Notes under the pieces: generated by a model | The model's input: the letters and a program-made list of their open reading frames with translations, nothing else | Databases searched by the model: none | What the model was told of the DNA's origin: nothing | Shown: one piece after another, positions 1 to 64,000 of the stretch | How the letters are laid out: every line of letters starts with the position of its first letter | Position numbering within the stretch: position 1 is the stretch's first letter | Sequence record: PP761450.1 | DNA from: Escherichia phage LHE287 | Direction: 5' to 3' (one strand) | DNA length: 64,000 nucleotides | Made by a program: the position numbers and the translations under genes

Positions 1-422
1 GAGACGTCCTTGAACTTGCAGGCGACATATGCTTCATCGGGGCTGAGGGGTTCATTCGCCTGATGCGCGAGGGTGCCAAGCGGAATATTGATGAGTTCAA
101 GCGCCGCCCGGTTCCCGATGACTGGCGACCGAACTTTATCATCAGGGTGGCGCAAGGCAACCATGACAGCTTCAAGATGTTGATGAAGCTGTATCAAGAG
201 GGATGGATTAGCTCCTTTGGTGCGATGTATGAGCGTGATACTCCGGTTGGTCGTGTGCTGACCACTCACGTTCCTTATCAATTAGACCGCTGGGCGTATA
301 ATATCCATGGTCATCTTCACGAAAATATTCGCGAAGAGCGCGAATACCTGAACTGTAGTTGGGAACAGTTCAAGCGCCCTGTAACCCTGTCTGAGTTGTT
401 ATACACCAATCTGGGGATTTGA
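1..422 (+). CDS. Calcineurin-like metallophosphoesterase, C-terminal fragment (5' end upstream of window)
   Basis: Frame is open from the window edge with no stop before the first ATG at 63; GNHD and HGHLH motifs match the late metal-binding motifs of calcineurin-like phosphoesterases. Confidence 0.5.
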
Positions 423-425
423 AAT

Positions 426-743
426 ATGAAAATTTATTTTCCTGGCCAAAAAGTGCCTTCTGAAGTGCAGAAGGTCACAATCACAGGCTACCGGAAAGGG
501 GATCCATATCTGCGCTTCTCCTCTCCATGTATCGTGAAGCAAACTAAAACGGGTTATTATATCAGGCCGATTGTGTTGATGGGCTGTGTAATGACATTCA
601 GAGCTTCCTGTGAACACGTTCTTATACAAGGAAGTCCGAACATCGAAGGTGGAGAAACCCACATGAACTGCAAGCCGATTATCCCGACATGGTTGATTAT
701 TGGTGTGCTTTCCGTTTTGGCTCTGAAAGGAGTATTGTCATGA
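426..743 (+). CDS. Hypothetical protein
   Basis: ORF whose stop overlaps the next start (ATGA at 740-743); no recognisable motifs; weak RBS. Confidence 0.35.
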   Translation: MKIYFPGQKVPSEVQKVTITGYRKGDPYLRFSSPCIVKQTKTGYYIRPIVLMGCVMTFRASCEHVLIQGSPNIEGGETHMNCKPIIPTWLIIGVLSVLALKGVLS

Positions 744-1078
744 AAAAGCCGCGTATTACAGGACACCAACTCTTGGTTCTCTACGGGATGGAGAACTTTG
801 AGAAAGGTCATTGCCGTTATGGTGAATGGTACTTGCATCCCAAATCCTGGACCAATGACAAGGGCAACACCGTCTGGACGTTCCAGGTATGCCCGAACAC
901 TGGTGGTTTCACCTCCGTCAAAGGTGACCCATGGGACACCCGCACTGGGGCTTCCCTGTTGTCCAAAGGGTTGATCGAACCAGCTGGCTCAATGGTTCAT
1001 GACGGTTCTTACGTGAACTGGCCGAACACTGAGGTGACGTTCTATCGCCTGACCGAACTCGGTAAATCTTATCTCTGA
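740..1078 (+). CDS. Hypothetical protein
   Basis: ATG at 740 preceded by GAAAGGAG; the longer track ORF from 689 starts inside the previous gene. Confidence 0.5.
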   Translation: MKKPRITGHQLLVLYGMENFEKGHCRYGEWYLHPKSWTNDKGNTVWTFQVCPNTGGFTSVKGDPWDTRTGASLLSKGLIEPAGSMVHDGSYVNWPNTEVTFYRLTELGKSYL

Positions 1079-1101
1079 ATAAAGATTCAGCGGTTATTGA
1101 A

Positions 1102-1130
1102 GAAGGGGGAGTATATACTTCCCTTCGTTT
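1102..1130 (+). terminator. Putative intrinsic terminator (GC stem around an AGTATATACT palindrome, then T-rich tail)
   Basis: Inverted repeat GAAGGG...CCCTTC followed by GTTTATT directly after the stop at 1078. Confidence 0.35.
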
Positions 1131-1147
1131 ATTAAGAGGAACCGGAA

Positions 1148-1462
1148 ATGACCCCATTAAAAGAAATGTATGAGCGTCTGGCTGAACTACAGGCGAAGGA
1201 AAAGCGCTTCTCAGAAGAAGAGACAGAGCTGTCCGAGCTGAACACTTTGATCGCCACTCGTGAGAAGTACCTGCAGCGCTACATTAATCACCCGCCGCGC
1301 ATGGTAGACCGCGTCAGCACTATCATGGACCTGGATGAAGTTACTCCTGGCAAAGAAATCATTGTCAGGGAAGTCCACCAGATGGTCGCCATGGGTCAGA
1401 TCTTTGGTCGTGCAGACCAAGACGACATGATCTTCCTCCTTGAAAAGAAACTGGTGATGTGA
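1148..1462 (+). CDS. Hypothetical protein
   Basis: ATG preceded by AAGAGGAA; ATGA overlap with the downstream deaminase gene. Confidence 0.5.
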   Translation: MTPLKEMYERLAELQAKEKRFSEEETELSELNTLIATREKYLQRYINHPPRMVDRVSTIMDLDEVTPGKEIIVREVHQMVAMGQIFGRADQDDMIFLLEKKLVM

Positions 1463-1968
1463 TGGCTATCAAACCCCGTATGTTATTTGCGCATATGCGC
1501 TCGGCTCATGCATACGCTCTGTCCAGCTATGCCCAGCGCCTGAAGGTTGGCTGTGTTATCGTTGACCCGCGTGTTGACCAACCCCTGTCTATCGGTTGGA
1601 ACGGGACTGCTCCTGGCGCTCCTAATGTCTGTGAGAAGGAAGTAGACGGTCAACTGGTATCGGTGGGTGTTATCCACGCCGAGGAGAATGCTCTGAGCAA
1701 ACTCCCCCAGCACACTGAAGACTGTTGTGGTCTGGTGATGTTTGTCACTCATAGTCCATGCCCAGAGTGCACCCGTCGTATTATCGACAGTGGCAAGATC
1801 GCTAAAGTGTTCTACGACCGACCATATCGTATCATAGACGGCATTATTGAAATGCTGGATGCTGGGATTGAAGTATATCGCATGGTCGATCAGATTGTTG
1901 TAGTCCAGCATTCTGTGAAGAACGGCGAACTGGTATCCACCCCTGTTTTAGTGAACCCTGACAAATAA
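1459..1968 (+). CDS. cd: dCMP deaminase (cytidine/deoxycytidylate deaminase family)
   Basis: Zinc-binding deaminase motifs HAEENAL and SPCPEC; size close to T4 Cd. Confidence 0.85.
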   Translation: MMAIKPRMLFAHMRSAHAYALSSYAQRLKVGCVIVDPRVDQPLSIGWNGTAPGAPNVCEKEVDGQLVSVGVIHAEENALSKLPQHTEDCCGLVMFVTHSPCPECTRRIIDSGKIAKVFYDRPYRIIDGIIEMLDAGIEVYRMVDQIVVVQHSVKNGELVSTPVLVNPDK

Positions 1969-1977
1969 GGAATTATC

Positions 1978-2385
1978 ATGCGTTATGTAGATCGTATGCT
2001 CGGCAAAGACGAGCACGTTATTGCCTTCACCCGCCCGACTTGGTGGAGCGGTTTTTGGATTTACGTTCTGGTTATTTTAACGTTTATCCCAACATTTGGA
2101 TTCAGCTTGTTATTTCTGATACCAACAATTTTAAATGTATTGACAACTGAATTCGCTGTGACTAACAAGCGCGTCATCGTCAAACGTGGTTTCATCCGTC
2201 GTGATGCTGATGAGTTGCGCATTGGTAAGGTGGAGACAGTGAAGGTTGATCAGTCCATCACAGGCCGCATCTTGGGCTTCTCAACAATCAGCGTGATCGG
2301 TACGGGCGGCACCCACCTGCTGGCCAAGGGTTGTGCTGGTGGTAATGCGTTCCGCCAGAAGATCTACGATCACCTAGAAGACTGA
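1978..2385 (+). CDS. Membrane protein with bacterial PH-like domain (YdbT/DUF304-like)
   Basis: Two N-terminal hydrophobic helices followed by the KRVIVKRGFIRRD...ETV pattern typical of bPH_2 domains. Confidence 0.5.
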   Translation: MRYVDRMLGKDEHVIAFTRPTWWSGFWIYVLVILTFIPTFGFSLLFLIPTILNVLTTEFAVTNKRVIVKRGFIRRDADELRIGKVETVKVDQSITGRILGFSTISVIGTGGTHLLAKGCAGGNAFRQKIYDHLED

Positions 2386-2387
2386 TC

Positions 2388-2600
2388 ATGATCATTTCAG
2401 GTTACACCATCGATCTTTATTGTGAATGCTCAGATTGCAAGGCATGCAGTTGGGCTTGGGAAGAGCATCACCCCAAGTGCGGGTTCAAACAATACACTGG
2501 TGAGACTTGGGGTGAGTGTGTCAAACAGGCGCGAGTAGACGGCTGGCAAATCGGGCGCGACAGGCATACCTGCTACGCCCCTGGCCACAAAAGAAGTTAA
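2388..2600 (+). CDS. Small Cys-rich protein
   Basis: 70-aa ORF with six Cys and one His spaced like a zinc-binding module. Confidence 0.4.
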   Translation: MIISGYTIDLYCECSDCKACSWAWEEHHPKCGFKQYTGETWGECVKQARVDGWQIGRDRHTCYAPGHKRS

Positions 2601-3211
2601 GGTAATAGAAGTCCATCATCCCGCTCCGTTGGGGCGGGTTTAATCTCCTTCCGCATCTGTTCCTTCAGCACCCTGACACGCTCAGCATGTCGGCGATCTT
2701 GCATCTCCATATCCCGTTTCTTTTTCGACTTCAGCTCAAACTGTTTACGAACATCCGGATCTTCACCTGGAACAAGATGCTCTTCGGTCCAGATAATGAA
2801 CTTCCAGTTCTTCTTGGCACACAGTTCGCGGGTGGCCTCCCACTTGGCAGAGTTGACCAACCAGGTTCGCATCGCATTGTTGAATGTCGACTCCTTCATG
2901 TTCGGAGTCTTCTTCGGCTGCTTGATCTGGTCTTTGGGCTTGATCTCAATGAGGGTGACCTGTAGTTCCTCTTGCCCTTCACGGCGCGTCCAGACCTTGA
3001 GGTCCATGAAGTAACGATGGGTGCGCCCGTCGACTGGGGAAATGTAAGGGATTACGGTCTCCTCACTAGACCACTTCACTATCGCGGAGTTCATATCACA
3101 GAACTTGAAAGCCACCAACTCCAGCGAAGAGCGGAAGATGATGTTATTCACATTCCCCTGATACTTCTTGGGATTAACTGGGGTGTACTTCCCCTGAAGA
3201 TAGTTGCTCAT
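2597..3211 (-). CDS. Hypothetical protein, possibly head completion nuclease-like (gp4 family)
   Basis: 204-aa ORF; N-terminal YxG..NIIFRSSLE and HRYFMDL motifs resemble phage head-completion nuclease proteins; function uncertain. Confidence 0.5.
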   Translation of the reverse strand: MSNYLQGKYTPVNPKKYQGNVNNIIFRSSLELVAFKFCDMNSAIVKWSSEETVIPYISPVDGRTHRYFMDLKVWTRREGQEELQVTLIEIKPKDQIKQPKKTPNMKESTFNNAMRTWLVNSAKWEATRELCAKKNWKFIIWTEEHLVPGEDPDVRKQFELKSKKKRDMEMQDRRHAERVRVLKEQMRKEIKPAPTERDDGLLLP

Positions 3212-3261
3212 AATCTAGTCCTAAATAGCCATAACACTCTATCTATTTAAGGGCTGAGACC

Positions 3262-4230
3262 ATGGCCGACTTCAAGAAGACAATCGATAAGATCAAGGTT
3301 CTGAACACGAAGGGATTGTCCCAGGCTCAGAAGCAATTGTCTTATCCCCTGGACGTCACTGGGGGTAAGACCTTGGGACACTATGTCCTATTCAACATCA
3401 ACCGTATCTCCGGTTCATCTTATGGCAACACGGCTACTCAGACTATCGAGAACCCAATACAGAACCCTCTGGGGAATACTCCTGTGGTCTATGGGTCCAA
3501 GTCTGGTTCCATCACCAAATATGCATGGGCGCGCCACGTTCGTTCAAACGAGTCTATCGTACTTTGTATGCCCGAGTCCATTACAACCAACTATGGTGTT
3601 GGCTGGAACGGTAGCGAGCTGGGGTTGGCTGGTATGGGGGCACAGTTCCTTTCCCGCGCCGCCCAAGACATGACTCAGTTTAAACTGGGTGATGCGCTCA
3701 ACGTCGGGAAGGAGATGGGGCGATTCGCTGCCACCAAGGCTATCCAATCTGCGTCGGAGGCTATTCCATTCCTGCCGAGCATTAACGCCCATGACACCCT
3801 TGAGTTGTTCACAGGCACCATGACCAACCCATATGTGGAGATGATCTTCCAGGGTGTTCGCAACCGTGAGATTCCATTTACATTCAAATTCACGCCGCGA
3901 TCTCAGAAGGAAGCCAAGATGGTCCGTGAGATCATCCGCATGTTCAAGATGCACATGTACCCAGAGTACAAGTACAACAAGAATTCCAGCGCGTTTTACT
4001 TGCATCCTTCAACATTCGACATTACGTTCATGGTCAATGGGGAGCGTAACCAGTGGCTGCACCGCATCTCCACTTGTGTGCTTTCCAACATGTTCGTCAA
4101 CGAGACGCCGGACAGTTCATATGCGGTTCACAAAGATGATGGTATCGTGTCCACGCAGGTTGACATGACCTTCATCGAACTGGAGCCTCTGCATAAAGGG
4201 CGCTTTGAAACCGAAGGCGATAGCTTCTAA
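3262..4230 (+). CDS. Virion structural protein, probably baseplate/tail-tube junction (gp48/gp54-like)
   Basis: 322-aa ORF heading a co-directional block that ends in a tape-measure-like gene; size matches T4 gp54; no enzymatic motifs. Confidence 0.5.
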   Translation: MADFKKTIDKIKVLNTKGLSQAQKQLSYPLDVTGGKTLGHYVLFNINRISGSSYGNTATQTIENPIQNPLGNTPVVYGSKSGSITKYAWARHVRSNESIVLCMPESITTNYGVGWNGSELGLAGMGAQFLSRAAQDMTQFKLGDALNVGKEMGRFAATKAIQSASEAIPFLPSINAHDTLELFTGTMTNPYVEMIFQGVRNREIPFTFKFTPRSQKEAKMVREIIRMFKMHMYPEYKYNKNSSAFYLHPSTFDITFMVNGERNQWLHRISTCVLSNMFVNETPDSSYAVHKDDGIVSTQVDMTFIELEPLHKGRFETEGDSF

Positions 4231-4241
4231 GAGAGGATGCC

Positions 4242-4796
4242 ATGAAATATTTTGAGAAGTTTCCACTTGTTTGGCATCAATTGCAAGATGTCCAAGAGAA
4301 TGATCAGGTGCTGTTACAGAATTTAACGCGCCGGGTGATGATCTTACAGAAAATTAAGGACATCGAAGGGCTTCTCCTGCCGTATACGATCCAAGATGGG
4401 GAAACCCCAAGGTCTTTCGCAGAACGCGTTTACGGATCCTTCGAGTTGTTTTGGATACCTTGTCTGATAAACGGCATCATGGACATCAATAAGGACTGGC
4501 CGAAACCGGAACGCCGTATTGTTGAAGAACTGACTGCAGATTACGGCATCGATGGTATGTGGGATACAGCCTATTATGTCGACCAGTTCAACAATGTGAC
4601 CGACGCCCGTGCTATCAAATTTGCATATAACCTAGACCTGGATGAACCGTCCATAATTGCTAACTATGGTCTGACGGCAGTTTCATATCATGATGATGCA
4701 ATCAGTAAGAATGAAGCCAAACGGAACATCCAAGTACTCGACCCAGATTATGTGTCTTCGTTTGTCAATCAGCTGGAGCAGGAGTTGGCGAAATGA
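4242..4796 (+). CDS. Baseplate-associated protein with LysM-like segment
   Basis: YTIQDGETPRSFAERVYGSFELFWI resembles the LysM-like motif of P2 gpX-type baseplate proteins; tightly packed with neighbours. Confidence 0.45.
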   Translation: MKYFEKFPLVWHQLQDVQENDQVLLQNLTRRVMILQKIKDIEGLLLPYTIQDGETPRSFAERVYGSFELFWIPCLINGIMDINKDWPKPERRIVEELTADYGIDGMWDTAYYVDQFNNVTDARAIKFAYNLDLDEPSIIANYGLTAVSYHDDAISKNEAKRNIQVLDPDYVSSFVNQLEQELAK

Positions 4797-6181
4797 TCGA
4801 AAACAGAGAGACCCAAGACGGTATTGTAACACCGTCAACAACATTTGACCTGAAGTATATGGCGATACTCCCTCATACACCCCAGGGTGGATCACCAACG
4901 CCATATGACCTGACGGCGTTGTTTGAGGAGTTCAATGTCTTCCAGGATCTGGGTCTTGAAGGGAAGTCATCTCCATCACTTACAGCCAATGTCTTGATAA
5001 AAGAGGGGTGGGACATTCTTGACACAATGCCTATCTTGGGTGGCGAAGAAGTTGTGGTGTCATTCAAGAGTCCGGCGGCCTCGGAATACACCACTCTCTC
5101 CCTGCGCGTAGCGCGTGTTGGGCGCGTAGCTGATGAGTCCAACAGCTCGTCCAAGAAAGCATTCTGGTTGCACATGGTGACCACCGATGCCTATAAGGAC
5201 AGCATGATCCGATGCTCCCTCGGTCTTGACGGTTCGTATTCTGACATGGCGAAGACAATCTTCAATCAGCTGGAGTCGCGCACCAAGTTCGAAGACATCG
5301 ACCCGTCATATGGAATTCAAGAGCGGTTCGCCACCCCTCTCTGGCCTGTGCTGCGATCTATTGATTATATGGCGAGCCGTTCTTATGACGAATTGTTCAT
5401 GCCATTCGTGTTCTATGAAGACTTCAATGGCTATCACTTCAAGAGCCTGACGACGTTGTTCAACCAGGGCAGCCAGTCATTGACAGCAGAAGAGAAGCAG
5501 GAACTAGCTCAGCAGAACAAGTTGTTCCGTGATCCTCAGGACGCGCCGCTCATGCAGGATAACAACTTCAACTCTGAGCGCTTTATGCGCACGATCATCA
5601 AGGCAGAGAAGAAGCTGGCGCGTGACCAGTTCATGGCAAACTACCGCGATGTCCTGGCGGTGAACGAGCGCGTCTACGACTTTGAGACCAAGACAGTCAC
5701 CCCAACACAGCGCATCTATACTGAGTGGTTTGCAGAGACGGCTCACCTTGATCCGTTCCCGATGTTCTCAGATGAATTCAATCGTCAGAACGTCCGTTAC
5801 ATTGAAGCCCAGCCGGATGGAGCGGAGCAGATTGATTATGCTCGTCGTGTTATCAACTTCAGTCTTGCCAGCACTGTGATGCGCGTGTTGCTCGTTGGTG
5901 ATAACCGCCTGAACGTCGGTCAGGTGTTCTACGTCGAAGACCAGTCCAACCGTCCTAAGAAGAACGAAAACTTGGCAGAGTTAAGTAAGCTATCGACAGG
6001 CCACTATATCGTGACCAAAGTGCGTCACAAGATTTCCCGCCTGACCAAAGATTATCAGTGCATCGCTGAGATTGCCAAGGACAGTTTGCTGGAGCAGGTG
6101 CTTCCACCTCAGACCAATCAGACAACTGCTTCCACCACTACTCCTCAGGCGATTGAGAAAGGCCAAGCACAGAAGGTTTAA
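4793..6181 (+). CDS. Baseplate hub protein candidate (gp27/gpD-like)
   Basis: 462-aa ORF overlapping the upstream gene stop; position between the LysM-like and tape-measure-like genes. Confidence 0.45.
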   Translation: MIENRETQDGIVTPSTTFDLKYMAILPHTPQGGSPTPYDLTALFEEFNVFQDLGLEGKSSPSLTANVLIKEGWDILDTMPILGGEEVVVSFKSPAASEYTTLSLRVARVGRVADESNSSSKKAFWLHMVTTDAYKDSMIRCSLGLDGSYSDMAKTIFNQLESRTKFEDIDPSYGIQERFATPLWPVLRSIDYMASRSYDELFMPFVFYEDFNGYHFKSLTTLFNQGSQSLTAEEKQELAQQNKLFRDPQDAPLMQDNNFNSERFMRTIIKAEKKLARDQFMANYRDVLAVNERVYDFETKTVTPTQRIYTEWFAETAHLDPFPMFSDEFNRQNVRYIEAQPDGAEQIDYARRVINFSLASTVMRVLLVGDNRLNVGQVFYVEDQSNRPKKNENLAELSKLSTGHYIVTKVRHKISRLTKDYQCIAEIAKDSLLEQVLPPQTNQTTASTTTPQAIEKGQAQKV

Positions 6182-6192
6182 CGAGGTGACCC

Positions 6193-8139
6193 ATGGCACA
6201 GGAAGCAACGAACAATGATGTTGTCAAAGTTCTAGACAAGATCAAGGCGGAGATGATGCAGCGCAAACAACTCCGCGCTCAGAATGAAACCAACAAACAG
6301 CTTGACCGGATGAACAAGAATCTGGCCAAGCTGGAATCTGCCACCAAACAGGGCACCAAGGCCGAGTCCAAGCCATTTGAAATCCGTATCCCGACAGTCA
6401 ATGAGATCGTCATGGGATTCGCTCGCATGTCTCCGATCTTCACCCGCGACTTCAGCGTATGGATGAAGGATACTGTCGATGTGGGTAACGAAGGCAATCG
6501 GGAACTGGAGAATATCGCAGGCAAGATTGACCGCCTCGGTGAGATCACCCGCATGCCAACAGATGACACGTCCCTAGAGTATCTTAACCTGATCTCAGAC
6601 CAGCTGAAGTCTGCCAATGATGACACCCTCAAGCGCATGGACGAGCAGAGTGTGTCTCTGGTCCGCGTGGGATCATTCTTGAACATGATCGACGGAGTGA
6701 TGATCGAGGTTCGTGACGATGTTGCTGAACTGAAAAAGAACTCCGATGCCACCCTTACTCGCTTGTCTAGCATTGAAAACAAGATTGGGCGCACGGGCGG
6801 TCATATCGTTGGAGTGCTGACACGCATCTTTGATGAAGACCAGAAGTGGCGTGAGAAGGACGAGATGCGCCGTGGGGAAACCGACAAAGAAACGGGTGGT
6901 CATCCTCAGGCGGGTTCTGTTATACCCAAAGACGATGACCAGAAAGACGATTCCTCCGGTATCGGGGCTGCTGTGGCGGCCATGCTTGGCCTGAATGCAC
7001 TGAAGGGCTTCTTGCTCAAGCCGTTCAAGATCATCGGTGGTGTTGTCGGGACTTTCCTCGGCATGTTCTCCAAGCTGGGAGAAGGTATCACCAAACTTCT
7101 GGGTCCATTTGGGAAGGTGTTCAAGTTCCTGAAAGTCGGCCCACTGGCTCTCCTGTCTATGATCTGGGACTTCGGTAAAGGCTTCATTGATGCGAAGGAG
7201 ATCCTGGGTAAAGGTGCTGTCACGATAGTTGACCGAGTACGGGCGGGGATATCAGAACTGGTTGGTGGATTTGGTGATCTATTTGACTGGGTGTCCAAGA
7301 TCTTTGGCTTTGATACCGAGGCGGGTGAAACCCTGCGCAAATACACCCTCATGATCACTGAGGCTCCCGCTCGTTGGCTGAATGGTATTATCGACTGGAT
7401 TAGCAACGACTTGTTTGCAGGGATCGGGAGAGACACGTCTCTTACGGATATCCCTGGCAAGTTAGCAGACAACCTACAGTCCGAGTTGATAAAGCTGGTA
7501 GACTGGATCACAGGGGGTATCAGTAGTGTGATCGACGAGGGCATGGGTGTGGCCAACAAGGTCATTGACGAAATCAAGAAGGGATTTGCCGAAAATGTGA
7601 AGAAACCTTTCTTCAACATGCTGAACACAATCACCAATGCGATGTTCGATATCGTTGACAAGTTCGTCAGCATCATCCCTGACGCTCTGGGTGGACAGGC
7701 TGCGAAGCAGAAGATGGATGAGGCTCGCCAGTCTATGCTGATTGACACTGATGAGAATCCGTCTCCTAATGTGACAGAGACCCAGCAGCCACAGACGCCA
7801 GCACAACCGAACATCGATCCACAAACGCTGACTCCAATACCTTCTGGTGCGTCTTCGGATGACAAGAATATGACTAATGACCGCACCTCTCAGCTGAAAG
7901 CTGCGTATGGTTCTATCGGGGGTGGTACTCTGGGTGGGGCCATGCCATCACAAGGGAGGGCGCTGTCTAATATTGAGCAAGTACAAGGCGGCTATTCACC
8001 GCCTCCGGCCAGCGTCGTGATGCCAGTACAGCAGAATGTGGATGCTTCTAAGAGGATCAACACGACCAATAACTTCAACAGCTCATATCTTGAGCCTGAG
8101 AACAAAACAGATAATTCCCGCATCCTGTGGGAATGGTAA
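6193..8139 (+). CDS. Tape-measure-like / baseplate hub protein (gp29-like)
   Basis: 648 aa; coiled-coil-rich N-terminus, Gly-rich hydrophobic core (GIGAAVAAMLGLNALKG...GGVVGTFLGMF), Pro/Gln-rich C-terminus. Confidence 0.5.
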   Translation: MAQEATNNDVVKVLDKIKAEMMQRKQLRAQNETNKQLDRMNKNLAKLESATKQGTKAESKPFEIRIPTVNEIVMGFARMSPIFTRDFSVWMKDTVDVGNEGNRELENIAGKIDRLGEITRMPTDDTSLEYLNLISDQLKSANDDTLKRMDEQSVSLVRVGSFLNMIDGVMIEVRDDVAELKKNSDATLTRLSSIENKIGRTGGHIVGVLTRIFDEDQKWREKDEMRRGETDKETGGHPQAGSVIPKDDDQKDDSSGIGAAVAAMLGLNALKGFLLKPFKIIGGVVGTFLGMFSKLGEGITKLLGPFGKVFKFLKVGPLALLSMIWDFGKGFIDAKEILGKGAVTIVDRVRAGISELVGGFGDLFDWVSKIFGFDTEAGETLRKYTLMITEAPARWLNGIIDWISNDLFAGIGRDTSLTDIPGKLADNLQSELIKLVDWITGGISSVIDEGMGVANKVIDEIKKGFAENVKKPFFNMLNTITNAMFDIVDKFVSIIPDALGGQAAKQKMDEARQSMLIDTDENPSPNVTETQQPQTPAQPNIDPQTLTPIPSGASSDDKNMTNDRTSQLKAAYGSIGGGTLGGAMPSQGRALSNIEQVQGGYSPPPASVVMPVQQNVDASKRINTTNNFNSSYLEPENKTDNSRILWEW

Positions 8140-8799
8140 TCAGACTCCGTGAGCTTGTATTAGCTCACGGAGTCTCTGTTTTGAATATGTGGTATCCTCA
8201 TCCGGAACCACAGCATTCGTCTTCCTGAGCAAGAACGCCTCTGAGTTCCAGTAGATGTCATCACGCAGAATCGTATCGTATAGATGAATGAAACCAACGA
8301 TCTTGTTCAGACCGACAAGGAACCAAATCGGGAACTTCTTGATGATGATGTCTGTCAGCAACGGTGGATGTCCTGTACCCGTCCCCTTGATGTACTCAAT
8401 GAAGGTGCAGTTGCGCTCCCTTATGGCAGGGATCATCTCCCGCTCGAACTCCTCAAGGAAGTTATATGTGAAGTTCTCGTACAGCTTACGGTATTCATCA
8501 TAATTGGCCTGAGCCTGGCGTGTAAGCAATGTCGTCACCCAGGTCTTGGGTGATTTGATGAAGTTGGCAATGATGTAGTTCTCTACCACTTCACCCTGTG
8601 ATGACTCGAACCGACGGGCAAGGCGAGCAAACTGTTTGCACACGGCCTCCTTCGCCAAGAACGTCTCGAACTTGTAATTCATCGGCCCATACAAGCTGTA
8701 ATCGAAGTCCTTAGTGGTGAAGTGCAGCTTGATCGCCATGAAGACACAGTAAACGTTGAACGCCCGCTCGAACTCCATCTTCTGCCACTCTGTTAGCAT
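8140..8799 (-). CDS. 59: Helicase loader gp59-like
   Basis: 219 aa versus 217 in T4 gp59; similar hydrophobic/aromatic pattern incl. the W-N-x-E...LR C-terminal block. Confidence 0.6.
   Translation of the reverse strand: MLTEWQKMEFERAFNVYCVFMAIKLHFTTKDFDYSLYGPMNYKFETFLAKEAVCKQFARLARRFESSQGEVVENYIIANFIKSPKTWVTTLLTRQAQANYDEYRKLYENFTYNFLEEFEREMIPAIRERNCTFIEYIKGTGTGHPPLLTDIIIKKFPIWFLVGLNKIVGFIHLYDTILRDDIYWNSEAFLLRKTNAVVPDEDTTYSKQRLRELIQAHGV
8141..8178 (+). terminator. Intrinsic terminator hairpin (13-bp stem) after the tape-measure-like gene, embedded in the 3' end of convergent gp59
   Basis: AGACTCCGTGAGC / GCTCACGGAGTCT stem, then TTTTG. Confidence 0.5.
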
Positions 8800-9047
8800 T
8801 TGCGTTCCTCTTCTTTAATAAACTGCAATAACTCTTCCATCAGCCCTTTCTTCTTGATGAACTGTAACACCAGGATGAAGCGACGGAAGGAGCGGGGGAC
8901 AACACGATAACCCTTCGCCCAGTAGTTCACAACATTAGAACAATCCAATAAACGAGCCAGCCCAGATTGTGACACCCCGAGGCTCAGCAGAACCTTGTAC
9001 ATGTACTTCTTGTCATTTACCGGAAGCTCTTTCATTCTTAAACTCAT
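8793..9047 (-). CDS. Small HTH DNA-binding protein
   Basis: SQSGLARLLDCSNVVNYWAKG helix-turn-helix-like segment. Confidence 0.4.
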   Translation of the reverse strand: MSLRMKELPVNDKKYMYKVLLSLGVSQSGLARLLDCSNVVNYWAKGYRVVPRSFRRFILVLQFIKKKGLMEELLQFIKEEERKC

Positions 9048-9270
9048 GATACTTGTCCGCTAATGTCTTGTAATATTTGTTAGGATTATACTCCTGTTTG
9101 GAATAGTGAAGAGTAAGGGAAGCACTCAGACCTAGGATAATCACGACAACGAGCGCCTTGTGGTTATTGATCTCGGGAATAGCTATCCACACCAGCAACA
9201 ACACAAGCGAGCTGATAATCAAGGACAGTAAGAACGTTAATGCAATCACCAATGCGAATAGCTCGTCCAT
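9013..9270 (-). CDS. Small membrane protein (two TM helices)
   Basis: ATG start; two long hydrophobic stretches; overlaps neighbour, so uncertain. Confidence 0.35.
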   Translation of the reverse strand: MDELFALVIALTFLLSLIISSLVLLLVWIAIPEINNHKALVVVIILGLSASLTLHYSKQEYNPNKYYKTLADKYHEFKNERASGK

Positions 9271-9274
9271 CAGA

Positions 9275-9508
9275 TCACACCTCTTTGTGATTCTTCATCT
9301 TGCGGACAGTGCCCACAAACCCAAGATCCTTCCCGCAATGGGTGCAGATAGCATGGCAAGCATGGTTCTCACGATAGGTGCTGTGTTTGCAGCGCCATTG
9401 CTTGAACGCCGAACGGGCAACTGGGATCAAGGCGATCAAGAAGACGATGCCGGATATCTGAAGTTCAACCAAGAACTTCGCCCACCAGAAACTCATATAC
9501 TCACCCAT
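9275..9508 (-). CDS. Small membrane protein with C-terminal Cys/His cluster
   Basis: ATG at 9508 with GGAGAAGGG RBS; TM helix then CxH..HxxC..CxxC-like cluster; track start (9598) would lie deep inside the ligase gene. Confidence 0.4.
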   Translation of the reverse strand: MGEYMSFWWAKFLVELQISGIVFLIALIPVARSAFKQWRCKHSTYRENHACHAICTHCGKDLGFVGTVRKMKNHKEV

Positions 9509-10931
9509 TACCCTTCTCCAACAGGAATGTGATGTTTTCGATGTACGCTTTCTGTATCGCATAGACTTCATCCAGTGTGTTGGCCACTTTCTTGTCAATG
9601 CGGACTTCTACAAGGCGAGGTAGGAACAAAGACTTCATCGCATCATCGGTCTTATCCTGTACGCCATTGGAGAGCACTGCGGCGATCTTGCCAATGTAGT
9701 CGCCCTGGTTCTCCCACATATGGCGTCTCAGCTCATCTGAGATCCCTGATACGCCAACAACAAGCAGGCTGTCGGAAGTTTTACAAATCAGTGAGCCAAA
9801 AGTCTTGGCGTGTTTGCCTTTCTTGTCGGCCTCGTTGAATCCCACGATTTCAAGGTCACACTCAACCTCCATCTTCAGCTTCAGACCTTCAGAAGAAGTA
9901 CCATCTTCCCAAGGCATGTCGGCGGCCTTACATATCGTGCCTTCTTCTTTGCGAGCCAGCGCGTCTTTGAAGTGGTCGACGGCTTCGGCAAATGAGTGAA
10001 CAACGCGGGTTTCTTGAACCTGAACCAGACCGTCGTCTTCATCAAACAGTTGCTGGATGATATCGAAGCGGCGCTCATACGGGGTGTCCACGCGCTGGGC
10101 GTTGAACCAGTTGTCGTACGGGATAACATCCCACACCCGGTAGATTACCCGATAACGATCTTCCAGGGGTTCTCCTGTCTGAATCACGCTGTTGAGTTTA
10201 CCGTTACCGACAGCACGAGGCAGGATGGTATTCGACTTGAGGTCAACAACGAGAAGTTCACCATGGAACACACTCTCACCAATCCCCGCATCGTAGATCA
10301 GGTCTTTGAACACCAGTGAAAGGTTATCAACCGAACCACCTGCGATAAGGGAACCGGAGCGAGAGCGAATCTCAGGTTCTTTATTGTACCGACATATGAT
10401 GTTGGCGAACATACCGTCTGACTTCAGCTGGCTGTAGACGCCGCGCTTGAAGTCCATCTTCTTCAGCAGGTCAATCGTCATGTTGTCATAACGATGATAT
10501 GGAAGGATGTTGATCAGGCGTCCAGTGCCTCCGGCGGCGTTGAATGCAGCGTTGATACCCTTCTCTGCGATACCCGCCTTGATATCACGGTCTAGGATCA
10601 TCTGAATGAGTTCGTGGTATTGGGGATCCATCTTCAGGGCGACAGAGGCCAACAGGGCATCAGCCTTTTGGCCACCGACAAGGCGCTGCGCCATCTGGTC
10701 GAGGACGTCATAGACTTCGCTGATGTCATCAGTCTTCTCACGGACGAGCATGCGAGGGTACGCGCTGAGCTTCAACTCAGTCCGATAGAACGACGTCATT
10801 GGGTCATAGACATATTGCAGGAAGTCTGCCAAGTCTGGGTTATTCTTGAATGCTTCGGTCAGCACAGCTTTCTTCGCATTGCTGCCTTTGGTTTCGCGAA
10901 GTCGGTGGACTGTTTCAAGGATAGGGATCAT
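9501..10931 (-). CDS. 30: ATP-dependent DNA ligase
   Basis: 476 aa; adenylation motif KSDG (K-x-D-G); T4 gp30-like length; GGAG RBS. Confidence 0.9.
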   Translation of the reverse strand: MIPILETVHRLRETKGSNAKKAVLTEAFKNNPDLADFLQYVYDPMTSFYRTELKLSAYPRMLVREKTDDISEVYDVLDQMAQRLVGGQKADALLASVALKMDPQYHELIQMILDRDIKAGIAEKGINAAFNAAGGTGRLINILPYHRYDNMTIDLLKKMDFKRGVYSQLKSDGMFANIICRYNKEPEIRSRSGSLIAGGSVDNLSLVFKDLIYDAGIGESVFHGELLVVDLKSNTILPRAVGNGKLNSVIQTGEPLEDRYRVIYRVWDVIPYDNWFNAQRVDTPYERRFDIIQQLFDEDDGLVQVQETRVVHSFAEAVDHFKDALARKEEGTICKAADMPWEDGTSSEGLKLKMEVECDLEIVGFNEADKKGKHAKTFGSLICKTSDSLLVVGVSGISDELRRHMWENQGDYIGKIAAVLSNGVQDKTDDAMKSLFLPRLVEVRIDKKVANTLDEVYAIQKAYIENITFLLEKGNG

Positions 10932-11044
10932 GTGGTGTCTCCAGGGTTATATGTGCTGCTATTATAACCCTGGGGACTTCAATAGATTATTGGCGGGTGT
11001 GAGATTTTGCCTGACCGATAATGAGGTCAGTGTGTAGTCCTCAG

Positions 11045-11386
11045 TTATTTCTTCGGAGGTTCAATTGAGGTGAAAGAATCCTTCCAACTCTTGAATTTTT
11101 CAACCAGAGCTTCTTTACCCAGCTCGTCATTTGACACGCTGTGAATATAGGCGAATGCTCCATAGCCGGATCCTGGCATAGCCTTGCAGATGCGCAGACT
11201 GACCAAAGAATCTCCTACGGAAACAAGATAGTGGTCACGACGATTGTTCAGGGCATAATGGTTGTCGTGAAACTTGTCAACAATAACACAGTTCTGAGGT
11301 TCGACGTCAATCGGTAGCCCGTTGGCTTCGGATCCGCCGCGCCCAAGCACGCAGCCTGGGAATAATGTTTCTACGAGTGTAGTCAT
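11045..11386 (-). CDS. Hypothetical small protein, possibly co-chaperonin gp31-like
   Basis: 113 aa; strong RBS AGAAGGAA; sits next to ligase as gene 31 does in T4; YIHSVSND resembles VVHSVGPD of gp31; weak. Confidence 0.4.
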   Translation of the reverse strand: MTTLVETLFPGCVLGRGGSEANGLPIDVEPQNCVIVDKFHDNHYALNNRRDHYLVSVGDSLVSLRICKAMPGSGYGAFAYIHSVSNDELGKEALVEKFKSWKDSFTSIEPPKK

Positions 11387-11640
11387 AGTCTGTTCCTTCT
11401 GTAAGTTCCCATGTATTATATGGGTGAATAGTTTATTGAATTATTTGTTATGAAACCCAGAGCCTTGCGGACTTCTTCACGATTTTTAATTTCGGTCTGA
11501 GCCTCTGTGCGATTAATCTAGCGCTTGTGATGTCGGGAGAGGGCTTTGTAAACAAGCCTTGGCGTCAATGGCATCGATTAGACAACGGATCTCAGCGCAT
11601 CAGAGGCTTGCCCAACAGCCAGTTGAAATACTTGCGCATG

Positions 11641-11853
11641 TCACTTCCTCATCAGTGAGAGTAGGTTGACCGTAGCCGGACGCGCATCAGGGGCGTAGAA
11701 GACGTCCTGAGAGTGCCTCTTACAGCACGGGCAATCCTTCGTGGCGATTACACAGGGAGCCTTGTCCACGGCAAATCCAGCGGCTTCGGCTTCCTTCACA
11801 GTGGTGAATGGCATGTAGGCACTTGTACCCTGCCCTCCGCATGAACATTCCAT
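11641..11853 (-). CDS. Small Cys-rich protein
   Basis: ATG at 11853 (track start is TTG); CxCGG...CPCC cysteine cluster. Confidence 0.35.
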   Translation of the reverse strand: MECSCGGQGTSAYMPFTTVKEAEAAGFAVDKAPCVIATKDCPCCKRHSQDVFYAPDARPATVNLLSLMRK

Positions 11854-11965
11854 CAACGTTTCCTCTTAAAGGGGATGACCAGGGCTATGATGAGAAGCAT
11901 AGCTGTAATCATCCCACATGCTATCAGACCAAAGGCGAACGACTTCAGAACAAACTCAATCAAAT

Positions 11966-13159
11966 TCATAATTTCCTCAATTTGGCTCTAGTGACCTGAG
12001 TTTGTTTAACGCCGTTGTACTCAGTCAGTTCTTTGACACGACCACGGATGATCATATCGCCCTGCAAGAACTCTGTATCCATATAAGAGGTCTTCCAGGT
12101 AATTGTATTGCCTTCTGCTGTTTTGAAAGTAAACAGGTAACTATCACCATATTCATTGGAGAAGAGAAAGGTGCGCTTGTCGAACCTGACTTGCACTTCC
12201 AGCATTTCACCGACTTCACCCACCCATTTGTTCTCCGCCTTGCGGTCAGTACGAGGACGATGGATGTAATCGTAATACTTCTTGGCACCCCAGCGGACTG
12301 TGTTGTTATCCTTGATGAGGTGATAGCCGGGTTCACACATGCGTTTCAGGCGGACATTGAACTCATTGGATTCGGACAGCGCACTGATGAAGAGCTTCAT
12401 ATGGTACATTTCCGACTCGGCATCTTCACGGTATTCGTGTGCCTTGTTTACGAAATACTCTTCATCGGAACCTGCTTTTGGTTTCTGGTGAGACCGGACA
12501 TAGCCCAGTACTTTGTCAAACAGTTCAGACTTGATATCCACGCCTGCCAGCAACACTTGGAAGCATGCGCGCAGGTAACTGTGGGTGTCGGTGAAGCGCT
12601 CATTTTGGACGCGATATATACCCTCTGGGTCGTCCTCGTCTGGCATGAAGAACTCTTGGATTTCCAGATAGTAAGACATAATCGCGTCAAGGGACTTCTG
12701 ATGAGGCACATAATGATGCATACAGGTGCTACCAATCAGCATCTGGGTATGCGTTTCCTCATTTTCAATCACATACGTGTTCTTGCGACGGATGGCTAGA
12801 TTGCAATGCTGACACCAAGAGACGTTCTCTGTCTCGAAGCGACGGATGAAGTCAGGATTGATGTTGTCGGACAGGCGGTTAAGAATAACCTTTGGATATT
12901 CGTGATTGAACTGACCGATGATCTTCCAGCCACCATAAGAGATGGGGCGGTCAATGCCTTCGCCTTCGAGAGTAACAGGTTTCCACCAGTGAGTAAGGAT
13001 CTCACCAGTGAAGTCGCGGGTGTGGGTTTTGAAGGGTTCACCATAAGTCACGGTCGGAAACGGAACACCCAACCTTTCGGCAGTGCGCTCGAGCTTCTTC
13101 AGTCGCTCAACTACCAACCCTTCATTGTCGATCGGAATATTGAATGTTTTGACGTTCAT
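11966..13159 (-). CDS. Hypothetical protein (397 aa)
   Basis: ATG at 13159 with GAGG RBS, downstream of an early-type promoter; no recognisable motifs. Confidence 0.6.
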   Translation of the reverse strand: MNVKTFNIPIDNEGLVVERLKKLERTAERLGVPFPTVTYGEPFKTHTRDFTGEILTHWWKPVTLEGEGIDRPISYGGWKIIGQFNHEYPKVILNRLSDNINPDFIRRFETENVSWCQHCNLAIRRKNTYVIENEETHTQMLIGSTCMHHYVPHQKSLDAIMSYYLEIQEFFMPDEDDPEGIYRVQNERFTDTHSYLRACFQVLLAGVDIKSELFDKVLGYVRSHQKPKAGSDEEYFVNKAHEYREDAESEMYHMKLFISALSESNEFNVRLKRMCEPGYHLIKDNNTVRWGAKKYYDYIHRPRTDRKAENKWVGEVGEMLEVQVRFDKRTFLFSNEYGDSYLFTFKTAEGNTITWKTSYMDTEFLQGDMIIRGRVKELTEYNGVKQTQVTRAKLRKL

Positions 13160-13202
13160 TTCCAGCCTCATGATGTAGTTGTAACTCTTCAATACAGATT
13201 AA

Positions 13203-13231
13203 ATATTAGGCGATTATTTCTTGAAAGTAAA
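13203..13231 (-). promoter_or_regulatory. Early sigma70-like promoter (TTTACT-N17-TAATAT)
   Basis: -35 TTTACT and -10 TAATAT on the minus strand with a 17-bp spacer, just downstream of a terminator hairpin and upstream of the gene starting at 13159. Confidence 0.45.
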
Positions 13232-13246
13232 GTTATTGAAGTAAAA

Positions 13247-13267
13247 AGCCCAGTACTTGACTGGGCT
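13247..13267 (-). terminator. Intrinsic terminator
   Basis: AGCCCAG / CTGGGCT stem, then TTTTT on the minus strand. Confidence 0.5.
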
Positions 13268-13285
13268 TCTTGGTGTTCGATTGAC

Positions 13286-13600
13286 TTATTCGCCACTGAC
13301 ATTCGGATCTCGATCGGGCTTGGCGTTCGGGAATAGAGACTCGTATAAGTCTTGATATTTCTCGCTCGTTTCGATCGTCTTATGGTAAGTTCCATTGGCG
13401 CGGTCGGATACAACCTTGCGCAAGTCGCTGGCCTTGATACCCGTGTCTTTCGCCAGCTCGGCCAGAGTCTCAGTGATGAAAGTCTGTTCCGACTTGATGC
13501 GGACCTGGGCAGCACGACAGTTTTCAATTGCACCTATCAGCTTGCGACGGGATTCAGGATCAGATGGTAGTACATAAAAGCCGATTTGTTCTACAGACAT
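13286..13600 (-). CDS. Hypothetical protein
   Basis: 104-aa ORF, ATG start, tightly packed. Confidence 0.5.
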   Translation of the reverse strand: MSVEQIGFYVLPSDPESRRKLIGAIENCRAAQVRIKSEQTFITETLAELAKDTGIKASDLRKVVSDRANGTYHKTIETSEKYQDLYESLFPNAKPDRDPNVSGE

Positions 13601-13615
13601 TTGGTGTTCCTCTTG

Positions 13616-13951
13616 TTAAGATCTCATGCCTTGTGGGATCAGATTAGTCCCGCAACGGCGTAAAAAGAAGTTTACGATTGAGTGATACTGGAACTTCGGG
13701 ATGATCTCTACACCATCTTCCGTCGTATACCATTCCACTGTGTTGGTGCGCACTGGAAGGGGAAATGACGGCAGATCCAGCTGTACGAGTTCACCCTCTT
13801 GGCATATCATACCAATTCCATATTCCTCCCAGATTTTACGATTGTTGAAGAACTCCAGAGTCTGCTCCGGACTCAGCTCAATCGCTTGTTTGGTGTGGCA
13901 CACCTGTTTGGCGGCCTGCACCAGGCCAGCCATAAAATCATTGTGTGACAT
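13616..13951 (-). CDS. Hypothetical protein
   Basis: 111-aa ORF, ATG start. Confidence 0.5.
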   Translation of the reverse strand: MSHNDFMAGLVQAAKQVCHTKQAIELSPEQTLEFFNNRKIWEEYGIGMICQEGELVQLDLPSFPLPVRTNTVEWYTTEDGVEIIPKFQYHSIVNFFLRRCGTNLIPQGMRS

Positions 13952-14015
13952 GATGTGCTCCTGGTTTACATTCAGATCATAGAATTATACCCTATGACCC
14001 GCTTTATTGAATTGC

Positions 14016-15440
14016 CTAGAATTTCCAATTATTGACTGTTTGGGCTTTCTGCTCATCGCTGGCAGTAGCCCCGGACTTGTTGAGGTCATGTTTGATGTGT
14101 ACGTTTTCGACATATTTGGCCTCAGCCTCGGTCAGGTCCTTCTTAACTTCATTCCAGTCCAGGTCAAACAGGATCTGTTTGTCTTGGTCCATACCAAACA
14201 GGAATGATTTCAGCTTCTGCTTGTTGGCATAACGGTTCTTGAGTATTGAGGCTCGGGCTTTCTTGACCGCCGCCAGTTCGTCAGGAGCATAGAATGCCAT
14301 GATGAAGTCGGCCACCTTCGGAATACCGATAGCATCTGCCAAATCACTGATTCCACCATCAGTGCTATTCTGATTCTCACGATTGAACTGCATACCAGTC
14401 CATACAGGGACATCAAACTCAAATCCCAGCGCACGAAACTCACGAGCCACAGACGTGTAATAGACGTTCGTGTTCTGCATCAGGTGGGCAGGCAGGCGCG
14501 AGGAAGCAGCTTCGCCAAGATAGTCAATAACGATAACATCAGGAGCACGACCAGTTGCCTGGATGTACTCAAGGATATCGCGGCGGAATAAACCTGTGTG
14601 TCCAGTACCAGAAGGATATTCCTTGATGACGATATCACCCTTGGGCGCACCATCTTGGCGACTGCGGAGCTTCTCTATCGTTGCAATATACTCGTGCCTT
14701 GTGAGTTTCTCTAAAGACTCAAAGTCGCGTCGCATGATACGGGCATCAAGACGGTGTCGCCAGACGTTCTCAGCCACTTCAAGGGTGAAGACAAAGACGT
14801 TCAGCCCCTGCTCAGAGTACCCTGCGGTCAGGTCAATCAGCGTTGTGGTCTTACCTGCGTTGATCGCACCTGTTACGATGTTCAGTGTCTTCTTACCAAC
14901 GCCACCACGTGTCGCCTTATTGAAGATCTCAACTGCGAACGGGATCTTGGCCTCGTTGGAGTTCATGTGGTCATACTGCTCTGCCGCCATCTCCCAATAG
15001 ATGTGACCGAGGTATGAATCAAACCGGATCGCCAGGGCTTCCTGCAACATGGTCGGGATGTTGTTCATCTCGTCCTTGCGCTTCTCGTCACCGTAGATGT
15101 TAACGGCGGTCTTGATTGCGTTGTGTACGGCCTTTTGCCGCGCCCAAGCCTCGGTTTCCTTCGCCAGCCACTCTTCATTGAAGGTGTTGTCGTTGATGTT
15201 CTCCAGGGCAGATACCGCCTGGTCAAACACATATTCGTTCAGCTTTGTCCGTTCAAGAATTATAGATAGTGCTTCGACAGACGGGCGGGCATTGTACTCT
15301 GAGGTATAACTGTCAATCAGACCAAAGATGACCTTTTCGCCTTCGTTGTCAAAATAATCGGCTTTCAGGTACGGCAGGATCTTTCTTTGGTAATCTTCAT
15401 TGTAAATCAACTGTGAAAGCACGACAGATTCGAGTAACAT
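14016..15440 (-). CDS. 41: Replicative DNA helicase (DnaB-like, gp41)
   Basis: 474 aa; Walker A GAINAGKTT; T4 gp41-like length. Confidence 0.9.
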   Translation of the reverse strand: MLLESVVLSQLIYNEDYQRKILPYLKADYFDNEGEKVIFGLIDSYTSEYNARPSVEALSIILERTKLNEYVFDQAVSALENINDNTFNEEWLAKETEAWARQKAVHNAIKTAVNIYGDEKRKDEMNNIPTMLQEALAIRFDSYLGHIYWEMAAEQYDHMNSNEAKIPFAVEIFNKATRGGVGKKTLNIVTGAINAGKTTTLIDLTAGYSEQGLNVFVFTLEVAENVWRHRLDARIMRRDFESLEKLTRHEYIATIEKLRSRQDGAPKGDIVIKEYPSGTGHTGLFRRDILEYIQATGRAPDVIVIDYLGEAASSRLPAHLMQNTNVYYTSVAREFRALGFEFDVPVWTGMQFNRENQNSTDGGISDLADAIGIPKVADFIMAFYAPDELAAVKKARASILKNRYANKQKLKSFLFGMDQDKQILFDLDWNEVKKDLTEAEAKYVENVHIKHDLNKSGATASDEQKAQTVNNWKF

Positions 15441-15446
15441 TGGCCA

Positions 15447-15776
15447 CTACCCCACCAAAAATTTATTATATTCCTGAGCATTACGCTGCATGAGGTCTAC
15501 AAGGATATCCCCTGACACCTCAGTGAACAAGTCATTTTCTTTCAAATTCACAAACATCAGACGCAATGGTTTCTTCAATATATCAGTCACGAAAGACAGG
15601 CGGGGTTCGCCGTCCACTTCGTTGATGGCCACCTTGCCGAACCGGAATTGAACACCACGGAATTTGCCAGAAGTGATCTTGATGATCGCCAGCTGATCAG
15701 CACCAGGGTCGATGATTGTGTAGTTATTGGGGGAGTCTCCTCCCCCTCCACTGTTATTCGCTTGTGTTAATAACAT
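15447..15776 (-). CDS. Hypothetical protein (same position as T4 gene 40)
   Basis: ATG at 15776; sits between uvsX and the helicase as gene 40 does in T4; Gly-run near N-terminus. Confidence 0.4.
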   Translation of the reverse strand: MLLTQANNSGGGGDSPNNYTIIDPGADQLAIIKITSGKFRGVQFRFGKVAINEVDGEPRLSFVTDILKKPLRLMFVNLKENDLFTEVSGDILVDLMQRNAQEYNKFLVG

Positions 15777-16839
15777 GGTCCATTTGCTCCAGCATGTTAG
15801 CAGGCATAACAGTACCGTTAGAAACACCGAACATTTTCTTCACGTCATCGGCGAAGTTGACATTCTCCAGCAGCGGATACCAGAAATCATCATCCATCTG
15901 ACGCTTCTGATATTTCTTTTCCTTCTCAGGATCGAAACCACCCTTGGCTGTACGCACATACCAACCGGAAGACGGCATATCAACATAACCCAGAGCACGA
16001 GCGATCTCAAGCAGGCCGCTCCAGCGATCAATACCACCGTTGTACAGTACCGTCACAGGGAGCTTGGCTTTCTCTTTGACATGGCGACCTTTCATGATGC
16101 TTATGTTGAAGTTCCAACCCAGCAGATCTTTGTCTTCCTTCACCTGAGAACGGGTGATAAACCAGATCAAGTTGGATGATAAGAAGCCCTGCTTGCCGCC
16201 TTTGATGTTGGGCTCGGCATACTGGTTGCCGATCTCATCGTAATAGGAGTTGATCCAAACACACACGAGATTTTTGCTGTTGATTTCGGGAGTCATGACA
16301 CGCCAGAAGCTGTTAAGGGCACGGGCGCGGGTCATGTCTTGAGTGTCGTTCCCTTTGATCGCATCTTCAACTTCCTTGGTGGAGGGAAGTTGGCTGATAG
16401 AGTCGATGAAGATTATAACATGGTCGCCTTTCTTGACTTCCTGTAGGATCTGCAGCAAGCGGATCTTGGTCTGTTCAACGTTGTCGATCGGTACGTACAG
16501 GACGCGGTCCATGTCAATGCCCATAGAGGTCCAGTAATCGGCGTTGGCACCCTTTTCTGAGTCCGCAAAGACGCAGATAGCATCAGGGAACTTGTCCATG
16601 TACGCCTTGACGTCTACCAGACCGAACATCGTTTTGAAGGTACGGGAATCACCCACCATCATCTTGATACCGGAGATCAGACCGCCGTCAATACGCCCAG
16701 ACCATGCGATATCGATCAGGGGAATACCAGTAGAACAGATGATAGACGGTTCCAGAGCGTCGGATTTGGACAGCACTGAAGCCTGGTCATCGTGTTTCTT
16801 AGCAACCTTCAGCATGCGGTCCATTAATGAACTGGCCAT
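15754..16839 (-). CDS. uvsX: RecA-like recombinase UvsX
   Basis: 361 aa; RecA-fold motifs incl. GDSRTFKT Walker-A-like; N-terminus resembles T4 UvsX. Confidence 0.9.
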   Translation of the reverse strand: MASSLMDRMLKVAKKHDDQASVLSKSDALEPSIICSTGIPLIDIAWSGRIDGGLISGIKMMVGDSRTFKTMFGLVDVKAYMDKFPDAICVFADSEKGANADYWTSMGIDMDRVLYVPIDNVEQTKIRLLQILQEVKKGDHVIIFIDSISQLPSTKEVEDAIKGNDTQDMTRARALNSFWRVMTPEINSKNLVCVWINSYYDEIGNQYAEPNIKGGKQGFLSSNLIWFITRSQVKEDKDLLGWNFNISIMKGRHVKEKAKLPVTVLYNGGIDRWSGLLEIARALGYVDMPSSGWYVRTAKGGFDPEKEKKYQKRQMDDDFWYPLLENVNFADDVKKMFGVSNGTVMPANMLEQMDHVINTSE

Positions 16840-17366
16840 TTCACTTCCTCTTTATTGTTGATCGTCGTTAATAATTCTACACCCATAACCTTCTGGGACA
16901 AAATGTTAACCGCCTCTTGGATGCTCTTCAGGGACATTGTCTCAACAAGTGACGATGCGTCATTATGCCGGTCGGTTAGGTACATATTGCGCAGATTGTT
17001 GTAGTTCGTGCGGTTGATGCACGCAGTGTTCAGTGCTATATTCAGGATATACATCATCTGTTCAATGGTTACATCCTTTGGCATAGCGTGGATGTAATAG
17101 ATCGAGCCTTCAAAATAGACGTCTACCAGTTCATCTGGTATCTTGATGCCACCACCGGCATACTCTTCGATCATCCTGAACAGAGACTCTGGTTGCTCGC
17201 TGGCGATCTTATGCGTAACAGTCGCCGAAAGACCGTCGCCCGGTTTAACAGGCCTGGTGTATTCGGTAAAGAATACATTATGACCGCCGCCGATGATGTG
17301 CTCGGCGAAATTAGCGGATGCGTTCGCCGCGTTGTCTGCATGATATGAAACGACGACTGTAAACAT
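16824..17366 (-). CDS. Hypothetical protein
   Basis: 180-aa ORF in the nucleotide-metabolism block. Confidence 0.5.
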   Translation of the reverse strand: MFTVVVSYHADNAANASANFAEHIIGGGHNVFFTEYTRPVKPGDGLSATVTHKIASEQPESLFRMIEEYAGGGIKIPDELVDVYFEGSIYYIHAMPKDVTIEQMMYILNIALNTACINRTNYNNLRNMYLTDRHNDASSLVETMSLKSIQEAVNILSQKVMGVELLTTINNKEEVKWPVH

Positions 17367-17920
17367 TAGAACTCCAGGGTCAGAGGGGTTTCTGCGGACT
17401 TATCGTAACCCGCACCGCCAGCAGCACGCAGACGGTTGCGATCGTTCTTGCGTTTGTGTGCCAGTATGTAAGTCTCAATGTCGATCTCCATATAAGAACA
17501 CGCAGACGACAGGAAGAACATGAGAGTCTCAACGCAAGGATCGTTCATGAATTGCCCAAGGCGGTACGTAACATTGCGATGCCCTACAACACCCAAAGCA
17601 GATGGGGTGAATTCGCGATTACTAAGGACTTCAAATTCTTCTTCGATCTCACCTTTGGTGCGGTCCACAAGGATGAAGCACAACATGAAGTGTACCACGT
17701 CTACCAGTTCATAAACTGCGTTCGTATGGTCAAACCCGATGTCGTTGCCATAGACCTTCCAGTCACGGGTGGTTTCATCAAGGAACTCTGCCCACTCACG
17801 ATAGATAGAGTTGATGACTGCGTTCTGACTCCATACATTCTTCCACTCTTCCCCAAAGTAGGCCACGTTAGTGGCCTTTTGGAGTTCGAGCAGGCTTTTG
17901 ATATGCCCTGCTGTGATCAT
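17366..17920 (-). CDS. All-alpha dNTP pyrophosphatase (gp56 dCTPase/dUTPase-like)
   Basis: YELVDVVHFMLCF and YILAHKRKNDRNR blocks resemble T4 gp56 (ELVDIFHFVLNMF, YYLKNKENFARQDRGY). Confidence 0.55.
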   Translation of the reverse strand: MITAGHIKSLLELQKATNVAYFGEEWKNVWSQNAVINSIYREWAEFLDETTRDWKVYGNDIGFDHTNAVYELVDVVHFMLCFILVDRTKGEIEEEFEVLSNREFTPSALGVVGHRNVTYRLGQFMNDPCVETLMFFLSSACSYMEIDIETYILAHKRKNDRNRLRAAGGAGYDKSAETPLTLEF

Positions 17921-18486
17921 TTACGTTCTCCGTAGAATTTAACGAACGGTGCCCAACCATCAAATGGATTGAGGAATTCGTAGTCCACTTTCATTTGGTC
18001 AATGAAAGCCTCTATATCGTCCTCTATGATACCAGCACGGTCGGCCTTTGAAATACGGGTGATAGGACATTTCGTACTCAGCGCCCATTCATATTCCTGA
18101 GGGGTACGCAGATCGCTCACGATATAATGGACGTGGGGGTTCTGCTCTACCAGAGGAAGCTGGAAGCGCTTGAAGAATGCCAGGAACAGATCGGGTTGTA
18201 CGTAACGCAAGCCCGTATCGCTGCCTAGATGAAGCCAGATCTGCCGTGGAGTTAAGCCCTTGGGGTTATCAGGGTGCACGTAAGGAACGTCCTTCACGGC
18301 ATCCTCTACCTCCGCTGGCAGCCATGGATAGATGTAGTTGGCCACACGGCGCAGTTCATCTGAGAACGAAAGGCGCTGGATGTCCATATCACCCTGTAGT
18401 TGGTGATAGCTGATGAGGGACTCCAAACAGAAGTCCTTACCGGAGCGCTTGCGCCCCGTAAAGAATTCAAGATTTGGATACATCAT
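17917..18486 (-). CDS. Deoxynucleoside monophosphate kinase (gp1-like)
   Basis: N-terminal FTGRKRSGKDF resembles the dNMP-kinase P-loop (GVKRSGKDT in T4 gp1). Confidence 0.5.
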   Translation of the reverse strand: MMYPNLEFFTGRKRSGKDFCLESLISYHQLQGDMDIQRLSFSDELRRVANYIYPWLPAEVEDAVKDVPYVHPDNPKGLTPRQIWLHLGSDTGLRYVQPDLFLAFFKRFQLPLVEQNPHVHYIVSDLRTPQEYEWALSTKCPITRISKADRAGIIEDDIEAFIDQMKVDYEFLNPFDGWAPFVKFYGERK

Positions 18487-19529
18487 ACTACACCTTCCAG
18501 GAACTTAGGATCAATGATCTTGCGGTCAACCGGGGAATGGGTGAGCGCGATGTTCAAGCCATGATCCTGAATCAGGTCCAGGTTAATGAGCTTTTCGTTC
18601 AGTTTGCAGTGCAGACAGTACGCCATCTGTACAATCAGGCCACGATCAGCATCATATTCCTTCAGGTGGGCGACCACAGTTTCCCACGGGCTGCCGATAT
18701 CACAGTGATGAAGCACACCAGTGAACAGATTGCGGATATGGTTCTGGTTGGTCACGTTCGTGAAGTGAATCATGGAGTTGATGAACCCAGCTTCTACTTT
18801 GGTGTCCTTCGTGATCTTGCCAAGCTGCTTCTGGCTGACTTCATTGTTGTAGTAATGAAGATTGTTAGAGAATAGCTTGTACTGACCGACATCAACATCT
18901 AACACCTGAGCAATCACTTCCTGAAGAATAGAGAACTCAATGAAGTTGATTGAACTCATCCCCCACAGAACATCCTGTGAGCGGTTGATGACCGTCAGGT
19001 TCAGACGACCTTCAACGATGGAGAACAACAGAGCCAGATTACACACCATGTCCTTGGTCTTCGCTTCGCCGCTCTCGCTGAACTTCGCCAGACCAGCATC
19101 CGAATCTAGAGCCGGGTCATAGATGGTGAGGTACGCCTGGCGAGTGTTTGGGTTCTTGCGCAGGCGGTTGATAACGCTATCCAGCTGGCCATGGGCGTAC
19201 AGACGCGGACCATAAGCAGCTCGCCATGTTACCCCATCATCCGAAAAGTTAGCAGCGCGAGGCAATACGCGTGACAGGAACTTTATGTCGTTGCGACCTG
19301 ACAACACCCAGAAGGTCTCGCCGATGGCAGCGATAGCCGATGAGTTGCGACCTTCAACGGAGAGCCAGCGGTCACGGATGTCGGCGACGGTTATGGTCAC
19401 GCCATCAAGGAAGCGGGTGCTATCAGTATTGATTTCAGCATTACCAGGATCAGATTCGATCCCGAATTCACGGATAGCCAAGACAGCCTGCTTCAGCATG
19501 TCATTGTTGTTAATTGCTTTGATTTCCAT
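18483..19529 (-). CDS. Thymidylate-synthase-fold pyrimidine hydroxymethylase-like enzyme (dUMP/dCMP hydroxymethyltransferase candidate)
   Basis: Aligns by eye to ThyA: NPNTRQAYLTIYDP (cf. DPDSRRIIVSAWN), catalytic-Cys region MVCNLALLF (cf. APCHAFFQF), NRSQDVLWG...INF (cf. QRSCDVFLGLPFN), LHYY; about 85 aa C-terminal extension. Confidence 0.7.
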   Translation of the reverse strand: MEIKAINNNDMLKQAVLAIREFGIESDPGNAEINTDSTRFLDGVTITVADIRDRWLSVEGRNSSAIAAIGETFWVLSGRNDIKFLSRVLPRAANFSDDGVTWRAAYGPRLYAHGQLDSVINRLRKNPNTRQAYLTIYDPALDSDAGLAKFSESGEAKTKDMVCNLALLFSIVEGRLNLTVINRSQDVLWGMSSINFIEFSILQEVIAQVLDVDVGQYKLFSNNLHYYNNEVSQKQLGKITKDTKVEAGFINSMIHFTNVTNQNHIRNLFTGVLHHCDIGSPWETVVAHLKEYDADRGLIVQMAYCLHCKLNEKLINLDLIQDHGLNIALTHSPVDRKIIDPKFLEGVV

Positions 19530-28768: not shown

Positions 28769-28916
28769 TGTTTGAAACTGATTTATTATCCTACTTCGTG
28801 ATGTGTGATGAATTGAAGTTACACGGCTATAGCATATTTGAAATCAACGAGTCGATGCCATGGCATCTTGACTTGTTAACCGAAGCCCTCAAGGTCAGGT
28901 TGTCTAAGAAACAGTA

Positions 28917-28939
28917 ATCCCGCTTCGGCGGGATTTTTA
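28917..28939 (+). terminator. Rho-independent terminator
   Basis: ATCCCGC-TTCG-GCGGGAT hairpin followed by TTTTT. Confidence 0.6.
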
Positions 28940-28987
28940 TTGGCTTAACTGTAAAATCGGTTAACACGAACTTTCTTTACCTGAAAT

Positions 28988-28996
28988 TGCTATAAT
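28988..28996 (+). promoter_or_regulatory. Possible extended -10 promoter (TGCTATAAT)
   Basis: TGnTATAAT element in the long intergenic region upstream of the gp5-like gene. Confidence 0.3.
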
Positions 28997-29238
28997 GGGC
29001 TTGTTCCCGAGTTATTTGTTGGTGTTTGTCTGTTTTGAATCAGATTGTCAGTAAAATACCATTTTTCAAGGAGTGTTCTGGGGTGTACAGTTATTGCCTC
29101 GCCCTTATGCCTCCATGGCATTGGAATGGTGCTGCCCGCATAGGGCGGTTTGATGAGCGAAGCGAATAGGATCGAATAAAACAAATAAAATGAACGGAAG
29201 CAGAGCTTCCTATAGTATATAAGGCAAAATCAGCTGCG

Positions 29239-29246
29239 CATAAATA
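29239..29246 (+). promoter_or_regulatory. Possible late promoter variant (CATAAATA)
   Basis: 7/8 match to TATAAATA about 35 bp upstream of the gp5-like start. Confidence 0.25.
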
Positions 29247-29280
29247 CCTTCAAATCCTTGTTTGACAACCGGAATTCAAT

Positions 29281-30891
29281 ATGTTAGACAATATGAGATG
29301 GTTTTACGGCACCGTTGAAGATGTCAACGATCCAGACCAAAATGGGCGAGTTGCTGTTCGCATATATGGCGTACACACCGACGATCCCGTCCTCCTGCCT
29401 ACGGACAAACTCCCATGGGCGAAGGTACTGATGCCTGCTTCTAACGCCTCCTCTGCTGGTTTAGGTTGGTCTCCAACGGGCATCATTCCTGGTACTGAGG
29501 TTATGGGGTTCGCCCTTGACGAAGCATACCAGAATTTACGCATCACCTGGACTTGGACTGGTTCAAGTCCTACTGATGGTGCCGACACAAACCCACTGGC
29601 TCTCGGGCAGGTCGTTCAATCTGTAGAACGTCAGGCGTACAACGCCGTCACTGACGTTCCTGTGAAACAAGAAGACGAACCACAACCAGATCCACAACCA
29701 CCTGTTGGTGGGTATGATCCAGAGAAGTGGATGACAATCGCTCGTGGCGAATTAGGTATCAAGGAGTATGCCGGAAAGTTCAACAACAACCCGCGCATTA
29801 TAGAATATCACAAGACAACCTCCCTTGGTGCTTCTGAAGATGAAGTGTCGTGGTGTGCGGCGTTCGTGGGTTGGGTTATGATACAGGCTGGATACACGTC
29901 TACACGCTCCGCTCTTGCCCGATCTTACCTTACATGGGGCACTCCACTGTCAGCACCACAATATGGCGCTATCGTAGTCTTCCGGCGTGGTAACAACCCT
30001 ACATTTGGACACGTAGCGTTTGTGCAGAAGTTCGATGCAAACTATGTCTGGTGTATTGGTGGCAACCAATCCGATTCAGTGAAGGTCAGTCGTTTCAGAC
30101 GTTCTTCGGTCTTGGGATATCGTTGGCCTGGTCCTGCTAACACAGCCACAGCCGCGCCTGCGCAGCAGAATGGTAAATGGTCAGAACCTATCCCAGATCG
30201 TACTCCAAAGGAACAACCGACTCCGGCTCCTACTGGGCGAGTACAGGATATTGACAACACTGGAGAAACCATGGTTCCGGCTGCGGGTGGCTCCAAATAC
30301 CCGTACAATAACGTCATGGTGTCCCGAGCTGGGCATATTATGGAAGTGGATGACACCCCTGGTGGTGAACGTCTTCACTGGATGCATAAGTCTGGGTCTT
30401 ACAAGCAAATGTTGCCGGATGGTGATGTGGTCAACAAGTCCGTCAAAGACCACTATGACCTGACGATGTTCAACAAGCGTTATTATGTCGGCGGGGACCA
30501 CAACCTGACGGTCAAAGGAACTGAAGTTCAGCGCAAGACAGGTGAGGTCTATCATTTGCATTCCAACAACTACTCAAATGTGGTTGCGGGCACAGCGCTG
30601 ATGAAATTCAGTGACCTAGCGGAAATGCAAGCGCAGAATATTCTGCGCATTATCTGCGAGACTCTGGAGGTCGGCGGGACATTGAAGGTTCCTAAGATTC
30701 TAACGACTGAGATCATCGCTGACAAACTGACTGTCGCTCAGACGATCAATGGTAACATCATATATGCCGAAGGTGCTGGTCGCGCTTCTTCTCTGTCAGG
30801 TGCAACCCCTGCATCCCCTACGGGTCCGGGTGAGATTGACATCAAGGCAGAATTAAAAGACAATGGTGGTAATTTCGGCACCAAAGAGTAA
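29281..30891 (+). CDS. Baseplate central spike (gp5-like) with CHAP-like peptidase domain and C-terminal beta-helix region
   Basis: N-terminus WFYGTVEDVNDPDQNGRVAVRIYGVHT resembles the gp5 OB-fold domain; central Cys/His region (VSWCAAFVGW...PTFGHVAFV) typical of CHAP-like peptidases. Confidence 0.75.
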   Translation: MLDNMRWFYGTVEDVNDPDQNGRVAVRIYGVHTDDPVLLPTDKLPWAKVLMPASNASSAGLGWSPTGIIPGTEVMGFALDEAYQNLRITWTWTGSSPTDGADTNPLALGQVVQSVERQAYNAVTDVPVKQEDEPQPDPQPPVGGYDPEKWMTIARGELGIKEYAGKFNNNPRIIEYHKTTSLGASEDEVSWCAAFVGWVMIQAGYTSTRSALARSYLTWGTPLSAPQYGAIVVFRRGNNPTFGHVAFVQKFDANYVWCIGGNQSDSVKVSRFRRSSVLGYRWPGPANTATAAPAQQNGKWSEPIPDRTPKEQPTPAPTGRVQDIDNTGETMVPAAGGSKYPYNNVMVSRAGHIMEVDDTPGGERLHWMHKSGSYKQMLPDGDVVNKSVKDHYDLTMFNKRYYVGGDHNLTVKGTEVQRKTGEVYHLHSNNYSNVVAGTALMKFSDLAEMQAQNILRIICETLEVGGTLKVPKILTTEIIADKLTVAQTINGNIIYAEGAGRASSLSGATPASPTGPGEIDIKAELKDNGGNFGTKE

Positions 30892-30964
30892 GTTGGTATA
30901 AGTTTAGTGGCAGAGGGACAGCACGTCTCTCTGCTCCTTATAGGCATCCTGAGAGGATCGCGAA

Positions 30965-31345
30965 ATGAAAGAGTATAAAGATGTCGATCTGAAGTTCGGC
31001 ATGCATCCAGTGACCAAAGATGTCACCATGAAATCAGGTGTGTATGCTGTCTTACAATCCGTGCGGAATATCGTCATGTCTTCAGTCGGGGACTGGCCCA
31101 CTTATCCTGGGATCGGCGCGGGGCTTTATGGGCTGCTGGGTGAAAACACGACACCGACTATCCAGGTAGATGTGAAGAACAAAGTAGAGGACGCCATCGC
31201 CCTGTATGAACCCAGAGCAGAGGTAGAAGGAGTCACGGTGAGTCTGTCAGAGGATTACCATTCTCTGGGTGTGACCATCACATTCTATGTGGTCAACAAT
31301 CCAGATCCAATAACAGACACCGTGTGGTTGAAAAGGACGAATTAG
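30965..31345 (+). CDS. Baseplate wedge protein gp25/gpW-like
   Basis: 126 aa; GPW/gp25-family pattern (VLQSVRNIVMSSVGDWPTYPGIGAGLYGLL); directly after the spike gene. Confidence 0.65.
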   Translation: MKEYKDVDLKFGMHPVTKDVTMKSGVYAVLQSVRNIVMSSVGDWPTYPGIGAGLYGLLGENTTPTIQVDVKNKVEDAIALYEPRAEVEGVTVSLSEDYHSLGVTITFYVVNNPDPITDTVWLKRTN

Positions 31346-31432
31346 AGTTTCGTCCTGAATGCCGGAGCCACGACTAACATGAAGTGGGGACTACCAGCTG
31401 CATTCTCAACTCTTTGTAATCTTGCATGAGGA

Positions 31433-31894
31433 CTACTCCGCCAGGGTGATCACAACCATATTTAAGACTGTGTCGATAGCTCGGCCTGTTTCCTCTTCAT
31501 GGAGGGTTTCGGCGCGGAGGTGCACGTCGGTGATGAAGTTGTCAATATGCATCGAAGTCAGGTACGGGCGGTGCTGGGATAATGGACGGTTGGTCATCAC
31601 ATAATTGCGCAGTGTGTTGAAGTCCTTCTGAGAGCACTCTGTGGTATCGATACGGAGGAAGCGTTCGTTGTGTCTTGTCTTCAACTCAGTTGCTTTCCCG
31701 AGGTAGACCAGAGGTCCATTGCGACCGATACGGAACATGACATCAACAACAGACTTGAAGATTTCGCGTTCAATCAGTGCGGTGGGTGACCAGCAGATCT
31801 CTTCTTTGTCGTCGGCGTACAGGGTGTCGATCACCAGAGGAAGCTGAATGTAACCGAAGTTGTGCAGTGGGTTGGTAAGTACCTTGTTTGTCAT
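31433..31894 (-). CDS. Hypothetical protein
   Basis: 153-aa ORF with ATG start; downstream of an early promoter. Confidence 0.55.
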   Translation of the reverse strand: MTNKVLTNPLHNFGYIQLPLVIDTLYADDKEEICWSPTALIEREIFKSVVDVMFRIGRNGPLVYLGKATELKTRHNERFLRIDTTECSQKDFNTLRNYVMTNRPLSQHRPYLTSMHIDNFITDVHLRAETLHEEETGRAIDTVLNMVVITLAE

Positions 31895-31944
31895 GATATA
31901 GTTCCTGCTTTCAATTTGTGGCGAATGCCAATGAATTACTGGGA

Positions 31945-31973
31945 AGTATAAGCGCAGGGATTATAGAAGTAAA
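31945..31973 (-). promoter_or_regulatory. Early sigma70-like promoter (TTTACT-N17-TATACT)
   Basis: -35 TTTACT and -10 TATACT on the minus strand, 17-bp spacer, directly downstream of the nrdH-side terminator hairpin. Confidence 0.5.
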
Positions 31974-31991
31974 GCCCCTCAATGAGGGGCT
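31973..31991 (-). terminator. Intrinsic terminator hairpin after the glutaredoxin gene
   Basis: AGCCCCTC-AAT-GAGGGGCT perfect 8-bp stem followed by T-rich sequence on the minus strand. Confidence 0.5.
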
Positions 31992-31999
31992 TTGGCTTG

Positions 32000-32224
32000 T
32001 CAGCGTTTAAGGCTGGCGGCGAGTCCATTAACGTCGGTCACGGTCTGGTCAGCGAGGACGATTACAGGCATCGACACGCGCGGCTTACCCGTCAACTGCT
32101 GAAGTTCTTCCAGCCGGTAATCTTTGTCCAGCTTGAGGATCTTGTGTTCCAGCCCTTTCATTTTGCACAGATTTTCGGCTGTTACACACTGAGCGCAACC
32201 TTGTTTGGAATAGATTGTAATCAT
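32000..32224 (-). CDS. Glutaredoxin/NrdH-like redoxin
   Basis: 74 aa; CAQC active-site motif at positions 10-13; adjacent to nrdB. Confidence 0.8.
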   Translation of the reverse strand: MITIYSKQGCAQCVTAENLCKMKGLEHKILKLDKDYRLEELQQLTGKPRVSMPVIVLADQTVTDVNGLAASLKR

Positions 32225-32233
32225 TTCTCACCT

Positions 32234-33337
32234 TTAAGCGAATTTGAGGCCATCGGATACCGAACCAGTCAGTACACCCATCAGATAATCAGGAGCTTCC
32301 GCTTCCTGCAACGCGTACTGCATTGCCTTATTATCTAGCCAGTCATTAATCCATGGGACTGGGTTCTCCTTGCGAGGTTCACCGGGATATGGATGCCCGA
32401 TAGCGCCCATCCGGTGGGTTGCCAGCCAGTCTACCATCTGATGAAGGATCTTGGCGTTCAGCCCCAGGATGGAACCGTCTTTGAATAGGTAGTTCGCCCA
32501 CTCCTTCTCTTGATGAACTACGTCCAGGAACATCTGGGTCATCTCACCACGCAGTTCCTCACGGATGATTGCAAAGTCGGGGTCCATGCCAGGCAGGCGG
32601 TTTAGCAGCGTCTGGGTCAGGATCAGGTGATCCTGCTCATCACGGGCGATCTGTCGAATGATTTTGGCATTGCCTTCCATCTTCTTCTGGAACTGTGTGA
32701 ATGCCCAAGAGCATGCAAAGGACACGTAGAAGCGGATGCCTTCCAGTGTGTTGGCAGCAAACAGAGCACGCCAGAATGCGCGTTTGGCATTCATCAGATC
32801 TTCTCGGGTGAAGATGCGTCCGGCCATACGCATGCCACTGTACTGTACCATGTCATCGTAGTACACACTGATCTGGTGAGCACAGTCCACGATCTCCACA
32901 ACATCCAGTACGTGGTCAAACACGATACCTGGATCGTTCACAGTATTGCGCAAAATGTGGGTGTACGATAAAGAGTGAATGGCTTCCTGGCGCGTCCATT
33001 CAAGGACAGCAAACTGCATTTCAGGGGTAGACGCCCATGGACCAAACGCCTCGAACGGAGCCGCACCCTGGATAGAGTCCAGCATGGTCTGGCGCTTCAG
33101 GTTGCTGAAGTAGACATGTTTCTCTGCTTCGTTCAGGGTAGCAAAGTCGGCCTTGTCCTTGGTGATGTCCACCTCTTCAGGACGCCAGAACTGGCTGAGA
33201 CCTTTCTCATACCACTTCTGTACGAATGGCCAGGCCACGACATCGTAACGCTGGATGCTCACTGGGTCACCGAAGAACGGTAGACCAGTGTTGTCCGAGC
33301 TTGGGTCGAATACGGAGAATTGTTTCTGTTCGCTCAT
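32234..33337 (-). CDS. nrdB: Ribonucleotide reductase small subunit (class Ia)
   Basis: 367 aa; di-iron/tyrosyl radical family features and size; immediately downstream of nrdA. Confidence 0.9.
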   Translation of the reverse strand: MSEQKQFSVFDPSSDNTGLPFFGDPVSIQRYDVVAWPFVQKWYEKGLSQFWRPEEVDITKDKADFATLNEAEKHVYFSNLKRQTMLDSIQGAAPFEAFGPWASTPEMQFAVLEWTRQEAIHSLSYTHILRNTVNDPGIVFDHVLDVVEIVDCAHQISVYYDDMVQYSGMRMAGRIFTREDLMNAKRAFWRALFAANTLEGIRFYVSFACSWAFTQFQKKMEGNAKIIRQIARDEQDHLILTQTLLNRLPGMDPDFAIIREELRGEMTQMFLDVVHQEKEWANYLFKDGSILGLNAKILHQMVDWLATHRMGAIGHPYPGEPRKENPVPWINDWLDNKAMQYALQEAEAPDYLMGVLTGSVSDGLKFA

Positions 33338-33407
33338 GTTTCTTTCCTGATTAATAAGGGGTGATCTCTCACCCCTGATGATATAACGGTAGTAGGTTTA
33401 GACCAAC

Positions 33408-35690
33408 TCAGACGATACAACTCTCACAATCAGGTTCCTCAGCCTGTTTCAGCTCTTCGTCTTCCTTGGCGTCTTTGTTTGTGTTGTAATACAGAGTCTT
33501 GCCACCCCACATATAGAACGACAGGATATCCTGCATCATCTTGGCGCGAGGGATCTTGCTGTCAGGGTACTTCTCTGGGTCATACCACGTGTTGGTACTG
33601 ATGGACTGGTCAACCCAGCGCTGGATGACAGCAGCGGTCTTCAGGTACTCAATACAGTCCAGGTCCCACTTGAGGTCATACATCGGCCCAAGGGTCTCAA
33701 CTTCCGGGACGACCTGCTTATAAGTGCCGTCCTTGCTACCCTTGATGCTCACCAAGCCCTTCGGTGGCTCAATGCCGTTCGTTGCGTTGAGGACCTGTGA
33801 GGAGCTTTCGGTAGGGGCTACTGCCAGCAGGGTGGCGTTGCGGATACCATAGGTCTTCAGATTATCCTTCAACTCATCCCAATCCAGCCCATATGCCATC
33901 CCTTCTGGCTTCTTGCCATTTGGTAGGATATCAAGTGGAAGCGGCTGAAGGTCGGCGGTGACCTGCCCATTATTGTGGATGGTTCCGCGTTTACACGCCC
34001 CGAACTTCATAGCCAGACGGTTGGACGCCTTGACCAGATAGAAGTGCAGGTGTGCCATCCACGCATCCAGCATTTCAAGACCAGCTGGTGAGCCATAGCC
34101 CGTGAAGTTCTTGGCCAGGAAGTGAGCCACGTTCACGATACCAACACCCAGAGGACGATAGTCTTCAACAGCTTTACGAGCCTGAATCGCTGGATAGTCC
34201 TGATATTCCAACAGCATGTCCAGCGCAGACACCAACACGAACGCCACGTCTTCCATTTCGGTCGGGTCTTCGAATGCTGTCAGGTTGAAGGAAGCCAGGG
34301 TGCACAGAGCCACGCGCCCGTTTTCATCGTTGTACTGCTCAAACTCACGGGTCGGCAGGGCGATTTCTAAACAAAGATTTGAAGAATAAATCGTGTCTAG
34401 GTTGAATGGACTGTATTCATTCATGTGATCGACAAATGCGATGTAGATGCGGCCTGTGTCCGAACGCTGGTCTAACAGCATCTGGAACACCTCTTCTGCC
34501 TGCAACTTCTTAGCACGAACCAAACCGGCATCGGCGGCCTTGATCATGTTCTCATACAGATTACGGAACTTGTCAACGTCAGCGAAGTATGCTTCATACA
34601 TTTCGCGGTTGTCTTTCGGGTCGAACAGATACAGAGGCTGCTTGGCAACAAGGCGCTCAAACATCACGCGGTTGATCTGAATGCCATAGTCGATACGGCG
34701 TTCGCGGTTTTCTTCAGTACCACGGTTGTTCTTCAGAACAACGACGTCATCGAACTGGTAATGCCACAGAGGGATGTACGCTGTTGCTGCACCACCACGA
34801 ATGCCGCCCTGAGAGCAAGATTTGAGTGCCCCAGTGAGATACTTGATGAATGGGATCAGGCCTGTGTGAACCATCTCTCCGCCGCGAATAGGACTACCAA
34901 TCCCACGGATTGCCCCGACATCGAAGCCGATACCCGCACGTTTGGACACATAGTCAACGATGGTCTTGGCTGTTGCGTTGATAGAGTTCAGGGTGTCATC
35001 AGTCTTGATTAACACACAGGAACTGAACTGACGGGTAGGAGTACGAACACCTGCCATAATCGGGGTGGGAAGACTGAACTTGCCTGTGCTGGCATATTCA
35101 TAGAACTTTTTCACCATCTCCAGGCGGCTGTCTTTGTCCCAGTTAGAGAACAACGCCATGGCGATGCCCATGTACATGACCTGAGGGGTTTCGTAGAAGA
35201 TCTTGCTGTCTTTCTTGGAACGGTCGCACAACAGGTACTTCTCAGTCAGCTGACCCATGGCCGCCCACGTGAAGTTCTTATCGCGTTTGTGATTGATGAC
35301 ATCGTTCAGCTCGTTGAACTCTTCGGTCGTGTAGAGATCAAGGAACTCACGATCATACACGCGCTGTTTGATGTTCTTGACGAAGATGTCCAGCAGGTGA
35401 GGCGGCTTGTACTGACCGTAGACAGCCTTGCGCAGATCATACGACTTCAGACGAGCAGCCACATACTGGTAATTGGGTTTGTCTACAGAGATCAGCGAAG
35501 CCGCAGCCTGGATGAGGATATCCTGAATGCGATCTGTTCTCATGTTGTCGGTGAACTGAATCTTAGATGCAGCGATCACCTCTGACATTGACACACCAGA
35601 CAGGCCATCACATGCGCGGTCTACGACTGCGTGTAGTTTCTCAATATCAAATGGGACAGAAGATCCGTCACGTTTTATAACGTTAATCAT
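33408..35690 (-). CDS. nrdA: Ribonucleotide reductase large subunit (class Ia)
   Basis: 760 aa; ATP-cone-like N-terminus, conserved catalytic regions and C-terminal CESC-type Cys pair. Confidence 0.95.
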   Translation of the reverse strand: MINVIKRDGSSVPFDIEKLHAVVDRACDGLSGVSMSEVIAASKIQFTDNMRTDRIQDILIQAAASLISVDKPNYQYVAARLKSYDLRKAVYGQYKPPHLLDIFVKNIKQRVYDREFLDLYTTEEFNELNDVINHKRDKNFTWAAMGQLTEKYLLCDRSKKDSKIFYETPQVMYMGIAMALFSNWDKDSRLEMVKKFYEYASTGKFSLPTPIMAGVRTPTRQFSSCVLIKTDDTLNSINATAKTIVDYVSKRAGIGFDVGAIRGIGSPIRGGEMVHTGLIPFIKYLTGALKSCSQGGIRGGAATAYIPLWHYQFDDVVVLKNNRGTEENRERRIDYGIQINRVMFERLVAKQPLYLFDPKDNREMYEAYFADVDKFRNLYENMIKAADAGLVRAKKLQAEEVFQMLLDQRSDTGRIYIAFVDHMNEYSPFNLDTIYSSNLCLEIALPTREFEQYNDENGRVALCTLASFNLTAFEDPTEMEDVAFVLVSALDMLLEYQDYPAIQARKAVEDYRPLGVGIVNVAHFLAKNFTGYGSPAGLEMLDAWMAHLHFYLVKASNRLAMKFGACKRGTIHNNGQVTADLQPLPLDILPNGKKPEGMAYGLDWDELKDNLKTYGIRNATLLAVAPTESSSQVLNATNGIEPPKGLVSIKGSKDGTYKQVVPEVETLGPMYDLKWDLDCIEYLKTAAVIQRWVDQSISTNTWYDPEKYPDSKIPRAKMMQDILSFYMWGGKTLYYNTNKDAKEDEELKQAEEPDCESCIV

Positions 35691-35773
35691 GGTGTTCCTC
35701 GGGTTTGTTTACGCAGGTTTTATTATACGCCGCCCTCGTAGATTGAAGGCGGCAGGGAGGGTTGGTGAGTTAC

Positions 35774-36616
35774 TTAAATGTCGTACAGATCGTTGACTTC
35801 CAGCATCAGGCGGGTGAAGTCGCCGCGCCCGTTGCGGTCAGACTTGTCGAACTCGATGATACTGAACGGCTGAACCCATTCAGGGTACTCATCACCGACG
35901 CCAACACCATCGATCTTCAGGGTTCCGGCCTCCAGCTTGGCGTTGAAGTCGCGGAAGGAACTGACGTACTTTTCAAGGGCGCTGTCGCGCAGGCGCTTGT
36001 TGGACTGTTTGATGTCACCGTTGACAAAGATGTAAGTCGAGTCAGATGCGCGGGTCAGTAGGTTCTTCAGCTGCTCCATATCACATTCCTGCGCTTCTTC
36101 AATGATCAGGAAGGTGTCGTCGAAGGTCATCCCCTTGATGGTCTCCAGATCCTGGATCTCAATAATCCGCTTCTCCCACAGATAGTTGAAGAAACCGTCG
36201 CTACCTGTGTCAGTCTTCAGCACCTTCTTCAGCGTCTGAATCAGGGGCATCAGATATGGCATCAGTTTTTCGTATGTGTCGCCAGGGCGGAAGCCTGCAG
36301 TCTGGCCTGTTGGCAGCGGAGAGCGCGTGATGACGATCTTGCTGACCACTTTATCGATCAGGAGCTTGGCGGCGGCTGAGGCACCACAATACGATTTACC
36401 TGTGCCTGCCGGACCGATTGCGATGGTGAGGTTTTCTTCAAGAGCAGATTGATACGCGAGGTTCTGATTTTCTGAGAGGCCATTGAACGGAGCGATTCTG
36501 AAGTCACCTTTAGAGAACTTCATCCAGTCATCTTCTTTCTGGATTGTCTCTTTCTTACGTGCTGACTTGGTCTTGCCCGCTGGCTTCTTACTTACAACTT
36601 TGGTGGCAGATTGCAT
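35774..36616 (-). CDS. phoH: PhoH-like ATPase
   Basis: Walker A GPAGTGKSY and PhoH-family length/pattern. Confidence 0.8.
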   Translation of the reverse strand: MQSATKVVSKKPAGKTKSARKKETIQKEDDWMKFSKGDFRIAPFNGLSENQNLAYQSALEENLTIAIGPAGTGKSYCGASAAAKLLIDKVVSKIVITRSPLPTGQTAGFRPGDTYEKLMPYLMPLIQTLKKVLKTDTGSDGFFNYLWEKRIIEIQDLETIKGMTFDDTFLIIEEAQECDMEQLKNLLTRASDSTYIFVNGDIKQSNKRLRDSALEKYVSSFRDFNAKLEAGTLKIDGVGVGDEYPEWVQPFSIIEFDKSDRNGRGDFTRLMLEVNDLYDI

Positions 36617-36696
36617 GGGAACCTTCCTATATCTCAGGGTGTCATCACCTCTAATTAAGGTGACAACCCCAGCATACCTGAGGATTGGATAAAGAA

Positions 36697-36714
36697 AAGG
36701 CCGTTTCCGGCCTT
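36697..36714 (-). terminator. Intrinsic terminator after the endolysin gene
   Basis: GGCCG-TTTC-CGGCC stem-loop followed by TTTTCTTT on the minus strand. Confidence 0.5.
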
Positions 36715-36718
36715 TGAG

Positions 36719-37531
36719 TTAACTGAAACTCTTGTATGCTGCTGCGAGCTTCTTGTCGTACTGGTTCTTGGCATACGCCGGACCATTATAGCGCCGTGCA
36801 AATTCAGACCAGTTCTTGTCCTTCAGAGCCTGCCAGAGCTTGGCGTCAGCCTTGATGAACTTCACGAATGCCATCAAATGAGCACGTTCTCCTGTCAGGA
36901 AGTCGTTGAACATCTCCTTGGCGTTGGCATATCCACAGACCTGGCAGTTGAATCCCATGATCTGGAAGAGACCGTAAGAGGCGCTCTCGTACGCACAATC
37001 CTCATCGATGTTGATGGCCGCATGAAGTCGATCCAACTCCGCGTCGCCTCCCGTGTACCCGCCTGCGGAAGGACTGACCAACGTCGGGTACATATGTCCC
37101 ATGGCATTCGCCCGAGCCTGTCCGAACTTCGCCATCAGCTTCTTATACATGATGTGGCGCTCAAATAATGTCTTGATCTTACCTGACTTGGTGAAGCCCG
37201 TACCGCGCGACTCAACCTGATTCACCGCCTTGACAGAGGCAAGGTCAACACCCAGATCATTAGCAGCATCAATCAGGTCTGACTCAGTTAGATGATCCTG
37301 ATGGGCGTCTCCGGCGTTGCGAATAGCATAGGAGGTCTTTGGACCTACGATACCATCAATGACAAGCCCCGCACCCGCCTGAACAGTCTTGACGGCGTTC
37401 TCTGTTGCCTTGCCAAAGATACCATCAGCGACGAGGGTGAAGCCGATTTTGTTGAGGCTATTCTGAAGTGCCTTCACTTCAGTGCCACGGTTGCCAAGTT
37501 TTAGAATGGCCATAAGAAAATACCTCCACAA
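36719..37531 (-). CDS. Endolysin: N-terminal peptidoglycan-binding domain plus C-terminal muramidase-type domain
   Basis: N-terminal PG_binding_1-like repeats (GTEVKALQNSLNKIGF...DGIFG); C-terminal block with GLFQIMGFN typical of phage N-acetylmuramidase endolysins. Confidence 0.75.
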   Translation of the reverse strand: MWRYFLMAILKLGNRGTEVKALQNSLNKIGFTLVADGIFGKATENAVKTVQAGAGLVIDGIVGPKTSYAIRNAGDAHQDHLTESDLIDAANDLGVDLASVKAVNQVESRGTGFTKSGKIKTLFERHIMYKKLMAKFGQARANAMGHMYPTLVSPSAGGYTGGDAELDRLHAAINIDEDCAYESASYGLFQIMGFNCQVCGYANAKEMFNDFLTGERAHLMAFVKFIKADAKLWQALKDKNWSEFARRYNGPAYAKNQYDKKLAAAYKSFS

Positions 37532-37696
37532 TGAATGCAGAGGTATTTAAAGTGAAAGTGAACTACTCGAGGAGCTGGGGGAAGACTTTGTTCGAATGTG
37601 TCGGCAACCCAGAGAGTGCCAAAGAGGATTGAATGACTGCGATCTCCTCCCAAGACCTGATAGGGGGAGTTGCCTCCCCTATGTTACACGTCTGGA

Positions 37697-38185
37697 TTAG
37701 GCCAGTTTGCTCACCAGAGCTTCAACTGCGTCGGCGCTCAGTTTACCCATTTTGACGTACTGAGCTTTTGCTTCGCCACCAACAGCTTTCACGATGTCGG
37801 TGTTGTCATACCCCTTCTTAGGGAAGACCATCACAGAGAAGGAACCGTTGTTCAGCGGGTTCAGCTGGATGCGACCTTTACCGACTACGATGGTGCCGTA
37901 AGTTTCGGTGTTGGCTTCGACAATGTGGATGTCGTGACCCAGGTTTTTCAGCATACCAACTTTGTCGGCAGTCTTAGCAACCACAGCTTTGTCAACCACA
38001 ACCTGCTCTACCAGGGTGAAGCCGTTTGTCGATTTCACTTTACCGTTCAGCAGGTTCATGAAGGAAGTTTTACCACCAGTGAATCCAGCTGCCTGAGCGA
38101 TGCGGAACATTTCAACTTTAGCAACTTCGGTGTTCAGTTCGAAAGAGATGGTGCCGTTGGTGATCAGAGTTTTGGTAGTAGCCAT
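37697..38185 (-). CDS. Hypothetical early protein (162 aa)
   Basis: ATG at 38185 with RBS; downstream of an early promoter; the track start at 38221 is GTG. Confidence 0.6.
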   Translation of the reverse strand: MATTKTLITNGTISFELNTEVAKVEMFRIAQAAGFTGGKTSFMNLLNGKVKSTNGFTLVEQVVVDKAVVAKTADKVGMLKNLGHDIHIVEANTETYGTIVVGKGRIQLNPLNNGSFSVMVFPKKGYDNTDIVKAVGGEAKAQYVKMGKLSADAVEALVSKLA

Positions 38186-38258
38186 GATGTAATTCCTCAT
38201 AATGTAGTTGGTGCGTTTCACTTTTCATTCGGCGGTGTGTTGTCGCCCTATGTGAACT

Positions 38259-38287
38259 ATAATAGTGCATCATTATTGAAGAGTAAA
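38259..38287 (-). promoter_or_regulatory. Early sigma70-like promoter (TTTACT-N17-TATTAT)
   Basis: -35 TTTACT, 17-bp spacer, -10 TATTAT on the minus strand. Confidence 0.5.
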
Positions 38288-38332
38288 GTCTTTTTCAATA
38301 ATTTTTAAAAATTATTTTTGAAGTATTTTAAA

Positions 38333-38353
38333 AGGCCTCGTCGAATGAGGCCT
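38333..38353 (-). terminator. Intrinsic terminator
   Basis: AGGCCTC / GAGGCCT stem with 7-nt loop, TTTT downstream on the minus strand. Confidence 0.5.
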
Positions 38354-38381
38354 GGAGGGAAGTAATGTGAAGTAAAAAGTT

Positions 38382-38588
38382 TTAGTTCGGGCGAAATCTT
38401 ACAAACTCGCGAGCCAATTCGGCCTGCTCATCACTGATGGGAACCCCATGGAAGTCCGCCTGACCATTCTTCCAGCCGTGGATGAAACTCAGAGACTCTT
38501 CCCCAGATAAGACATACCCCTCACGAGATTTCAAGTACCCCCGCACGATCTCTCCGTCGTCCAGTTTGTTCAGTTCTTCTAACGTCAT
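38382..38588 (-). CDS. Hypothetical protein
   Basis: 68-aa ORF whose start overlaps the primase stop. Confidence 0.45.
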   Translation of the reverse strand: MTLEELNKLDDGEIVRGYLKSREGYVLSGEESLSFIHGWKNGQADFHGVPISDEQAELAREFVRFRPN

Positions 38589-39721
38589 CGCACTTTCCTC
38601 AGTTCAGCAAATTGTAATGATGCGGCCATACCTTGGTAAACGTTCTTGGCGATTAGCTTCAGGAGGTCTTGTATGGACATGTTGCCCTTTGATGGCATAA
38701 CCATGTCGTTGATATCCTTCCAAGGAACGTCTGGTGGGAACAGTACAACCTTGACACCTTTATCTATCATCTTCTGAATACCGTCACACACCTGCGGGTT
38801 CCGGTACTGATTATCAGGGATATAAATGTCACCCTTCACGCTCAGTAGATCAGCGTCGGCCGATGCAAGACAGTTGGGTAGGAACAGGCTGTCAATCGGA
38901 CCTTCCACAACCAGCTTGGTCTTGTGAATGTTCACCCGGTCTTCACCATACACCTTAGTGTCTTCATCCTTGGGCTTGACTGTTGCGTAGCGCAGTGTCG
39001 CATTCTTGTCGAATGCACGCCCCTGAACGATCTTCATGCGACCATCCTGAGTCCAGAACGGAATCACCAGGCGCTCGTCATCGGGGATTTTCAGCTGCTT
39101 CTCAGGGTTCGTTTCGAACTGGAGTAGATCCTGGCGGAAGTGCTGTGTGTAATACAGGAGGGACAAAGTGCTCTCCGGCAGTCCACGCCACTGTACGTAC
39201 TGTCGAGCCTTATGGTCAGGCGGTAGCAGATCAAGCCGTAGCATATTGCCGAGGAGGCTCTCGTCGCGTTTCGCCGCCACCGAGCCAATACGGGCGGTCT
39301 GTGTCAGCTTTGGTAACGGCTTCAGGGAAGGAAGTGGTCTGCCCGACGTATCACCCAGCAGACGGAACTTCTCCATGTTGTATTCTGTTGAGAGGCGCTC
39401 ATCGAACTTCTTCAACCAGAACTCAAATGACCAGCCATTCATCTGGTTGCAGTTGTGGCACTTGAACCGGAAGCAGTCATGATCCCGATCATAGAAGAAG
39501 TATCCACGGCGCTTGTTAGCAGACTTCGTGGAGTCACCGCACAGAGGGCAACGGAAGTTCGCAACAGAACCCACGCGCTCCCACTTGAACTTGTCAAGGC
39601 GAGGTGACACGTTGTTGATAAATTGCTCGTCAAGAAATTTCATTAGATCTTCTGCCTCTGGAACACTTCGGTCACAGTATAGTCTACACCACGACTTTGA
39701 GCTATACACAGTTGTTGCCAA
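38585..39721 (-). CDS. 61: DNA primase (gp61-like)
   Basis: N-terminal zinc ribbon FRCPLCGDS...KCHNCN as in T4 gp61; central EGPIDSLF motif matches the T4 primase EGPIDSLF. Confidence 0.8.
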   Translation of the reverse strand: MATTVYSSKSWCRLYCDRSVPEAEDLMKFLDEQFINNVSPRLDKFKWERVGSVANFRCPLCGDSTKSANKRRGYFFYDRDHDCFRFKCHNCNQMNGWSFEFWLKKFDERLSTEYNMEKFRLLGDTSGRPLPSLKPLPKLTQTARIGSVAAKRDESLLGNMLRLDLLPPDHKARQYVQWRGLPESTLSLLYYTQHFRQDLLQFETNPEKQLKIPDDERLVIPFWTQDGRMKIVQGRAFDKNATLRYATVKPKDEDTKVYGEDRVNIHKTKLVVEGPIDSLFLPNCLASADADLLSVKGDIYIPDNQYRNPQVCDGIQKMIDKGVKVVLFPPDVPWKDINDMVMPSKGNMSIQDLLKLIAKNVYQGMAASLQFAELRKVR

Positions 39722-39885
39722 GCCCTATACAAAATATTTGTTTACCAGCCGTGTAGTGTTCGAAGTGGGCGAAGCTGTCCAAGAGATTCATGTAGCTTTG
39801 TATGTGTCGGGGTAAAGATTTTGCTCATTGTCCTTTCCTTTTGGTGAATAATGAGCAAAATTATATGCCTTTATTTCGTATTGAC

Positions 39886-40293
39886 TTACGACAGCTGTTT
39901 CAGTTTGTAGATCGTCTGGTAACACAGCGTCTTGATTTCATCAAGAGTGTTCTGAAGGTGGGAGTCACACTGCTTGTAGATGCCATCGACGTCTATCACC
40001 ACACTGTTAATATAGGAGATAGGGTCTGGGTTGTACAATTTGATATTCTCGAATGATGGAACATACTGACCACCCGCACCGATGTATGCTTCGGTAAACG
40101 TGTCCAGCAAGTCCTCTAGATCCCCGTAGAACTCCCCGAGTGCCTTGTGCTTGGCATAGGATGTTGTAACGAAGTGTAAGGCATGAGAGTGGGCTATAGC
40201 AAGCAGTCCACGGTTGATGAAAATACTCGCATTGACCATGATGTTGTCCTCAGAAAAAGAAATCCCCCTGTATTTAAGGGGGATTGTAATCAC
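39886..40293 (-). CDS. Hypothetical protein
   Basis: 135-aa ORF. Confidence 0.45.
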   Translation of the reverse strand: MITIPLKYRGISFSEDNIMVNASIFINRGLLAIAHSHALHFVTTSYAKHKALGEFYGDLEDLLDTFTEAYIGAGGQYVPSFENIKLYNPDPISYINSVVIDVDGIYKQCDSHLQNTLDEIKTLCYQTIYKLKQLS

Positions 40294-40324
40294 TGCTTGA
40301 CAAGAACCATCTTGATGGTTTCAC

Positions 40325-40630
40325 TTAGTCTTTGTCGGCAGACTTGCCAAAGAAGAATTCGAAGCCGTCATGGACAGCAACGACTTCCTGACCTTGGGAG
40401 ATACCGTGAGTCTGATCCGGAGTCAGCTTCACCTTGATGGTGTTGCCGTTGGTTAACTCCAGGTTGTAGACATCCGCCTGATTGTCAGGAGTGATCTGGG
40501 TCACGGTAGCGCCGGAACACCACTGGGTGCCGTCAGCTTGCTTGGTGATGGATACGGTCTTACCCTGAACACCAGCATGGGTCTGGGGTTGAGCGGCTTG
40601 TTCTTTAAAATATTCGATAAACGGTTTCAT
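40325..40630 (-). CDS. Hypothetical late protein (101 aa)
   Basis: ATG with GGAG RBS, 25 bp downstream of a minus-strand TATAAATA. Confidence 0.5.
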   Translation of the reverse strand: MKPFIEYFKEQAAQPQTHAGVQGKTVSITKQADGTQWCSGATVTQITPDNQADVYNLELTNGNTIKVKLTPDQTHGISQGQEVVAVHDGFEFFFGKSADKD

Positions 40631-40654
40631 CTTAATCTCCTCGGGGATTTAAGT

Positions 40655-40662
40655 TATTTATA
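40655..40662 (-). promoter_or_regulatory. T4-type late promoter TATAAATA
   Basis: Exact TATAAATA on the minus strand upstream of the ATG at 40630. Confidence 0.45.
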
Positions 40663-40678
40663 AGCCCCCGAAGGGGCT
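40663..40678 (-). terminator. Hairpin after the large 1124-aa gene
   Basis: AGCCCCCG-AAGGGGCT inverted repeat between the stop at 40687 and the late promoter. Confidence 0.4.
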
Positions 40679-40686
40679 TTTGATGA

Positions 40687-43600
40687 TCAGATCTTAATCT
40701 GCATGTTGCCACCCAGGGACTGCTCGTACTCGCTGTATGCGCCTTCCCCGTAGTCTCGTGCCCACTGGTCAGACTGCTGGGCGCTATCCAGAGTCATCAG
40801 GTTTGGTTCAGTCGGGTTGTAACCCTTGGACTTCGCATCCCGGTACAGAGTCTGCAGGTACTGGTTGGCGCGGTCAATCTGAGCTTTGAACTCGCGATAT
40901 GCCCCTTCAGTTGTGTTGCGGCGGAAGGTGATATCCCAGTCCACGTTCAGAGTCTGACCATCACGGCTTACATAGATCTGCCAATCCAGGTCGCGACCTT
41001 TTGGTGCGTTGTCGCGGATGGAGTCGGCGTATGCCGCAAGGTCGTCCTTCGGATTGTGCGACGTGCTTTTCAGAAGTAGTGCATGACCCATACCACCGTT
41101 TGGCTGAAGAGACCATTTTCCTGTTTCTCTTCCCAGGCGTTCTATGTTGTTGAGTTGGTTTATCGACAATTCAGAAGAGTCAAATAATACCACATCACGT
41201 TTTTTGGGGGTTCTCACATAATGGGTGAGATCAATGTCGATCATCCGGTTTATAAATTCTACCACTTCAGCTTGTTTCTTTGGCAATGTGGTATTGATAT
41301 CCGGCTTGTTTGCCACTTTCTCTAGGCGTTTGTTTTCTGCGCTTATCATGGACAGCATAATTTGTGTAACTTTGCCGTCAGACAAGTTGTAATCATTCCA
41401 AATCACTTCACCTTTATCCGTGATGGTTATATCGTTCAAGAACACCTGGTTTGGGTTGTATGACTGACTTTTCAACTGTTGGAGGTTTCTGGAAAGATAT
41501 TCCATTCTTGATGATATTTCATCAATCATACTCTGGACCACATCTTTGTTCAAAGTAAGTTCATATGTCTTCGGATTGTTCAGGGTACGCCCTTTCTGAG
41601 AGACAATTGGGGTGAATGCAACTTTACCTTTGTCGTAGTAATAGGTCACGTTGGTTATCATAGAAGTACCGGCGTATTTTCCCGTTTCGGGGAAATTGAC
41701 ATCCCACCGAATGGACATACCGTTGACAGTCTCACCAAACACCATGGCGTTGCGCGGTATCTTCAAATTATCCAAAACGGATTGTTCCCCAGAATCAGTG
41801 TTCGGTGGGGTGATATTTTTCTGTTTCCACCAGGCAGTCGCCGCCTTCGTAAACTCTTTAGCCACACCAGACGGAATCGGTGGGAGTTTCAAGGTTTTGG
41901 CCAGGACACCCAAGTCTGAGCCGGACACTTCTGCAAAGGATCTTAATTTTGAGGAAGCACCGTAATACACACCATATACTGGAGTGCCAGAACTTGGTAT
42001 CACATTGATACCACCACCATACATACCTGATTTCTCACGGAACTCCAATACTGGTTGTCCATCAGGTGCCGTTTTGTTATACCAACCAACGACGACGTTC
42101 TCCAAGTTCTTTTCAACGTAGTCCGTTGCTGTTTGAACAAAATCATCAATAATCTTGGGGAATCGTTTTGGATCGCTGATGTCAACATTTTCTAACACAC
42201 CCACAGATGGCGGGAATGCTACCCATTTTTCTGCTGTTGCGTTCCAGGCATTAACAGACATCTGGACTGATTGATTACGTCGCGCAATTGACAGAGTCAG
42301 TTTGTAACGGTCTTTCACAAAGTTCTTGATGTATTCATCATCACCAAATAATTTGCCGCCAGCTGCCTTACTGTAGCCAATGTAATTCAGTAAATTGAGC
42401 CACTTGGATTTGGTAAGTTCACCGCTGTTGTCATTGCCGGTGTCATTGCTGGTGTCAACGTCCACCACCAGAATTATTTGAGAACCTTTCTTGAAAGTGT
42501 ACTGATCGTACATGCCTTTCTTCTGTTTGGTCATGGACGCACCGACCAAGTCTTGGTTGGTGAAGCCGCGCTTCATATTCCAAGATACCTCAGTCCCGTC
42601 TGGATATTTGTCAAAATTATAACCATAGAATACGGCTACTTCTTTCGAACCGCTTATCAGGCGGACGTAGTTTCCACGAATCGGGTCGCGCCCGCTCTTC
42701 AACTCCAGACCAGTGTCCGAGCTGTTGTACCACTCGCGGTTGACTTCGATTTCAGAAGAACCAGCCCCGGTTCCCACACCCCGAGCACCAATAGTGGTGT
42801 TGGAGTCAGCTGGCGCGGACTTCTGCTGAGAACCTTTCCAAAATTTTGTGGACGCCATGGTGAAATCATTCAGGATACTGATAGGGACTTGCGGTAATTT
42901 CAACTGACGAGCAATGAAATCAGCACTTTGCCCACGCACAGGTTTCTCATTCATGTATGCGCCAACATACACGCCCGGCTCATTGTAGTGGGGAGCGATA
43001 TTTGCCGTGTTCATGCGGCCTCTCTCCTTACCAGCCCATAACAACATGGGCTGATCCCCGTTTGAAGTTAATTTCCATCCGTTGGAATTATCAACAGAAG
43101 ATGAAGAACCAGCCCCGGTTCCCAAGTTTGTTTTTCTGGAATCTTCTACGTTTAGATTGAACAATTGTTTCCCAGATGAGTCGGAAGCAATAAATTCATA
43201 TTTCTTGCCACTGCGGGTACTCGTGCTGTTAACTTTGATGTTTCCAGTGTATCTTCCTGGATTCGTTTTTTGCATGAAATTGGTAATTGCAGCAGAAGGG
43301 GTTTTCATCCCAGAAATGATCCTAGCTGTCTCGGGATCAGTGAAAGACACTACGAGTTTGCGCCCATCCATCACTGTGATATCATTTCCAGACACCGAAA
43401 TATCCAAGTCTTCCATTTCAGAACGGAAATCAACACCAACAACAATGGTTTGACCAGTTCCACCCACAACGCCATCAACGCTGTTCTGAACCGGAACGTC
43501 ACCGACCTTGTCTGGATCATCCCAGGTGATACCCTGCATCTTCGGACCGTCAAATACCTGAGCCGGATCTTTACCCTTGCGCACAAGCCACACATAACCA

Positions 43601-44061
43601 CGGTCAGGGACAGGCGCGTAGGTCAGGTCCATGACATTCAGTTTCTGTTTCAGGCCGGACTGGCGGATGATCTTAGGAATCAGGGTCATACCGCGATCCA
43701 GCGCTTTCTTAGAGAAGTTGACAGCAAAGCCATCGATGGTCTTGCCCAGAGGAGTCGCCATGAATTGTTTGGTCGCTTCGATCATGGAAGCGATAACGCG
43801 CATTGGGTTCTTGAAGCGAGCGATGGCGTCAGGATAGACGGAGCCGCGCTTCTGGCCGATGAAAACCTGACGAACGCTCTTACCCAGCCCCTGAGGAGTA
43901 TAGAACTGAATGCGGTATTCCTTATCATCTTCGTCGACGAAGGTAAAGAACACATCGCCTGCGTTCTTCTTACCCATGGTCAGCTCATACGGAGCGGAGT
44001 TGAACGCTTCGTCTAACTGATCTCTTTCCTGCATGAACTGGAGGAAACTTAGCTTTGACAT
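40687..44061 (-). CDS. Large repeat-containing protein of unknown function (1124 aa)
   Basis: Uninterrupted ORF, ATG with AGGAGA RBS; internal duplicated segments (ARQLKLPQVPISILNDFTMASTKFWKG vs AKTLKLPPIPSGVAKEFTKAATAWWKQ; TGAGSS motifs); no recognisable catalytic motif. Confidence 0.7.
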   Translation of the reverse strand: MSKLSFLQFMQERDQLDEAFNSAPYELTMGKKNAGDVFFTFVDEDDKEYRIQFYTPQGLGKSVRQVFIGQKRGSVYPDAIARFKNPMRVIASMIEATKQFMATPLGKTIDGFAVNFSKKALDRGMTLIPKIIRQSGLKQKLNVMDLTYAPVPDRGYVWLVRKGKDPAQVFDGPKMQGITWDDPDKVGDVPVQNSVDGVVGGTGQTIVVGVDFRSEMEDLDISVSGNDITVMDGRKLVVSFTDPETARIISGMKTPSAAITNFMQKTNPGRYTGNIKVNSTSTRSGKKYEFIASDSSGKQLFNLNVEDSRKTNLGTGAGSSSSVDNSNGWKLTSNGDQPMLLWAGKERGRMNTANIAPHYNEPGVYVGAYMNEKPVRGQSADFIARQLKLPQVPISILNDFTMASTKFWKGSQQKSAPADSNTTIGARGVGTGAGSSEIEVNREWYNSSDTGLELKSGRDPIRGNYVRLISGSKEVAVFYGYNFDKYPDGTEVSWNMKRGFTNQDLVGASMTKQKKGMYDQYTFKKGSQIILVVDVDTSNDTGNDNSGELTKSKWLNLLNYIGYSKAAGGKLFGDDEYIKNFVKDRYKLTLSIARRNQSVQMSVNAWNATAEKWVAFPPSVGVLENVDISDPKRFPKIIDDFVQTATDYVEKNLENVVVGWYNKTAPDGQPVLEFREKSGMYGGGINVIPSSGTPVYGVYYGASSKLRSFAEVSGSDLGVLAKTLKLPPIPSGVAKEFTKAATAWWKQKNITPPNTDSGEQSVLDNLKIPRNAMVFGETVNGMSIRWDVNFPETGKYAGTSMITNVTYYYDKGKVAFTPIVSQKGRTLNNPKTYELTLNKDVVQSMIDEISSRMEYLSRNLQQLKSQSYNPNQVFLNDITITDKGEVIWNDYNLSDGKVTQIMLSMISAENKRLEKVANKPDINTTLPKKQAEVVEFINRMIDIDLTHYVRTPKKRDVVLFDSSELSINQLNNIERLGRETGKWSLQPNGGMGHALLLKSTSHNPKDDLAAYADSIRDNAPKGRDLDWQIYVSRDGQTLNVDWDITFRRNTTEGAYREFKAQIDRANQYLQTLYRDAKSKGYNPTEPNLMTLDSAQQSDQWARDYGEGAYSEYEQSLGGNMQIKI

Positions 44062-44136
44062 TTTATATCTCCTGATTGAATTAATGGCGGTTTCTTCTAA
44101 TTAGCGAAACCAAAAGGGAGCGTCAGCCCCCTTATC

Positions 44137-44472
44137 TTATTTTTGAACTTGGGCTACAGACATCGCCCAGAGCGGGAGGGTGTGGGGGTCCAGGGCTTCC
44201 AGTAGATATTCGACGCGCTCTGACATGATACCTTCAGGGAAGTTTACTTCTTCTGGTTCGTTGTTGGCCGTCCAGCCCAGAGATAACCCTTCAGCGTGAT
44301 GAATGATATAAACGAAGTCGCCTGGTTCGTAGTCCTTTTCCATCAGGGCGAAGAAATCTTCCATTTCTTCGTCGGAGAAGTAGTAGATGCGAGGTACGGA
44401 GCCGTCAGCAAAGTGCTCAGCACCCTGGAAGGCAAACATGTCATCGGCGGTGAAGTTCTTGAGTTGTGTCAT
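44137..44472 (-). CDS. Hypothetical early protein (111 aa)
   Basis: ATG at 44472 in the conserved context AGGAACTATATCATG; track start at 44556 is TTG inside the promoter. Confidence 0.5.
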   Translation of the reverse strand: MTQLKNFTADDMFAFQGAEHFADGSVPRIYYFSDEEMEDFFALMEKDYEPGDFVYIIHHAEGLSLGWTANNEPEEVNFPEGIMSERVEYLLEALDPHTLPLWAMSVAQVQK

Positions 44473-44520
44473 GATATAGTTCCTGCTTTTCAAGTTGGTG
44501 TTGTACTGCTTATGGAATGA

Positions 44521-44549
44521 AGTATAGGGAAGGATATTGAAGAAGTAAA
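44521..44549 (-). promoter_or_regulatory. Early sigma70-like promoter (TTTACT-N17-TATACT)
   Basis: -35 TTTACT, 17-bp spacer, -10 TATACT on the minus strand, right after a terminator hairpin. Confidence 0.5.
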
Positions 44550-44563
44550 GGGGCAAAAGCCCC
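44550..44563 (-). terminator. Intrinsic terminator
   Basis: GGGGC-AAAA-GCCCC stem-loop with T-run on the minus strand. Confidence 0.45.
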
Positions 44564-44578
44564 TTTTATTGAATTATT

Positions 44579-45217
44579 TTACGGCGTCAGATTCACAACC
44601 GGAATGTGGGATCGAATACCTGCGATGATGTCCTTCAGCCGAGGATTCCATCCATCCACCAAACGGGGGAGAGCGATAGCGCCAGGCTGGACCAAAATGA
44701 TGTCGCTGCCTGTGATATTGTGCTGAGGGAACTGGGCAAGGTACTGCTCCATGGTGACACCCTCATCAATCAGAACTGCACCGACGTCAGACGATGCGTA
44801 GGTTGCACCCAGGCCGTCAACACCCCATGCCAAGATACCCCAGTCAGGGATGTTAGCTTCAGATGTGATGGTGAATCCAAACACGGTGTTCAGCGAAGTA
44901 AAGGAGTAGACATCGTGGGTGATGTCATACACCAGATACCCCTTGGCCAGCATATCGGCAAAGATCGCGTCCGTATCGCCAGCAGCCGGAGTCGGTACAG
45001 TAAACAACAGCTCGCCATCAGGAGGAGCAGGATACGTGCCGAGGGCATAGAGGCACCATGCGTCAATACACTTCTTGATAAATGCCTCTGGCGCGACATA
45101 ATCAGCAAGGCGAACCGTACCTGAGTACTCTGATACGATAATGCCTTCCTTCGCACCCTGTAGAGCAATGAAGACCAAGATATGTTCATATCCGGCCTGA
45201 GATGGAGTGATGTTCAT
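44579..45217 (-). CDS. Hypothetical protein
   Basis: ATG at 45217 overlapping the stop of the upstream SLT gene by 1 nt; track start (45313) would overlap that gene by about 100 nt. Confidence 0.5.
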   Translation of the reverse strand: MNITPSQAGYEHILVFIALQGAKEGIIVSEYSGTVRLADYVAPEAFIKKCIDAWCLYALGTYPAPPDGELLFTVPTPAAGDTDAIFADMLAKGYLVYDITHDVYSFTSLNTVFGFTITSEANIPDWGILAWGVDGLGATYASSDVGAVLIDEGVTMEQYLAQFPQHNITGSDIILVQPGAIALPRLVDGWNPRLKDIIAGIRSHIPVVNLTP

Positions 45218-45831
45218 TATCTTGTCCTCTTCAGTTTCTCTATTGTGTGCTTGTTCATGGCGATCACCTGAGGATCTACCTCGGAGATGGTCCGGCCTTC
45301 GAAAGACACACATTTCTGAAGATATTTAGCTTTCTTCACGACGTCGGCAGCATAAGCGTTCGATGCGGGATTACGGGCGAAGCCAGCATTGTAAGAGGAG
45401 AGGGATTTGCGGATATTCTGATTGTGATAGGTCAGCCAGAACTGCATCTCATCGAGGGCGGCTTGCGCGGCATATTCTTGGTCGGTCAGCAACTTTATGG
45501 CGACATTGGCATAACACTTGCGATTCTTACAACCTTCGCGATCACCAACTGTCTTCACCTTGTTCTGAAAGGCTCCCATGTTGGCCGCCTTGAGGCCGTA
45601 TCGCATTGACACTACATCTTCGCCAGCGCGGCTCTCTCGCCAAGATATGGCGGCCAGCGTGTAGCCAAGATCTTGTGTCTTGCCTACGTGATAGGCGGTT
45701 GCCATCGTATTAAGTTGTTGCTCGGAGAAATTATAAACACATTGACTTGTATTTTGGGAAGCGTGCACATTCCCGCTGGCAATGGTAAAGGTCACGGACA
45801 AGGCCATGGCCTTCAACGTTGTCATCGTCAT
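45217..45831 (-). CDS. Secreted lytic transglycosylase (SLT domain)
   Basis: N-terminal signal peptide (MTMTTLKAMALSVTFTIASGNVHA); SLT motifs AISWRESRAG, GAFQ, YNAG. Confidence 0.7.
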   Translation of the reverse strand: MTMTTLKAMALSVTFTIASGNVHASQNTSQCVYNFSEQQLNTMATAYHVGKTQDLGYTLAAISWRESRAGEDVVSMRYGLKAANMGAFQNKVKTVGDREGCKNRKCYANVAIKLLTDQEYAAQAALDEMQFWLTYHNQNIRKSLSSYNAGFARNPASNAYAADVVKKAKYLQKCVSFEGRTISEVDPQVIAMNKHTIEKLKRTR

Positions 45832-45897
45832 GATGGCGTTCCTTATGTTTTGTCGACTTGCAGCTCGCTTGAGCCTCCTGACAGGGGTTAAAAGATA

Positions 45898-45923
45898 AAG
45901 GGCACGTGGTATTTAGTGCCCTT
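45898..45923 (-). terminator. Intrinsic terminator
   Basis: AAGGGCAC / GTGCCCTT 8-bp stem with T-rich tail on the minus strand. Confidence 0.45.
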
Positions 45924-45928
45924 CAGCC

Positions 45929-46213
45929 TCATTCGTAGATGAGGTGGTAGGATTCCTCGATACACTCCAGCCAGCCATAGACGAACTGTAGAGGGTCATC
46001 CCATGCCGTCTTGGTCGCGACGGTAAAGTTGCCGTCCAGGATCTGCATATCTTGGTACTTGTTGAAAGCGAGTACAGCATCAACCACAATCAGGCCGCCC
46101 TGCTCAAGATAACGATTCGGAGTGACGGTCACTTGGTAATGAGGATTCCTGCGATTCCATATCTCCACAGCAATGTCACAGGATTCCTGAATTTCATCTT
46201 TGTTTTCTGACAT
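45929..46213 (-). CDS. Hypothetical protein
   Basis: 94-aa ORF. Confidence 0.45.
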   Translation of the reverse strand: MSENKDEIQESCDIAVEIWNRRNPHYQVTVTPNRYLEQGGLIVVDAVLAFNKYQDMQILDGNFTVATKTAWDDPLQFVYGWLECIEESYHLIYE

Positions 46214-46523
46214 ACGTTTGTCTCAGATGTTCAGTAAAGGATTTACCCAGCTTGCGGAATAGTTTAATACGCCCGACGACTTTGACGTAAACATCTCCGT
46301 GGCAGGGGCGCGGCTTACACCAGCACCCCAATACCTTCCCGTCAAGATCAAGGAGTTCATCCTCAGTGATATCCCCTTCAATCAGGCGCACATACAGGTC
46401 GTCCTCAAACAGTTCGATACAGACGCCTCGTCCATGGTCTTTGACCTCAAACGGGTTCCCCCATTTACCAGGCCGACCAATGTAGACGTCATATGGCTCC
46501 TTCTTGAAGTGGACGACTTTCAT
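46194..46523 (-). CDS. DUF4326-like small protein
   Basis: YDVYIGRPGKWGNPF ... GCWCKPRPCHGD pattern typical of the DUF4326 family. Confidence 0.45.
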   Translation of the reverse strand: MKVVHFKKEPYDVYIGRPGKWGNPFEVKDHGRGVCIELFEDDLYVRLIEGDITEDELLDLDGKVLGCWCKPRPCHGDVYVKVVGRIKLFRKLGKSFTEHLRQTYVRKQR

Positions 46524-46686
46524 TTCAGGATTTGACCTGCAAGTAGATAACAGAACCAGACAGAGAACCCGAGATACCCCAGTGATTTCAGGTAGTTTTT
46601 CCTTTCGACTTCACGAGAAAATGCAACGATGTCAATGATGCATGCAAAGATCAGTATTGCGAGTTTAATTTGTTCGTAGTTCATGA

Positions 46687-49032
46687 TCAATCCTTCTTGA
46701 TAACTTCAGTCAGGCCGTTTCGCAGGCCGTAGCGAATATTGTGTTGGAAGTATTCCTGGAACTCCTGCTCACGCTGGCTGATGACAAACAGGTTGTTCCC
46801 ACCGAACTTATGCTTCAACATCTCAACCGATTCCTGCACCCCGCGCTCGCTCATGTTCTCAAGGATCTCGTCCAGAACGAACAGGTTACATTGTACAGAC
46901 GCCTTGAGGTTAGCCACATCGCGCAGAGCTAATGTCACCGCCAGATTCAGGCGGCTCCGCTGGCCAGTAGACAGGGAGAAGATACTCTGTCCTTTGCGGC
47001 CTGCTGCGCTCATGGTGATCTCAAAGGTATCGTCAACAACGATGTCCAAGAACATGTTGAGGGCTTCAAGATACTCGTTGATCTTGCTATTGAGGAATGG
47101 CAGATACAGGGCGATGATACGCGCCTTGGTCTGGTCATCTTTCAAGAAGAACAGCAGGTGCTGTAAGTCCTGGAGTTCCTCATCTGCATCTTCACGGAGT
47201 TCATACAGAGACTCCAGTTCACCTTCCAACGCAGCGATAGAGTTCTCTAGGTCGGTGGTAGGTGTTGGCTGTACAGCCAGTTTACGCTCCAGATCGGCAA
47301 TAGACGCCACGAGAGGAGCACGACGGGCTTTCAGCTCGGCGATCTTATCATCGACGGCTTTAATCCCGCTGACGGCGTTCTCTCGCGTCTGTTGCAGCGA
47401 CGCAGTGATGTCTTCAAAACGAACGTTCAGTGCCTTACGGATGTCAAGGATCTTCTGTTGGCATTCACGGTTCAGCGAATTACACTCAATCGTGGCGGCA
47501 TCATGAAAACCTTGAATATCACGGCGCAGCTGCTTGATGTTGTCAACGATTTCGTCGGCCTGCTTGCGCATTGCATCCAGTTCAGCATCTAACACAGCAA
47601 TGTCAGCAACCAACTTATCGTCCTGAGCCTTGTGATCATCGATCAGCACAGTGACTTCAGCGGTGACTTTGTCCAGTTGATCTAACTTCGACTGTAGTTC
47701 CTGGATCTGAGGATTGTACTCGCTTTCAATACGCGCCTTGGTATCGTCGGACACCAGTTGGGTACATGTTGGGCAAGTCCCCATATCGTGGAAGCGCTTG
47801 ATGGCCGACTGGTGGCCATCCATTTCGGTCTGGAACTTGATGCGGAAGTTCTCACCCTGTTGGCGACGCTGGATAGCAGCGTTCAGGGCGTCCAGATTTG
47901 TGTTGCGCTCGGTGAGCAGGGTGTTCTTGCGTTCGGCCACTGTAAAGGCGCGGTCACGCAAGACCTGAAGATCATGCTCCGCAGTAGACACTTCGATGCG
48001 CTCATAATCGTCAGCCTTGTCCTGCGCGGCGTCCTTCACCGCCTGGATCTTGGTATCAAAGTCTTTCTTGACAGCCTCGATCTCTACCATGGATTCATCA
48101 TGCAGGCGGCTTTCCACCGTCTTCATTTCCTGGGTGGCTTCAAACTCCACAGCCGTGAGGCGGGTGCGCTCTTCATTCTGGGCGGCGATGTCAGCGTCTA
48201 GGGAAGTCAGGGCTTCCTGTTGCTGTAGAAGGATATCGGCCGATTGCTGTCGGATCAGGGCGTTGGATTGCTCGATCTGCTGAAGCTGCGTCTTCTTGTT
48301 GGTGTGGTCAACAACCTTCAGTGCGCATTCGTTAGATATAGAGTCCAGAGTTGCATTTGTCCTTTTGATGGCGACCTTGACATCTTCGTTCATCAGGCTG
48401 AAGAAGCCCAAGTCCCAGATAGTCTCCACCATCGCGCGGCGGTCGGCTGTGTACATCTCCGTGAACGGAATGAACTTCTCTTTACCTAACACCAGAGAGT
48501 TCTCAAACATCTTCTGGTCCACGCCGATGAGGTTCACGATGTACTTGTTCATGTCGGCTTTGGCTGCTTCGTTATCGATCTGCAACCACTTGCCGTCCAC
48601 CATCTGGTAGACTTCAACAAAGTCGGGCTTGATACCCCGGCGAACCTTCCATTCGCTACCACGGCAGGCAAACTCCACCTCACCCACACATTCCTTGCGG
48701 CTCTGTGAGTTAACCAGGCCTGCCTTCTTCTCCTTCTTGCTGTATGTGTCGTTGTACAGTACGAAAAACAGCAGCCATACCAGCATCGTGGATTTACCCG
48801 CGCCGTTGTCATCAGACGTGACAAGGGTGGCCGGGTTGCGCTGATAATCAATCTCCATGAACTGATTGCCGATGGAGCGGAAGTTCTTGGCGCGGCCTTT
48901 GCGGAAGGTTAGTTTGTGTGTAACAACGTTACGCACTTCAAATGGGACTTCAACCTCGACCGGGGCGTCGGCTTCCTTCAAAAGATTACCAAATTTGGTC
49001 AAGATATCTGTGCTCTGAGTCATGTTATGCAT
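46687..49032 (-). CDS. 46: Rad50/SbcC-like recombination ATPase (gp46)
   Basis: 781 aa; Walker A DDNGAGKST; long central coiled-coil region with a CxxC zinc hook (GTCPTC); ABC-type C-terminus. Confidence 0.85.
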   Translation of the reverse strand: MHNMTQSTDILTKFGNLLKEADAPVEVEVPFEVRNVVTHKLTFRKGRAKNFRSIGNQFMEIDYQRNPATLVTSDDNGAGKSTMLVWLLFFVLYNDTYSKKEKKAGLVNSQSRKECVGEVEFACRGSEWKVRRGIKPDFVEVYQMVDGKWLQIDNEAAKADMNKYIVNLIGVDQKMFENSLVLGKEKFIPFTEMYTADRRAMVETIWDLGFFSLMNEDVKVAIKRTNATLDSISNECALKVVDHTNKKTQLQQIEQSNALIRQQSADILLQQQEALTSLDADIAAQNEERTRLTAVEFEATQEMKTVESRLHDESMVEIEAVKKDFDTKIQAVKDAAQDKADDYERIEVSTAEHDLQVLRDRAFTVAERKNTLLTERNTNLDALNAAIQRRQQGENFRIKFQTEMDGHQSAIKRFHDMGTCPTCTQLVSDDTKARIESEYNPQIQELQSKLDQLDKVTAEVTVLIDDHKAQDDKLVADIAVLDAELDAMRKQADEIVDNIKQLRRDIQGFHDAATIECNSLNRECQQKILDIRKALNVRFEDITASLQQTRENAVSGIKAVDDKIAELKARRAPLVASIADLERKLAVQPTPTTDLENSIAALEGELESLYELREDADEELQDLQHLLFFLKDDQTKARIIALYLPFLNSKINEYLEALNMFLDIVVDDTFEITMSAAGRKGQSIFSLSTGQRSRLNLAVTLALRDVANLKASVQCNLFVLDEILENMSERGVQESVEMLKHKFGGNNLFVISQREQEFQEYFQHNIRYGLRNGLTEVIKKD

Positions 49033-50140
49033 CCAGTTTGTTCAGGCGTTGTTGGGCAGCATTATAGAAGTGCTCTGCCAGTTTACAGACATTGTCGGGG
49101 CGCTGAATGTTGTTCCCGGCGCGGATATCCTTCTTCAGGACTTCCACCGCATCGGTCGCCACCATCTCTTCTGTGACCTCAACCTTCTCGGCAGCAACAG
49201 TAATCGTCCGGTCGATGAAGTTGTAGTCAATACACTTGCATCGCTTCATGGCATCACAGAACTTTTCATAATGCTTAGCATTGTCACGGTTCTGTACAAT
49301 AACCTTAACGATTTGCCCTTCAATACCCAAGCCTGTGTTCAACCATTCCGGGTCGATCCAATTACCTTCTTCATCAGAGGACAACTTGGTGTAATCATAT
49401 TCCACATAGCGGAACAGCGTCTGGTGCTCGGCGTTCGGGATAAAGATCTCACCACCACGCATGTCGTCCACATAGAAGCCACGGTTAGTGCCGTCTTTGT
49501 AGTCTTCCCAGTTCAGGTGATATGGAGTCCCAATATATTGAATGTTACCTTCCATCGAACGGGTATGGAAATGACCCGTGTCGACTCTGGTAAACTTGGA
49601 AAGCAGAGCAACGTCGATCTGACCGTGATCACAAGTAGAAGACTGGTACATTTTGAACCCCGCCAGCTCCAGATGCGCAAAACAGTACTCGGCGTCTGTA
49701 TCTTGTATCGCTTTAATAGACGCATCATAGTTCTCCTTGTTGATCCAAGGCAGCAGTAGAGTCTTGACACCCTCGATCATCACTTCGGTCGGTTCGCTGT
49801 AATAGCAGTACACATCCGGGTCGAGTTCGTTCAGGTAGGATGGCCAGTTGATGCGGTTGGACTCTTCCAGGGTGATGTCATGGTTGCCCACGATACCATT
49901 CCACTTGATACCAGCCGCTTTCAACGCAGGGGTGAGTTCATCCTTCAGCCAGTCTTTGTCACGACCGTACATGAATTTGCGGACATCAAACGTATCACCG
50001 AACTGCCAGACCTCTTTGATATCAGAGTCGGCAAGTTCAGGAATGAAATAATTGATGAGATAGTTCTTGATGAAGTCGCGAACGTATCGAGAACCATTAC
50101 GGCTCCCGATATGCAGATCACCAATTTTAGCAATCGCCAT
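49025..50140 (-). CDS. 47: Mre11/SbcD-like nuclease (gp47)
   Basis: Phosphoesterase motifs GDLH, GDTFD, GNHD; 8-nt overlap with the gp46 start. Confidence 0.85.
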   Translation of the reverse strand: MAIAKIGDLHIGSRNGSRYVRDFIKNYLINYFIPELADSDIKEVWQFGDTFDVRKFMYGRDKDWLKDELTPALKAAGIKWNGIVGNHDITLEESNRINWPSYLNELDPDVYCYYSEPTEVMIEGVKTLLLPWINKENYDASIKAIQDTDAEYCFAHLELAGFKMYQSSTCDHGQIDVALLSKFTRVDTGHFHTRSMEGNIQYIGTPYHLNWEDYKDGTNRGFYVDDMRGGEIFIPNAEHQTLFRYVEYDYTKLSSDEEGNWIDPEWLNTGLGIEGQIVKVIVQNRDNAKHYEKFCDAMKRCKCIDYNFIDRTITVAAEKVEVTEEMVATDAVEVLKKDIRAGNNIQRPDNVCKLAEHFYNAAQQRLNKLDA

Positions 50141-50868
50141 TATTCTGTTTCTCCTTCGGTTTCGTCTAGGCCGAATTGGGTATTGCCGAAGTCCTGATCT
50201 AAATTTTCTTCGACCTGCGCTGGTGTCGTATTCTTAGCCTGCGCCATGTATTGAAGTATGCCTTTCGCAATCTTTTTATTCGATTCTGCGAGACGAGCTG
50301 CTTCCACCTTCTCTCGTTCCTTCTGCCTTTGAGCGTCCTTTTTGTTCTCAAAGTTACCGATACGTTCACGGAAGTCCATGCCAATTCCTGTAGCATCAAC
50401 AAAGATCTCTTGTTGGAAGTCGGGATCGTCTGCCAGGCCTGAGAACCCACCCGCCTCTTCAAATGAGCGCAATTTAATGTACGTGTGCTCTTCTTCGATG
50501 TTCAGTTTACGGGCAAATGAGCGATCAGCACACATGGTCACCCAAGAGAAGAAGTTGATCTTCCCTTTCTTTCCAATGTGTTCGACGTCAAATGTGTGGA
50601 GGTAGCGCAGGATGTTGACTATTGCTTCAGAGACCATGTCTTCACGGAAGGGATAGTCGCGATAGTTGTAGCGGGTACTCATCTTGGTGATGATGCGCTG
50701 GACCTGCAGAGCAACATAGTTGGGGATCTTTGGAAGCCTGGTGCCTTCAGCCAGAGCCTTCTTACGAGCAGGGATCCAATCACGAAGGATACTGATGACA
50801 CGCTCGTTATCTTCGTCTGTGAAATATTTGACGACATTCTCCCCTCTGTCCACGAAGTTCATTCCCAT
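50140..50868 (-). CDS. 55: Late-transcription sigma factor gp55-like
   Basis: Central region (EAIVNILRYLHTFD...FFSWVTMCADRSFARK) resembles T4 gp55 (IEASIKGLHNFD...YITQACFNAFVQRIKK); occurrence of TATAAATA late promoters supports this. Confidence 0.55.
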   Translation of the reverse strand: MGMNFVDRGENVVKYFTDEDNERVISILRDWIPARKKALAEGTRLPKIPNYVALQVQRIITKMSTRYNYRDYPFREDMVSEAIVNILRYLHTFDVEHIGKKGKINFFSWVTMCADRSFARKLNIEEEHTYIKLRSFEEAGGFSGLADDPDFQQEIFVDATGIGMDFRERIGNFENKKDAQRQKEREKVEAARLAESNKKIAKGILQYMAQAKNTTPAQVEENLDQDFGNTQFGLDETEGETE

Positions 50869-50879
50869 TGTGATAGCCC

Positions 50880-51407
50880 TCAGATACCGATAAATTCATC
50901 AAAAGATCCAACAACCTTCTTCACCGAGATCTTGTCATTCTCAATCAGGAAGTTGCTGTCGTTTTTGGCTGCTGTAGCCCAGTCATCGGCAAGTTCGTTG
51001 CCTTCGTGTCCCGCATGACCCTTAACCCATTTTAGTTCAACATCACAAATTGAACAAACGAGATCATAGATTCTGAACAGATCTTTGATGAGTTCAACGT
51101 TCTTTTCTGGGAAACCCTGATACTCCCACTTCGTTCGCCATTCGGTGACACTCTTGATGGCATATTGGCTGTCAGACCAAATTGTTGCCTTTGGTATTCT
51201 GCGCTCACCCTTTCCTGAGAATGCCCACAGTAGCTTCAATGCGTTGGTCACACCCAACAACTCGGCGATATTGTTAGTGGAAGGGGGAGGTAGATGGCCG
51301 AAGAACACCTTCCATTGCATACCAGTTATTGGCCTGATGACAAATGCCCAGCCTGCGGCCTGGTTGGTCTTCGGGTTAGAACCCCCGTCAGAATAAATTT
51401 CTATCAT
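50880..51407 (-). CDS. rnh: Ribonuclease H (RNase HI type)
   Basis: MIEIYSDGGS N-terminus as in RNase HI (VEIFTDGSC); conserved DEDD-type carboxylates; ATG at 51407. Confidence 0.75.
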   Translation of the reverse strand: MIEIYSDGGSNPKTNQAAGWAFVIRPITGMQWKVFFGHLPPPSTNNIAELLGVTNALKLLWAFSGKGERRIPKATIWSDSQYAIKSVTEWRTKWEYQGFPEKNVELIKDLFRIYDLVCSICDVELKWVKGHAGHEGNELADDWATAAKNDSNFLIENDKISVKKVVGSFDEFIGI

Positions 51408-51409
51408 GA

Positions 51410-51417
51410 TATAAATA
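51410..51417 (+). promoter_or_regulatory. T4-type late promoter TATAAATA
   Basis: Exact TATAAATA 36 bp upstream of the ATG at 51453, followed by AGAGGAA RBS. Confidence 0.5.
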
Positions 51418-51452
51418 TCCCAAACTGGTTTTATAGAAAGAGGAATGAAACT

Positions 51453-52220
51453 ATGGCACCCCGCGCATATCGTTTCAGTCTCACCGCCCCGCAGATTGAG
51501 CAATTGCTCCTCTCTATCTATGATGCTATCAAGTCAGAAGATATCATCTATGATTATGCTGCAGGTGGGACTGCTGGACAAGTCGCAGCAGCGTCTGCTG
51601 TCAAGAACATGTGGTTGAAGCTCAACGAGATGGTGACAGGCCAAGGTCTCAAAGATGCCATCAACGATGCAGAAGACAGCAACGTGTTCACCGACTATTA
51701 TAAGTCTTTACTGGATCGCGAAGGTTGGAAATTTATTGGATCTCCAGCAGATGAACTTCAGCGAGGCGACATCGATACCTCGAACTTCACAGGTGGTGAG
51801 GTCATTCTACTTCAGAAGAACGCTTCAGGCAACCCGGAATTCCAATACTGGAAGCGAACCCCTGTTGCTGGGGGTGATCCTACCTTTGCATGGGCTTCGG
51901 TCTATGAAGGGAACTCCAATGATTCCAGCATAGAGATTCCCGTGGTTGGTACCAGCGTACTCAAGGACATCCCCAAGGCACTCTTCCATATGATCGAGTT
52001 CAGAGTGCATGTCTACGACGAGACACTGGGTCATTGGCAAGACACAGACGGGAAGGTAGGGTATCGTGGCGAGGATTTGATCTACAGTGTCTACAACCAT
52101 ATTCAGACCAAACCTCTCGCCACCATTGACTTCAGCCAAGATACGGACAATATGACGGTTTCTGTGACGTCGTTGGAACCGAATGTCAAGTGCCATCTGT
52201 CCTTCGTTGCGGGTTACTAA
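51453..52220 (+). CDS. Late protein of unknown function (255 aa), probably structural
   Basis: ATG at 51453 with RBS directly downstream of a late promoter; the track ORF from 51294 overlaps rnh. Confidence 0.55.
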   Translation: MAPRAYRFSLTAPQIEQLLLSIYDAIKSEDIIYDYAAGGTAGQVAAASAVKNMWLKLNEMVTGQGLKDAINDAEDSNVFTDYYKSLLDREGWKFIGSPADELQRGDIDTSNFTGGEVILLQKNASGNPEFQYWKRTPVAGGDPTFAWASVYEGNSNDSSIEIPVVGTSVLKDIPKALFHMIEFRVHVYDETLGHWQDTDGKVGYRGEDLIYSVYNHIQTKPLATIDFSQDTDNMTVSVTSLEPNVKCHLSFVAGY

Positions 52221-53935
52221 ACCTCAAACACGGCATCAGTGAACCAAGCGGGGAAGAACTCTGGGTTGCGCATCATCAGTGATTCAAAAGAAGAATCAAG
52301 GATGTACGTCGCAGCCCAGTCATTCACGCCCCTGACCGAACGCCCACACATCTGAACGATACGCAGTACCGCCATCCTGAAGTACGCCGATGGGTCCACA
52401 CTGTTGACGTGGGCCACCAGAGGATCACCAAGGTAATCGTATGGCACCTTGATCAAGATCTGAAATCGACTATAATCGCCTTTGAAGTCATACCCCTCTT
52501 CCATGGCCGGACTGGCGATGACACAAGGCGTCTTCGTCCTGAACGCGTGTTCCATGATGTCCATCAGAGCCTTACGAGTACGAGGAACGTGAATCATATT
52601 CCGGTACTTACTGAACTTTTGTAGAGCCAGGGCGCGGTCATAACTGACTGTGTGAATGATGCCAGACTGCCCAGGGTGGAACGCGATAATTTCATCCACG
52701 TATTCAGCCAGCTTCTTCATCTCGTAGTCGCCCATGTTCGCTGTCATCTTCATGATGGGCATGTAGTTGACTTTCCGGTTCTCAATCGGGATAGGGTTGC
52801 CGATCTGTATCTTGTGGTACTCACCCTCGCGGATACCCAGTGACCGGGCGTACGAGTCAATCCCACAAATGGTAGCCGACATGTGGACGTGGTAGTCACC
52901 CTTGCGGAACAGGCCGAACTGGGATACATCAGAGGCGATGACAGGCTTGAACTGAATCATACCCTTGTCCTTCTCCTGTACGATGAAAGTGCTGGCGTTG
53001 GTCTGCCCCATGATACCACAGTAGTCGCTGAGGTTGTGAAGATTATCAATAATATCAGACAGCTTCATCACCTGGGCTTCAGTCAGGCGCTCATCCTCTA
53101 CCAGTTCCTCAAGAGTTTCCAACAGGGCTTCAACCTTGCCGTGTAGTTCATCAAATATCGCATGCATCTCACCAGACAGGGAATACAGCTTGCCCAATTC
53201 ATAGTTCTCTGTGCGGGTGATGATATCCTTGATGGTCTCCACGATAGGCACTCCCTCGGGGATCGTAAGCAACCCTTCCACAGCCTTTATGTTGTATTCC
53301 ATGATCGTGTGCTCTAGGAGCGTAGAGGGCATTTTATGACACTCGTCAAGGATCAGCATATCGGCACGGTTTTCCGGCTTCATACAAATCGTCGTACACA
53401 TCTCCACCATCATGGCGGCGTTGGTGCAGCGCAGGGAGGAGACGTCGGTCCACTGTCGACGCGCCTGAACATATGGGCAACGATTCTTACTACAGTGGCC
53501 ATCACGGCATGCCATACGGCACTGAATGGCGTTGTAGTATAGGTCGGGACTGATGTGGCAACGGTAGTTCTTCTTGCCCTTCAGGATGTCTATCGCCACG
53601 GCTTTCTCTGCTGCATACTGATCCTGTAAACCTTTGGTCGGCGTCGTGATAGACGTGCGGAACTGACCATACGGGTTGTGCTCAAGAACCAAATGGCGAA
53701 GCACGTTATGGATGGTAGTGCCGATGAGGGATTTACCTACACCAGTCGGAGCCTCGATGATCACGTGTTTGAATTTCTTATTCACAAGGGCATCAATGGC
53801 TTCAACGATGCATTCCATCTGGCCGGGGTTGGCGGTGTCATACGGGAAGAACTCAGTGGCAAGAGACTTGATGCGGTCTATGCTGACTGGTCCGACGCCG
53901 TCAAGCGCCTTGGTATATTGGTTGAATGCTGTCAC
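52217..53935 (-). CDS. DinG/XPD (Rad3)-family Fe-S helicase
   Basis: Walker A APTGVGKS, DEAH-like LILDECHK, four-Cys cluster between helicase motifs (CHISPD...CRMACRDGHC...CPYVQ), C-terminal MCGRSVRG; strong RBS AGGAGGAAG before GTG start. Confidence 0.75.
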   Translation of the reverse strand: MTAFNQYTKALDGVGPVSIDRIKSLATEFFPYDTANPGQMECIVEAIDALVNKKFKHVIIEAPTGVGKSLIGTTIHNVLRHLVLEHNPYGQFRTSITTPTKGLQDQYAAEKAVAIDILKGKKNYRCHISPDLYYNAIQCRMACRDGHCSKNRCPYVQARRQWTDVSSLRCTNAAMMVEMCTTICMKPENRADMLILDECHKMPSTLLEHTIMEYNIKAVEGLLTIPEGVPIVETIKDIITRTENYELGKLYSLSGEMHAIFDELHGKVEALLETLEELVEDERLTEAQVMKLSDIIDNLHNLSDYCGIMGQTNASTFIVQEKDKGMIQFKPVIASDVSQFGLFRKGDYHVHMSATICGIDSYARSLGIREGEYHKIQIGNPIPIENRKVNYMPIMKMTANMGDYEMKKLAEYVDEIIAFHPGQSGIIHTVSYDRALALQKFSKYRNMIHVPRTRKALMDIMEHAFRTKTPCVIASPAMEEGYDFKGDYSRFQILIKVPYDYLGDPLVAHVNSVDPSAYFRMAVLRIVQMCGRSVRGVNDWAATYILDSSFESLMMRNPEFFPAWFTDAVFEV

Positions 53936-53990
53936 TTTCTTCCTCCTATGGGATTCGCCTATAGTTTACCCGATCCCCAAGAACGAAAAA

Positions 53991-54014
53991 GCCGGAGTAC
54001 AATGCTCCGGCTTT
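53991..54014. terminator. Bidirectional terminator hairpin
   Basis: GCCGGAG-TACAATG-CTCCGGC flanked by A-run and T-run. Confidence 0.55.
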
Positions 54015-54063
54015 CTCTTTGCCATGCCCTGTAATGCAGAGCCTGGCCGCGCGTCAGATAGAA

Positions 54064-54342
54064 TTACTTGCCGTTGGCAGCGTTCTTCAGACCTTCGCCC
54101 ACTTTGAATTTCACAACGTTTTTCGCCGCGATCTGAATGGTCTGGCCGTTCAGAGGGTTGCGACCTTCACGCGCTTCTTGGTGTTTAACTTCGAACGCAC
54201 CGAAGCCAACCAGCTGTACAGATGCGCCTGCAGCAACTGCAGTTTTAACACCGTCGATAAAGGATGCCACTACTTTCTCCGCTTCGCCTTTGGTGATATT
54301 CTGGGTCGAAGCAATGTGGGCAACAAATTCAGTACGATTCAT
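54064..54342 (-). CDS. HU/IHF-family DNA-binding protein
   Basis: 92 aa; HU fold signature (GFGAFEV...REGRNPLNGQTIQIAAKNVVKFKVG). Confidence 0.85.
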   Translation of the reverse strand: MNRTEFVAHIASTQNITKGEAEKVVASFIDGVKTAVAAGASVQLVGFGAFEVKHQEAREGRNPLNGQTIQIAAKNVVKFKVGEGLKNAANGK

Positions 54343-54432
54343 CTGGATTTCTCCGTTGGATTAATGTTTACTTTCATGTTCACTACAAGAGGACTACATC
54401 TTACCTAACAAAACATATTGAATAAAGCGAAA

Positions 54433-54717
54433 TTATTGGGTGTTTCCTTTAGAGATGAATGATTCCATGTCTGTCCGGGAAATAATCGTTTCTACACGAT
54501 CTTCATCGATCAACATTTCGTTCAGAAGATCGTACCCCAGGACTTGTACATCACGCACACCACAAGATCGTTTGTTCAGTTCTGCCTCAACATTGAGAAC
54601 CCGCTGAACCGTCAGGCCACCAGAGGAGAACGGTACTGGATAGAAAGCAGAACACACTTGCGTGCTCCCATTTACGCTGTAACGAACCAGCAAGACATCA
54701 CACCATACACCAGCCAT
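54433..54717 (-). CDS. Hypothetical protein
   Basis: 94-aa ORF. Confidence 0.4.
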   Translation of the reverse strand: MAGVWCDVLLVRYSVNGSTQVCSAFYPVPFSSGGLTVQRVLNVEAELNKRSCGVRDVQVLGYDLLNEMLIDEDRVETIISRTDMESFISKGNTQ

Positions 54718-54718
54718 A

Positions 54719-55381
54719 TTACACCTCCACCGCGTGAGACTTCAGGAGTTCATCAATCTCTTTCTGTCCCATGTATGAGAACGGGGTGCGCTGGTAGAAC
54801 GCCCAGAGTACTAACTGGACAACAGCACGGGAACGGGTTTCGGCCGTCATCACCAGGCCACTGAAATGAGGAGACTCAGCTGTCCATTGTATCTCTTCGC
54901 CCAGGTCTTGATTACAGGTCACCGAGATGCGGAACTTGTTGCACAGATTGTCGACTTCTTTGTACGCATCGGTAGACACACGAAGTTGTTCCGCATGCGC
55001 CCACGGAGTTGTGACGATTCTTTCACCCATCACTTTATCAGAGATAAACCAATCAATACATTCGGTAAACTCACTAAAATGGTCGATACGATAAATGCAG
55101 TCTCCCCCTTCCATAGAACGCATGGCATGATAGCGAGCGTCGATTTCGTTGTTGTGCATCGCGTTGAAGTCGATGAACACGCGACGCGCCAGCACAACAT
55201 CTTCTGGTTGAAGTGCCAAGAAATCGTTCAGGCGGCTATAATGGAGGATATTGGAACCGTCGTGGCCACGTGTGCAATATGCGTAATAGCTACCGATACG
55301 GGCGTGGGCAATATAAGACAACGGGGCGAAGAATAATCCGTCAGGATCAGGACCGACGATAATAGAATAAAGTTTTTCCAT
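54719..55381 (-). CDS. Hypothetical protein (220 aa)
   Basis: ATG at 55381 in the recurring CTATATCATG context; track start (55396) is TTG. Confidence 0.5.
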   Translation of the reverse strand: MEKLYSIIVGPDPDGLFFAPLSYIAHARIGSYYAYCTRGHDGSNILHYSRLNDFLALQPEDVVLARRVFIDFNAMHNNEIDARYHAMRSMEGGDCIYRIDHFSEFTECIDWFISDKVMGERIVTTPWAHAEQLRVSTDAYKEVDNLCNKFRISVTCNQDLGEEIQWTAESPHFSGLVMTAETRSRAVVQLVLWAFYQRTPFSYMGQKEIDELLKSHAVEV

Positions 55382-55437
55382 GATATAGTCACTCAAATGA
55401 AAGGGCAGCTTTATGATAAGCCGCCCGAGGTTATTGA

Positions 55438-56292
55438 TTATTGGAAATCGCCAACATACATGTTCAGCTTGTCGTCCCAGTTCAGAACGACACGGATCGT
55501 TCCGGTATCTTCTGGGAAGGTCAGTCTGTCACACATGGCGCGATTAACATAAGTCCCGCTCTGGTTGACGTTGTAGTCCTTGCCTTGCATGATACCAAAA
55601 CGCTTGAAGTCGCGAGTGACCATCATGTTCAGAGTTGTCCAAGGGATTGCATCGCGCAGGGCTTTGCACAGGATGATCTTACCATCCGACCTGAACGACA
55701 CAAACAGCTCGTTGGCGATACGACGGCGAGTAGGCGGTTCAAGTTCACGCAGGGAAATGAATTGTGAATTCTTTACCTTTTCTGCCAGCGTCTGTACTTC
55801 TGCTGGATCCGGCTTGAACGACTCCACTGAAGAGTCAGACTTCATCACAACGTCACCCTTGCGCTTCTCAACCAATTGCTCCACAGCCTTTTGACTGTAT
55901 TTGGACTTAGGAACAACCGCTGGCTTGATGACAGGGCTTGCATCTGGTTTCGCCTTTGGGGTACTCCGAGCCGCACGCAGCTTTTCCTGGGCTTCCAGAA
56001 TGCGCTCTTGACGAGAAAGCGGAGCCTTTGGGGTGATCTTCGTACTGAAGTCAGAAACGCCGACCCAGTCACCCTGGTCATTACGCTTGGCGACCAGAGT
56101 CAGTTTGTGGATGATACCCTGAAGTTTGCTCTCACGTAAGTTGTCGGCATACCAGAACTTCGCGCCCATCTCGAACTTCTCGGCGAAGATCACGCGAGCG
56201 TCTTCGTGTACCAACATAACTTTGGCTGCGTTGGGGGCAAAAGCCTTATTCTTTTCGATAATCGCCGCAGCGATTGTTTTGGTCAGGAGCAT
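55438..56292 (-). CDS. Hypothetical protein (284 aa) with Lys/Pro-rich linker
   Basis: ATG at 56292; track start (56376) is TTG and overlaps the upstream lipoprotein gene. Confidence 0.5.
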   Translation of the reverse strand: MLLTKTIAAAIIEKNKAFAPNAAKVMLVHEDARVIFAEKFEMGAKFWYADNLRESKLQGIIHKLTLVAKRNDQGDWVGVSDFSTKITPKAPLSRQERILEAQEKLRAARSTPKAKPDASPVIKPAVVPKSKYSQKAVEQLVEKRKGDVVMKSDSSVESFKPDPAEVQTLAEKVKNSQFISLRELEPPTRRRIANELFVSFRSDGKIILCKALRDAIPWTTLNMMVTRDFKRFGIMQGKDYNVNQSGTYVNRAMCDRLTFPEDTGTIRVVLNWDDKLNMYVGDFQ

Positions 56293-56332
56293 CACAGTGT
56301 ATTCCTTCAGTTCACAATGTAGGGCTAAAATT

Positions 56333-56659
56333 TTAACCCGAAACTTTATTTTGAAATCCGACAAAGTCCTGGGCAATCCCCCGGCAATACATCAGGTCTT
56401 TCTTCGTTTGTGGACTGTTATCAGCCGCAGTCAGCATCATGGGAAGATCCAGCGCATTCTCTATCTGATCAACACTGAACAGATCAAGGCGCTTCAGCTC
56501 TCCCTCGAAGTCAGACAGTAGGATAGATGTGTCTTTGTCATCTGGGTGGAACTGCTGATACGTCTCCATCCATGCCACACATGTGTTCAGTTTGGACGGT
56601 GGTGCGGCGTTTACACACCCGGCTATCAGTACCAACAAGAGCAGGATTTTACATTTCAT
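56333..56659 (-). CDS. Predicted lipoprotein
   Basis: Signal peptide with lipobox LIAGC (MKCKILLLLVLIAGC). Confidence 0.55.
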   Translation of the reverse strand: MKCKILLLLVLIAGCVNAAPPSKLNTCVAWMETYQQFHPDDKDTSILLSDFEGELKRLDLFSVDQIENALDLPMMLTAADNSPQTKKDLMYCRGIAQDFVGFQNKVSG

Positions 56660-57345
56660 CACTCGTTCTCCTTCATCATATTGTCACAGTCAACACGAGT
56701 CTGCTGGAGTTCGCGCGACATGCGAGGATCATCAAGGTTCACGCTCAGATTCGTGGCCAGGTCTTTCAGACCGTTCTGAACCCTGTCTTCAAAGTAATAA
56801 TCGTTCTCAACCAGCCAGGCTCTGAGACCAAGAGCGCGGGTGCGCCATTCCTTCTTCAGGATGCGATCAGAGGTCTGCGTGGCGCTGTATTCGAATACTT
56901 TGACGCACTGGTTGCCATCGTTGATGAGGTTCAGGTGACGGCGGCCTATCTGCACACCCTTCTGTAATGCCGGAGAAGGGAGCGAACGGCACTGTCTTAC
57001 GGTCATTCGGCCTTGGGTGCCCATACGCCCAGTCATGATCAAATCGCCAGCCTCCATGCCTCCACGGTTAAATTCGTCGTCATTGAGGTAGCCTTTGAGG
57101 TTATAGGCTCCCTGTTTGTAACGGTTGAACTCAATTCCGGCATTGACGACAGCGGTGGAGACGTTGCCTGTGTTCCAGAGTTCAGCGAAGTTCTCTATGG
57201 AACCAGACTTGTCGATGGCAACCGCCTGGGAGAACCCAGCACAATAGGAAAGGTCGGACCACAGTTTATCACCTGTGGAGTTCAGCTTGGCAGCGGCGGG
57301 TAATGCCAGACCAGCCAGCACAACCCCGAGGATTAAACGTTTCAT
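56659..57345 (-). CDS. Secreted protein of unknown function
   Basis: ATG at 57345 with AAGGAG RBS; signal peptide MKRLILGVVLAGLALPAAA; track start (57510) overlaps the ParB-like gene. Confidence 0.55.
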   Translation of the reverse strand: MKRLILGVVLAGLALPAAAKLNSTGDKLWSDLSYCAGFSQAVAIDKSGSIENFAELWNTGNVSTAVVNAGIEFNRYKQGAYNLKGYLNDDEFNRGGMEAGDLIMTGRMGTQGRMTVRQCRSLPSPALQKGVQIGRRHLNLINDGNQCVKVFEYSATQTSDRILKKEWRTRALGLRAWLVENDYYFEDRVQNGLKDLATNLSVNLDDPRMSRELQQTRVDCDNMMKENE

Positions 57346-57424
57346 GGCGATTCTCCTTATTTCATTGGATGAAATGATAGGCGGCTCACCATGATGAGTA
57401 AAGGGATTCAATAAACTATCGTAT

Positions 57425-57874
57425 TCAGAAACGGGTATCGCTGACCGTTCTGTATCGCACACCCTGAAACTGTTTAGCGAGTTTAACAAATTCCATCGCT
57501 GGCAAATCAACTTTGTAGACCTTCATGCGCTGTTTGCCGTCCATGTTCAACGCAGCGACAAATCGGTGAGAACCGTCAACAACGTAATTGTCAGAAGATA
57601 CCCAAACTCGACCCATAGGTTTCTTATTTCTGATCTGCTTCATAATCTTCCAGACCTTCATTTTATTGATTTCGTTCTGGGTAAGACGAAGCGTTTTGAT
57701 GGGCACTTGCGCAGCATCTATGGACACGCCGTTGTCTTCAAGATATTTGTGAAAATCTTCTTGTTTGTCGGCATCGATTTGCGGCATAGAAGAACGAGAA
57801 AGCCCGAGGTTCCCAACAGGAATCCTCAGGCCGTTAATGATGTTCAACCAGTCAATAAAAGATGTAAGGAACAT
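57425..57874 (-). CDS. ParB N-terminal-domain (ParB/Srx-like nuclease) protein
   Basis: VVDGSHRFVAA resembles the DGxHR motif of ParB-like nuclease domains; GAGGTG RBS. Confidence 0.5.
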   Translation of the reverse strand: MFLTSFIDWLNIINGLRIPVGNLGLSRSSMPQIDADKQEDFHKYLEDNGVSIDAAQVPIKTLRLTQNEINKMKVWKIMKQIRNKKPMGRVWVSSDNYVVDGSHRFVAALNMDGKQRMKVYKVDLPAMEFVKLAKQFQGVRYRTVSDTRF

Positions 57875-57906
57875 GACACACCTCGGGATATAGGGTTATC
57901 CCTTAG

Positions 57907-58107
57907 TTAGCGCATCCATCGATCCTTTCTCTCTTTCTCCTTGCGTTCGCGACGTTTCTGGTCGGATCGGAATAACCAATAGAAGAAGTTCCCACCCAAG
58001 ATGAAAACCACCGCGATTATTACTAGGACACCCTTCACAATTTCCCAAACCAATTCTTTATCCAAATTATACCTCTTCTTCTTCTTCTTCTTCAGGTCCA
58101 CCGTCAA
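57907..58107 (-). CDS. Possible small membrane protein
   Basis: ORF with one TM helix; non-ATG start; N-terminal Lys run comes from the (GAA)n repeat in another frame. Confidence 0.25.
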   Translation of the reverse strand: MTVDLKKKKKKRYNLDKELVWEIVKGVLVIIAVVFILGGNFFYWLFRSDQKRRERKEKERKDRWMR

Positions 58108-58363
58108 TCAGGATACGAGCGGCGTCGAAAGTTTCCCCGCCCGTGTTCAGCAGCTTGGTCAGATCGTCAAGATATCGGACCGTGCCAAGATCAGATGACC
58201 GCGATATGAACTCCAGCATACCATACAACGCTGTTTGGAATCGGCTGTTATCGATATCGTTCTTTATTACCATCAGGCGCAAGATGTTCTCTGACTGAGT
58301 ATGGCCAACACACGCCTTGTCTCTGATCATCTCCTTGATAGAACTTCTCTCTGATGGTGTCAT
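58067..58363 (-). CDS. Hypothetical protein with C-terminal poly-Glu tail
   Basis: ATG start overlapping the upstream gene stop (ATGA); ends in seven Glu from a (GAA)n repeat. Confidence 0.5.
   Translation of the reverse strand: MTPSERSSIKEMIRDKACVGHTQSENILRLMVIKNDIDNSRFQTALYGMLEFISRSSDLGTVRYLDDLTKLLNTGGETFDAARILIDGGPEEEEEEEV
58073..58093. repeat. Trinucleotide repeat (CTC + (TTC)x6 on plus strand; seven Glu codons on minus strand)
   Basis: ctcttcttcttcttcttcttc read directly. Confidence 0.8.
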
Positions 58364-58734
58364 AACGTACCCCCGACAGAGATCAAGAACTCTTCTTGCA
58401 TGGTCTTGACCGGGTGGTGGTTGCGGGTTTCGAACATGAAGCCCCAGCCACCGTCGGCGACGTTGCCAAAGGTCTTGACGCCAAAGGACTTCGTCCCGTT
58501 GGAGCAGGAATAGATGTCCAGGACGTATGGGCTACCCTGATTGTCGATCCCACGATTCACGTCGTCTGATACGCAGCGCTCAATCATCTTCCCGTTCTTA
58601 TACAGAACGAGGTCTTGGCCATACGCCTTGAAAGCATAAACACCGTTGGTAGACACTCCGGTGATGACAGGAGGGGCGGAAACAGCAGCAAAGGAAGCGC
58701 CCAGCAGGGCAACAGCGAGGATTAACTTTTTCAT
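58360..58734 (-). CDS. Secreted protein of unknown function
   Basis: ATG at 58734 in CTATATCATG context; signal peptide MKKLILAVALLGASFAAVSA. Confidence 0.55.
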   Translation of the reverse strand: MKKLILAVALLGASFAAVSAPPVITGVSTNGVYAFKAYGQDLVLYKNGKMIERCVSDDVNRGIDNQGSPYVLDIYSCSNGTKSFGVKTFGNVADGGWGFMFETRNHHPVKTMQEEFLISVGGTL

Positions 58735-58793
58735 GATATAGTCTCTTGGTTTCAAATAGACGGGGTAATCATACCCCGCCCAAAGTTATAGAA

Positions 58794-59033
58794 TTAACTG
58801 ATGTGCTTCAGAAGAGCGAAGAGGATCGCGGCCTTGGCCTTTACCTTTCCTACGATGCCTGTTTCGACATCAACTTCTTCAGCAACCCACTCTTTTCCCT
58901 TCTTGCTGATGATAACGTCACGACGCTGTGCGTAGACTTCTTTGGTCGCATACACACGGCGGAACCCTTTAGCGCGGAGCAATCCCCAATTGCGATCAAT
59001 TTCTACTGAGGTTTCTACCATTTTGTTCTTCAT
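58794..59033 (-). CDS. Hypothetical small early protein
   Basis: 79-aa ORF downstream of copy 1 of the duplicated promoter cassette. Confidence 0.5.
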   Translation of the reverse strand: MKNKMVETSVEIDRNWGLLRAKGFRRVYATKEVYAQRRDVIISKKGKEWVAEEVDVETGIVGKVKAKAAILFALLKHIS

Positions 59034-59083
59034 GATATAATCTTACCTTTCAACCCGGTGAACCCATCGTTCGCCAGTTATTG

Positions 59084-59137
59084 AATAATACGCATTTACC
59101 TTATAGAAGTAAACCCCTAAAAGTAAAAATCCCCAAC
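59084..59137. repeat. Copy 1 of a 54-bp direct repeat (early promoter plus start of terminator hairpin)
   Basis: Identical 54-mer aataatacgcatttaccttatagaagtaaacccctaaaagtaaaaatccccaac also at 59440-59493. Confidence 0.85.
59085..59113 (-). promoter_or_regulatory. Early sigma70-like promoter (TTTACT-N17-TATTAT), copy 1
   Basis: -35 TTTACT, 17-bp spacer, -10 TATTAT on the minus strand. Confidence 0.5.
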
Positions 59138-59148
59138 AAACGTTGGGG
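59131..59148 (-). terminator. Intrinsic terminator (copy 1)
   Basis: CCCCAAC / GTTGGGG stem followed by ATTTTTAC on the minus strand. Confidence 0.5.
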
Positions 59149-59166
59149 ATTTAATAAAAGTTATGC

Positions 59167-59391
59167 CTATTTAATTTCTCGGCTTGAATTTTCTAGTTCT
59201 AATTTTCTTATAGCGGAAATTCTGCCTTCATCAGTTGCGGGAAACTCCCAAACAGCACGACGCCCATTGTTGGTATCACAACTTGCCAGCCAGCAGAAAT
59301 TAGAGGGGTCCTTAAACAAGACCAACTTCGGATTTCCTAAATTGATGAGGTTAAACGGGGTGAGGTCAACAACACATGATATAGCAGACAT
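59167..59391 (-). CDS. Hypothetical small protein bracketed by duplicated promoter-terminator cassettes
   Basis: 74-aa ORF with ATG start and GAAGG RBS, promoter copy 2 upstream, terminator copy 1 downstream. Confidence 0.5.
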   Translation of the reverse strand: MSAISCVVDLTPFNLINLGNPKLVLFKDPSNFCWLASCDTNNGRRAVWEFPATDEGRISAIRKLELENSSREIK

Positions 59392-59439
59392 AACATATAC
59401 CTTCTTTCAATGAACGGGAACGCCCCGATCTATGAATTC

Positions 59440-59493
59440 AATAATACGCATTTACCTTATAGAAGTAAACCCCTAAAAGTAAAAATCCCCAAC
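59440..59493. repeat. Copy 2 of the 54-bp direct repeat
   Basis: Identical to 59084-59137. Confidence 0.85.
59441..59469 (-). promoter_or_regulatory. Early sigma70-like promoter, copy 2
   Basis: Same -35/-10 elements as copy 1. Confidence 0.5.
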
Positions 59494-59504
59494 GTTTGTT
59501 GGGG
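59487..59504 (-). terminator. Intrinsic terminator (copy 2) after the ACP-like gene
   Basis: CCCCAAC-GTTT-GTTGGGG hairpin then T-run on the minus strand. Confidence 0.5.
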
Positions 59505-59511
59505 ACTTCTG

Positions 59512-59835
59512 TTATTTGCGCAGGGCAACCACGAGTTCAGCGAGTTCACCCATGGTCGGGTCGTCGCCTTTACTACCTAGCCACCCGTCGTCGATTTCGA
59601 CCTGAAACTCTTCTTCGAGGTCCATTACAATTTCGATAGCGTCCAGTTCATCACCGCCGAGGTCTTTCTTGGTACGGAGGCCAGCCAGCTTGTCCAGGGC
59701 GTCCTCGTTCTGAGATGCCACGTCGTCCAGCAATTTGCGCTTGTCATCGTCACGCCACAGATCCATATTCAGATTGTCAGTGGCGTACTGAGCCAGATGA
59801 CGCATGACTTCAACATATGTTGGCTTACTGCTCAT
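59512..59835 (-). CDS. Acyl-carrier-protein-like protein lacking the phosphopantetheine-attachment serine
   Basis: DLGGDELDAIEIVMDLEEEFQVEIDD aligns to the ACP core [26 protein letters not shown] with Ser replaced by Glu; about 45-aa N-terminal extension. Confidence 0.6.
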   Translation of the reverse strand: MSSKPTYVEVMRHLAQYATDNLNMDLWRDDDKRKLLDDVASQNEDALDKLAGLRTKKDLGGDELDAIEIVMDLEEEFQVEIDDGWLGSKGDDPTMGELAELVVALRK

Positions 59836-59854
59836 GCTACTTCTCCCAAAGAAA

Positions 59855-59870
59855 GGCGGGTTGCCCCGCC
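59855..59870 (-). terminator. Hairpin between the vWA gene and the ACP-like gene
   Basis: GGCGGG-TTGC-CCCGCC followed by TTTCTTT on the minus strand. Confidence 0.4.
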
Positions 59871-59877
59871 CGTTGGA

Positions 59878-62121
59878 TTAGATTTTGATTTCTTTCTCTG
59901 TCAGTTCGGCAGTGACCTTGTACTTCACGCCATCCACTTCAACTTCCATGGTGGACTCTTCCAGGTCGAGGTCGGTGAACCAGCCGTGGCCAGCAACGAT
60001 ACCATACACCACTTTAGACAGTGTCTTGTTCAGGGCACGGACTTCGGTGATGGCCGCCTTGGCAGCAGCGTCGATCCAGTTTTCGATCAGCTGTTTCTGT
60101 AAGGCTTCAGGCACGGCAGTGATCATAGGAGACTTCACGAATGCTTCGTACTCTTTCAGAGCATTGGCGATGAACAAGTCACCAGCATTGAGTTTCTTGT
60201 TCTCTGCGATCTTCTTCTGTACTGCCGCGATGCTCGGTAGTGAAGACGCCCCGGCGATCTTCACGTTCAGCTCACGGCTCATGTAGAAGTCGGTAGACTC
60301 TTTGGTCTCAGTCTTCGGTGAGAAGCCGTAATCGCGGATGCCGTAGGAGGACAGGAACTCGGCCGCCTCAGCGCCGTACTGTACTGCCAGGCCTTTGGCG
60401 TTACCCTTACCAACCAGGGCGTCTCGATAGAACTTCAGCACCTTCTGCTTGCCTTTCAGGGCTTCCAGACGGACATTATCCGCAAAGAACTGAGCAGCAC
60501 TGATGTTCTTGACCATGGCGCGGTTGACCAGCGGTACGCTTTCCAGGTTCAGGACAAACACTTCCGGGCCACCAAACACGTGGACGCCCATTTCGATCAG
60601 CTTCTGTACAACTTCGATATCAGCCTTGAACGGCAGAGTCTTCACGTTAATGATACCGTCTTTGACGATGGTGTAGTTGCGCCACTGGAAAGTATCCAGT
60701 TCTTCAGGCAGGCCAAACTTCTTCTGTGCGAATTCAGGCACAGCCACAGTACCGTGTTGAATTGTACGCACACTGATGTTCGGGCGCTCGGAGTTATAGA
60801 CCAAATCACTGATTGGCACAACACCCAGATCGTTGGTAGGTTCGAACGTCGGGTTCCACTCTTCGTGTTCTGCCAGCTTGAGAGCCAGGGCTTTACGCTC
60901 TTCTTTGGACTGAGCATTCGCGATCTGTTCTGCCAGCTTGTCTTCGGTGTCGTCGGTTTTCTGCACAGTACCGCGCCCGATACTCTTATAGGAGAACATC
61001 GGATGCTTGGTAGCAACAGGTACACCAGCTTCAGCCAGGTACGTCAGCACATCAACGACGGTGGTCGCATCTTCAGCCGGAACCAGGTCATAGTCAATAC
61101 CGTCAACGCCGCGCAGCTGGTCGTCAACAATCGCCTGAACCAGATCGTTCTTGATGTTGGAGTAGTCCTGCTTGGTGAAGCAGTTGCTGTACTGTTTGAT
61201 GAAGCGAACGTCGCCCGTCTTCTTCAGCGCAGCCCAAACCAGATCTGCGTCCATAGTGTGTACACCGTAGAACGCCAGCACGTATGCCGCCTGGATGTCC
61301 GTCAGGCTATCCATCTGGTCGATCATGTTAGGGTTTACAACCCACAGCTTGGTGACGCTCTCAGGGATGCTCACATAGCCGACCGGGTGAGAGTCATCGT
61401 CCTGCACCGCCAGTACTGTTGCCACACCGTTTTCGACGTAGATGGCATGGGTGTAGATGACTGGGACATCAACTTTCACCTTCGGCACTGATGACTTCAG
61501 CACGTTTTCCAGTTCGGTCTGGTATTCGGTCTGACCTTCGGCAAACACATGAGTCGCGCCAGAGCGCTCGGACATCAGAGCCAGCAGTTCGCGGTTACAG
61601 TGCCAGCCGTATTCGATGAAAGTAATGTTATCGAACGCAGAAGGCAAGGTTTCGGCGACGGCCAGGATTTCGTTTGAGCGCCAGCAGTTGTCATAACCAT
61701 CGGTCATGAATGCCAGGTTGTTGACGTAACCAGGTTTCTTCAGGTCACGCGCAGTATCCATCGCCAGTTTCAACGGCTCAACGAAGCCAGTACATCCGGA
61801 CGGTTGCAGGAAGCGATCGATCAGTTTGTTCAGCTCGCTCAGGTCAGACGCAGCACTAACCTGGCGGCCAGCGAACACAGTACCAAAGTCGCCTTTGGAG
61901 GAGAAATACAGAACGCTCACAGTGTCTTCCGGTTTCACCAGGGAAGGCAGGTTCTCCTTCAGATGCTTACGGACTTCAGGGAGCGCACGGTACATAGAGC
62001 CGGAAATGTCTACAACGATTACATGGTTGGACGGGGTAGCAGTCGCAACCGCATTCTTAAATTCTAATGATTCAATCATTGTTCTCTTCGCCTTGTGCGT
62101 AAGGGTTAAGTTCAGACTCAT
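59878..62121 (-). CDS. von Willebrand factor A (vWA/MIDAS) domain protein, large
   Basis: N-terminal HVIVVDISGSM (DxSxS MIDAS motif); about 600 aa of C-terminal sequence without recognisable motifs; the true start may be the internal ATG at 62079 (better RBS). Confidence 0.7.
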   Translation of the reverse strand: MSLNLTLTHKAKRTMIESLEFKNAVATATPSNHVIVVDISGSMYRALPEVRKHLKENLPSLVKPEDTVSVLYFSSKGDFGTVFAGRQVSAASDLSELNKLIDRFLQPSGCTGFVEPLKLAMDTARDLKKPGYVNNLAFMTDGYDNCWRSNEILAVAETLPSAFDNITFIEYGWHCNRELLALMSERSGATHVFAEGQTEYQTELENVLKSSVPKVKVDVPVIYTHAIYVENGVATVLAVQDDDSHPVGYVSIPESVTKLWVVNPNMIDQMDSLTDIQAAYVLAFYGVHTMDADLVWAALKKTGDVRFIKQYSNCFTKQDYSNIKNDLVQAIVDDQLRGVDGIDYDLVPAEDATTVVDVLTYLAEAGVPVATKHPMFSYKSIGRGTVQKTDDTEDKLAEQIANAQSKEERKALALKLAEHEEWNPTFEPTNDLGVVPISDLVYNSERPNISVRTIQHGTVAVPEFAQKKFGLPEELDTFQWRNYTIVKDGIINVKTLPFKADIEVVQKLIEMGVHVFGGPEVFVLNLESVPLVNRAMVKNISAAQFFADNVRLEALKGKQKVLKFYRDALVGKGNAKGLAVQYGAEAAEFLSSYGIRDYGFSPKTETKESTDFYMSRELNVKIAGASSLPSIAAVQKKIAENKKLNAGDLFIANALKEYEAFVKSPMITAVPEALQKQLIENWIDAAAKAAITEVRALNKTLSKVVYGIVAGHGWFTDLDLEESTMEVEVDGVKYKVTAELTEKEIKI

Positions 62122-62287
62122 CAGCGGCTTCGATGCGCGTCTTTACAGAGTCCAGCATATTGTTGATAAATTCACGAGACTGCTCCAGCTGAGCCAAGAG
62201 CACATCCTTTGGAGCATAGTTCTGAATGCAAGCCGGAATACTTTCAGACGTCGCCTTCAGGTCGGTAAAACATTCTTTCAGTATCAT
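62072..62287 (-). CDS. Hypothetical small acidic protein
   Basis: 71-aa ORF between NadV and the vWA gene. Confidence 0.4.
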   Translation of the reverse strand: MILKECFTDLKATSESIPACIQNYAPKDVLLAQLEQSREFINNMLDSVKTRIEAADESELNPYAQGEENND

Positions 62288-62389
62288 TTGATCTCACTTA
62301 ACAGAGACGACGCCCTGTTGGGATTTAATAGCGGTCTTCACAGGCATCAGGTTTCCCTCAAAACAGGGGAGTTGCCTCCCCTTCGGTTA

Positions 62390-64000
62390 TCAGATTTGTG
62401 AGGCCAGTTCTGTCACCAGAGGAGCGGCACGAACACGCGCATCTTCCAGTGTTTGAGTATTGAAGAACTCGCCATCACGATACACCAGCTGGTGCTGGTT
62501 GTCGGCGTCTTGCACCTGATCAAAGGTGATACCGTCAACCAACACTAGTTTACCCTGAGAGTCTTTAATGACTTTAAGGAAACCACGCGCAGACTTTTTA
62601 GTCCCGCCTTTATCGGTCTTCGGCTCTTTGAAGATCTCACGGAATTCACCGTTCACTTTACCAGCCGTGGCTTTCACTGCTGTGCCAGTACTGTCACGGG
62701 TGTTCATCTGGTAGGTGTAGGAACCGATACCGAACACCACGTTGATGGAAGCGAAGTTCCGGTCAGCCAGACGGCTAAAGATCTGGTCTTCACGCGCCAG
62801 GGTGATAGAATCACCGTAGATCAGGCCGATGTGCTCATCCAACAGGAAGTGCCCAGTTTCAGTCTGGGTGCCACCAAAGATCTCCCACAGGCGCTGGATA
62901 GAGCCGACCGCTTCTGAACGGCTGATGATATTACGGTCATCTACCATCAGAGAGTTGATCGTGCCTTCGCCTGTGATCAGGTGATAGGTGTTCGTCTCTT
63001 CGATGTGGATAACTTCGGTGCTGCTAGACACGCCGCTGATGTTCAGCGTAGCGCGGTCTTTGAACCCCTCGATGCGGTAGCCGCCAACGATGTGTACAGG
63101 GTCGCCCGAGTCGGGGCGAATCACGACTTTACCATTGCGCGCCATGATAATGTCTTTCAGGCGAGGCAGATAGTCGTCGATGACCTGCCAGTAATCCCAC
63201 GCATCAGACACGATGCTGACGATGCCATCAGGATACACGTCCTGCACCAGGCGGCGGAAGGTTTCGAATTCGCCATCCTTCGTGCCCATACACATCACCG
63301 CATGTTCCGTTGCGGCAACCGACCCAGCAACGACATAGTCTTCGTCGATGTCTGCGCCATAATACTCTTCTACGAAGTCCAGGGCAGGGTTGGTATCGGT
63401 GCCTTTGAAGAACACCAGATGACCGGAACCGGAAGACGCGGCATCATGCCACCCGCTCATACCACGAAAGGAGAAGTCGTGGCCTTGGTAGTCGATGAAC
63501 CAATGGTCCGGTGATACTCCCGTAGCGAGGGCAGCTTTCACCATCAGTGCCTTGTAATGCAAAGCTATGGTGGCGTTCGTCATCGGCTTCCAGATCTCAG
63601 AGCTGAACACAGTCTCCAGATAGTTGGTCAGCCAGTAGAACTCCGGCAGGGTATTGAACATCACATACACCGGAACGCCATACGGGCACATGGTACCTTC
63701 AGGCAGCGCGCGGACTTCGATAGGCAGGTAGCCGAGGTCATGCAGGGCTTCAATATGCTCTGTGCCGACGCGGCCTGGACCCAGGACTTTGTTCATGCGA
63801 CGGGCATACTTCTTCAGCACCTTGGCCTTCGGGCGCTGGAAGAATGCTTCGTCAAACAGTTCGTGGAACCAGGTCATGAAGCCCTGGATGCCCCAGACCA
63901 CCACGCCGTTCTTCGGCAGGTGAGAGTTGAACAGTTTGTTAGAGCGCGGAGTTCCGTTGGAGAACACCAGCTCACTGCCTTCAGGGAACTGATAGATGTG
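62390..64000 (-). CDS. nadV: Nicotinamide phosphoribosyltransferase family protein (NadV/NAMPT-like), N-terminus beyond window end
   Basis: NAMPT-like blocks (EGTMCPYGVPVYVMFNTLPEFYWLTNYLET; GHDFSFRGMSG; RPDSGDP); the frame stays open upstream of the GTG at 63967 to the window edge, so the 5' end is truncated. Confidence 0.8.
   Translation of the reverse strand, partial: HIYQFPEGSELVFSNGTPRSNKLFNSHLPKNGVVVWGIQGFMTWFHELFDEAFFQRPKAKVLKKYARRMNKVLGPGRVGTEHIEALHDLGYLPIEVRALPEGTMCPYGVPVYVMFNTLPEFYWLTNYLETVFSSEIWKPMTNATIALHYKALMVKAALATGVSPDHWFIDYQGHDFSFRGMSGWHDAASSGSGHLVFFKGTDTNPALDFVEEYYGADIDEDYVVAGSVAATEHAVMCMGTKDGEFETFRRLVQDVYPDGIVSIVSDAWDYWQVIDDYLPRLKDIIMARNGKVVIRPDSGDPVHIVGGYRIEGFKDRATLNISGVSSSTEVIHIEETNTYHLITGEGTINSLMVDDRNIISRSEAVGSIQRLWEIFGGTQTETGHFLLDEHIGLIYGDSITLAREDQIFSRLADRNFASINVVFGIGSYTYQMNTRDSTGTAVKATAGKVNGEFREIFKEPKTDKGGTKKSARGFLKVIKDSQGKLVLVDGITFDQVQDADNQHQLVYRDGEFFNTQTLEDARVRAAPLVTELASQI

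Follow-up and report, generated by a model that had tools for sequence, protein, structure and literature searches.

A mosaic protein of a ViI-like phage with an Alt-like N-terminal domain and exchangeable cassettes, probably a capsid-internal cargo

The 64,000-nt stretch of DNA analysed here (the window) belongs to a ViI-like phage of the Ackermannviridae. The longest ORF of the region (40687..44061, minus strand) starts with ATG and encodes a protein of 1124 aa, in agreement with the first-pass annotation, which had been made from the sequence alone. The protein belongs to a family annotated as 'unknown structural protein', whose members are 531 to 1208 aa long. Neither the whole protein nor its separate segments gave an above-threshold match in Pfam, and a PDB sequence search with the protein returned nothing, which bears out the earlier remark that it has no recognisable catalytic motif. 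The gene is surrounded by replication and recombination genes and lacks a late promoter of its own. The genes alt and ip of phage T4 likewise lie outside the head-gene cluster. The earlier placing of the gene between an early-promoter gene and a late promoter holds for the flanking sites, i.e., a sigma-70-like site at 44549-44521 (minus strand) ahead of the upstream 111-aa ORF, and a T4-type late-promoter box TATAAATA after the stop codon at 40655-40662 (minus strand), which overlaps the GC-rich hairpin; directly upstream of the 1124-aa gene itself a promoter-like site is absent. In phage LIMEstone1, a late promoter is annotated at the place equivalent to the late box. A lytic transglycosylase that has been detected in virions is also encoded nearby, and the neighbouring 101-aa ORF is a candidate member of the cluster that would likewise encode an internal protein, a small one. 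The features are listed in Table 1.

Table 1. Modules of the 1124-aa protein and adjacent features in the window (arrow, end of the leader or leader-like sequence)
Feature	Position	Strand	Description
Whole ORF	40687..44061	-	1124 aa, ~125 kDa, pI 8.8; PHROG 3867, the 'unknown structural protein' family of Ackermannviridae
Leader, aa 1-18, MSKLSFLQFMQERDQLDE	44008..44061	-	predicted helical, similar to a capsid-targeting sequence (CTS); ends L-D-E↓A, candidate T4-type prohead-protease site
Module N, aa 19-198	43468..44007	-	conserved N-terminal domain, GNAT-like fold; homologous, by profile and predicted structure, to the T4 Alt-type N-terminal domain
Cassette A, aa 199-317	43111..43467	-	optional, in a minority of homologues
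Linker 1, G-T-G-A-G-S-S (aa 314-320)	43102..43122	-	A-B1 junction; 20 nt identical to linker 2
Cassette B1, aa 318-429	42775..43110	-	first copy of the ~105-aa repeat
Linker 2, G-T-G-A-G-S-S (aa 430-436)	42754..42774	-	B1-C junction
Cassette C, aa 430-552	42406..42774	-	beta-rich, acidic, pI 5.1
Cassette D, aa 553-657	42091..42405	-	rarest cassette among homologues
Cassette B2, aa 658-765	41767..42090	-	second, diverged repeat copy, ~30% identical to B1
Module E, aa 766-915	41317..41766	-	in 120 of the 120 homologues listed; paralogous to G
Cassette F, aa 916-998	41068..41316	-	homologous to mature T-even internal head proteins (RB15 Ip9, CIP9 'ipI'; PHROG 7673)
Module G, aa 999-1124	40690..41067	-	C-terminal 'bookend', paralogous to E
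GC-rich hairpin AAGCCCC-TTCG-GGGGCTT	40655..40679	-	directly 3' of the stop codon, upstream of the next ORF
Neighbouring 101-aa ORF	40325..40630	-	CTS-like N-terminus MKPFIEYFKE↓Q; 189-aa homologue Sajous1 gp215 in virions

The protein is composed of nine modules in the order N-A-B1-C-D-B2-E-F-G. The first-pass annotation had regarded it as built from internally duplicated segments, with at least two copies of a unit of roughly 70-100 aa. All the peptides quoted there were found (at aa 384, 721, 363 and 694, with TGAGSS at aa 315 and 431), and Smith-Waterman comparison of aa 301-460 with aa 621-780 aligned aa ~327-430 with aa 658-762, a unit of ~105 aa, at a score of 108 versus 31.0 ± 5.6 (maximum 52) in 500 shuffles. 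A second pair, which had been missed, joins aa 820-903 with aa 1031-1124 (score 76 versus 30 ± 5, maximum 55, in shuffles). Both pairs are significant, but the description was too strong, as they are two old paralogous pairs (~30% identity) that make up only about one third of the length; self-comparison revealed no mutual relationship among segments N, A, C, D and F. The TGAGSS loops, previously counted as part of the repeats, lie outside the repeat unit, in linkers at the A-B1 and B1-C junctions, where the same 20 nt, GGAACCGGGGCTGGTTCTTC, occur twice. The true organising principle of the protein is a mosaic of exchangeable cassettes.

For about seven eighths of the protein, structure prediction gave no confident model. 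The best-modelled variable part is cassette B1 (pLDDT 70-85), which is also the commonest cassette of the family. In module E, four or five beta strands precede a long helix, and both E and G show a weak, non-significant resemblance to the beta4-alpha nucleic-acid-binding folds PUR and Whirly. Among the matches listed, module G also forms the C-terminus of 11 distant proteins that carry the N-terminal domain.

The mosaic is evident from a comparison of relatives, as the 120 homologues display at least 40 architectures with permuted cassette order. Compared with the gene studied here, phage ZQ1 shows 96-99% identity in the flanks and a different order of the cassettes, and Klebsiella phage Menlow shows 72-78% identity in the flanks and 93.7% in the cassette block. 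Intact cassettes are shared between genera at 94-97% identity with flanks that are ~74% identical, and on these identities we conclude that some cassettes are exchanged between genera. They are often joined at the G-T-G-A-G-S-S linker, which was found at the N-C, A-B1, A-C and B1-C junctions across different phages. No Pfam domain was detected in ten homologues carrying other cassettes.

Homologues of the protein are abundant in virions. In CsCl-purified virions of Salmonella phage Sajous1, gp214 was identified by 196 spectra, the third-highest count in Table 6 of that paper; it is 65% identical to our protein over the first 278 aa, and its C-terminus is conserved. In LIMEstone1, both ORF081 (23 unique peptides, 55% coverage) and ORF082 are listed as 'confirmed structural protein', and the two are one gene split in the annotation. 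Products of the small neighbouring genes were likewise detected in virions, namely gp215, gp216 and gp217 in Sajous1 and ORF078, ORF080 and ORF085 in LIMEstone1. Published proteomics has demonstrated packaging only in relatives, which belong to two genera. We consider it very improbable that the protein stays out of the particle as an early or middle host-takeover factor and was detected in virions through contamination. That the gene sits amid replication and recombination genes, downstream of a sigma-70-like or middle promoter, would fit such a factor, and some non-structural proteins do occur at low counts in the Sajous1 preparation; however, the spectra of gp214 and the peptide coverage obtained independently in the other genus far exceed the 1-5 spectra of contaminants, and the N-terminal domain is common to the packaged T4 Alt.

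Sajous1 gp214 and its counterparts in phages Guerrero and UPM 2146 have been labelled 'tail completion protein'. We found no match to a tail completion or terminator family, such as that of T4 gp3 or gp15, in Pfam, PHROGs or PDB; the Sajous1 paper states no basis for the label, and in GenBank gp214 is hypothetical. The unsupported label is beginning to spread between records and needs to be corrected.

A first link to injected proteins is provided by the N-terminal part. The first 198 positions contain 135 invariant ones in an alignment of 46 sequences, and aa 1-200 were modelled with confidence (pLDDT 88.9, pTM 0.80). A Foldseek search of BFVD with the N-terminal domain retrieved six Alt-type ADP-ribosyltransferases, those of phages phiAS5, HY03, CF1, SP18, Henu6 and Melville, at probability 1.00, E values of 1.6e-6 to 1.4e-4 and 175-189 aligned columns. 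A profile of the domain matched the Melville Alt-like protein over aa 80-171 (E = 1e-7), and this protein is 63% identical to the N-terminus of T4 Alt; with T4 Alt itself there were three weak alignments, all colinear. Profile and predicted structure together indicate homology between module N and the domain with which T4 Alt-type proteins begin (about aa 20-180 of Alt). The kinship ends there, since a phmmer search with T4 Alt gave nothing in the 1124-aa protein at E <= 10, and Pfam found no match to the ADP-ribosyltransferase catalytic domain (R-S-E, ADPrib_exo_Tox) in it.

In 95 cluster representatives, the domain lies within the first ~50 residues, mostly at the very start, in proteins of 279 to 1681 aa, two short fragments aside. 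It is followed by 51 unrelated C-terminal types, and a Pfam scan of their 51 representatives identified ADPrib_exo_Tox in four and an anthrax-lethal-factor domain in one; in the full set, seven proteins with the N-terminal domain show a match to the T4 Alt catalytic domain. In BFVD, the fold is also fused to deaminase, ParB and zeta-toxin domains, and Vibrio phage YC has three paralogues that differ in their C-terminal regions. Module N is modelled with the GNAT alpha/beta fold, with only 4-14% sequence identity to members of the GNAT acyl-CoA N-acyltransferase superfamily. Neither the protein nor its segments matched the GNAT models of Pfam. Inspection by eye of a 43-sequence alignment showed that the acetyl-CoA motif A (Q/R-x-x-G-x-G/A after beta-4) is absent; after G111-F-A only A120 and R123 are conserved, giving the family consensus GFAxxxxxxAxxR. 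Module N may represent a non-catalytic use of the GNAT fold, as in antizyme, although the domain might instead be an enzyme itself rather than a packaging module.

The residues in front of the domain suggest how such a protein could be processed. In 93 representatives, the leader varies in length (median 16 residues) and ends with L (62) or I (18), any residue and E (91), followed by A (70) or S (17). This conserved [L/I]-x-E equals the L/I-X-E motif of the T4 gp21 prohead protease, and Alt is one of the proteins from which an N-terminal propeptide is known to be cleaved (PMC9026906). In our protein the leader ends in L-D-E18↓A19, where the motif predicts cleavage. The family shows no depletion of L/I-x-E sites. 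Sajous1 virions were found to contain the prohead protease and the core proteins that Ackermannviridae encode. CTS-like leaders are present in three adjacent virion proteins, i.e., gp214 (SFLNFLEE), gp215 (MKPFIEYFKE) and gp216 (MKGFPDFLKE), and in remote relatives (MLNFQEFQE). The leader MSKLSFLQFMQE has the aromatic-x-x-aromatic-x-x-E pattern in common with the CTS and departs from the canonical form MKT[YF][QK]EF..E, to which the neighbours with MKPFIEYFKE and the remote relatives come nearer.

A second link to injected proteins is provided by cassette F, which matches PHROG 7673 'internal head protein' (E = 1e-10) and, by phmmer, RB15 Ip9 and CIP9 ipI (E about 1e-11), both of which carry the canonical CTS MKTYQEFI-E. 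A tblastn search with the cassette yielded 153 records with less than 60% identity (35-53%), and all those examined are T4-like phages. The Ip9-homologous stretch spans aa 926-982, and cassette F is the only one with Ip homology. The first-pass annotation would have been refuted by confident homology to a known structural protein over the whole length; the internal-head-protein homology covers only ~60-70 aa and does not refute it. The earlier guess that the protein is virion-associated or injected is the alternative favoured by the homologues in virions, the Alt-type N-terminal domain and the Ip-type cassette, from which we infer injection itself and any host-takeover activity.

The same observations bear on two other roles in the particle. 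The protein could be external, decorating the head or serving as an accessory of the neck or tail, and its cassettes would then be exposed binding modules by which the particle is adapted to different cell surfaces or environments in the manner of Hoc or Ig-like decorations. We regard this as quite unlikely. The protein is abundant in purified virions, its cassettes are beta-rich and of about 100-120 aa, their variability and inter-genus exchange recall receptor-binding proteins, and the 'tail completion protein' label points the same way; yet no supporting analysis accompanies that label, and Pfam, PHROG and PDB gave no tail completion, fibre, spike or decoration match beyond a sub-threshold Tail_spike_N (E = 0.017). 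Moreover, Hoc is a protein of its own in LIMEstone1, cassette F has its homologue in a protein from inside the capsid, and T4 Alt, which is internal and injected, has the same type of N-terminal domain, as do proteins that carry toxin-like enzymes. Alternatively, the protein could act mechanically inside the capsid, organising or pressurising the DNA or forming part of an ejection conduit across the envelope (cf. the E-proteins of P22 and the inner body of phiKZ), with the cassettes as spacers under relaxed constraint. The packaging-related evidence applies equally here, and a large, mildly basic, abundant protein with no catalytic domain, modules faintly reminiscent of PUR and Whirly folds and a gene close to that of the lytic transglycosylase would be compatible with it. 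Relaxed spacers, however, would be expected to drift and not to be swapped intact between genera at the identities observed, a fixed structural role is hard to reconcile with the length range of the family, and in relatives the N-terminal domain precedes ADP-ribosyltransferase, lethal-factor, deaminase and zeta-toxin domains, which points to effector delivery; a mechanical role thus appears unlikely to us.

We consider it probable that the protein is a capsid-internal, probably ejected, polyvalent chain of modules of the Alt/internal-protein (IP) type. Since an Alt-related N-terminal domain is followed by interchangeable cassettes, one of which is Ip-related, a shuffled multi-part injected cargo is the most likely interpretation. 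Points that weigh against it are the 'tail completion protein' label of the homologue, the surroundings of the gene without a late promoter of its own, a leader that is no more than similar to the T4 CTS, the undepleted L/I-x-E sites and the small fraction of the protein that could be modelled with confidence. The protein would be synthesised during infection and taken up by the prohead as it assembles, by means of its N-terminal part, i.e., the short helical CTS-like leader and the conserved GNAT-fold domain. A gp21-type prohead protease could then remove the leader, and the mature protein of ~123 kDa would be kept in the head with the DNA and leave with it at infection. In the host, cassettes A, B1, C, D, B2 and F, for which the conserved modules E and G form a frame, are predicted to act non-catalytically, most plausibly by binding and blocking host defence proteins, in the way that T4 Ip1, Ip2 and Ip3 are stoichiometric inhibitors, each of a distinct GmrSD type IV restriction enzyme (PMC12373910). 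No cassette other than F had a homologue outside Ackermannviridae in the searches run, so this possible anti-defence function is drawn by analogy. Homologous recombination, often at the 20 identical nucleotides of the shared linker, would reshuffle the cassettes, and closely related phages would therefore carry different combinations.

A bolder proposal, which we put forward only tentatively, is that the Alt-type GNAT-fold domain with its cleavable leader is a general, so far unrecognised capsid-loading and injection tag across many myophages (Ackermannviridae, T4-like, Vibrio, Aeromonas, Ralstonia and Atu_ph07-like), and that our protein is a combinatorial anti-defence string, as if the whole T-even Ip locus had been fused and made linker-swappable. 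If so, anything fused behind the domain would be delivered into the host, and swapping at a dedicated linker would provide phage-specific sets of inhibitors against nucleases that attack hypermodified DNA.

Injected proteins are the first phage molecules to face host immunity. To our knowledge, very few of them have been characterised, and for T4, activities are known only of Alt and Ip1-3. Our results tie an abundant 'unknown structural protein' to the T4 paradigm of injected proteins in a family used therapeutically (ViI-like phages of Salmonella, E. coli O157, Klebsiella and Dickeya), and define a conserved domain at the N-terminus, behind which more than 50 kinds of cargo occur. If this domain is the packaging determinant, it can serve as a handle when searching for further injected effectors and as a means to bring foreign proteins into capsids. 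Phages that otherwise share 96-99% identity carry different cassette arrays, and the array is therefore a candidate strain-level determinant of host range beyond the tailspikes, which is relevant to the choice and engineering of therapeutic phages.

Among known systems, T4 Alt is a packaged, injected ADP-ribosyltransferase of RNA polymerase (PHROG 802). The two proteins are alike in the ~180-aa N-terminal domain, related by structure (Foldseek) and sequence (profile), and in a short leader ending in [L/I]-x-E directly before it (MELITE↓LFDE in Alt, QLDE↓AFNS in our protein). Both are large virion proteins, in our case judged from the virions of homologues, encoded outside the head-gene cluster, and distant proteins sharing the N-terminal domain with ours possess a C-terminal Alt-like ADP-ribosyltransferase. 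In contrast to Alt, our protein has neither that enzyme nor any Alt match beyond the N-terminal domain and bears exchangeable non-catalytic cassettes in place of the middle and catalytic regions of Alt; injection and processing, demonstrated for Alt, are predicted for our protein.

The T-even internal proteins (Ip1-Ip3 of T4, Ip5-Ip12 of RB phages) resemble our protein through the homology of cassette F with mature Ip9 of RB15 and CIP9 'ipI', through a leader resembling the CTS and as virion proteins whose accessory content is hypervariable between close relatives; a functional analogy is offered by the GmrSD inhibitors Ip1-3 (PMC12373910). They differ in being small, separate single-domain proteins (8-20 kDa) that bear individual CTSs of 10 aa, whereas ours is a 125-kDa chain of nine modules in which the IP-like unit is one bead behind an Alt-type domain and the other cassettes have no IP homologue. 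With the polyvalent proteins described by Iyer, Burroughs, Anand, de Souza and Aravind in 2017 (PMC5512222), it shares many domains per polypeptide and an architecture that varies between related elements (at least 40 architectures in 120 homologues; 51 C-terminal types), as well as a predicted or shown entry into the new host with the DNA and early action. Unlike these proteins, it has no MuF, Tox-ART-HYD2, ParB, MPTase or kinase domain detectable with Pfam, and its delivery module would be the Alt-type N-terminal domain rather than MuF or portal.

The most economical reading of the 1124-aa protein is that of a capsid-internal, ejected, polyvalent chain of the Alt or internal-protein kind. 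Its ORF starts with ATG, and the peptides quoted in the first-pass annotation were all located where it had placed them. The internal duplication described there also held: in a tiled Smith-Waterman comparison with shuffles, used in place of self-BLASTP, which returned the identity match alone, aa 301-460 against 621-780 scored 108 (shuffles 31.0 +/- 5.6), pairing approximately aa 327-430 with 658-762. A second pair, aa 820-903 and 1031-1124, scored 76 (shuffles 30 +/- 5), and the internal similarity is well beyond chance. The TGAGSS-containing loops had been counted as part of the repeat; both stretches lie outside it and are linkers, each encoded by the same 20-nt string. The claim that no catalytic motif is recognisable agrees with Pfam, which gave no above-threshold match for the whole protein or its pieces. 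A PDB sequence search gave no match, and a collection of 15 billion proteins held no exact copy of the full sequence. The full-length AlphaFold model was poor (mean pLDDT 42, alignment of 46 close homologues), with no Foldseek match in the PDB at E below 0.04.

The DNA of the window matches Ackermannviridae (ViI-like) phages, with Escherichia phage vB_EcoM-ZQ1 as the top match, and the gene sits within a conserved minus-strand block in the order gp47 and gp46 recombination nuclease, small ORFs, SLT-like protein, DUF7270 protein, 111-aa ORF, the 1124-aa ORF, 101-aa ORF, DUF5856 protein and primase. Almost every record labels the homologue 'hypothetical protein'; elsewhere it is called 'unknown structural protein' or 'phage associated protein', once 'endolysin' and in a few cases 'tail completion protein'. 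The label 'RegB endoribonuclease', given to the 204-aa protein in several genome records, looks like a propagated misannotation. The 101-aa ORF has an N-terminus, MKPFIEYFKE followed by Q, that resembles the capsid-targeting sequence (CTS) of T-even phages, and a weak TOBE-like signal (E = 0.0035); compared with Sajous1 gp215 (189 aa) it appears shortened, because it covers just the first 100 of the 189 positions of the PHROG 4048 profile.

Coordinates of the features in the window and in two comparison genomes
Feature	Position	Strand	Remarks
1124-aa ORF	40687-44061	-	
DUF5856 protein, 117 aa	39886-40239	-	PHROG 858 'starvation-inducible regulator'
101-aa ORF	40325-40630	-	directly downstream of the 1124-aa ORF, behind the late-promoter box
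T4-type late-promoter box TATAAATA	40655-40662	-	precedes the 101-aa ORF
DUF7270 protein, 212 aa	44579-45217	-	counterpart in LIMEstone1 (ORF085) listed as 'confirmed structural protein'
204-aa protein	45217-45831	-	signal-peptide-like N-terminus; weak SLT lytic-transglycosylase match
LIMEstone1 ORF081/ORF082 (HE600015)	7416-9012	-	overlap of 23 nt
Vibrio phage YC N-domain gene (MH375644)	4769-6862		
Vibrio phage YC N-domain gene (MH375644)	8977-10725		
Vibrio phage YC N-domain gene (MH375644)	12832-14730		

The rival reading as a non-packaged factor has the replication genes of this block on one side and published proteomics on the other, which shows homologues of the protein to be present in virions. 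The homologue in the Kuttervirus Sajous1, gp214, gave 196 spectra in LC-MS/MS of CsCl-purified phage, the third-highest number in Table 6 of that study, where it was named 'tail completion protein' without supporting analysis (PMC10892097). In the Limestonevirus LIMEstone1 the gene is annotated as two parts, ORF082 (the N-terminal part) and ORF081, both of which are listed as 'confirmed structural protein', ORF081 with 23 unique peptides and 55% coverage, so that only the tail sheath ranks above it (PMC3296691). The two parts jointly correspond to a single 531-aa ORF of phage Coodle, of the same species, and the 2012 record probably contains a frameshift or sequencing error, not two separate genes. 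Products of neighbouring genes were likewise detected in virions, namely Sajous1 gp211 (homologue of the 204-aa protein, 31 spectra), gp215 (32 spectra), gp216 and gp217, and LIMEstone1 ORF078, 080 and 085; therefore, the gp46-primase cluster encodes particle proteins despite its replication-gene surroundings. The DUF5856 protein looks Dps- or ferritin-like, and a ferritin-like protein appears to be packaged, because its homologues Sajous1 gp217 and LIMEstone1 ORF078 occur in virions. Presence in virions would also suit an external decoration or tail accessory, and no cryo-EM study or structural atlas of the Ackermannviridae virion that places the protein was found in the literature; the N-terminus of the chain points to the capsid interior.

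The N-domain (aa 19-198) was characterized by a full scan of aa 1-200 against 1.84 billion cluster representatives. It was present in 95 proteins of 279-1681 aa (two short fragments excepted), where the match starts within the first ~50 residues, in most at the very start, and is followed by 51 unrelated types of C-terminal region. With this diverse alignment the AlphaFold model was confident (pLDDT 88.9, pTM 0.80), and Foldseek against BFVD ranked its own family first, followed by Alt-annotated ADP-ribosyltransferases of the T4-like phages phiAS5, HY03, CF1, SP18, Henu6 and Melville (probability 1.00, E 1.6e-6 to 1.4e-4). Also matched were proteins carrying a cytidine deaminase, ParB or zeta-toxin domain, as well as numerous stand-alone proteins of ~150 aa. 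The fold occurs in A0A6J5KPZ7, A0A6J5LH38 and A0A2L0UZ96, whose annotations name cytidine deaminase, ParB/sulfiredoxin and zeta-toxin domains, with Agrobacterium phage Atu_ph07 among the sources.

Direct tests against T4 Alt, the packaged and injected ADP-ribosyltransferase, were weak (BLASTP E = 0.38; profile E = 0.27 on a 451-ORF background; hhalign P = 0.004, probability 9%), with three weak alignments that are colinear, so the link rests on structure and on the Melville Alt-like protein. The latter shares 63% identity with the N-terminus of T4 Alt and is matched by the N-domain profile over aa 80-171 (E = 1e-7). As a basis for an Alt profile, the N-terminus of T4 Alt was searched against the protein database, which yielded only 4 proteins. 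Relatives of this N-terminus (P0216, P0217) are labelled PF26846 in precomputed Pfam, while the Pfam copy used here reported no PF26846 for T4 Alt aa 1-200; a family for the N-terminal part of Alt may already exist in a newer release. The Pfam domain ADPrib_exo_Tox was detected in 4 and an anthrax-lethal-factor domain in 1 of the 51 representative N-domain proteins scanned, and seven proteins of the full set match the T4 Alt catalytic domain (best E = 1e-15). Because Foldseek, the Melville profile match and these Alt-type catalytic domains agree, the N-domain is the Alt N-terminal domain, heading different cargo here. Vibrio phage YC encodes three N-domain paralogues with different C-terminal regions; two to three copies per genome were also seen in many other Vibrio Ackermannviridae and in Ralstonia phage RSP15. 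A profile match to T4 Cd.1 (NC_000866, ~14747-14864, minus strand; 38 aa, E = 0.0016 on the 451-ORF background) was too short and weak, and is probably due to chance.

The leader in front of the N-domain varies in length (median 16 residues), and its junction with the domain reads [L 62 / I 18]-x-[E 91] before and [A 70 / S 17]-F-[N/D]-S-x-P after the boundary (93 representatives for both). This is the L/I-X-E motif of the T4 prohead protease gp21, initially described at a Glu-Ala bond; from T4 Alt itself an N-terminal propeptide is removed, and the C-terminus is trimmed as well (PMC9026906). Many leaders are similar to the T-even CTS MKTYQEFI-E, e.g., SFLQFMQE in the protein studied here, MKPFIEYFKE in Sajous1 gp215, MKGFPDFLKE in Sajous1 gp216 and MLNFQEFQE in remote relatives, and a prohead protease and core proteins are present in Ackermannviridae. 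Cleavage between E18 and A19 is thus specifically predicted, which would leave a chain beginning with AFNSAPYELTMGK. The protein contains one L/I-x-E site where 5.7 are expected (p about 0.02), but ten homologues and remote representatives showed no such depletion (470 observed, 489 expected), and depletion was dropped as evidence for a mature protein persisting beside a gp21-like protease.

In BLASTP against 120 homologues of 654-1208 aa, all from Ackermannviridae, sharp breakpoints at aa 198, 317, 429, 552, 657, 765, 915 and 998 define the modules N-A-B1-C-D-B2-E-F-G, in which B2 is a diverged copy of B1 and E is paralogous to G; PUR-, Whirly-, p32- and CapZ-like Foldseek matches for E and G were weak and not significant. 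At least 40 architectures occur among these homologues. N comes first in all but two, which begin inside B1, E is found in every one, and F, G or F-G forms the C-terminus. In between lie varying selections of the A, B, C and D cassettes along with unrelated ones of ~109, 203, 320 and 336 aa; ten homologues with such unknown cassettes showed no known domain when scanned with Pfam and PHROG. The arrangement of the middle is not fixed either (N-B1-C, N-C-B1, N-C-A and N-A-C-B1). N hardly varies: in an alignment of 46 sequences, 135 of the first 198 positions are invariant. Depending on the phage, the heptapeptide G-[TV]-G-A-G-S-S stands at the N-C, A-B1, A-C or B1-C junction, and the 20-mer encoding the linker here recurs at the B1-C junction of Klebsiella phage Menlow.

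Module anatomy, homologies and cassette shuffling are shown by this analysis, and the protein itself has the appearance of a recombinant: identity to type P0022 is 98% over residues 1-429, to P0007 94% over 429-997 and to P0005 98% over 766-1124, the first switch coinciding exactly with a linker. In DNA comparison with ZQ1 the flanks are 96-99% identical and the cassette order differs. Against Menlow the flanking genes are 72-78% identical and positions 43106-41429 are 93.7% identical, therefore cassettes have moved recently between genera, and this Menlow-like block is, judged by nucleotide identity, a clear footprint of such exchange. Klebsiella virus vB_KpnM-20 shares 97.5% protein identity across cassettes B1 to B2. 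No phage record covers at least 80% of the A-B2 array, and cassettes A-D are confined to Ackermannviridae.

The phages of the ViI-like group carry hypermodified thymidine in their DNA, so that type IV-like restriction would be a threat relevant to them. A delivery-type N-terminus, conserved framing by E and G and a recombining set of non-catalytic cassettes would together form a protein whose cassettes likely serve, early in infection, to bind factors of the host, with defence nucleases as plausible targets. Cassette F matches PHROG 7673 'internal head protein' at aa 926-982 (E about 1e-10), and tblastn found it in 153 records at 35-53% identity, all those examined being T4-like phages; among the matches are RB15 Ip9 and 'ipI' of Enterobacter phage CIP9, both of 90 aa with a canonical CTS. 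T-even internal proteins are packaged and injected; in the case of Ip1, Ip2 and Ip3, each inhibits a single type IV restriction enzyme of the GmrSD kind (PMC12373910). A mechanical internal protein would share the capsid location, whereas the exchange of cassettes and the Ip9-like F argue for the ejected, polyvalent chain, for which we infer the internal location, cleavage, ejection and target. The family has been known from proteomes since 2012 as 'unknown structural protein', and the searchable literature yielded no description of its relation to Alt, the Ip9-like cassette or the linker-mediated cassette exchange. Conceptually closest are the 'polyvalent proteins' of Iyer et al., which differ in having other delivery modules and from which Alt-clade proteins were explicitly kept separate (PMC5512222).

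What the first reader, a model, noticed from the sequence alone, without database searches (positions are those of the whole stretch)
51405..51455. Late promoter TATAAATA packed head-to-head against the RNase H start codon
The exact T4 late-promoter octamer (51410-51417) lies 3 bp from the rnh ATG on the opposite strand and 36 bp upstream of a 255-aa gene of unknown function, which is thereby predicted to be late or structural. Two further exact copies lie at 23114-23121 and 40655-40662. Together with the gp55-like sigma factor this marks at least three late transcription units in a window that is otherwise mostly early or middle genes.
Basis: partly seen in the sequence, partly recalled or inferred. 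Interest (0 to 1): 0.4.

Follow-up and report, generated by a model that had tools for sequence, protein, structure and literature searches.

The report
Known late promoter before gp9-like gene
The TATAAATA next to the RNase H start codon is very probably a real late promoter of this Ag3/ViI-like (Ackermannviridae) phage, driving a virion protein gene; the same site is already annotated in a published relative, so it is correct but ordinary.

Summary
TATAAATA occurs exactly three times in the window, at the stated coordinates (0.62 expected). All three copies are intergenic and sit 24-35 nt upstream of a same-strand start codon.

The window is an Agtrevirus, about 94% identical to Shigella phage Ag3. 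The late-promoter reading is supported:
- gp55 and gp33 homologues are encoded in the window.
- The site is conserved next to the rnh start codon in several Ackermannviridae genera.
- Dickeya phage LIMEstone1 (HE600015) has an identical spacer and already annotates a "putative late promoter" there.
- The LIMEstone1 orthologues of all three downstream genes were found in virions by mass spectrometry.

One correction is needed. The family's late element is the hexamer TAAATA, most often preceded by AC or CC, not the T4 octamer. In Ag3, 30 of 44 TAAATA copies are intergenic, and 26 of those lie 23-46 nt before a start codon, mostly of structural genes. By this rule the window holds about ten late promoters, not three.

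One addition: the 255-aa product is a distant homologue of T4 baseplate protein gp9. It matches in fold and weakly in sequence profile, although a 2024 review says the family lacks gp9-gp11.

The promoter is already known. Interest is low, and the gp9 link adds a little.

The parts
51410..51417 (+). Late-promoter -10-like element TATAAATA (family core TAAATA = 51412-51417). It lies 2 bp from the rnh start codon on the other strand.
   Evidence: An identical site is annotated 'putative late promoter' in LIMEstone1. The site is conserved across genera.
51423..51424 (+). Predicted transcription start, inferred only. It assumes T4 geometry, with the octamer at -13 to -6, and gives a leader of about 29 nt.
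   Evidence: Inference from the T4 rule quoted in PMC1524935. Not measured.
51440..51444 (+). Shine-Dalgarno GAGGA, 8 nt before the ATG.
51453..52220 (+). Gene for a 255-aa virion protein (PHROG 3833; Ag3 orf124; LIMEstone1 ORF093). It is a distant gp9-like baseplate protein.
   Evidence: mass spectrometry of the orthologue. Fold and profile matches to T4 gp9.
50880..51407 (-). RNase HI gene (175 aa). Its 5' untranslated region must overlap the late promoter and the leader of the opposite gene.
50140..50868 (-). gp55-like late sigma factor, the protein expected to read the element.
   Evidence: (PHROG 234, E 5.7e-52).
25499..25741 (-). gp33-like late transcription co-activator.
   Evidence: 95% identical to Ag3 gp33, whose annotation is.
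23114..23121 (+). Second TATAAATA, 34 nt before the GTG of the gp54-like baseplate tail-tube initiator (23156-24100). This is the published Ag3 'Porf072' sequence.
   Evidence: The LIMEstone1 ORF50 orthologue is 93.6% identical and confirmed in virions.
23135..23142 (-). CTTAAATA on the opposite strand, 32 nt before the gp2-like gene (22398-23102). It forms an interleaved divergent promoter pair with the previous element.
   Evidence: Annotated as a late promoter in LIMEstone1.
40655..40662 (-). Third TATAAATA, directly after a terminator hairpin and 24 nt before the 101-aa ORF 40325-40630.
   Evidence: The orthologous site is annotated as a late promoter upstream of the virion protein ORF080 in LIMEstone1. 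Vi01 has GCTAAATA here.
3220..3227 (+). CCTAAATA, 34 nt before gp48 (3262-4230).
3244..3251 (-). CTTAAATA, 32 nt before gp4 (2597-3211).
29239..29246 (+). CATAAATA, 34 nt before gp5 (29281-30891). This is the published Ag3 'Porf084'.
37544..37551 (-). TTTAAATA, 30 nt before the endolysin gene (start at 37513).
   Evidence: Annotated as a late promoter in LIMEstone1.
40271..40278 (-). CTTAAATA, 31 nt before the 117-aa gene (39886-40239). That gene is the orthologue of LIMEstone1 virion protein ORF078.
45910..45917 (-). ACTAAATA, the commonest family form, upstream of a small ORF similar to Ag3 orf114.1. The assignment is weaker because the spacing is 56 nt.

Best explanation
The octamer at 51410-51417 is the -10-like element of a T4-type late promoter. 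Late in infection the phage's gp55-like sigma factor (gene at 50140-50868), helped by a gp33-like co-activator (25499-25741) and probably the sliding clamp, directs host RNA polymerase core to the TAAATA core. Transcription would start about 6-7 nt downstream, near 51423. The resulting mRNA has a leader of about 29 nt with a GAGGA ribosome-binding site and encodes a 255-aa virion protein, a distant relative of T4 baseplate protein gp9. Shown here: the motif and its geometry, its recurrence upstream of structural genes, its conservation across genera, the presence of gp55 and gp33, the presence of the orthologue in virions, and the gp9-like fold. Inferred: recognition by gp55, the start site, late timing and the baseplate location. 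The tight abutment to the rnh start codon is one case of a general habit of these genomes, which place late promoters inside 45-53 bp divergent spacers so that one gene's promoter lies in the other gene's 5' leader.
For: - Exact motif, intergenic, correctly oriented, 35 nt before the start codon.
- In the complete Ag3 genome, TAAATA occurs 44 times and 30 copies lie in the 7.6% of the genome that is intergenic. AT-only hexamers average 32% intergenic (binomial p = 7e-7). Of the 30, 26 lie 23-46 nt before a same-strand start codon. These include gp22, gp18, gp14, gp6, tailspike genes, gp48, gp4, gp2, gp54, gp5 and the endolysin gene.
- 14 of 26 late genes with their own upstream spacer carry the motif, against 2 of 21 replication genes (Fisher p = 0.002).
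- The site is kept next to the rnh start in Limestonevirus, Taipeivirus and Miltonvirus (TATAAATA), Kuttervirus (TATAAGTA), Vapseptimavirus (TCTAAATA) and Vibrio phage K476 (ACTAAATA).
- gp55 and gp33 homologues are in the window. A gp45 homologue is present in Ag3.
- LIMEstone1 annotates this very site as a putative late promoter, and its ORF093 (92.5% identical) is a virion protein by mass spectrometry.
- The gene sits inverted within a block of minus-strand replication genes, as the + strand baseplate genes gp48/53, gp54, gp26/5/25 do.
Against: No transcript 5' ends or timing data exist for any Ackermannviridae phage in the searched literature, and the CBA120 paper states that the family's late promoter had not been identified. 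The full T4 octamer is not conserved: positions 1-2 vary, and Vi01 has G at position 6 of this site. The conservation could partly reflect the rnh translation-initiation region that shares these bases. The structure model is only moderately confident (mean pLDDT 65.5; residues 1-117 largely below 50, with segments under 50 at 1-26, 61-67, 73-107 and 111-117). The sequence-level gp9 signal is weak: hhalign probability is 53%, and the Pfam hits are below the curated threshold.
Confidence: 0.85

Rival explanations
1. The element is a host sigma-70 'extended -10' promoter (TGnTATAAT-like). The 255-aa gene would then be transcribed early by unmodified host polymerase, either instead of or in addition to late transcription.
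For: The window reads TGATATAAA at 51407-51415, which matches TGnTATAAT at 8 of 9 positions. The same 14-mer, TGATATAAATATCC, recurs upstream of another Ag3 gene.
Against: The sigma-70 scan reports no site in the spacer, and by my own reading the best -35 candidate matches only 3 of 6. The TG comes from the complement of the rnh ATG. It is not kept at the right spacing in Vi01 or 3M (TG directly abuts TATAA), and it is CG in Taipeivirus, whereas TAAATA/TAAGTA is kept. The product is a virion protein, and the same core precedes more than 20 structural genes that lack any TG.
Confidence: 0.08
2. The octamer is not a promoter. It is an AT-rich stretch kept because it forms the translation-initiation region just upstream of the rnh start codon, and its match to the T4 consensus is chance.
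For: The bases lie 2-9 nt upstream of the rnh ATG on the other strand, where AT-rich sequence is common. The count of three octamers alone is only marginally above chance.
Against: The same core sits at a fixed distance (23-46 nt) before 26 genes in Ag3, most of which have no divergent neighbour. Orientation and spacing relative to the 255-aa gene are kept in genera where the flanks have diverged. The two other window copies do not abut any start codon.
Confidence: 0.05

Closest known systems
LIMEstone1 'putative late promoter' upstream of ORF093 (GenBank HE600015, 68385-68390; Adriaenssens et al. 2012, PMC3296691)
   Same: It is the orthologous site. The 84-nt stretch from the rnh 5' end to the start of the downstream gene is identical to the window. 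The gene order gp55-rnh / ORF093 / helicase is the same, and the product is 92.5% identical.
   Different: It is a different phage genus (Limestonevirus against Agtrevirus) and host. The record marks only the hexamer TAAATA and rests on similarity to T4, not on transcript mapping.
Bacteriophage T4 late promoters (TATAAATA at -13 to -6, read by gp55 with gp33 and the gp45 clamp)
   Same: A single AT-rich -10-like element with no -35 element. It lies a few tens of nt before late structural genes, and gp55, gp33 and gp45 homologues are present. T4 gene 9 itself has a terminator hairpin followed by TATAAATA 31 nt before its ATG, the same layout as the window's site at 40655.
   Different: In this family only the last six bases (TAAATA) are conserved. 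C rather than A is preferred at the second position (AC 8, CC 5, TA 4 of 30 intergenic sites in Ag3). A pyrimidine-rich run (YCYY) usually follows. TAAGTA and TAATTA variants serve gp23, gp19 and gp20.
Aeromonas phage Aeh1 late promoters, consensus CTAAATA (Nolan et al. 2006, PMC1524935)
   Same: The core is the same, with C at -12 instead of the T4 A. It was also found by looking upstream of orthologues of T4 late genes.
   Different: Aeh1 is a T4-like phage outside the Ackermannviridae. Here C at that position is only a preference, and TA, CA and CT are also used.
Ag3 predicted late promoters Porf072 and Porf084 (Anany et al. 2011, PMC3121705, Table S2)
   Same: Porf072 is the window's 23114 site and Porf084 is its 29239 site, with nearly identical sequence.
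   Different: That paper did not list the rnh/orf124 site or the 40655 site. It assigned Porf072 to gp2, although the TATAAATA points toward gp54.
T4 gp9, the baseplate wedge protein that connects the long tail fibres and triggers contraction (PDB 1qex, 1pdp)
   Same: Similar size (255 against 288 aa), a late virion protein, and the best structural and profile match over the C-terminal beta-sandwich domain.
   Different: There is no pairwise sequence similarity, and no Pfam hit for the window protein itself. The N-terminal half is not confidently modelled. The gene lies far from the baseplate gene cluster. These phages carry a branched tailspike complex rather than long tail fibres.

Membership tests
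T4-type (gp55-dependent) late promoter | AT-rich -10-like element matching TATAAATA, with no -35 element needed | tested here: met
   Exact octamer at 51410-51417. The sigma-70 scan reports no promoter in the spacer.
T4-type (gp55-dependent) late promoter | Lies a few tens of nt upstream of, and points toward, a late (virion or lysis) gene | tested here: met
   It lies 35 nt before the 255-aa gene. The orthologue of that gene is a mass-spectrometry-confirmed virion protein.
T4-type (gp55-dependent) late promoter | The phage encodes gp55, gp33 and the gp45 clamp | tested here: met
   gp55 is in the window (PHROG 234, E 5.7e-52), and gp33 is in the window. gp45 lies outside the window but is present in the 94%-identical Ag3 genome.
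T4-type (gp55-dependent) late promoter | The motif recurs upstream of structural genes genome-wide and is rare elsewhere | tested here: met
   This holds for the core TAAATA: 30 of 44 copies are intergenic, 26 are positioned 23-46 nt before a start codon, and late genes are enriched over early genes with p = 0.002. It does not hold for the full T4 octamer, which occurs only 4 times in Ag3.
T4-type (gp55-dependent) late promoter | Conserved at the orthologous position in related phages | tested here: met
   Found in seven lineages from five named Ackermannviridae genera, Vapseptimavirus and an unclassified Vibrio phage. Positions 1-2 vary, and there is one A-to-G change in Vi01.
T4-type (gp55-dependent) late promoter | Initiation 6-7 nt downstream, only late, and dependent on gp55, gp33 and replication | not testable with these tools
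   No transcriptome or 5'-end data for the family were found in the searched literature.
T4 gp9 baseplate protein | Fold of the C-terminal beta-sandwich domain | tested here: met
T4 gp9 baseplate protein | Sequence or profile similarity to gp9 (Pfam T4_gp9_10_C) | tested here: inconclusive
   The window protein has no Pfam hit, and the shallow profile finds nothing in the PDB. The deeper profile A2 hits only T4 gp9 (E 4.7e-4). hhalign gives E 1.4e-4 with probability 53%. Four of 38 members hit T4_gp9_10_C at best E 0.004.
T4 gp9 baseplate protein | N-terminal coiled coil and homotrimer | tested here: inconclusive
   The N-terminal half of the model, residues 1-117, is largely at pLDDT about 50 or below, and only a monomer was modelled.
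T4 gp9 baseplate protein | Sits at the baseplate periphery and anchors fibres or spikes | not testable with these tools
   Only presence in the virion is known, from LIMEstone1 ORF093. A 2024 review states that the family lacks Gp9-Gp11.
Sigma-70 extended -10 promoter | TGnTATAAT with the TG kept at -15/-14 | tested here: not met
   The window has TGATATAAA, but the TG is mis-spaced in Vi01 and 3M and absent in Taipeivirus, while TAAATA is kept.

The most novel reading that the evidence does not exclude
The 255-aa late gene between rnh and the helicase gene encodes the 'missing' gp9-type peripheral baseplate adaptor of Ackermannviridae. This would be the protein that anchors or triggers the branched tailspike complex, in a family currently described as lacking Gp9-Gp11. 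A second, less likely layer concerns regulation. No promoter for rnh-gp55-gp47-gp46 is visible in the 45-bp spacer, so that operon must be read through the antisense of this gene. gp55-dependent firing of the late promoter would then collide with, or produce antisense RNA to, the transcript that encodes gp55 itself, giving negative feedback on the late sigma factor.
Probability: 0.4. Interest if true: 0.45.

Novelty: already known. Interest (0 to 1): 0.2.

Why it matters
For the promoter itself it matters little. It confirms that a sequence-only reader can find real late promoters in a T4-related phage. It also shows the limit of using the T4 octamer, which catches only about a third of this phage's late promoters because the family uses (A/C)CTAAATA-like elements.

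Two by-products are of practical use. The first is a simple rule for annotating late genes in the roughly 270 sequenced relatives: TAAATA, or less often TAAGTA or TAATTA, 23-46 nt before a start codon. The second is a candidate identity (gp9-like) for a conserved virion protein of unknown function, in a family whose baseplate periphery and tailspike attachment are not yet understood and which is widely used for biocontrol and host-range engineering.

Tried and rejected
- Pfam gave nothing for the 255-aa protein, and PHROGs placed it only in PHROG 3833, a family of unknown function.
- A shallow family profile (A1) found nothing in the PDB, and hhalign against T4 gp9 was insignificant with A1. 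Only the deeper profile A2, built after the 1.8-billion-protein search, gave a signal.
- Literature searches for Ackermannviridae transcriptomes or a defined late-promoter consensus found none. A search for the phage behind PDB 9f4a was uninformative.
- I looked for a promoter for rnh in the spacer. The sigma-70 scan found nothing there, and hits elsewhere were no more frequent than in shuffles (6 against 4.2).
- I considered the minus-strand TATAAAAC (51435-51428) as a second, divergent late promoter by analogy with the gp4/gp48 and gp2/gp54 pairs. I rejected it because its core has two mismatches, its spacing is wrong (20 nt) and it is not conserved in Vi01.
- I considered the inverted TAAATAGCCC pair at 26869/26906. 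I treat it as the arms of a hairpin whose promoter role is uncertain, although LIMEstone1 annotates one arm as a late promoter.

Full report
**What is there.** The window belongs to an Agtrevirus (family Ackermannviridae). It is 98.6% identical over the tested 5 kb to Escherichia phage vB_EcoM-ZQ1 and about 94% to Shigella phage Ag3. The finding's coordinates are accurate.
- TATAAATA sits at 51410-51417 on the + strand.
- The start codon of a 175-aa RNase HI gene on the minus strand ends at 51407, so 2 bp intervene.
- A 255-aa ORF starts at 51453, 35 nt downstream of the octamer, behind a GAGGA ribosome-binding site.
- ATG 51407 is the true rnh start, because the Pfam RNase_H match begins at residue 3 of that protein. 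The Ag3 RefSeq annotation starts further in and so cuts off the N-terminus.
The expected number is 0.62, and 2 of 100 shuffles reach three.

**Is it more than chance?** The count alone is marginal, but position is decisive.
- All three copies are intergenic and end 24-35 nt before a same-strand start codon.
- About 1.6% of strand positions satisfy this. All three doing so has probability about 4e-6, or about 2e-4 after a generous correction for AT-rich spacers.
- In the full 158-kb Ag3 genome there are only four TATAAATA. All four are intergenic and lie 25-35 nt before a start codon. Three are the orthologues of the window's sites.

**What the family's late promoter looks like.** I printed the upstream regions of Ag3 structural genes. 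The recurring element is not the T4 octamer but its last six bases, TAAATA.
- The two bases in front of the 30 intergenic copies are AC in 8, CC in 5, TA in 4, CT in 2 and CA in 2, with single occurrences of nine other dinucleotides. A pyrimidine-rich run usually follows.
- TAAATA occurs 44 times in Ag3 counting both strands, and 30 copies lie in the 7.6% of the genome that is intergenic. AT-only hexamers average 32% intergenic, giving binomial p = 7e-7.
- Of the 30 intergenic copies, 26 lie 23-46 nt before a same-strand start codon. The genes include gp22, gp18, gp14, gp6, three tailspike or structural genes, gp48, gp4, gp2, gp54, gp5 and the endolysin gene.
- gp23, gp19 and gp20 carry TAAGTA or TAATTA at the same distance.
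- Among genes with their own upstream spacer, 14 of 26 late genes have the motif, against 2 of 21 replication or nucleotide-metabolism genes (Fisher p = 0.002).
- The same C-containing consensus, CTAAATA, was published for the T4-like Aeromonas phage Aeh1 (PMC1524935).
- The Ag3 paper searched with TATAAATA allowing one mismatch and listed three sites. Two of them are the window's 23114 and 29239 sites (PMC3121705).
- The CBA120 paper said the family's late promoter had not been identified (PMC3184105).
- Applying the TAAATA rule, the window has about ten late promoters, not three. They precede gp48, gp4, gp54, gp2, gp5, the endolysin gene, two genes of the ORF078-080-like virion protein cluster, a small ORF, and the focal gene. 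A GCTAATTA variant precedes the 1124-aa ORF.

**The focal site across relatives.** The element stays pressed against the rnh start codon in every lineage that keeps the rnh/ORF adjacency:

| Lineage | Sequence at the site |
|---|---|
| Limestonevirus | identical to the window over 84 nt |
| Taipeivirus | TATAAATA |
| Miltonvirus | TATAAATA |
| Kuttervirus Vi01 | TATAAGTA |
| Vapseptimavirus BX-1 | TCTAAATA |
| Vibrio phage K476 | ACTAAATA |

The first two positions therefore vary and the TAA(A/G)TA core is kept, as expected if the core is the functional part. At the window's 40655 site Vi01 has GCTAAATA, while at the 23114 site it keeps TATAAATA.

**Already in the public record.** GenBank HE600015 (LIMEstone1) annotates a 'minus_10_signal, putative late promoter' on exactly this hexamer. 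It labels the downstream ORF093 'unknown structural protein; confirmed structural protein'. The paper's Table 2 reports ORF093 (28.3 kDa) in purified virions with 40.8% coverage and 8 unique peptides (PMC3296691). ORF093 is 92.5% identical to the window protein.

They are ORF50/gp54 (24.5% coverage, 7 peptides; 93.6% identical) and ORF080 (12.2%, 2 peptides; 96% identical over the part that the window retains). Late timing has not been measured in any family member that I could find.

**Mechanism.** The window encodes the gp55-like late sigma factor two genes away (PHROG 234, E 5.7e-52) and the gp33-like co-activator. The clamp gp45 is present in Ag3 outside the window's range. By analogy with T4 (octamer at -13 to -6), transcription should start near 51423 and give a leader of about 29 nt. 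This step is inferred, not shown.

The gene is a + strand island in a long run of minus-strand replication genes. The + strand baseplate gene groups gp48/53, gp54 and gp26/5/25 are arranged the same way, although the main structural block (gp23 to gp6) lies on the minus strand. The close packing against rnh is one case of a general layout. The gp4/gp48 and gp2/gp54 pairs share 50-53-bp spacers in which two opposed TAAATA elements are interleaved, each lying in the other gene's leader. Here only one of the two genes has the element. No convincing promoter for rnh lies in the spacer, and the 255-aa gene overlaps the convergent helicase gene by 4 nt with no terminator. The rnh-gp55-gp47-gp46 genes are therefore probably read through the antisense of the late gene. 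Whether late firing then interferes with gp55 mRNA is speculation.

**The downstream gene.**
- The window protein has no Pfam hit, and its only PHROG is a family of unknown function.
- An AlphaFold2 model built from 26 homologues is confident only for the C-terminal domain (residues 160-255, pLDDT above 90; mean 65.5).
- The best Foldseek match in the PDB is T4 gp9 (1qex_A, E 3.5e-7). It is followed by a Klebsiella T4-like phage baseplate chain and by the particle-binding N-terminal domains of tailspikes.
- BFVD matches include the entries 'Baseplate wedge subunit [Aeromonas phage phiAS4]' and 'Gp9plus10 baseplate wedge tail fiber connector...' of Aeromonas phage 65.
- At sequence level a shallow profile found nothing. 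After the search of 1.8 billion representatives enlarged the family to 58 clusters, the deeper profile's only significant PDB hit is T4 gp9 (E 4.7e-4, colinear over gp9 residues 174-280).
- With the deeper profile hhalign gives E 1.4e-4, and 4 of 38 members touch Pfam T4_gp9_10_C.

Taken together, the protein is probably a distant gp9 homologue, at least in its C-terminal domain. A 2024 review states that Ackermannviridae lack Gp9-Gp11 (PMC11721090), so this is a small new lead. T4 gene 9 also has its own terminator-plus-TATAAATA promoter.

**Rivals.**
- A sigma-70 extended -10 reading (TGATATAAA) fits the window sequence. However, it has no -35 element, and its TG is not conserved at the right spacing in other genera.
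- A pure 'rnh translation-initiation region plus chance' reading cannot explain the same core at a fixed distance before 26 Ag3 genes.

**Verdict.** The T4 octamer is a minority form of the family's promoter, and the window holds about ten late units rather than three. The promoter and the virion status of its product are already published for an orthologue with an identical spacer, so the finding is ordinary. The gp9-like assignment is the only part that goes beyond the record.

Noticed in passing
window 3212-3261 and 23103-23155: Two 50-53-bp divergent spacers (gp4/gp48 and gp2/gp54) each carry two opposed TAAATA elements 16-19 bp apart. Each promoter therefore lies inside the other gene's 5' leader, and the predicted start sites nearly coincide. 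The arrangement is conserved in Ag3 and Vi01.
   Followed up: partly
window 40240-40630: The 101-aa ORF after the 40655 promoter corresponds to only the N-terminal 100 residues of a 189-aa virion protein (Ag3 orf107, LIMEstone1 ORF080). Compared with Ag3, about 480 bp are missing. The deletion also removes the next small gene (ORF079-like).
   Followed up: partly
window 40687-44061 (-): A 1124-aa ORF combines regions similar to three separate Ag3 genes (orf110, orf110.1 and orf109) and to LIMEstone1 ORF081, a mass-spectrometry-confirmed virion protein. Its centre is variable and partly repeated. It is preceded by a terminator and a GCTAATTA element 36 nt before the ATG.
   Followed up: partly
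Ag3 genome (L003-L006), all TAAATA sites: The hexamer is usually followed by a pyrimidine-rich run (CCCC, CCTT, TCTC or TCCC). This could be an extra recognition or initiation-region feature.
   Followed up: no
window 51407-51420; Ag3 153183-153196 (L006 3183-3196): The 14-mer TGATATAAATATCC is shared by the focal site and by the fourth Ag3 TATAAATA site. That site precedes a 55-aa membrane protein (orf248).
   Followed up: no
L002 5371-5458 (Ag3 71722-71809): The Ag3 RefSeq annotation starts the RNase HI gene at an internal ATG (146 aa). This removes the N-terminal strand that the Pfam RNase_H model matches. The 175-aa version used in other records fits the domain.
   Followed up: yes
window 26869-26911: An inverted pair of TAAATAGCCC forms a hairpin between the RuvC-like gene and its neighbour. 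LIMEstone1 annotates one arm as a late promoter, but it could equally be a bidirectional terminator.
   Followed up: no
window 52217-52220: The 255-aa late gene and the convergent helicase gene overlap by 4 nt at their stop codons with no terminator between them. Late and early or middle transcripts must therefore run antisense into each other.
   Followed up: no

Follow-up and report, generated by a model that had tools for sequence, protein, structure and literature searches.

Introduction

In XPD or DinG, the cysteines of the iron-sulfur (Fe-S) module span approximately 50-86 residues. Unwinding by XPD requires the Fe-S domain, which together with the Arch domain makes a wedge; a 5'-3' direction is common to all of the Fe-S helicases that have been characterised (PMC3378879). 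A motif of four cysteines (CCCC) serves as a criterion for the Fe-S helicases of the XPD/Rad3/DinG group (PMC11981726). Viral helicases resembling Rad3 or DinG are already present in the databases, and the analysis reported here does not overturn current understanding. Our literature searches gave nothing specific for a characterised phage XPD/DinG helicase or for a study of an Ackermannviridae helicase, and biochemical work on the viral helicases grouped in phrog_2488 was not apparent in the literature searched. In a proteogenomics paper on a Vi01-like phage the protein appears only as a 'putative ATP-dependent helicase', and a 2026 review of Fe-S proteins mentions phage for lambda gpL only.

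Here we describe a helicase gene from a 64,000-nucleotide stretch of Escherichia phage LHE287 (PP761450.1), referred to below as the window. The phage is an Agtrevirus-like member of the Ackermannviridae, with 99% nucleotide identity to Salmonella phage vB_CECAV_050. We are confident that the gene product is a virus-type XPD/Rad3/DinG helicase, with a predicted Fe-S module and an expected 5'-3' polarity, that would act as an accessory helicase of T4-like replication, most likely in a role resembling that of Dda.

Results

An intact helicase gene conserved in the replication module

The features discussed below are collected in Table 1. The original prediction had described a 572-aa superfamily 2 (SF2) helicase, and exactly this open reading frame is present, complete with Walker A, Ia, DECH, SAT and QxxGRxxRG motifs. 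On the minus strand it runs from a GTG start (53935-53933) to a TAG stop (52219-52217), preceded by a ribosome-binding site whose GGAG core is kept in four other Ackermannviridae lineages. The protein matches the phrog_2488 profile almost from end to end (E 1e-259; residues 19-572 against profile positions 3-579 of 579). Distribution among related phages had been proposed as a check: the gene is single-copy and conserved across the Ackermannviridae, and in 241 phage records the gene at the same place is labelled 'DNA helicase' or 'ATP-dependent helicase'. This is an intact, genuine XPD/DinG-family DNA helicase gene. In Vi01-like (Ackermannviridae) phages it is a core gene of the replication module and already carries the label 'DNA helicase' in hundreds of genomes.

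Table 1. Positions in the window of the helicase gene, its motifs and domains, and the other genes and signals considered
Feature	Position	Strand	Details and basis
Helicase coding sequence	52217..53935	minus	572 aa; GTG start, TAG stop; open reading frame list, coordinates verified
Helicase ribosome-binding site AGGAGG	53942..53947	minus	6 nt 5' of GTG; sequence read
Motif I / Walker A APTGVGKS, residues 62-69	53729..53752	minus	Coordinates verified
Four-cysteine module (predicted 4Fe-4S), residues 126-153	53477..53560	minus	Conservation, DinG alignment
Motif II DECH (DExH box), residues 197-200	53336..53347	minus	Homolog conservation
Helical insertion in motor domain 1, residues ~212-335	52931..53302	minus	AF2 model; boundaries approximate
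Motor domain 2 segment (Helicase_C_2), residues 465-565, motifs V and VI	52241..52543	minus	Pfam
HU-like DNA-binding protein gene	54064..54342	minus	Pfam Bac_DNA_binding 6.1e-30; 'DNA binding protein' in relatives
Predicted intrinsic terminator, hairpin and T-tract	53980..54017	minus	Between HU and helicase; 13-bp stem, dG -22.1 kcal/mol
Virion structural protein gene, convergent	51453..52220	plus	PQ306799 annotation, sequence
gp41/DnaB-like helicase gene	14016-15440	minus	DnaB_C 4e-14

Motor motifs and predicted fold

Conservation of the motifs and cysteines was scored over 38 homologs, down to 35% identity. In Walker A, residues A62, P63, T64, G65, G67 and K68 are invariant, as are D197, E198 and H200 of the DECH box, whose cysteine (C199) is found in 35 of the 38. 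Across the wider family motif II reads DECH in 166 cases, DEAH in 42, DESH in 11 and DEGH in 3. Motif Ia (TPTKGLQDQY, residues 98-107), the SAT motif (residues 353-355), an EEGYD motif and QxxGRxxRG (residues 528-536) are all invariant or nearly so. The second motor domain is recognised by Pfam Helicase_C_2 (PF13307; E 4.8e-12; score 46.7 bits, cut-off 25.3), and its residues G481, D483, D487, R490, Q528, G531, R532 and R535 do not vary. Matches to the Pfam DEAD and ResIII families also exceed their cut-offs.

The segment between motifs II and III forms three long helices (226-241, 255-279 and 286-311) and a beta-hairpin (316-331) in an AF2 model of the protein (pLDDT 90, pTM 0.88). By position and character this insert of ~120 residues corresponds, in the model, to the Arch domain of XPD and DinG; the likeness is one of fold rather than of sequence, the Pfam HBB (Arch) match being weak (E 0.1). 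Solved XPD/DinG structures are the closest to the overall predicted fold, and they match over the full length: 365-482 residues align, as against ~300 in a generic SF2 core. All 572 residues can be assigned to one of the two motor domains, the FeS module or the Arch insert, and this accounting, from the model and fold matches, leaves no fused nuclease domain.

Relationship to DinG, YoaA and XPD

The original prediction had assigned the protein to the Rad3/XPD/DinG family, and had named a profile search as the result that might move it to a family lacking an Fe-S domain. The searches point instead to the XPD/Rad3/DinG group: Pfam Helicase_C_2, the NCBIfam models and the PDB profile matches all agree. 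In NCBIfam the sole named relatives are DinG (1.2e-18), YoaA (2.2e-15) and Rad3 (2e-5), while a family profile run against the PDB finds E. coli DinG at 5.7e-20 and archaeal (T. acidophilum) XPD at 3e-14. A DinG model of PADLOC matches as well (2.8e-51). These comparisons of sequence support placing the phage helicase within the XPD/Rad3/DinG group of SF2.

The closest single match, both by sequence and by Foldseek (E 3e-26, TM 0.65), is E. coli DinG (PDB 6FWR/6FWS). Bacterial DinG and YoaA have the same four-domain layout as the phage helicase, in the order motor domain 1, FeS module, Arch and motor domain 2, and DinG shares with it a DExH box and a C-terminal Helicase_C_2 domain. However, identity to DinG is only ~16-18%, the phage protein is shorter (572 versus 716 aa), its motif II reads DECH where DinG has DEAH, and unlike DinG and YoaA it belongs to a viral T4-like replication module and is not SOS-regulated. 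The NCBIfam equivalogs were not reached, either for bacterial DinG (NF008729; 66.9 bits against a cut-off of 598) or for YoaA (NF053712; 56.4 against 680). Since these scores lie far below the cut-offs, the phage helicase is not an ortholog of either protein. Further criteria for YoaA are a C-terminal alpha7 helix and a HolC (chi) gene in the same genome (PMC11981726); no HolC-like gene is annotated in the sister genome PQ306799. The archaeal and eukaryotic XPD/Rad3 enzymes compared (PDB 3CRV, 2VSF/4A15 and 2VL7; TFIIH XPD) are 14-16% identical to the phage protein, which has a much tighter cysteine spacing, lacks TFIIH partners and is found in a viral replication context rather than one of nucleotide excision repair or transcription.

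With respect to the viral 'Rad3-related / DinG' helicases of phrog_2488, nothing essential differs. Length, motifs, the four-cysteine insert and the kind of neighbourhood, a replication module, are the same, apart from an extra, non-conserved cysteine (C143) in the phage helicase. These proteins occur in Ackermannviridae, in Vibrio, Rhizobium and Acinetobacter phages, in Delftia phage PhiW-14, in Bacillus phage G and in haloarchaeal Hafunaviridae.

Two further DinG-like classes were considered as identities and rejected: sDinG, which consists of the two motor domains and Arch, with no FeS domain and a degenerate ATP site where the phage protein has an FeS-type insert and an intact site, and CasDinG, for which there is no cas context and whose cluster cysteines are missing. 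The second bears on a functional alternative, namely that the gene is a captured CRISPR-type DinG (CasDinG/Csf4-like) used for interference or anti-defence rather than replication. Indeed, the PADLOC model PDLC01439 ('typeIV_DinG; CAS-IV-A associated') matches the protein end to end with E 2.8e-51, above any canonical DinG model, and CasDinG structures are among the fold matches. That model may, however, be a broad Rad3/DinG profile. Canonical Csf4 models score weakly (6e-7 and 3e-4; NCBIfam cas_csf4 0.051). Moreover, no cas genes or arrays lie near the helicase in the window or in ~10 related loci, where the neighbours are all replication or virion genes, and conservation as a single-copy gene across a whole family does not favour a captured interference gene. 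CasDinG/Csf4 itself has a vestigial FeS region without cluster cysteines and an essential N-terminal domain, whereas the phage helicase has four invariant cysteines. We therefore consider a CRISPR-type origin very improbable.

A compact four-cysteine insert

The original prediction of a four-cysteine cluster inserted between helicase motifs was borne out. After the NYxC strand that follows motif Ia, and ahead of motif II, five cysteines lie within 28 residues (C126, C139, C143, C148 and C153). Four of them, C126, C139, C148 and C153, are invariant in all 38 homologs, giving the spacing C126-x12-C139-x8-C148-x4-C153 followed by a P-Y..AR signature. In contrast, C143 is variable: it is present in 14 of the 38 and is common to the enterobacterial clade. 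At least four cysteines are found in the insert of 220 of the 222 representatives of the wider family, a retention that far exceeds chance, and the same holds for homologs from a Rhizobium phage, a haloarchaeal virus and Bacillus phage G. The phage protein thus has the four conserved cysteines, inserted between motifs Ia and II, that the CCCC criterion describes. Additionally, for P0061, a relative that is 38% identical, a match to PF06733 had been precomputed.

In the family profile, the last two of the invariant cysteines, C148 and C153, correspond to C199 and C205 of DinG, with the CP[YF]..AR signature likewise in register. The second ligand is out of register: C143 aligns to DinG C194, and the invariant C139 lies one helical turn (four residues) earlier. 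A single-sequence phmmer pairing had suggested C143 as the counterpart of C194, but we rejected this, since conservation shows C139 to be the invariant position and C143 to be dispensable. The module is also much shorter, with 28 residues from first to last cysteine compared with 86 in DinG (C120-C205). This short span and the shifted second ligand suggest that the geometry of the cluster may differ from that in XPD and DinG.

The same two features raise the question of whether the cysteines might form a structural zinc site, or be merely structural, in an XPD-fold helicase that has no Fe-S cluster; cluster-less members of the superfamily are indeed known (CasDinG, S. aureus DinG, sDinG and Hna). 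Those members, however, are without the cysteines, whereas the phage family keeps them across more than 1,000 sequence clusters, and both the position of the insert and the CP[YF]..AR signature match Fe-S-binding relatives. Four cysteines at the corresponding site hold a 4Fe-4S cluster in every family member tested (PMC3378879). We consequently regard a zinc or purely structural site as unlikely and predict, from homology and conservation, that the four-cysteine module binds a 4Fe-4S cluster.

A proposed mechanism

The phage helicase has two RecA-like motor domains, the first of which carries two insertions: the compact four-cysteine module, in which C126, C139, C148 and C153 are predicted to hold the cluster, and the helical Arch-like domain. 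By analogy with XPD and DinG, it would be expected to be an ATPase that binds single-stranded DNA and travels along it in the 5'-3' direction. One strand would be threaded through a channel that motor domain 1 forms with the Arch domain and the cluster module, and the cluster module would act as a wedge to split the duplex. Both this polarity and the unwinding mechanism are extrapolated from the characterised enzymes.

Not every member of the superfamily unwinds DNA. Members that have no helicase activity include sDinG and S. aureus DinG (PMC3270479). The phage protein might then be a translocase or a regulatory ATPase, or might act mainly on RNA-DNA hybrids or in transcription instead of replication, a possibility to which its proximity to the genes for the late sigma factor gp55 and RNase H lends some weight. 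DinG is reported to remove R-loops and to aid replication through transcription units (PMC2770101). However, the ATP-binding and coupling motifs and the cysteines of the wedge module are all invariant in the phage helicase, whereas sDinG has lost its ATP-binding residues; the protein has no fused nuclease domain and is fully assigned to helicase domains; and R-loop removal is itself a helicase activity, compatible with accessory helicase function. There is thus only a small chance, in our judgement, that the protein is a non-unwinding motor or that its work lies chiefly outside replication.

A proposed accessory helicase in a T4-like replisome

As originally predicted, a gp41-type replicative helicase is encoded elsewhere in the window. 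The window has the gene order helicase, RNase H, gp55, SbcD/gp47, SbcC/gp46, which persists as far as a Vibrio phage with 45% identity, and in relatives the helicase gene adjoins genes for a DnaB-like helicase, UvsX and DNA polymerase B, or for clamp loader, primase or exonuclease. We propose that the protein serves as an accessory helicase within a T4-like replication and recombination apparatus comprising a gp41-like helicase, a gp59-like loader, primase, gp43, gp45, gp44/62, gp32, UvsX, UvsY, UvsW and gp46/47. Its most likely role would be the one that T4 gives to the 5'-3' helicase Dda: to clear the path of forks of proteins, RNA polymerase or R-loops and to assist recombination-dependent replication.

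Dda is an SF1B enzyme with a different fold and no Fe-S cluster, and thus belongs to a superfamily unrelated to that of the SF2, XPD-type phage helicase. The proposed likeness is functional: each is a non-replicative helicase, known or expected to move 5'-3', and each works beside gp41-like and UvsW helicases in a replisome of the T4 type. The original prediction held that T4 uses Dda and UvsW instead of this helicase. With regard to Dda this appears to stand, as neither the annotation of the sister genome PQ306799 nor a strict Walker A regular expression gave a Dda-type open reading frame there; since the expression misses non-canonical P-loops (UvsW itself was missed), we call the absence of Dda probable. 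With regard to UvsW it does not, because the same near-identical genome encodes, outside the window, a true UvsW homolog (E 5e-76 against T4 UvsW, PDB 2OCA). It has a DnaB-like helicase too. The phage helicase therefore fills at most the Dda slot. The case for a Dda-like role is argued from the expected polarity and the gene inventory, to which a role like that of YoaA or DinG (giving the clamp loader access to 3' ends, or removing R-loops) would fit equally well.

A broader reading, which we offer tentatively and consider rather less probable than its converse, is that these helicases form a large, essentially virus-specific XPD/DinG clade (at least 1,100 clusters at 50% identity). No known cluster module in the superfamily would be more compact than its C-x12-C-x8-C-x4-C arrangement, with the second ligand one helical turn off that of DinG. 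In T4-type replisomes of the Ackermannviridae and of several other phage and archaeal-virus lineages, its members would have taken over from Dda, an SF1B enzyme, the part of 5'-3' accessory helicase. If this were true, T4-like replisomes might place an Fe-S helicase where T4 has Dda, and replication of the phage genome would be tied to host Fe-S biogenesis, depending on Isc/Suf assembly and on iron and redox status. The 28-residue module could also serve as a minimal model of Fe-S wedge action in XPD-family enzymes. At a more practical level, the generic label 'DNA helicase', found in hundreds of therapeutic-candidate Ackermannviridae genomes, can be narrowed to a predicted XPD/DinG-type helicase, Fe-S dependent and probably 5'-3'.

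Flanking genes and a conserved hairpin

The neighbour of the helicase gene is indeed an HU-like gene, but the original description of the helicase as lying upstream of HU behind a shared terminator has to be reversed. As the two genes share the minus strand, transcription passes HU first, and the hairpin stands between them. It would thus end HU transcripts before the helicase rather than serve both genes, and we found no terminator at the helicase 3' end. A consensus terminator scan missed this hairpin, which was established by reading the sequence, folding and alignment; its stem is kept through compensatory changes in five Ackermannviridae lineages. As judged from these features, the hairpin appears to act on HU transcripts and to gate read-through into the helicase gene. 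Literature searches for transcript timing in Ackermannviridae gave nothing specific. A conserved block past the terminator, GGGTAAACTATA, was considered as a recurrent promoter motif and rejected, as its recurrence was not significant (five matches with up to two mismatches against 1.9 expected, and a single exact match).

Finally, at the other end of the gene, the stop codon of the convergent virion structural protein gene overlaps that of the helicase by 4 nt, as it also does in the annotations of four other lineages.

Sequence and fold place the phage helicase in the XPD/DinG family

The ORF list returned a 572-aa reading frame on the minus strand, with exactly the coordinates and length originally predicted. 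It ends in TAG and opens with a GTG that lies 6 nt downstream of an AGGAGG ribosome-binding site; this start is supported because homologs begin at the same place. Along its full length the product belongs to phrog_2488 'DNA helicase' (E 1e-259). Three Pfam models, Helicase_C_2 (PF13307; 4.8e-12), ResIII and DEAD, exceeded their gathering scores; the first of these describes the C-terminal domain that characterises the XPD/DinG group. The only NCBIfam models to match were DinG (1.2e-18), YoaA (2.2e-15), DinG-related and Rad3, all with scores far under the equivalog cut-offs, which indicates a relative of DinG and YoaA, not an ortholog. Against solved structures, a profile of 38 homologs retrieved E. 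coli DinG (5.7e-20) and Thermoplasma XPD (3e-14), and also matched yeast Rad3, human XPD, CHL1, FANCJ and Sulfolobus XPD. For one homolog, P0061 (38% identity), there is a precomputed PF06733 match, and some sources name relatives 'Rad3-related DNA helicase' or 'DinG'.

The 38-sequence alignment also yielded a confident AlphaFold2 model (mean pLDDT 90, pTM 0.88), which had no disordered segments. When it was compared with the PDB by Foldseek, the first 44 matches were all of the XPD/DinG/CasDinG/Hna type, with E. coli DinG (E 3.2e-26, TM 0.65), Finegoldia DinG and archaeal XPD at the top. The model contains a mainly helical insertion of ~120 residues (212-335) between motifs II and III, the same site as the Arch domain of XPD and DinG. 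Viral relatives in BFVD included 'DinG Rad3-related DNA helicases [uncultured Caudovirales phage]', Rhizobium and Sinorhizobium phage helicases and a Sulfolobus virus ORF. The predicted family placement is thus borne out by Pfam, NCBIfam, structure-profile and fold matches alike. Judged by sequence and model, this viral protein is a genuine XPD/DinG-family Fe-S helicase, with a predicted cluster.

One profile pointed elsewhere. PADLOC PDLC01439 ('typeIV_DinG; CAS-IV-A associated', 575 positions) matched the helicase end to end (E 2.8e-51), which would fit a DinG with a type IV CRISPR role. However, canonical Csf4 models matched only weakly (around 1e-6), CasDinG lacks the cluster cysteines that the phage protein has, and no cas genes were seen in the window or in related loci of distant relatives. 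A CRISPR-type role is therefore very improbable, and PDLC01439 may cover Rad3/DinG proteins broadly or include phage-like sequences.

Coordinates of the helicase gene, its motifs and the features discussed
Feature	Position	Strand	Remark
gp41/DnaB-like helicase	14016-15440	minus	in window
Convergent virion structural protein gene	51453-52220	plus	
Overlap of stop codons	52217-52220		CTAA/TTAG
XPD/DinG-type helicase	52217-53935	minus	572 aa
C143 codon	53507-53509		
Block GGGTAAACTATA	53960-53971	minus	
Terminator hairpin	53980-54017	minus	
HU	54064-54342	minus	neighbour of helicase
Motif Ia (TPTKGLQDQY)	residues 98-107		helicase
Motif II (DECH)	residues 197-200		helicase

A compact four-cysteine module and invariant motor motifs

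The stretch between motif Ia and motif II reads NYRC126-HISPDLYYNAIQ-C139-RMA-C143-RDGH-C148-SKNR-C153-PYVQARRQW. The four-cysteine insert of the original prediction is present, and C126, C139, C148 and C153 are invariant in the 38 homologs, down to 35% identity. Only 14 of these, mostly the closest enterobacterial-phage relatives, have a cysteine at position 143, which is V, L, I, K or R elsewhere. Profile alignment pairs C148 and C153 with DinG C199 and C205 in a common C-x5-CP[YF]..AR signature, and the DinG cluster ligand C194 with the variable position 143. The invariant C139 lies four residues, or one helical turn, before that position in the same predicted helix (137-144). Ligand swapping is possible. 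In a wider survey of 222 representatives with a locatable Walker A and DExH, at least four cysteines were found in the insert of 220, and the C..C..C..C spacing pattern in 206; distant homologs from Rhizobium phage RHph_TM3_3_6, haloarchaeal virus HCTV-10 and Bacillus phage G also have at least four. First and last cysteines span 28 residues here, compared with 86 in DinG and ~50-75 in XPDs; the predicted module is unusually compact. It is unlikely that the four cysteines bind zinc instead of an Fe-S cluster, judging from the homology and from what became of the cysteines in relatives without a cluster.

In the 38 homologs every ATPase and coupling motif is invariant. This argues for an active motor, unlike the degenerate relative sDinG or CasDinG, from which the cluster cysteines are absent, and leaves little probability for a motor that does not unwind. 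XPD can bind ssDNA and hydrolyse ATP without its Fe-S domain but needs it for unwinding; the domain forms a wedge together with the Arch domain, and every Fe-S helicase characterised unwinds 5'-3' (PMC3378879). A 2025 review takes as hallmarks of DinG-like proteins two motor domains, an Arch domain, and a CCCC motif within an FeS domain (PMC11981726). The phage protein shows every sequence- and fold-level hallmark; its cluster binding and polarity are predictions.

A conserved replication-module gene of Ackermannviridae

At the DNA level the gene is 99.2% identical to that of Salmonella phage vB_CECAV_050 (PQ306799; Ackermannviridae, Aglimvirinae, Agtrevirus), 93-99% identical to those of other Agtrevirus-type phages, and matched over its full length in 241 phage records. 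The window therefore belongs to a Vi01-like phage genome whose replication apparatus is T4-like. The helicase is already in public records under generic annotation ('DNA helicase', 'ATP-dependent helicase' or 'hypothetical protein'), and a Vi01-like proteogenomics paper enters it only as 'putative ATP-dependent helicase'. In the literature searched, we found no characterisation of it or of any phage XPD/DinG-type helicase. When 1.84 billion cluster representatives were searched exhaustively with HMMER, 1,133 family clusters matched at E <= 1e-30, and the number rose to 4,444 at E <= 1e-10. Matches occurred in 497 of 50,697 records of a phage collection, from Ackermannviridae, Vibrio, Rhizobium, Delftia PhiW-14, Acinetobacter, jumbo and haloarchaeal Hafunaviridae phages; the organism tally of these 497 held no T4-type (Tequatrovirus) records.

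Both the predicted gp41 replicative helicase in the window and HU beside the gene were found. On the minus strand the order is HU, terminator, helicase, the convergent virion gene, RNase H, gp55 (the late sigma factor), SbcD/gp47-like and SbcC/gp46-like. Vibrio phage D533, with a helicase only 45% identical, keeps the order helicase, RNase H, gp55, SbcD, SbcC. More distant homologs adjoin clamp-loader genes in Aeromonas phiA8-29 and Bacillus phage G, an exonuclease gene in Acinetobacter nACB2, and genes for primase, exonuclease and DNA polymerase A in a Rhizobium phage. On a T4-like metagenomic contig, a 38%-identical homolog directly follows a DnaB-like helicase, near UvsX, DNA polymerase B and RegA. 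The helicase is a conserved replication-module gene of Ackermannviridae. The UvsX/RecA-like gene of that contig (L016/L017, 4066-6295) is apparently split into consecutive ORFs: RecA_N with HINT (intein-like), a NUMOD3 endonuclease and a separate T4_UVSX_C.

A proposed third helicase beside UvsW

The original prediction held that T4 uses Dda and UvsW instead of such an enzyme. The contrast drawn over UvsW did not stand, because this lineage has one too: outside the window, the near-identical sister genome encodes a 502-aa homolog of T4 UvsW (2OCA; E 5e-76) at PQ306799.1 90216-91724, adjoining exonuclease and UvsY genes. The Dda part appears to hold: no Dda-type SF1B helicase is annotated across the whole of PQ306799. 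Dda-like Walker A ORFs comprised only the DnaB-like helicase, PhoH, the present helicase and a few unrelated proteins, by a strict pattern that misses atypical P-loops. The most reasonable reading, therefore, is of the Fe-S helicase as the third of the system, in the slot of the 5'-3' helicase Dda. Of most interest are its minimal predicted cluster module and this possible replacement of Dda, which would bring dependence on host Fe-S assembly.

A terminator separates HU from the helicase

A hairpin, GAGAAAGCCGGAG-CATTGTA-CTCCGGCTTTTTC (-22 kcal/mol), lies 3' of HU and 5' of the helicase. Both genes are on the minus strand, and it stands between them and is not shared, contrary to what had been proposed. 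Compensatory substitutions keep the stem in Kuttervirus, a Klebsiella phage, Miltonvirus and CRW-SP2 (five Ackermannviridae lineages including the window), indicating a functional terminator. Expression of the helicase must then rely on read-through or on a promoter in the following 45 nt. Between the hairpin and the ribosome-binding site, the block GGGTAAACTATA has an invariant core in five genera and does not recur as a repeated motif within the window, making it a candidate gene-specific promoter or regulatory site.

At its other end, the helicase TAG overlaps the TAA of the structural gene by 4 nt. The overlap holds across genera, being annotated likewise in Kuttervirus bering, Klebsiella phage phi1_146021, Serratia phage Kevin and CRW-SP2. 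The helicase itself lacks a terminator, and none lies between the two convergent genes. The stem of the HU-helicase terminator is flanked by an A-tract on its 5' side and a T-tract on its 3' side, so that the terminator might act in both directions and, if it did, would also halt antisense transcripts running from the structural gene through the helicase.

Finally, the coordinate offset between the window and the 99%-identical PQ306799 shifts by 1,294 bp on the way from the DnaB-like gene to the helicase gene (window ~15440-52217; PQ306799.1 32019-70090), indicating at least one insertion or deletion between the two phages in that interval. Several homing endonuclease genes are present in the sister genome.

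Follow-up and report, generated by a model that had tools for sequence, protein, structure and literature searches.

The window analysed here, the whole 64,000-nucleotide stretch of Escherichia phage LHE287 (PP761450.1), carries a real cluster of genes for secreted and membrane proteins with real export signals, and the cluster is heterogeneous: it comprises a core pair (proteins B and A), two accessory members (F and D) and two proteins outside the exported set (C and E). The core pair is universal, as no other pair of secreted proteins encoded in this region is, and it is tentatively read as a periplasmic module for superinfection and/or lysis-timing control that may be comparable to T4 Spackle/RI, a reading in which confidence is less than even. 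All six ORFs are present where the first-pass annotation had placed them, all on the minus strand, and the phage was identified as a ViI-like member of the Ackermannviridae, 96–97% identical to Escherichia phages ZQ1, AV101 and RPN242. By a crude signal-peptide/TM heuristic, about 8 of about 91 genes encode exported or membrane proteins, and this six-gene block holds 4 of these (hypergeometric P = 3.6e-4 per block, about 0.03 when corrected for scanning). No significant match to Pfam or NCBIfam was obtained for any of the ten proteins, and PDB sequence searches (profiles for A, B and F; single sequence for C) returned chance-level matches only; PHROGs assigned all six proteins to families, with a functional label on A's family only. 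The earlier statement that none of the proteins has a recognisable domain holds for Pfam and NCBIfam. The heterogeneity of the cluster and a competing public-database label, ‘spanin’, had been overlooked.

Gene B (56659..57345, minus strand) is a family-wide core gene for a 228-aa precursor with a cleavable Sec signal peptide, for which a cut after A19 is predicted. The N-terminus reads MKRLILGVVLAGLALPAAA/K (slashes mark cleavage sites) with invariant P16-A17-x-A19; the signal consists of a short n-region, an h-region of ~12–16 residues with a terminal Pro, and the invariant A-x-A/K site. Small residues at −3 and −1 are kept in 33/33 B homologs despite sequence variation (down to 32% identity), which bears out the cleavable signal peptide proposed for this protein. 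Mature B (209 aa, four invariant Cys) has a maximum 19-residue Kyte–Doolittle hydrophobicity of 0.61, hence no TM segment, and is predicted to be a soluble periplasmic protein. For structure prediction, an alignment of 18 sequences (76–96% identity) gave a pLDDT of 38, and the addition of three relatives at 32–35% identity gave a usable AF2 model (pLDDT 83.8, pTM 0.72) with nine helices in a compact all-alpha fold. Fold searches with this model against PDB and BFVD returned no match, so that B is, as modelled with confidence, an all-alpha periplasmic fold without known relative. B homologs were found in 277 phage records, restricted to Ackermannviridae-like genomes, and a family search gave 10 matches among 1.84 billion representatives, confined to one phage family. 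A paralogous relationship of A and B was ruled out, the alignment being limited to the signal peptides.

Gene A (56333..56659, minus strand), likewise a family-wide core gene, encodes a 108-aa precursor that has a lipobox signal peptide in this phage. Its N-terminus is MKCKILLLLVLIAG/CVNA/AP; LIAG/C15 fits the lipobox consensus [LVI][ASTVI][GAS]C, as expected of the lipoprotein first proposed here, residue +2 is Val (outer-membrane sorting), and an ordinary A-x-A signal peptidase I site (VNA/A19) lies three residues past the lipobox. The lipobox is restricted to one subclade: it occurs in 6/36 A cluster representatives and in SKML-39, CAU_YEP3 and Maynard, and the lipobox-bearing A proteins are all ~90% or more identical to that of the window, equal to at most ~48/281 genomes. 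Plain A-x-A signal peptidase I signals were found in the 30/36 remaining representatives, L004 and Bue1, and an o-spanin-type lipid anchor is missing from >80% of the family genomes, including all divergent ones. Judged from the sequences, the lipobox and with it the lipid anchor are lineage-specific, recently acquired and not ancestral; A is probably held at the outer membrane in the sublineage to which this phage belongs. The mature part (~90 aa) is acidic (pI 4.4) with two invariant Cys, the family invariants are A18-x-P20, C27 and C92, and the Pro content of 5.6% shows that A is not proline-rich. A homologs were found in 281 phage records. In the viable genome-reduced laboratory mutant selz_4t1, A lacks the last ~22 residues and with them the invariant Cys92; plaque formation and good fitness are reported for this mutant (PMC9825161), and the truncation fits an accessory, conditionally useful function.

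The start codon of A, preceded by an AAGGAG Shine-Dalgarno sequence, shares one base with the stop codon of B (TGATG), and this overlap is kept in the window, L004 and Bue1; because of it, B and A would be made in coupled amounts. The signal peptides argue strongly that both are exported through Sec. Export of the cluster proteins, as claimed by the first-pass annotation, is supported by the conserved signal peptides and by invariant Cys pairs in the mature parts (two Cys in A, four in B, two in F), which fit an oxidising periplasm, and B and A are best explained as two soluble, disulfide-bonded periplasmic proteins. They are present across phages of at least nine host genera, including Salmonella, E. 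coli, Klebsiella, Dickeya, Serratia, Erwinia and Yersinia, and both are under strong purifying selection (dN/dS 0.03–0.10 for B and 0.05–0.12 for A), a constraint comparable to that on the replicative helicase (0.03–0.09). There are thus strong grounds to regard the B–A module as universal in the Ackermannviridae and strongly constrained, and its target would therefore be a conserved one (a phage component or a part of the enterobacterial envelope) and not a host-specific receptor.

Upstream of B lies a promoter-like site (TTTACT-N17-TATCAT; 57374..57402, minus strand) of the sigma-70/T4-early type, with one mismatch to the T4/PST early consensus TTTACW-N17-TAYWAT; in the consensus scan the total number of such sites equalled chance expectation. 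The B-upstream intergenic region, both hexamers included, is nearly invariant in Kuttervirus/Agtrevirus relatives and unrecognisable in the divergent L004. PeSL-type early promoter cassettes were found near the cluster. Gene K (55438..56292, minus strand; 284 aa, no export signal; phrog_3828, no function assigned there) follows A after 40 nt that contain no terminator and is probably co-transcribed with B–A; the family keeps it (dN/dS 0.10–0.20), and its syntenic Bue1 counterpart is 32% identical. An intrinsic-terminator-like hairpin 3′ of K (55403..55426, minus strand; 9-bp stem with six GC pairs, T-rich tail) is the probable end of the B–A–K transcription unit. A search for late promoters found TATAAATA upstream of the tail-tube gene only and gave no usable consensus, and a literature search found no Ackermannviridae infection transcriptome. 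In divergent relatives the pair precedes small membrane proteins and an SPFH/Band-7 lipoprotein; this lipoprotein, which follows A there, is absent from the window. The ‘superinfection exclusion’ annotation adjoining the pair in Erwinia phage Bue1 was rejected as a lead to function: the protein so annotated is of phrog_1510, a family not represented in the window.

The remaining exported members are accessory. Gene F (58360..58734, minus strand) encodes a 124-aa precursor with a cleavable signal peptide (…SFAAVSA/PP) that is conserved in 10/10 representatives, in keeping with the first-pass annotation, as are the invariant Cys54 and Cys77; mature F (~104 aa) is probably beta-rich. F was found in 104 phage records, is absent at the corresponding position in selz, and gave neither a family match (Pfam, NCBIfam) nor a PDB match. 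Gene D (57907..58065, minus strand) encodes a 52-aa single-pass membrane protein (phrog_14464, ‘membrane protein’), so that the suspected single-TM protein is real; its most likely start codon is the TTG at 58065, directly after the E stop codon, and the poly-Glu codons of E serve as its Shine-Dalgarno sequence. Its short N-terminus, ~21-aa TM segment and very basic C-tail imply an N-out/C-in topology (predicted). D occurs in 58 phage records of ~280 family genomes and is absent in selz. It was rejected as the family holin, given this patchy distribution, the lack of linkage to the endolysin and a non-significant Pfam holin-family match (E = 0.069); a holin-like topology and a charged tail are features that it does have. 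F and D would be independent morons in a shuffling-prone, probably early-transcribed stretch and not parts of a B–A machine.

C and E lie outside the exported set. Gene C (57425..57874, minus strand; 149 aa, no signal peptide; phrog_2859, E = 2e-45) had been called a ParB-like nuclease gene, a weakly supported label: a weak match to phrog_1033 ‘ParB-like partition protein’ (E = 0.0015 over residues 66–132, with a DGSHR motif) was obtained, and there was no Pfam or NCBIfam match at E ≤ 1 and no PDB sequence match. C may, by this weak resemblance, be ParB-N-terminal/sulfiredoxin-like, and it is virion-associated in a relative. Gene E (58067..58363, minus strand; 98 aa, acidic, no export signal; phrog_4458, no function assigned there) does have the poly-Glu tail described for it (C-terminal EEEEEEEV).

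The preferred reading of B–A, as a periplasmic module for superinfection and/or lysis-timing control, is drawn from architecture and context; the searches found no homologs of the pair among the Spackle, RI, T and Imm-type families. T4 Spackle (gp61.3) inhibits the peptidoglycan hydrolase of the incoming tail, the gp5 lysozyme, and so serves superinfection exclusion and keeps lysis inhibition from collapsing, and T4 RI is a periplasmic antiholin; B–A would act from the periplasm as either of these does. Of the functions proposed by the first-pass annotation, an exclusion-type role in this broader sense is compatible with the data, and the conservation of the pair in phages of different hosts speaks against receptor masking. 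A would be a Spackle-like small acidic binder and B its novel-fold partner. The target could plausibly be the tail hub, a gp5-like protein (29281–30891) with Gp5_OB and CHAP domains, through its CHAP peptidoglycan hydrolase; alternatively, the periplasmic part of a putative holin might be bound. T4 Spackle is made as a 97-aa precursor and matures to a 75-aa helical protein with a Cys29–Cys81 disulfide; its gene is early, and C-terminal mutants are viable (PMC7677548). A with its signal cleaved is similar in size and charge (mature 90 aa, pI 4.4 vs 75 aa, pI 4.6) and in the placement of its Cys residues (N-proximal Cys at mature position 9 vs 7; second Cys 17 residues from the C-terminus in both), and from these features we infer for A a helical bundle with an N-to-C disulfide. 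C-terminal loss leaves a viable phage in either case, and both proteins come from T4-related myoviruses with lysis inhibition. The signal peptide of Spackle even has a lipobox-like LASC before its real cleavage site, comparable to LIAGC before VNA/A in A. T4-like lysis inhibition at high MOI has been described for the family member CBA120, and the family has no known holin or antiholin (PMC3184105). The early-type promoter-like site upstream of B and the PeSL-type cassettes near the cluster also speak for this reading.

The analogy has limits. Spackle works alone, without a coupled partner such as the 209-aa B, for which the analogy offers no reason, and the T4 hub carries a T4-type lysozyme where the hub here has a CHAP domain; since the tail-hub enzyme is CHAP and not lysozyme, the analogy cannot be literal. 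Profile comparison by hhalign of the A family with T4 Sp gave a probability of 3.7%, with only the first six signal-peptide residues aligned, and the A profile had no match at E ≤ 10 among PDB sequences, Spackle entries included. RI and holin T resemble A and B in size (RI 97 aa, T 218 aa vs A 108 aa, B 228 aa), and here too small secreted proteins meet a phage family with high-MOI lysis inhibition; B, in contrast, has neither the TM segment nor the cytoplasmic N-terminus that T has, and rI and t are not neighbours in T4. RI and T were rejected as relatives (hhalign A–RI 0.3%, F–RI 1.3%, B–T 0.06%; fold searches with B without match), as was T4 gp61.2, encoded beside sp, as a counterpart of B (no signal peptide, no similarity); all hhalign probabilities against Spackle, RI, holin T and T4 gp61.2 range from 0.06 to 3.7%. 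It should be noted that an essential lysis function would account no less well than an exclusion-type role for the family-wide core status and helicase-like constraint of the pair.

Another periplasmic host-takeover function without a known phage model, for instance to modulate signalling of envelope stress, to inhibit a periplasmic protease (DegP, for example) or to protect the sacculus over the long latent period, is possible and somewhat doubtful. That B has no fold relative and belongs to a family confined to one phage family would fit such a role, and the small membrane proteins and SPFH/Band-7 lipoprotein downstream of the pair in divergent members suggest a larger envelope-directed gene set; nothing positive, however, indicates a particular target, so that this is a residual class.

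It is unlikely that B–A is a non-canonical lysis module, that is, a soluble (or, in this lineage, outer-membrane-tethered) periplasmic system, not of the membrane-spanning Rz/Rz1 type, which would help to breach the outer membrane or complete lysis in another way. Such a module would suit a universal, constrained and coupled pair of envelope proteins encoded in i-then-o order. No holin or spanin gene adjoins the endolysin gene (36719–37513), which indicates that the lysis genes are scattered as in T4, and the gain and retention of the lipobox in one sublineage mean that an A tethered to the outer membrane can at least be tolerated. The family has been listed as spanin-less yet must cross the outer membrane, and spanins of other topologies have been allowed for by Kongari et al. 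(PMC6139136). Against such a module, neither protein is membrane-anchored in most of the family, so that the pair cannot bridge inner and outer membranes; B is a compact globular bundle (as modelled) and A has only 5.6% Pro; the promoter-like site upstream of B is of the early type; and truncated A is compatible with plaques and fitness in selz_4t1 (PMC9825161), a weak point since spanin defects are conditional. Equally improbable is the wider proposal that B–A supplies the device for envelope lysis or lysis control that has been missing from the ‘spanin-less’ Ackermannviridae, as a soluble periplasmic pair of novel fold that would either act on the outer membrane, disrupting or priming it without bridging the periplasm, or serve as the periplasmic sensor for the T4-like lysis inhibition, unrelated in both cases to Rz/Rz1, u-spanins, disruptins and RI/T.

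It is very improbable that the receptor is masked or blocked by an outer-membrane lipoprotein with periplasmic helpers, as with T5 Llp or phi80/N15 Cor. Lipoproteins are rare in phages, receptor blocking is the role of several known ones, and A resembles Llp and Cor in that it is small, encoded by the phage and, in this phage, predicted to be an outer-membrane lipoprotein. Unlike theirs, its lipid anchor is not family-conserved, and no Llp/Cor family similarity was seen in Pfam or PHROGs. Ackermannviridae recognise variable O-antigens or capsules via exchangeable tailspikes, and B–A is nonetheless kept across phages with these differing surface polysaccharide receptors, over at least nine host genera and at a low, helicase-like dN/dS, which disfavours a host-specific blocker of the Llp/Cor kind. 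The patchy accessory genes F and D would be better moron-type exclusion candidates than B–A.

The public label of the pair is that of a canonical two-component spanin (i-spanin plus o-spanin). It appears as the PHROG match to phrog_3843 ‘Rz-like spanin’ (E = 1.3e-54), the UniRef label ‘I-spanin’, several GenBank records and Table 5 of PMC10892097; these are automatic transfers with no experiment behind them. A survey by the Young laboratory filed Vi01, Maynard, SFP10, CBA120, Ag3 and others as spanin-less, and defines an o-spanin as an outer-membrane lipoprotein with the lipobox [LVI][ASTVI][GAS]C in which residue +2 is not Asp (PMC6139136). For Maynard_95, the annotation by the Center for Phage Technology reads only ‘conserved hypothetical lipoprotein’. 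As in lambda Rz/Rz1 and T4 PseT.3/PseT.2, the genes for the two envelope proteins are adjacent and overlapping with the longer one first, in spanin order, periplasmic Cys (frequent in spanins) are present, and the window's second protein carries a canonical lipobox with Val at +2, as for sorting to the outer membrane. The endolysin gene is ~20 kb off and without lysis neighbours; T4-like phages scatter their lysis genes, so gene position does not discriminate. The lipobox criterion holds for the window and for relatives ≥~90% identical and is not a property of the phrog_3843 family, most of which lacks it, all divergent genomes included, and A is not proline-rich. In place of the uncleaved N-terminal TM domain of an i-spanin, which is a type II (N-in, C-out) inner-membrane protein, B has a signal with a predicted cleavage (conserved A-x-A site, short Pro-containing h-region, no other hydrophobic segment) followed by a modelled compact helical bundle. 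On these sequence features the canonical spanin reading is contradicted at the family level and can hardly be right, and the labels ‘Rz-like spanin’ and ‘i-spanin’ are not supported.

Ackermannviridae (ViI, CBA120, Kuttervirus, Agtrevirus) are widely used for biocontrol and therapy, and of their lysis system, with its unexplained T4-like lysis inhibition, the endolysin is the only identified part. Hundreds of database records call B–A a spanin on no evidence, and the finding that this label fails its own definition keeps a wrong ‘lysis cassette’ from spreading. B would add a new, predicted all-alpha periplasmic fold, and B and A are singled out as two small genes that may bear on competitor entry and on the timing or completion of lysis in this family.

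The 8.2 kb around the cluster were 96–97% identical to Escherichia phages vB_EcoM-ZQ1, AV101 and RPN242 and ~90% identical to SKML-39, Ag3 and Maynard, and the window was therefore assigned to a ViI-like myovirus of the family Ackermannviridae. All genes of the exported-protein cluster lie on the minus strand. In transcription order, the region holds genes for a vWFA protein (59878-62121) and an acyl carrier protein (59512-59835), then H (59167-59391, minus) and G (58794-59033), then the six-gene block consisting of F (58360-58734, minus; signal-peptide protein), E (58067-58363, minus; poly-Glu-tailed protein), D (57907-58065, minus; small membrane protein), C (57425-57874, minus; weakly ParB-like protein), B (56659-57345, minus; signal-peptide protein) and A (56333-56659, minus; signal-peptide protein with a lipobox in the window), and finally K (55438-56292), L (54719-55381), M (54433-54717) and an HU-like gene (54064-54342), after which the replicative helicase gene follows. 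Directly 5' of the ATG, the spacer is ACTATATC or ATTATATC at F (58735-58745, minus), G (59034-59043, minus) and L (55382-55392, minus), and CCTATATCC is present upstream of C; the ACTATATC/ATTATATC spacers may be a preferred translation-initiation context or a promoter remnant.

The sequence features described for the cluster in the first-pass annotation were all found. A begins with MKCKILLLLVLIAG/CVNA/AP (slashes, cleavage positions), which contains a canonical lipobox with Val at +2 and, three residues past the lipobox, an A-x-A signal-peptidase I site; B and F begin with the signal peptides MKRLILGVVLAGLALPAAA/K and MKKLILAVALLGASFAAVSA/PP, respectively. E ends in the poly-Glu tail EEEEEEEV, and D is a single-pass membrane protein with a ~21-residue TM segment, a short N-terminus and a very basic tail. 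On the DNA reading, the most likely start of D is the TTG at 58065, one base past the stop of E, which makes D 52 aa long, and the poly-Glu codons of E (GAAGAAGAAGAGG; 58063-58095, minus; GAAGAAGAAGAAGAAGAGG) double as Shine-Dalgarno sequence for this TTG. C is at most weakly ParB-like: it contains a DGSHR motif and gave a weak match to a ParB-like PHROG (E=0.0015), but no Pfam match. C is also without an export signal, and purified virions were found to contain its counterpart by gene order, Sajous1 gp192 (PMC10892097). By a crude signal-peptide/TM heuristic, exported or membrane proteins are encoded by ~8 of ~91 likely genes, 4 of these inside the six-gene block; the clustering is real but modest (hypergeometric P = 3.6e-4 per block, ~0.03 allowing for scanning).

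When 50,697 phage records were searched by tblastn, A was detected in 281 records, B in 277, F in 104 and D in 58. These counts make B and A core genes throughout the Ackermannviridae; the phages that carry them infect Salmonella, Klebsiella, Escherichia, Dickeya, Serratia, Shigella, Erwinia, Enterobacter and Yersinia. When 1.84 billion representative proteins were searched exhaustively with a profile of B, only ten matches were obtained, all from this phage group. The six-gene cluster is not one unit, F and D being accessory; in phage selz, D is missing and the place of F is taken by an unrelated 168-aa gene. A sharp mosaic boundary was seen between C and B in comparison with SKML-39, B being 98.7% identical at the protein level (dS 0.37) and the adjoining C 84% (dS ~2.2), and in comparison with Maynard E is 67% identical and D and F are 99–100% identical. 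Individual genes of this stretch have been shuffled by recombination. In the divergent family member L004 (7016-8028) and in Erwinia phage Bue1 (L007, 2794-4233), genes for small membrane proteins and for a true SPFH/Band-7 lipoprotein (lipoboxes LLTG/C and LLAG/C) come directly after B-A, and in Bue1 a phrog_1510 'superinfection exclusion' gene lies two genes beyond this set; no SPFH gene was found anywhere within the 64-kb window.

The lipobox of A was present in 6 of 36 full-length cluster representatives and also in SKML-39, CAU_YEP3 and Maynard; lipobox-bearing A proteins are all ~90% or more identical to that of the window, which corresponds by identity band to at most ~48 of the 281 genomes. 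One representative inside the lipobox subclade has LMAGS at the lipobox position, and the remaining lineages, among them the 32–34% identical A proteins of the divergent 156-kb metagenomic phage (L004) and Bue1, have an ordinary signal peptide with an A-x-A end followed by xP. Ala18 and Pro20 are invariant in the family. As read from these N-termini, the A family is ancestrally soluble and periplasmic, and the predicted lipid anchor was gained recently by point mutation. In B, the (-3,-1) small-residue rule is kept in 33 of 33 sequences examined despite residue changes (PAAA/K, PASA/K, PAHA/G, TSAWS/E, FHASA/A, STANA/G, APVHA/R), the h-region has 12–16 residues only with Pro at its end, and the mature protein is without a hydrophobic stretch. 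Invariant Cys residues (two in mature A, four in B, two in F) are as expected for proteins predicted to be disulfide-bonded in the periplasm. The start of A overlaps the stop of B in the window (TGATG), L004 and Bue1 (ATGA), so that coupling of B and A extends to the most divergent family members compared. Values of dN/dS against relatives were 0.03–0.10 for B and 0.05–0.12 for A, compared with 0.03–0.09 for the helicase and ~0.25 for F.

For structure prediction of B, the AF2 alignment included three relatives at 32–35% identity; the model (pLDDT 83.8, pTM 0.72) contains nine helices in a compact all-alpha domain with a disordered signal peptide. Foldseek comparison with all PDB chains gave a best E of 0.75, and comparison with BFVD returned family members only. 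These blanks and the compact model together therefore rule out B as a lysozyme, transglycosylase, colicin-type pore domain, holin-T domain or extended coiled coil.

A promoter-like TTTACT-N17-TATCAT lies upstream of B (57402-57374) and a good hairpin terminator after K (55426-55403), so that the likely transcription unit is B-A-K. The 80-nt intergenic region with both hexamers is almost invariant in Kuttervirus/Agtrevirus relatives and not recognisable in L004. Gene H is flanked by a 73-nt direct repeat (59080-59152 and 59436-59508, minus; 92% identical, hairpin loop inverted between copies), each copy consisting of a hairpin terminator and TTTACT-N17-TATTAT. The repeats fit the published definition of PeSLs, cassettes of T4-type phages that combine a terminator with an early promoter and bring about gene shuffling, and also the T4/PST consensus TTTACW-N17-TAYWAT (PMC4122927). 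Since H is missing from SKML-39 and Maynard, it looks as if a cassette had been inserted here, in an Ackermannviridae phage, through PeSLs. As consensus matches only, the promoter and PeSL sites suggest an early-transcribed, shuffling-prone stretch; the total number of sites in the promoter scan equalled chance expectation, no usable late-promoter consensus was found, and the literature search returned no Ackermannviridae transcriptome.

For the Ackermannviridae phage selz, a genome-reduced mutant that is still viable (OL964736, selz_4t1; 134 kb vs 154.8 kb in the wild type) has been described (PMC9825161). In this mutant (L005, 2449-2830) a deletion joins a shortened A, ending ...MESAANGQ*, to sequence upstream of the helicase gene. 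The shortened A lacks its last ~22 residues, among them the invariant Cys92; the counterparts of K, L, M and the HU-like gene have been lost, and B and C remain complete. The phage can therefore be propagated in the laboratory without a full-length A, and this speaks for a conditional function, although defects in spanins are conditional as well. Besides this dispensability of A, two points narrow the field of functions: B and A are soluble periplasmic proteins made together, and the pair is universal and under strong constraint in phages whose receptors differ. The target of B-A is thus expected to be conserved, and to belong either to the phage or to the envelope.

We tentatively favour a periplasmic superinfection or lysis-timing module, by analogy with T4. 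At high multiplicity, phage CBA120 undergoes lysis inhibition of the T4 kind, and neither holin nor antiholin has been found so far in the family (PMC3184105). A 104-aa protein of unassigned function (phrog_4696; 25966-26280, minus) combines a hydrophobic anchor at its N-terminus with a periplasmic domain of ~80 aa, a topology of the T4 RI or class III holin type, and so is a candidate holin/antiholin of the family. T4 Spackle (gp61.3) is a periplasmic early gene product with a 97-aa precursor, a 75-aa mature acidic helical protein and a Cys29-Cys81 disulfide, and its C-terminal mutants are viable with lysis-inhibition collapse (PMC7677548). Mature A (90 aa, pI 4.4, Cys at position 9 and at 17 from the C-terminus) is strikingly close in architecture to mature Spackle (pI 4.6, Cys at position 7 and at 17 from the C-terminus). 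The Spackle signal peptide (T4, L009, 2759-3052) has a lipobox-like LASC six residues before its documented signal-peptidase I site, PAMA/G, and mature Spackle is reported soluble from Gly23 despite this LASC, a warning against taking LIAGC in A as proof of lipidation. With hhalign, the probability was 3.7% for A vs Spackle, 0.3% for A vs the T4 antiholin RI and 0.06% for B vs holin T; T4 gp61.2 was rejected as counterpart of B (0.06%, and without signal peptide). The gp5-like tail hub (29281-30891, plus) has a Gp5 OB domain and a CHAP peptidase/amidase domain, whereas the T4 hub has a lysozyme domain. Given the CHAP hub and the lack of homology by hhalign, the Spackle likeness is a working principle at most, not family membership.

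Some other periplasmic role in host takeover is conceivable for the pair, if doubtful. A non-canonical lysis or outer-membrane function is unlikely. The first-pass annotation had proposed superinfection exclusion or receptor masking for the cluster: export holds and an exclusion-type role is possible, but host-specific receptor masking is very improbable, since B-A is found throughout the family and stays under strong constraint whichever receptor the phage uses. As to a canonical spanin pair, A matches phrog_3843 'Rz-like spanin' (E=1e-54, PHROGs), B is labelled 'i-spanin' in several GenBank and UniRef records, and both labels are repeated in one comparative paper (PMC10892097). Kongari et al. 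2018 listed Vi01, Maynard, SFP10, SJ2, SJ3, CBA120, ECML-4, PhaxI, phiSboM-AG3 and Dickeya RC-2014 as spanin-less because some genomes have a lipoprotein gene but no linked type II membrane protein; by the criteria of that paper, only the two membrane anchors are common to all spanins, since they differ widely in secondary structure and in coiled-coil content (PMC6139136). Maynard A was annotated by the same group only as 'conserved hypothetical lipoprotein'. Position is uninformative on the spanin label: the endolysin (36719-37513; PG_binding_1 and N-acetylmuramidase, no signal) lies 20 kb from B-A and has no lysis genes beside it, a scattered arrangement like that of T4. Since both anchors fail at family level, canonical spanin membership of B-A is rejected as scarcely credible, and the widespread spanin annotation is not supported.

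Hundreds of genomes already list B and A as hypothetical proteins; the new finding is that they are a universal, coupled and strongly constrained predicted periplasmic pair with an unmatched fold.
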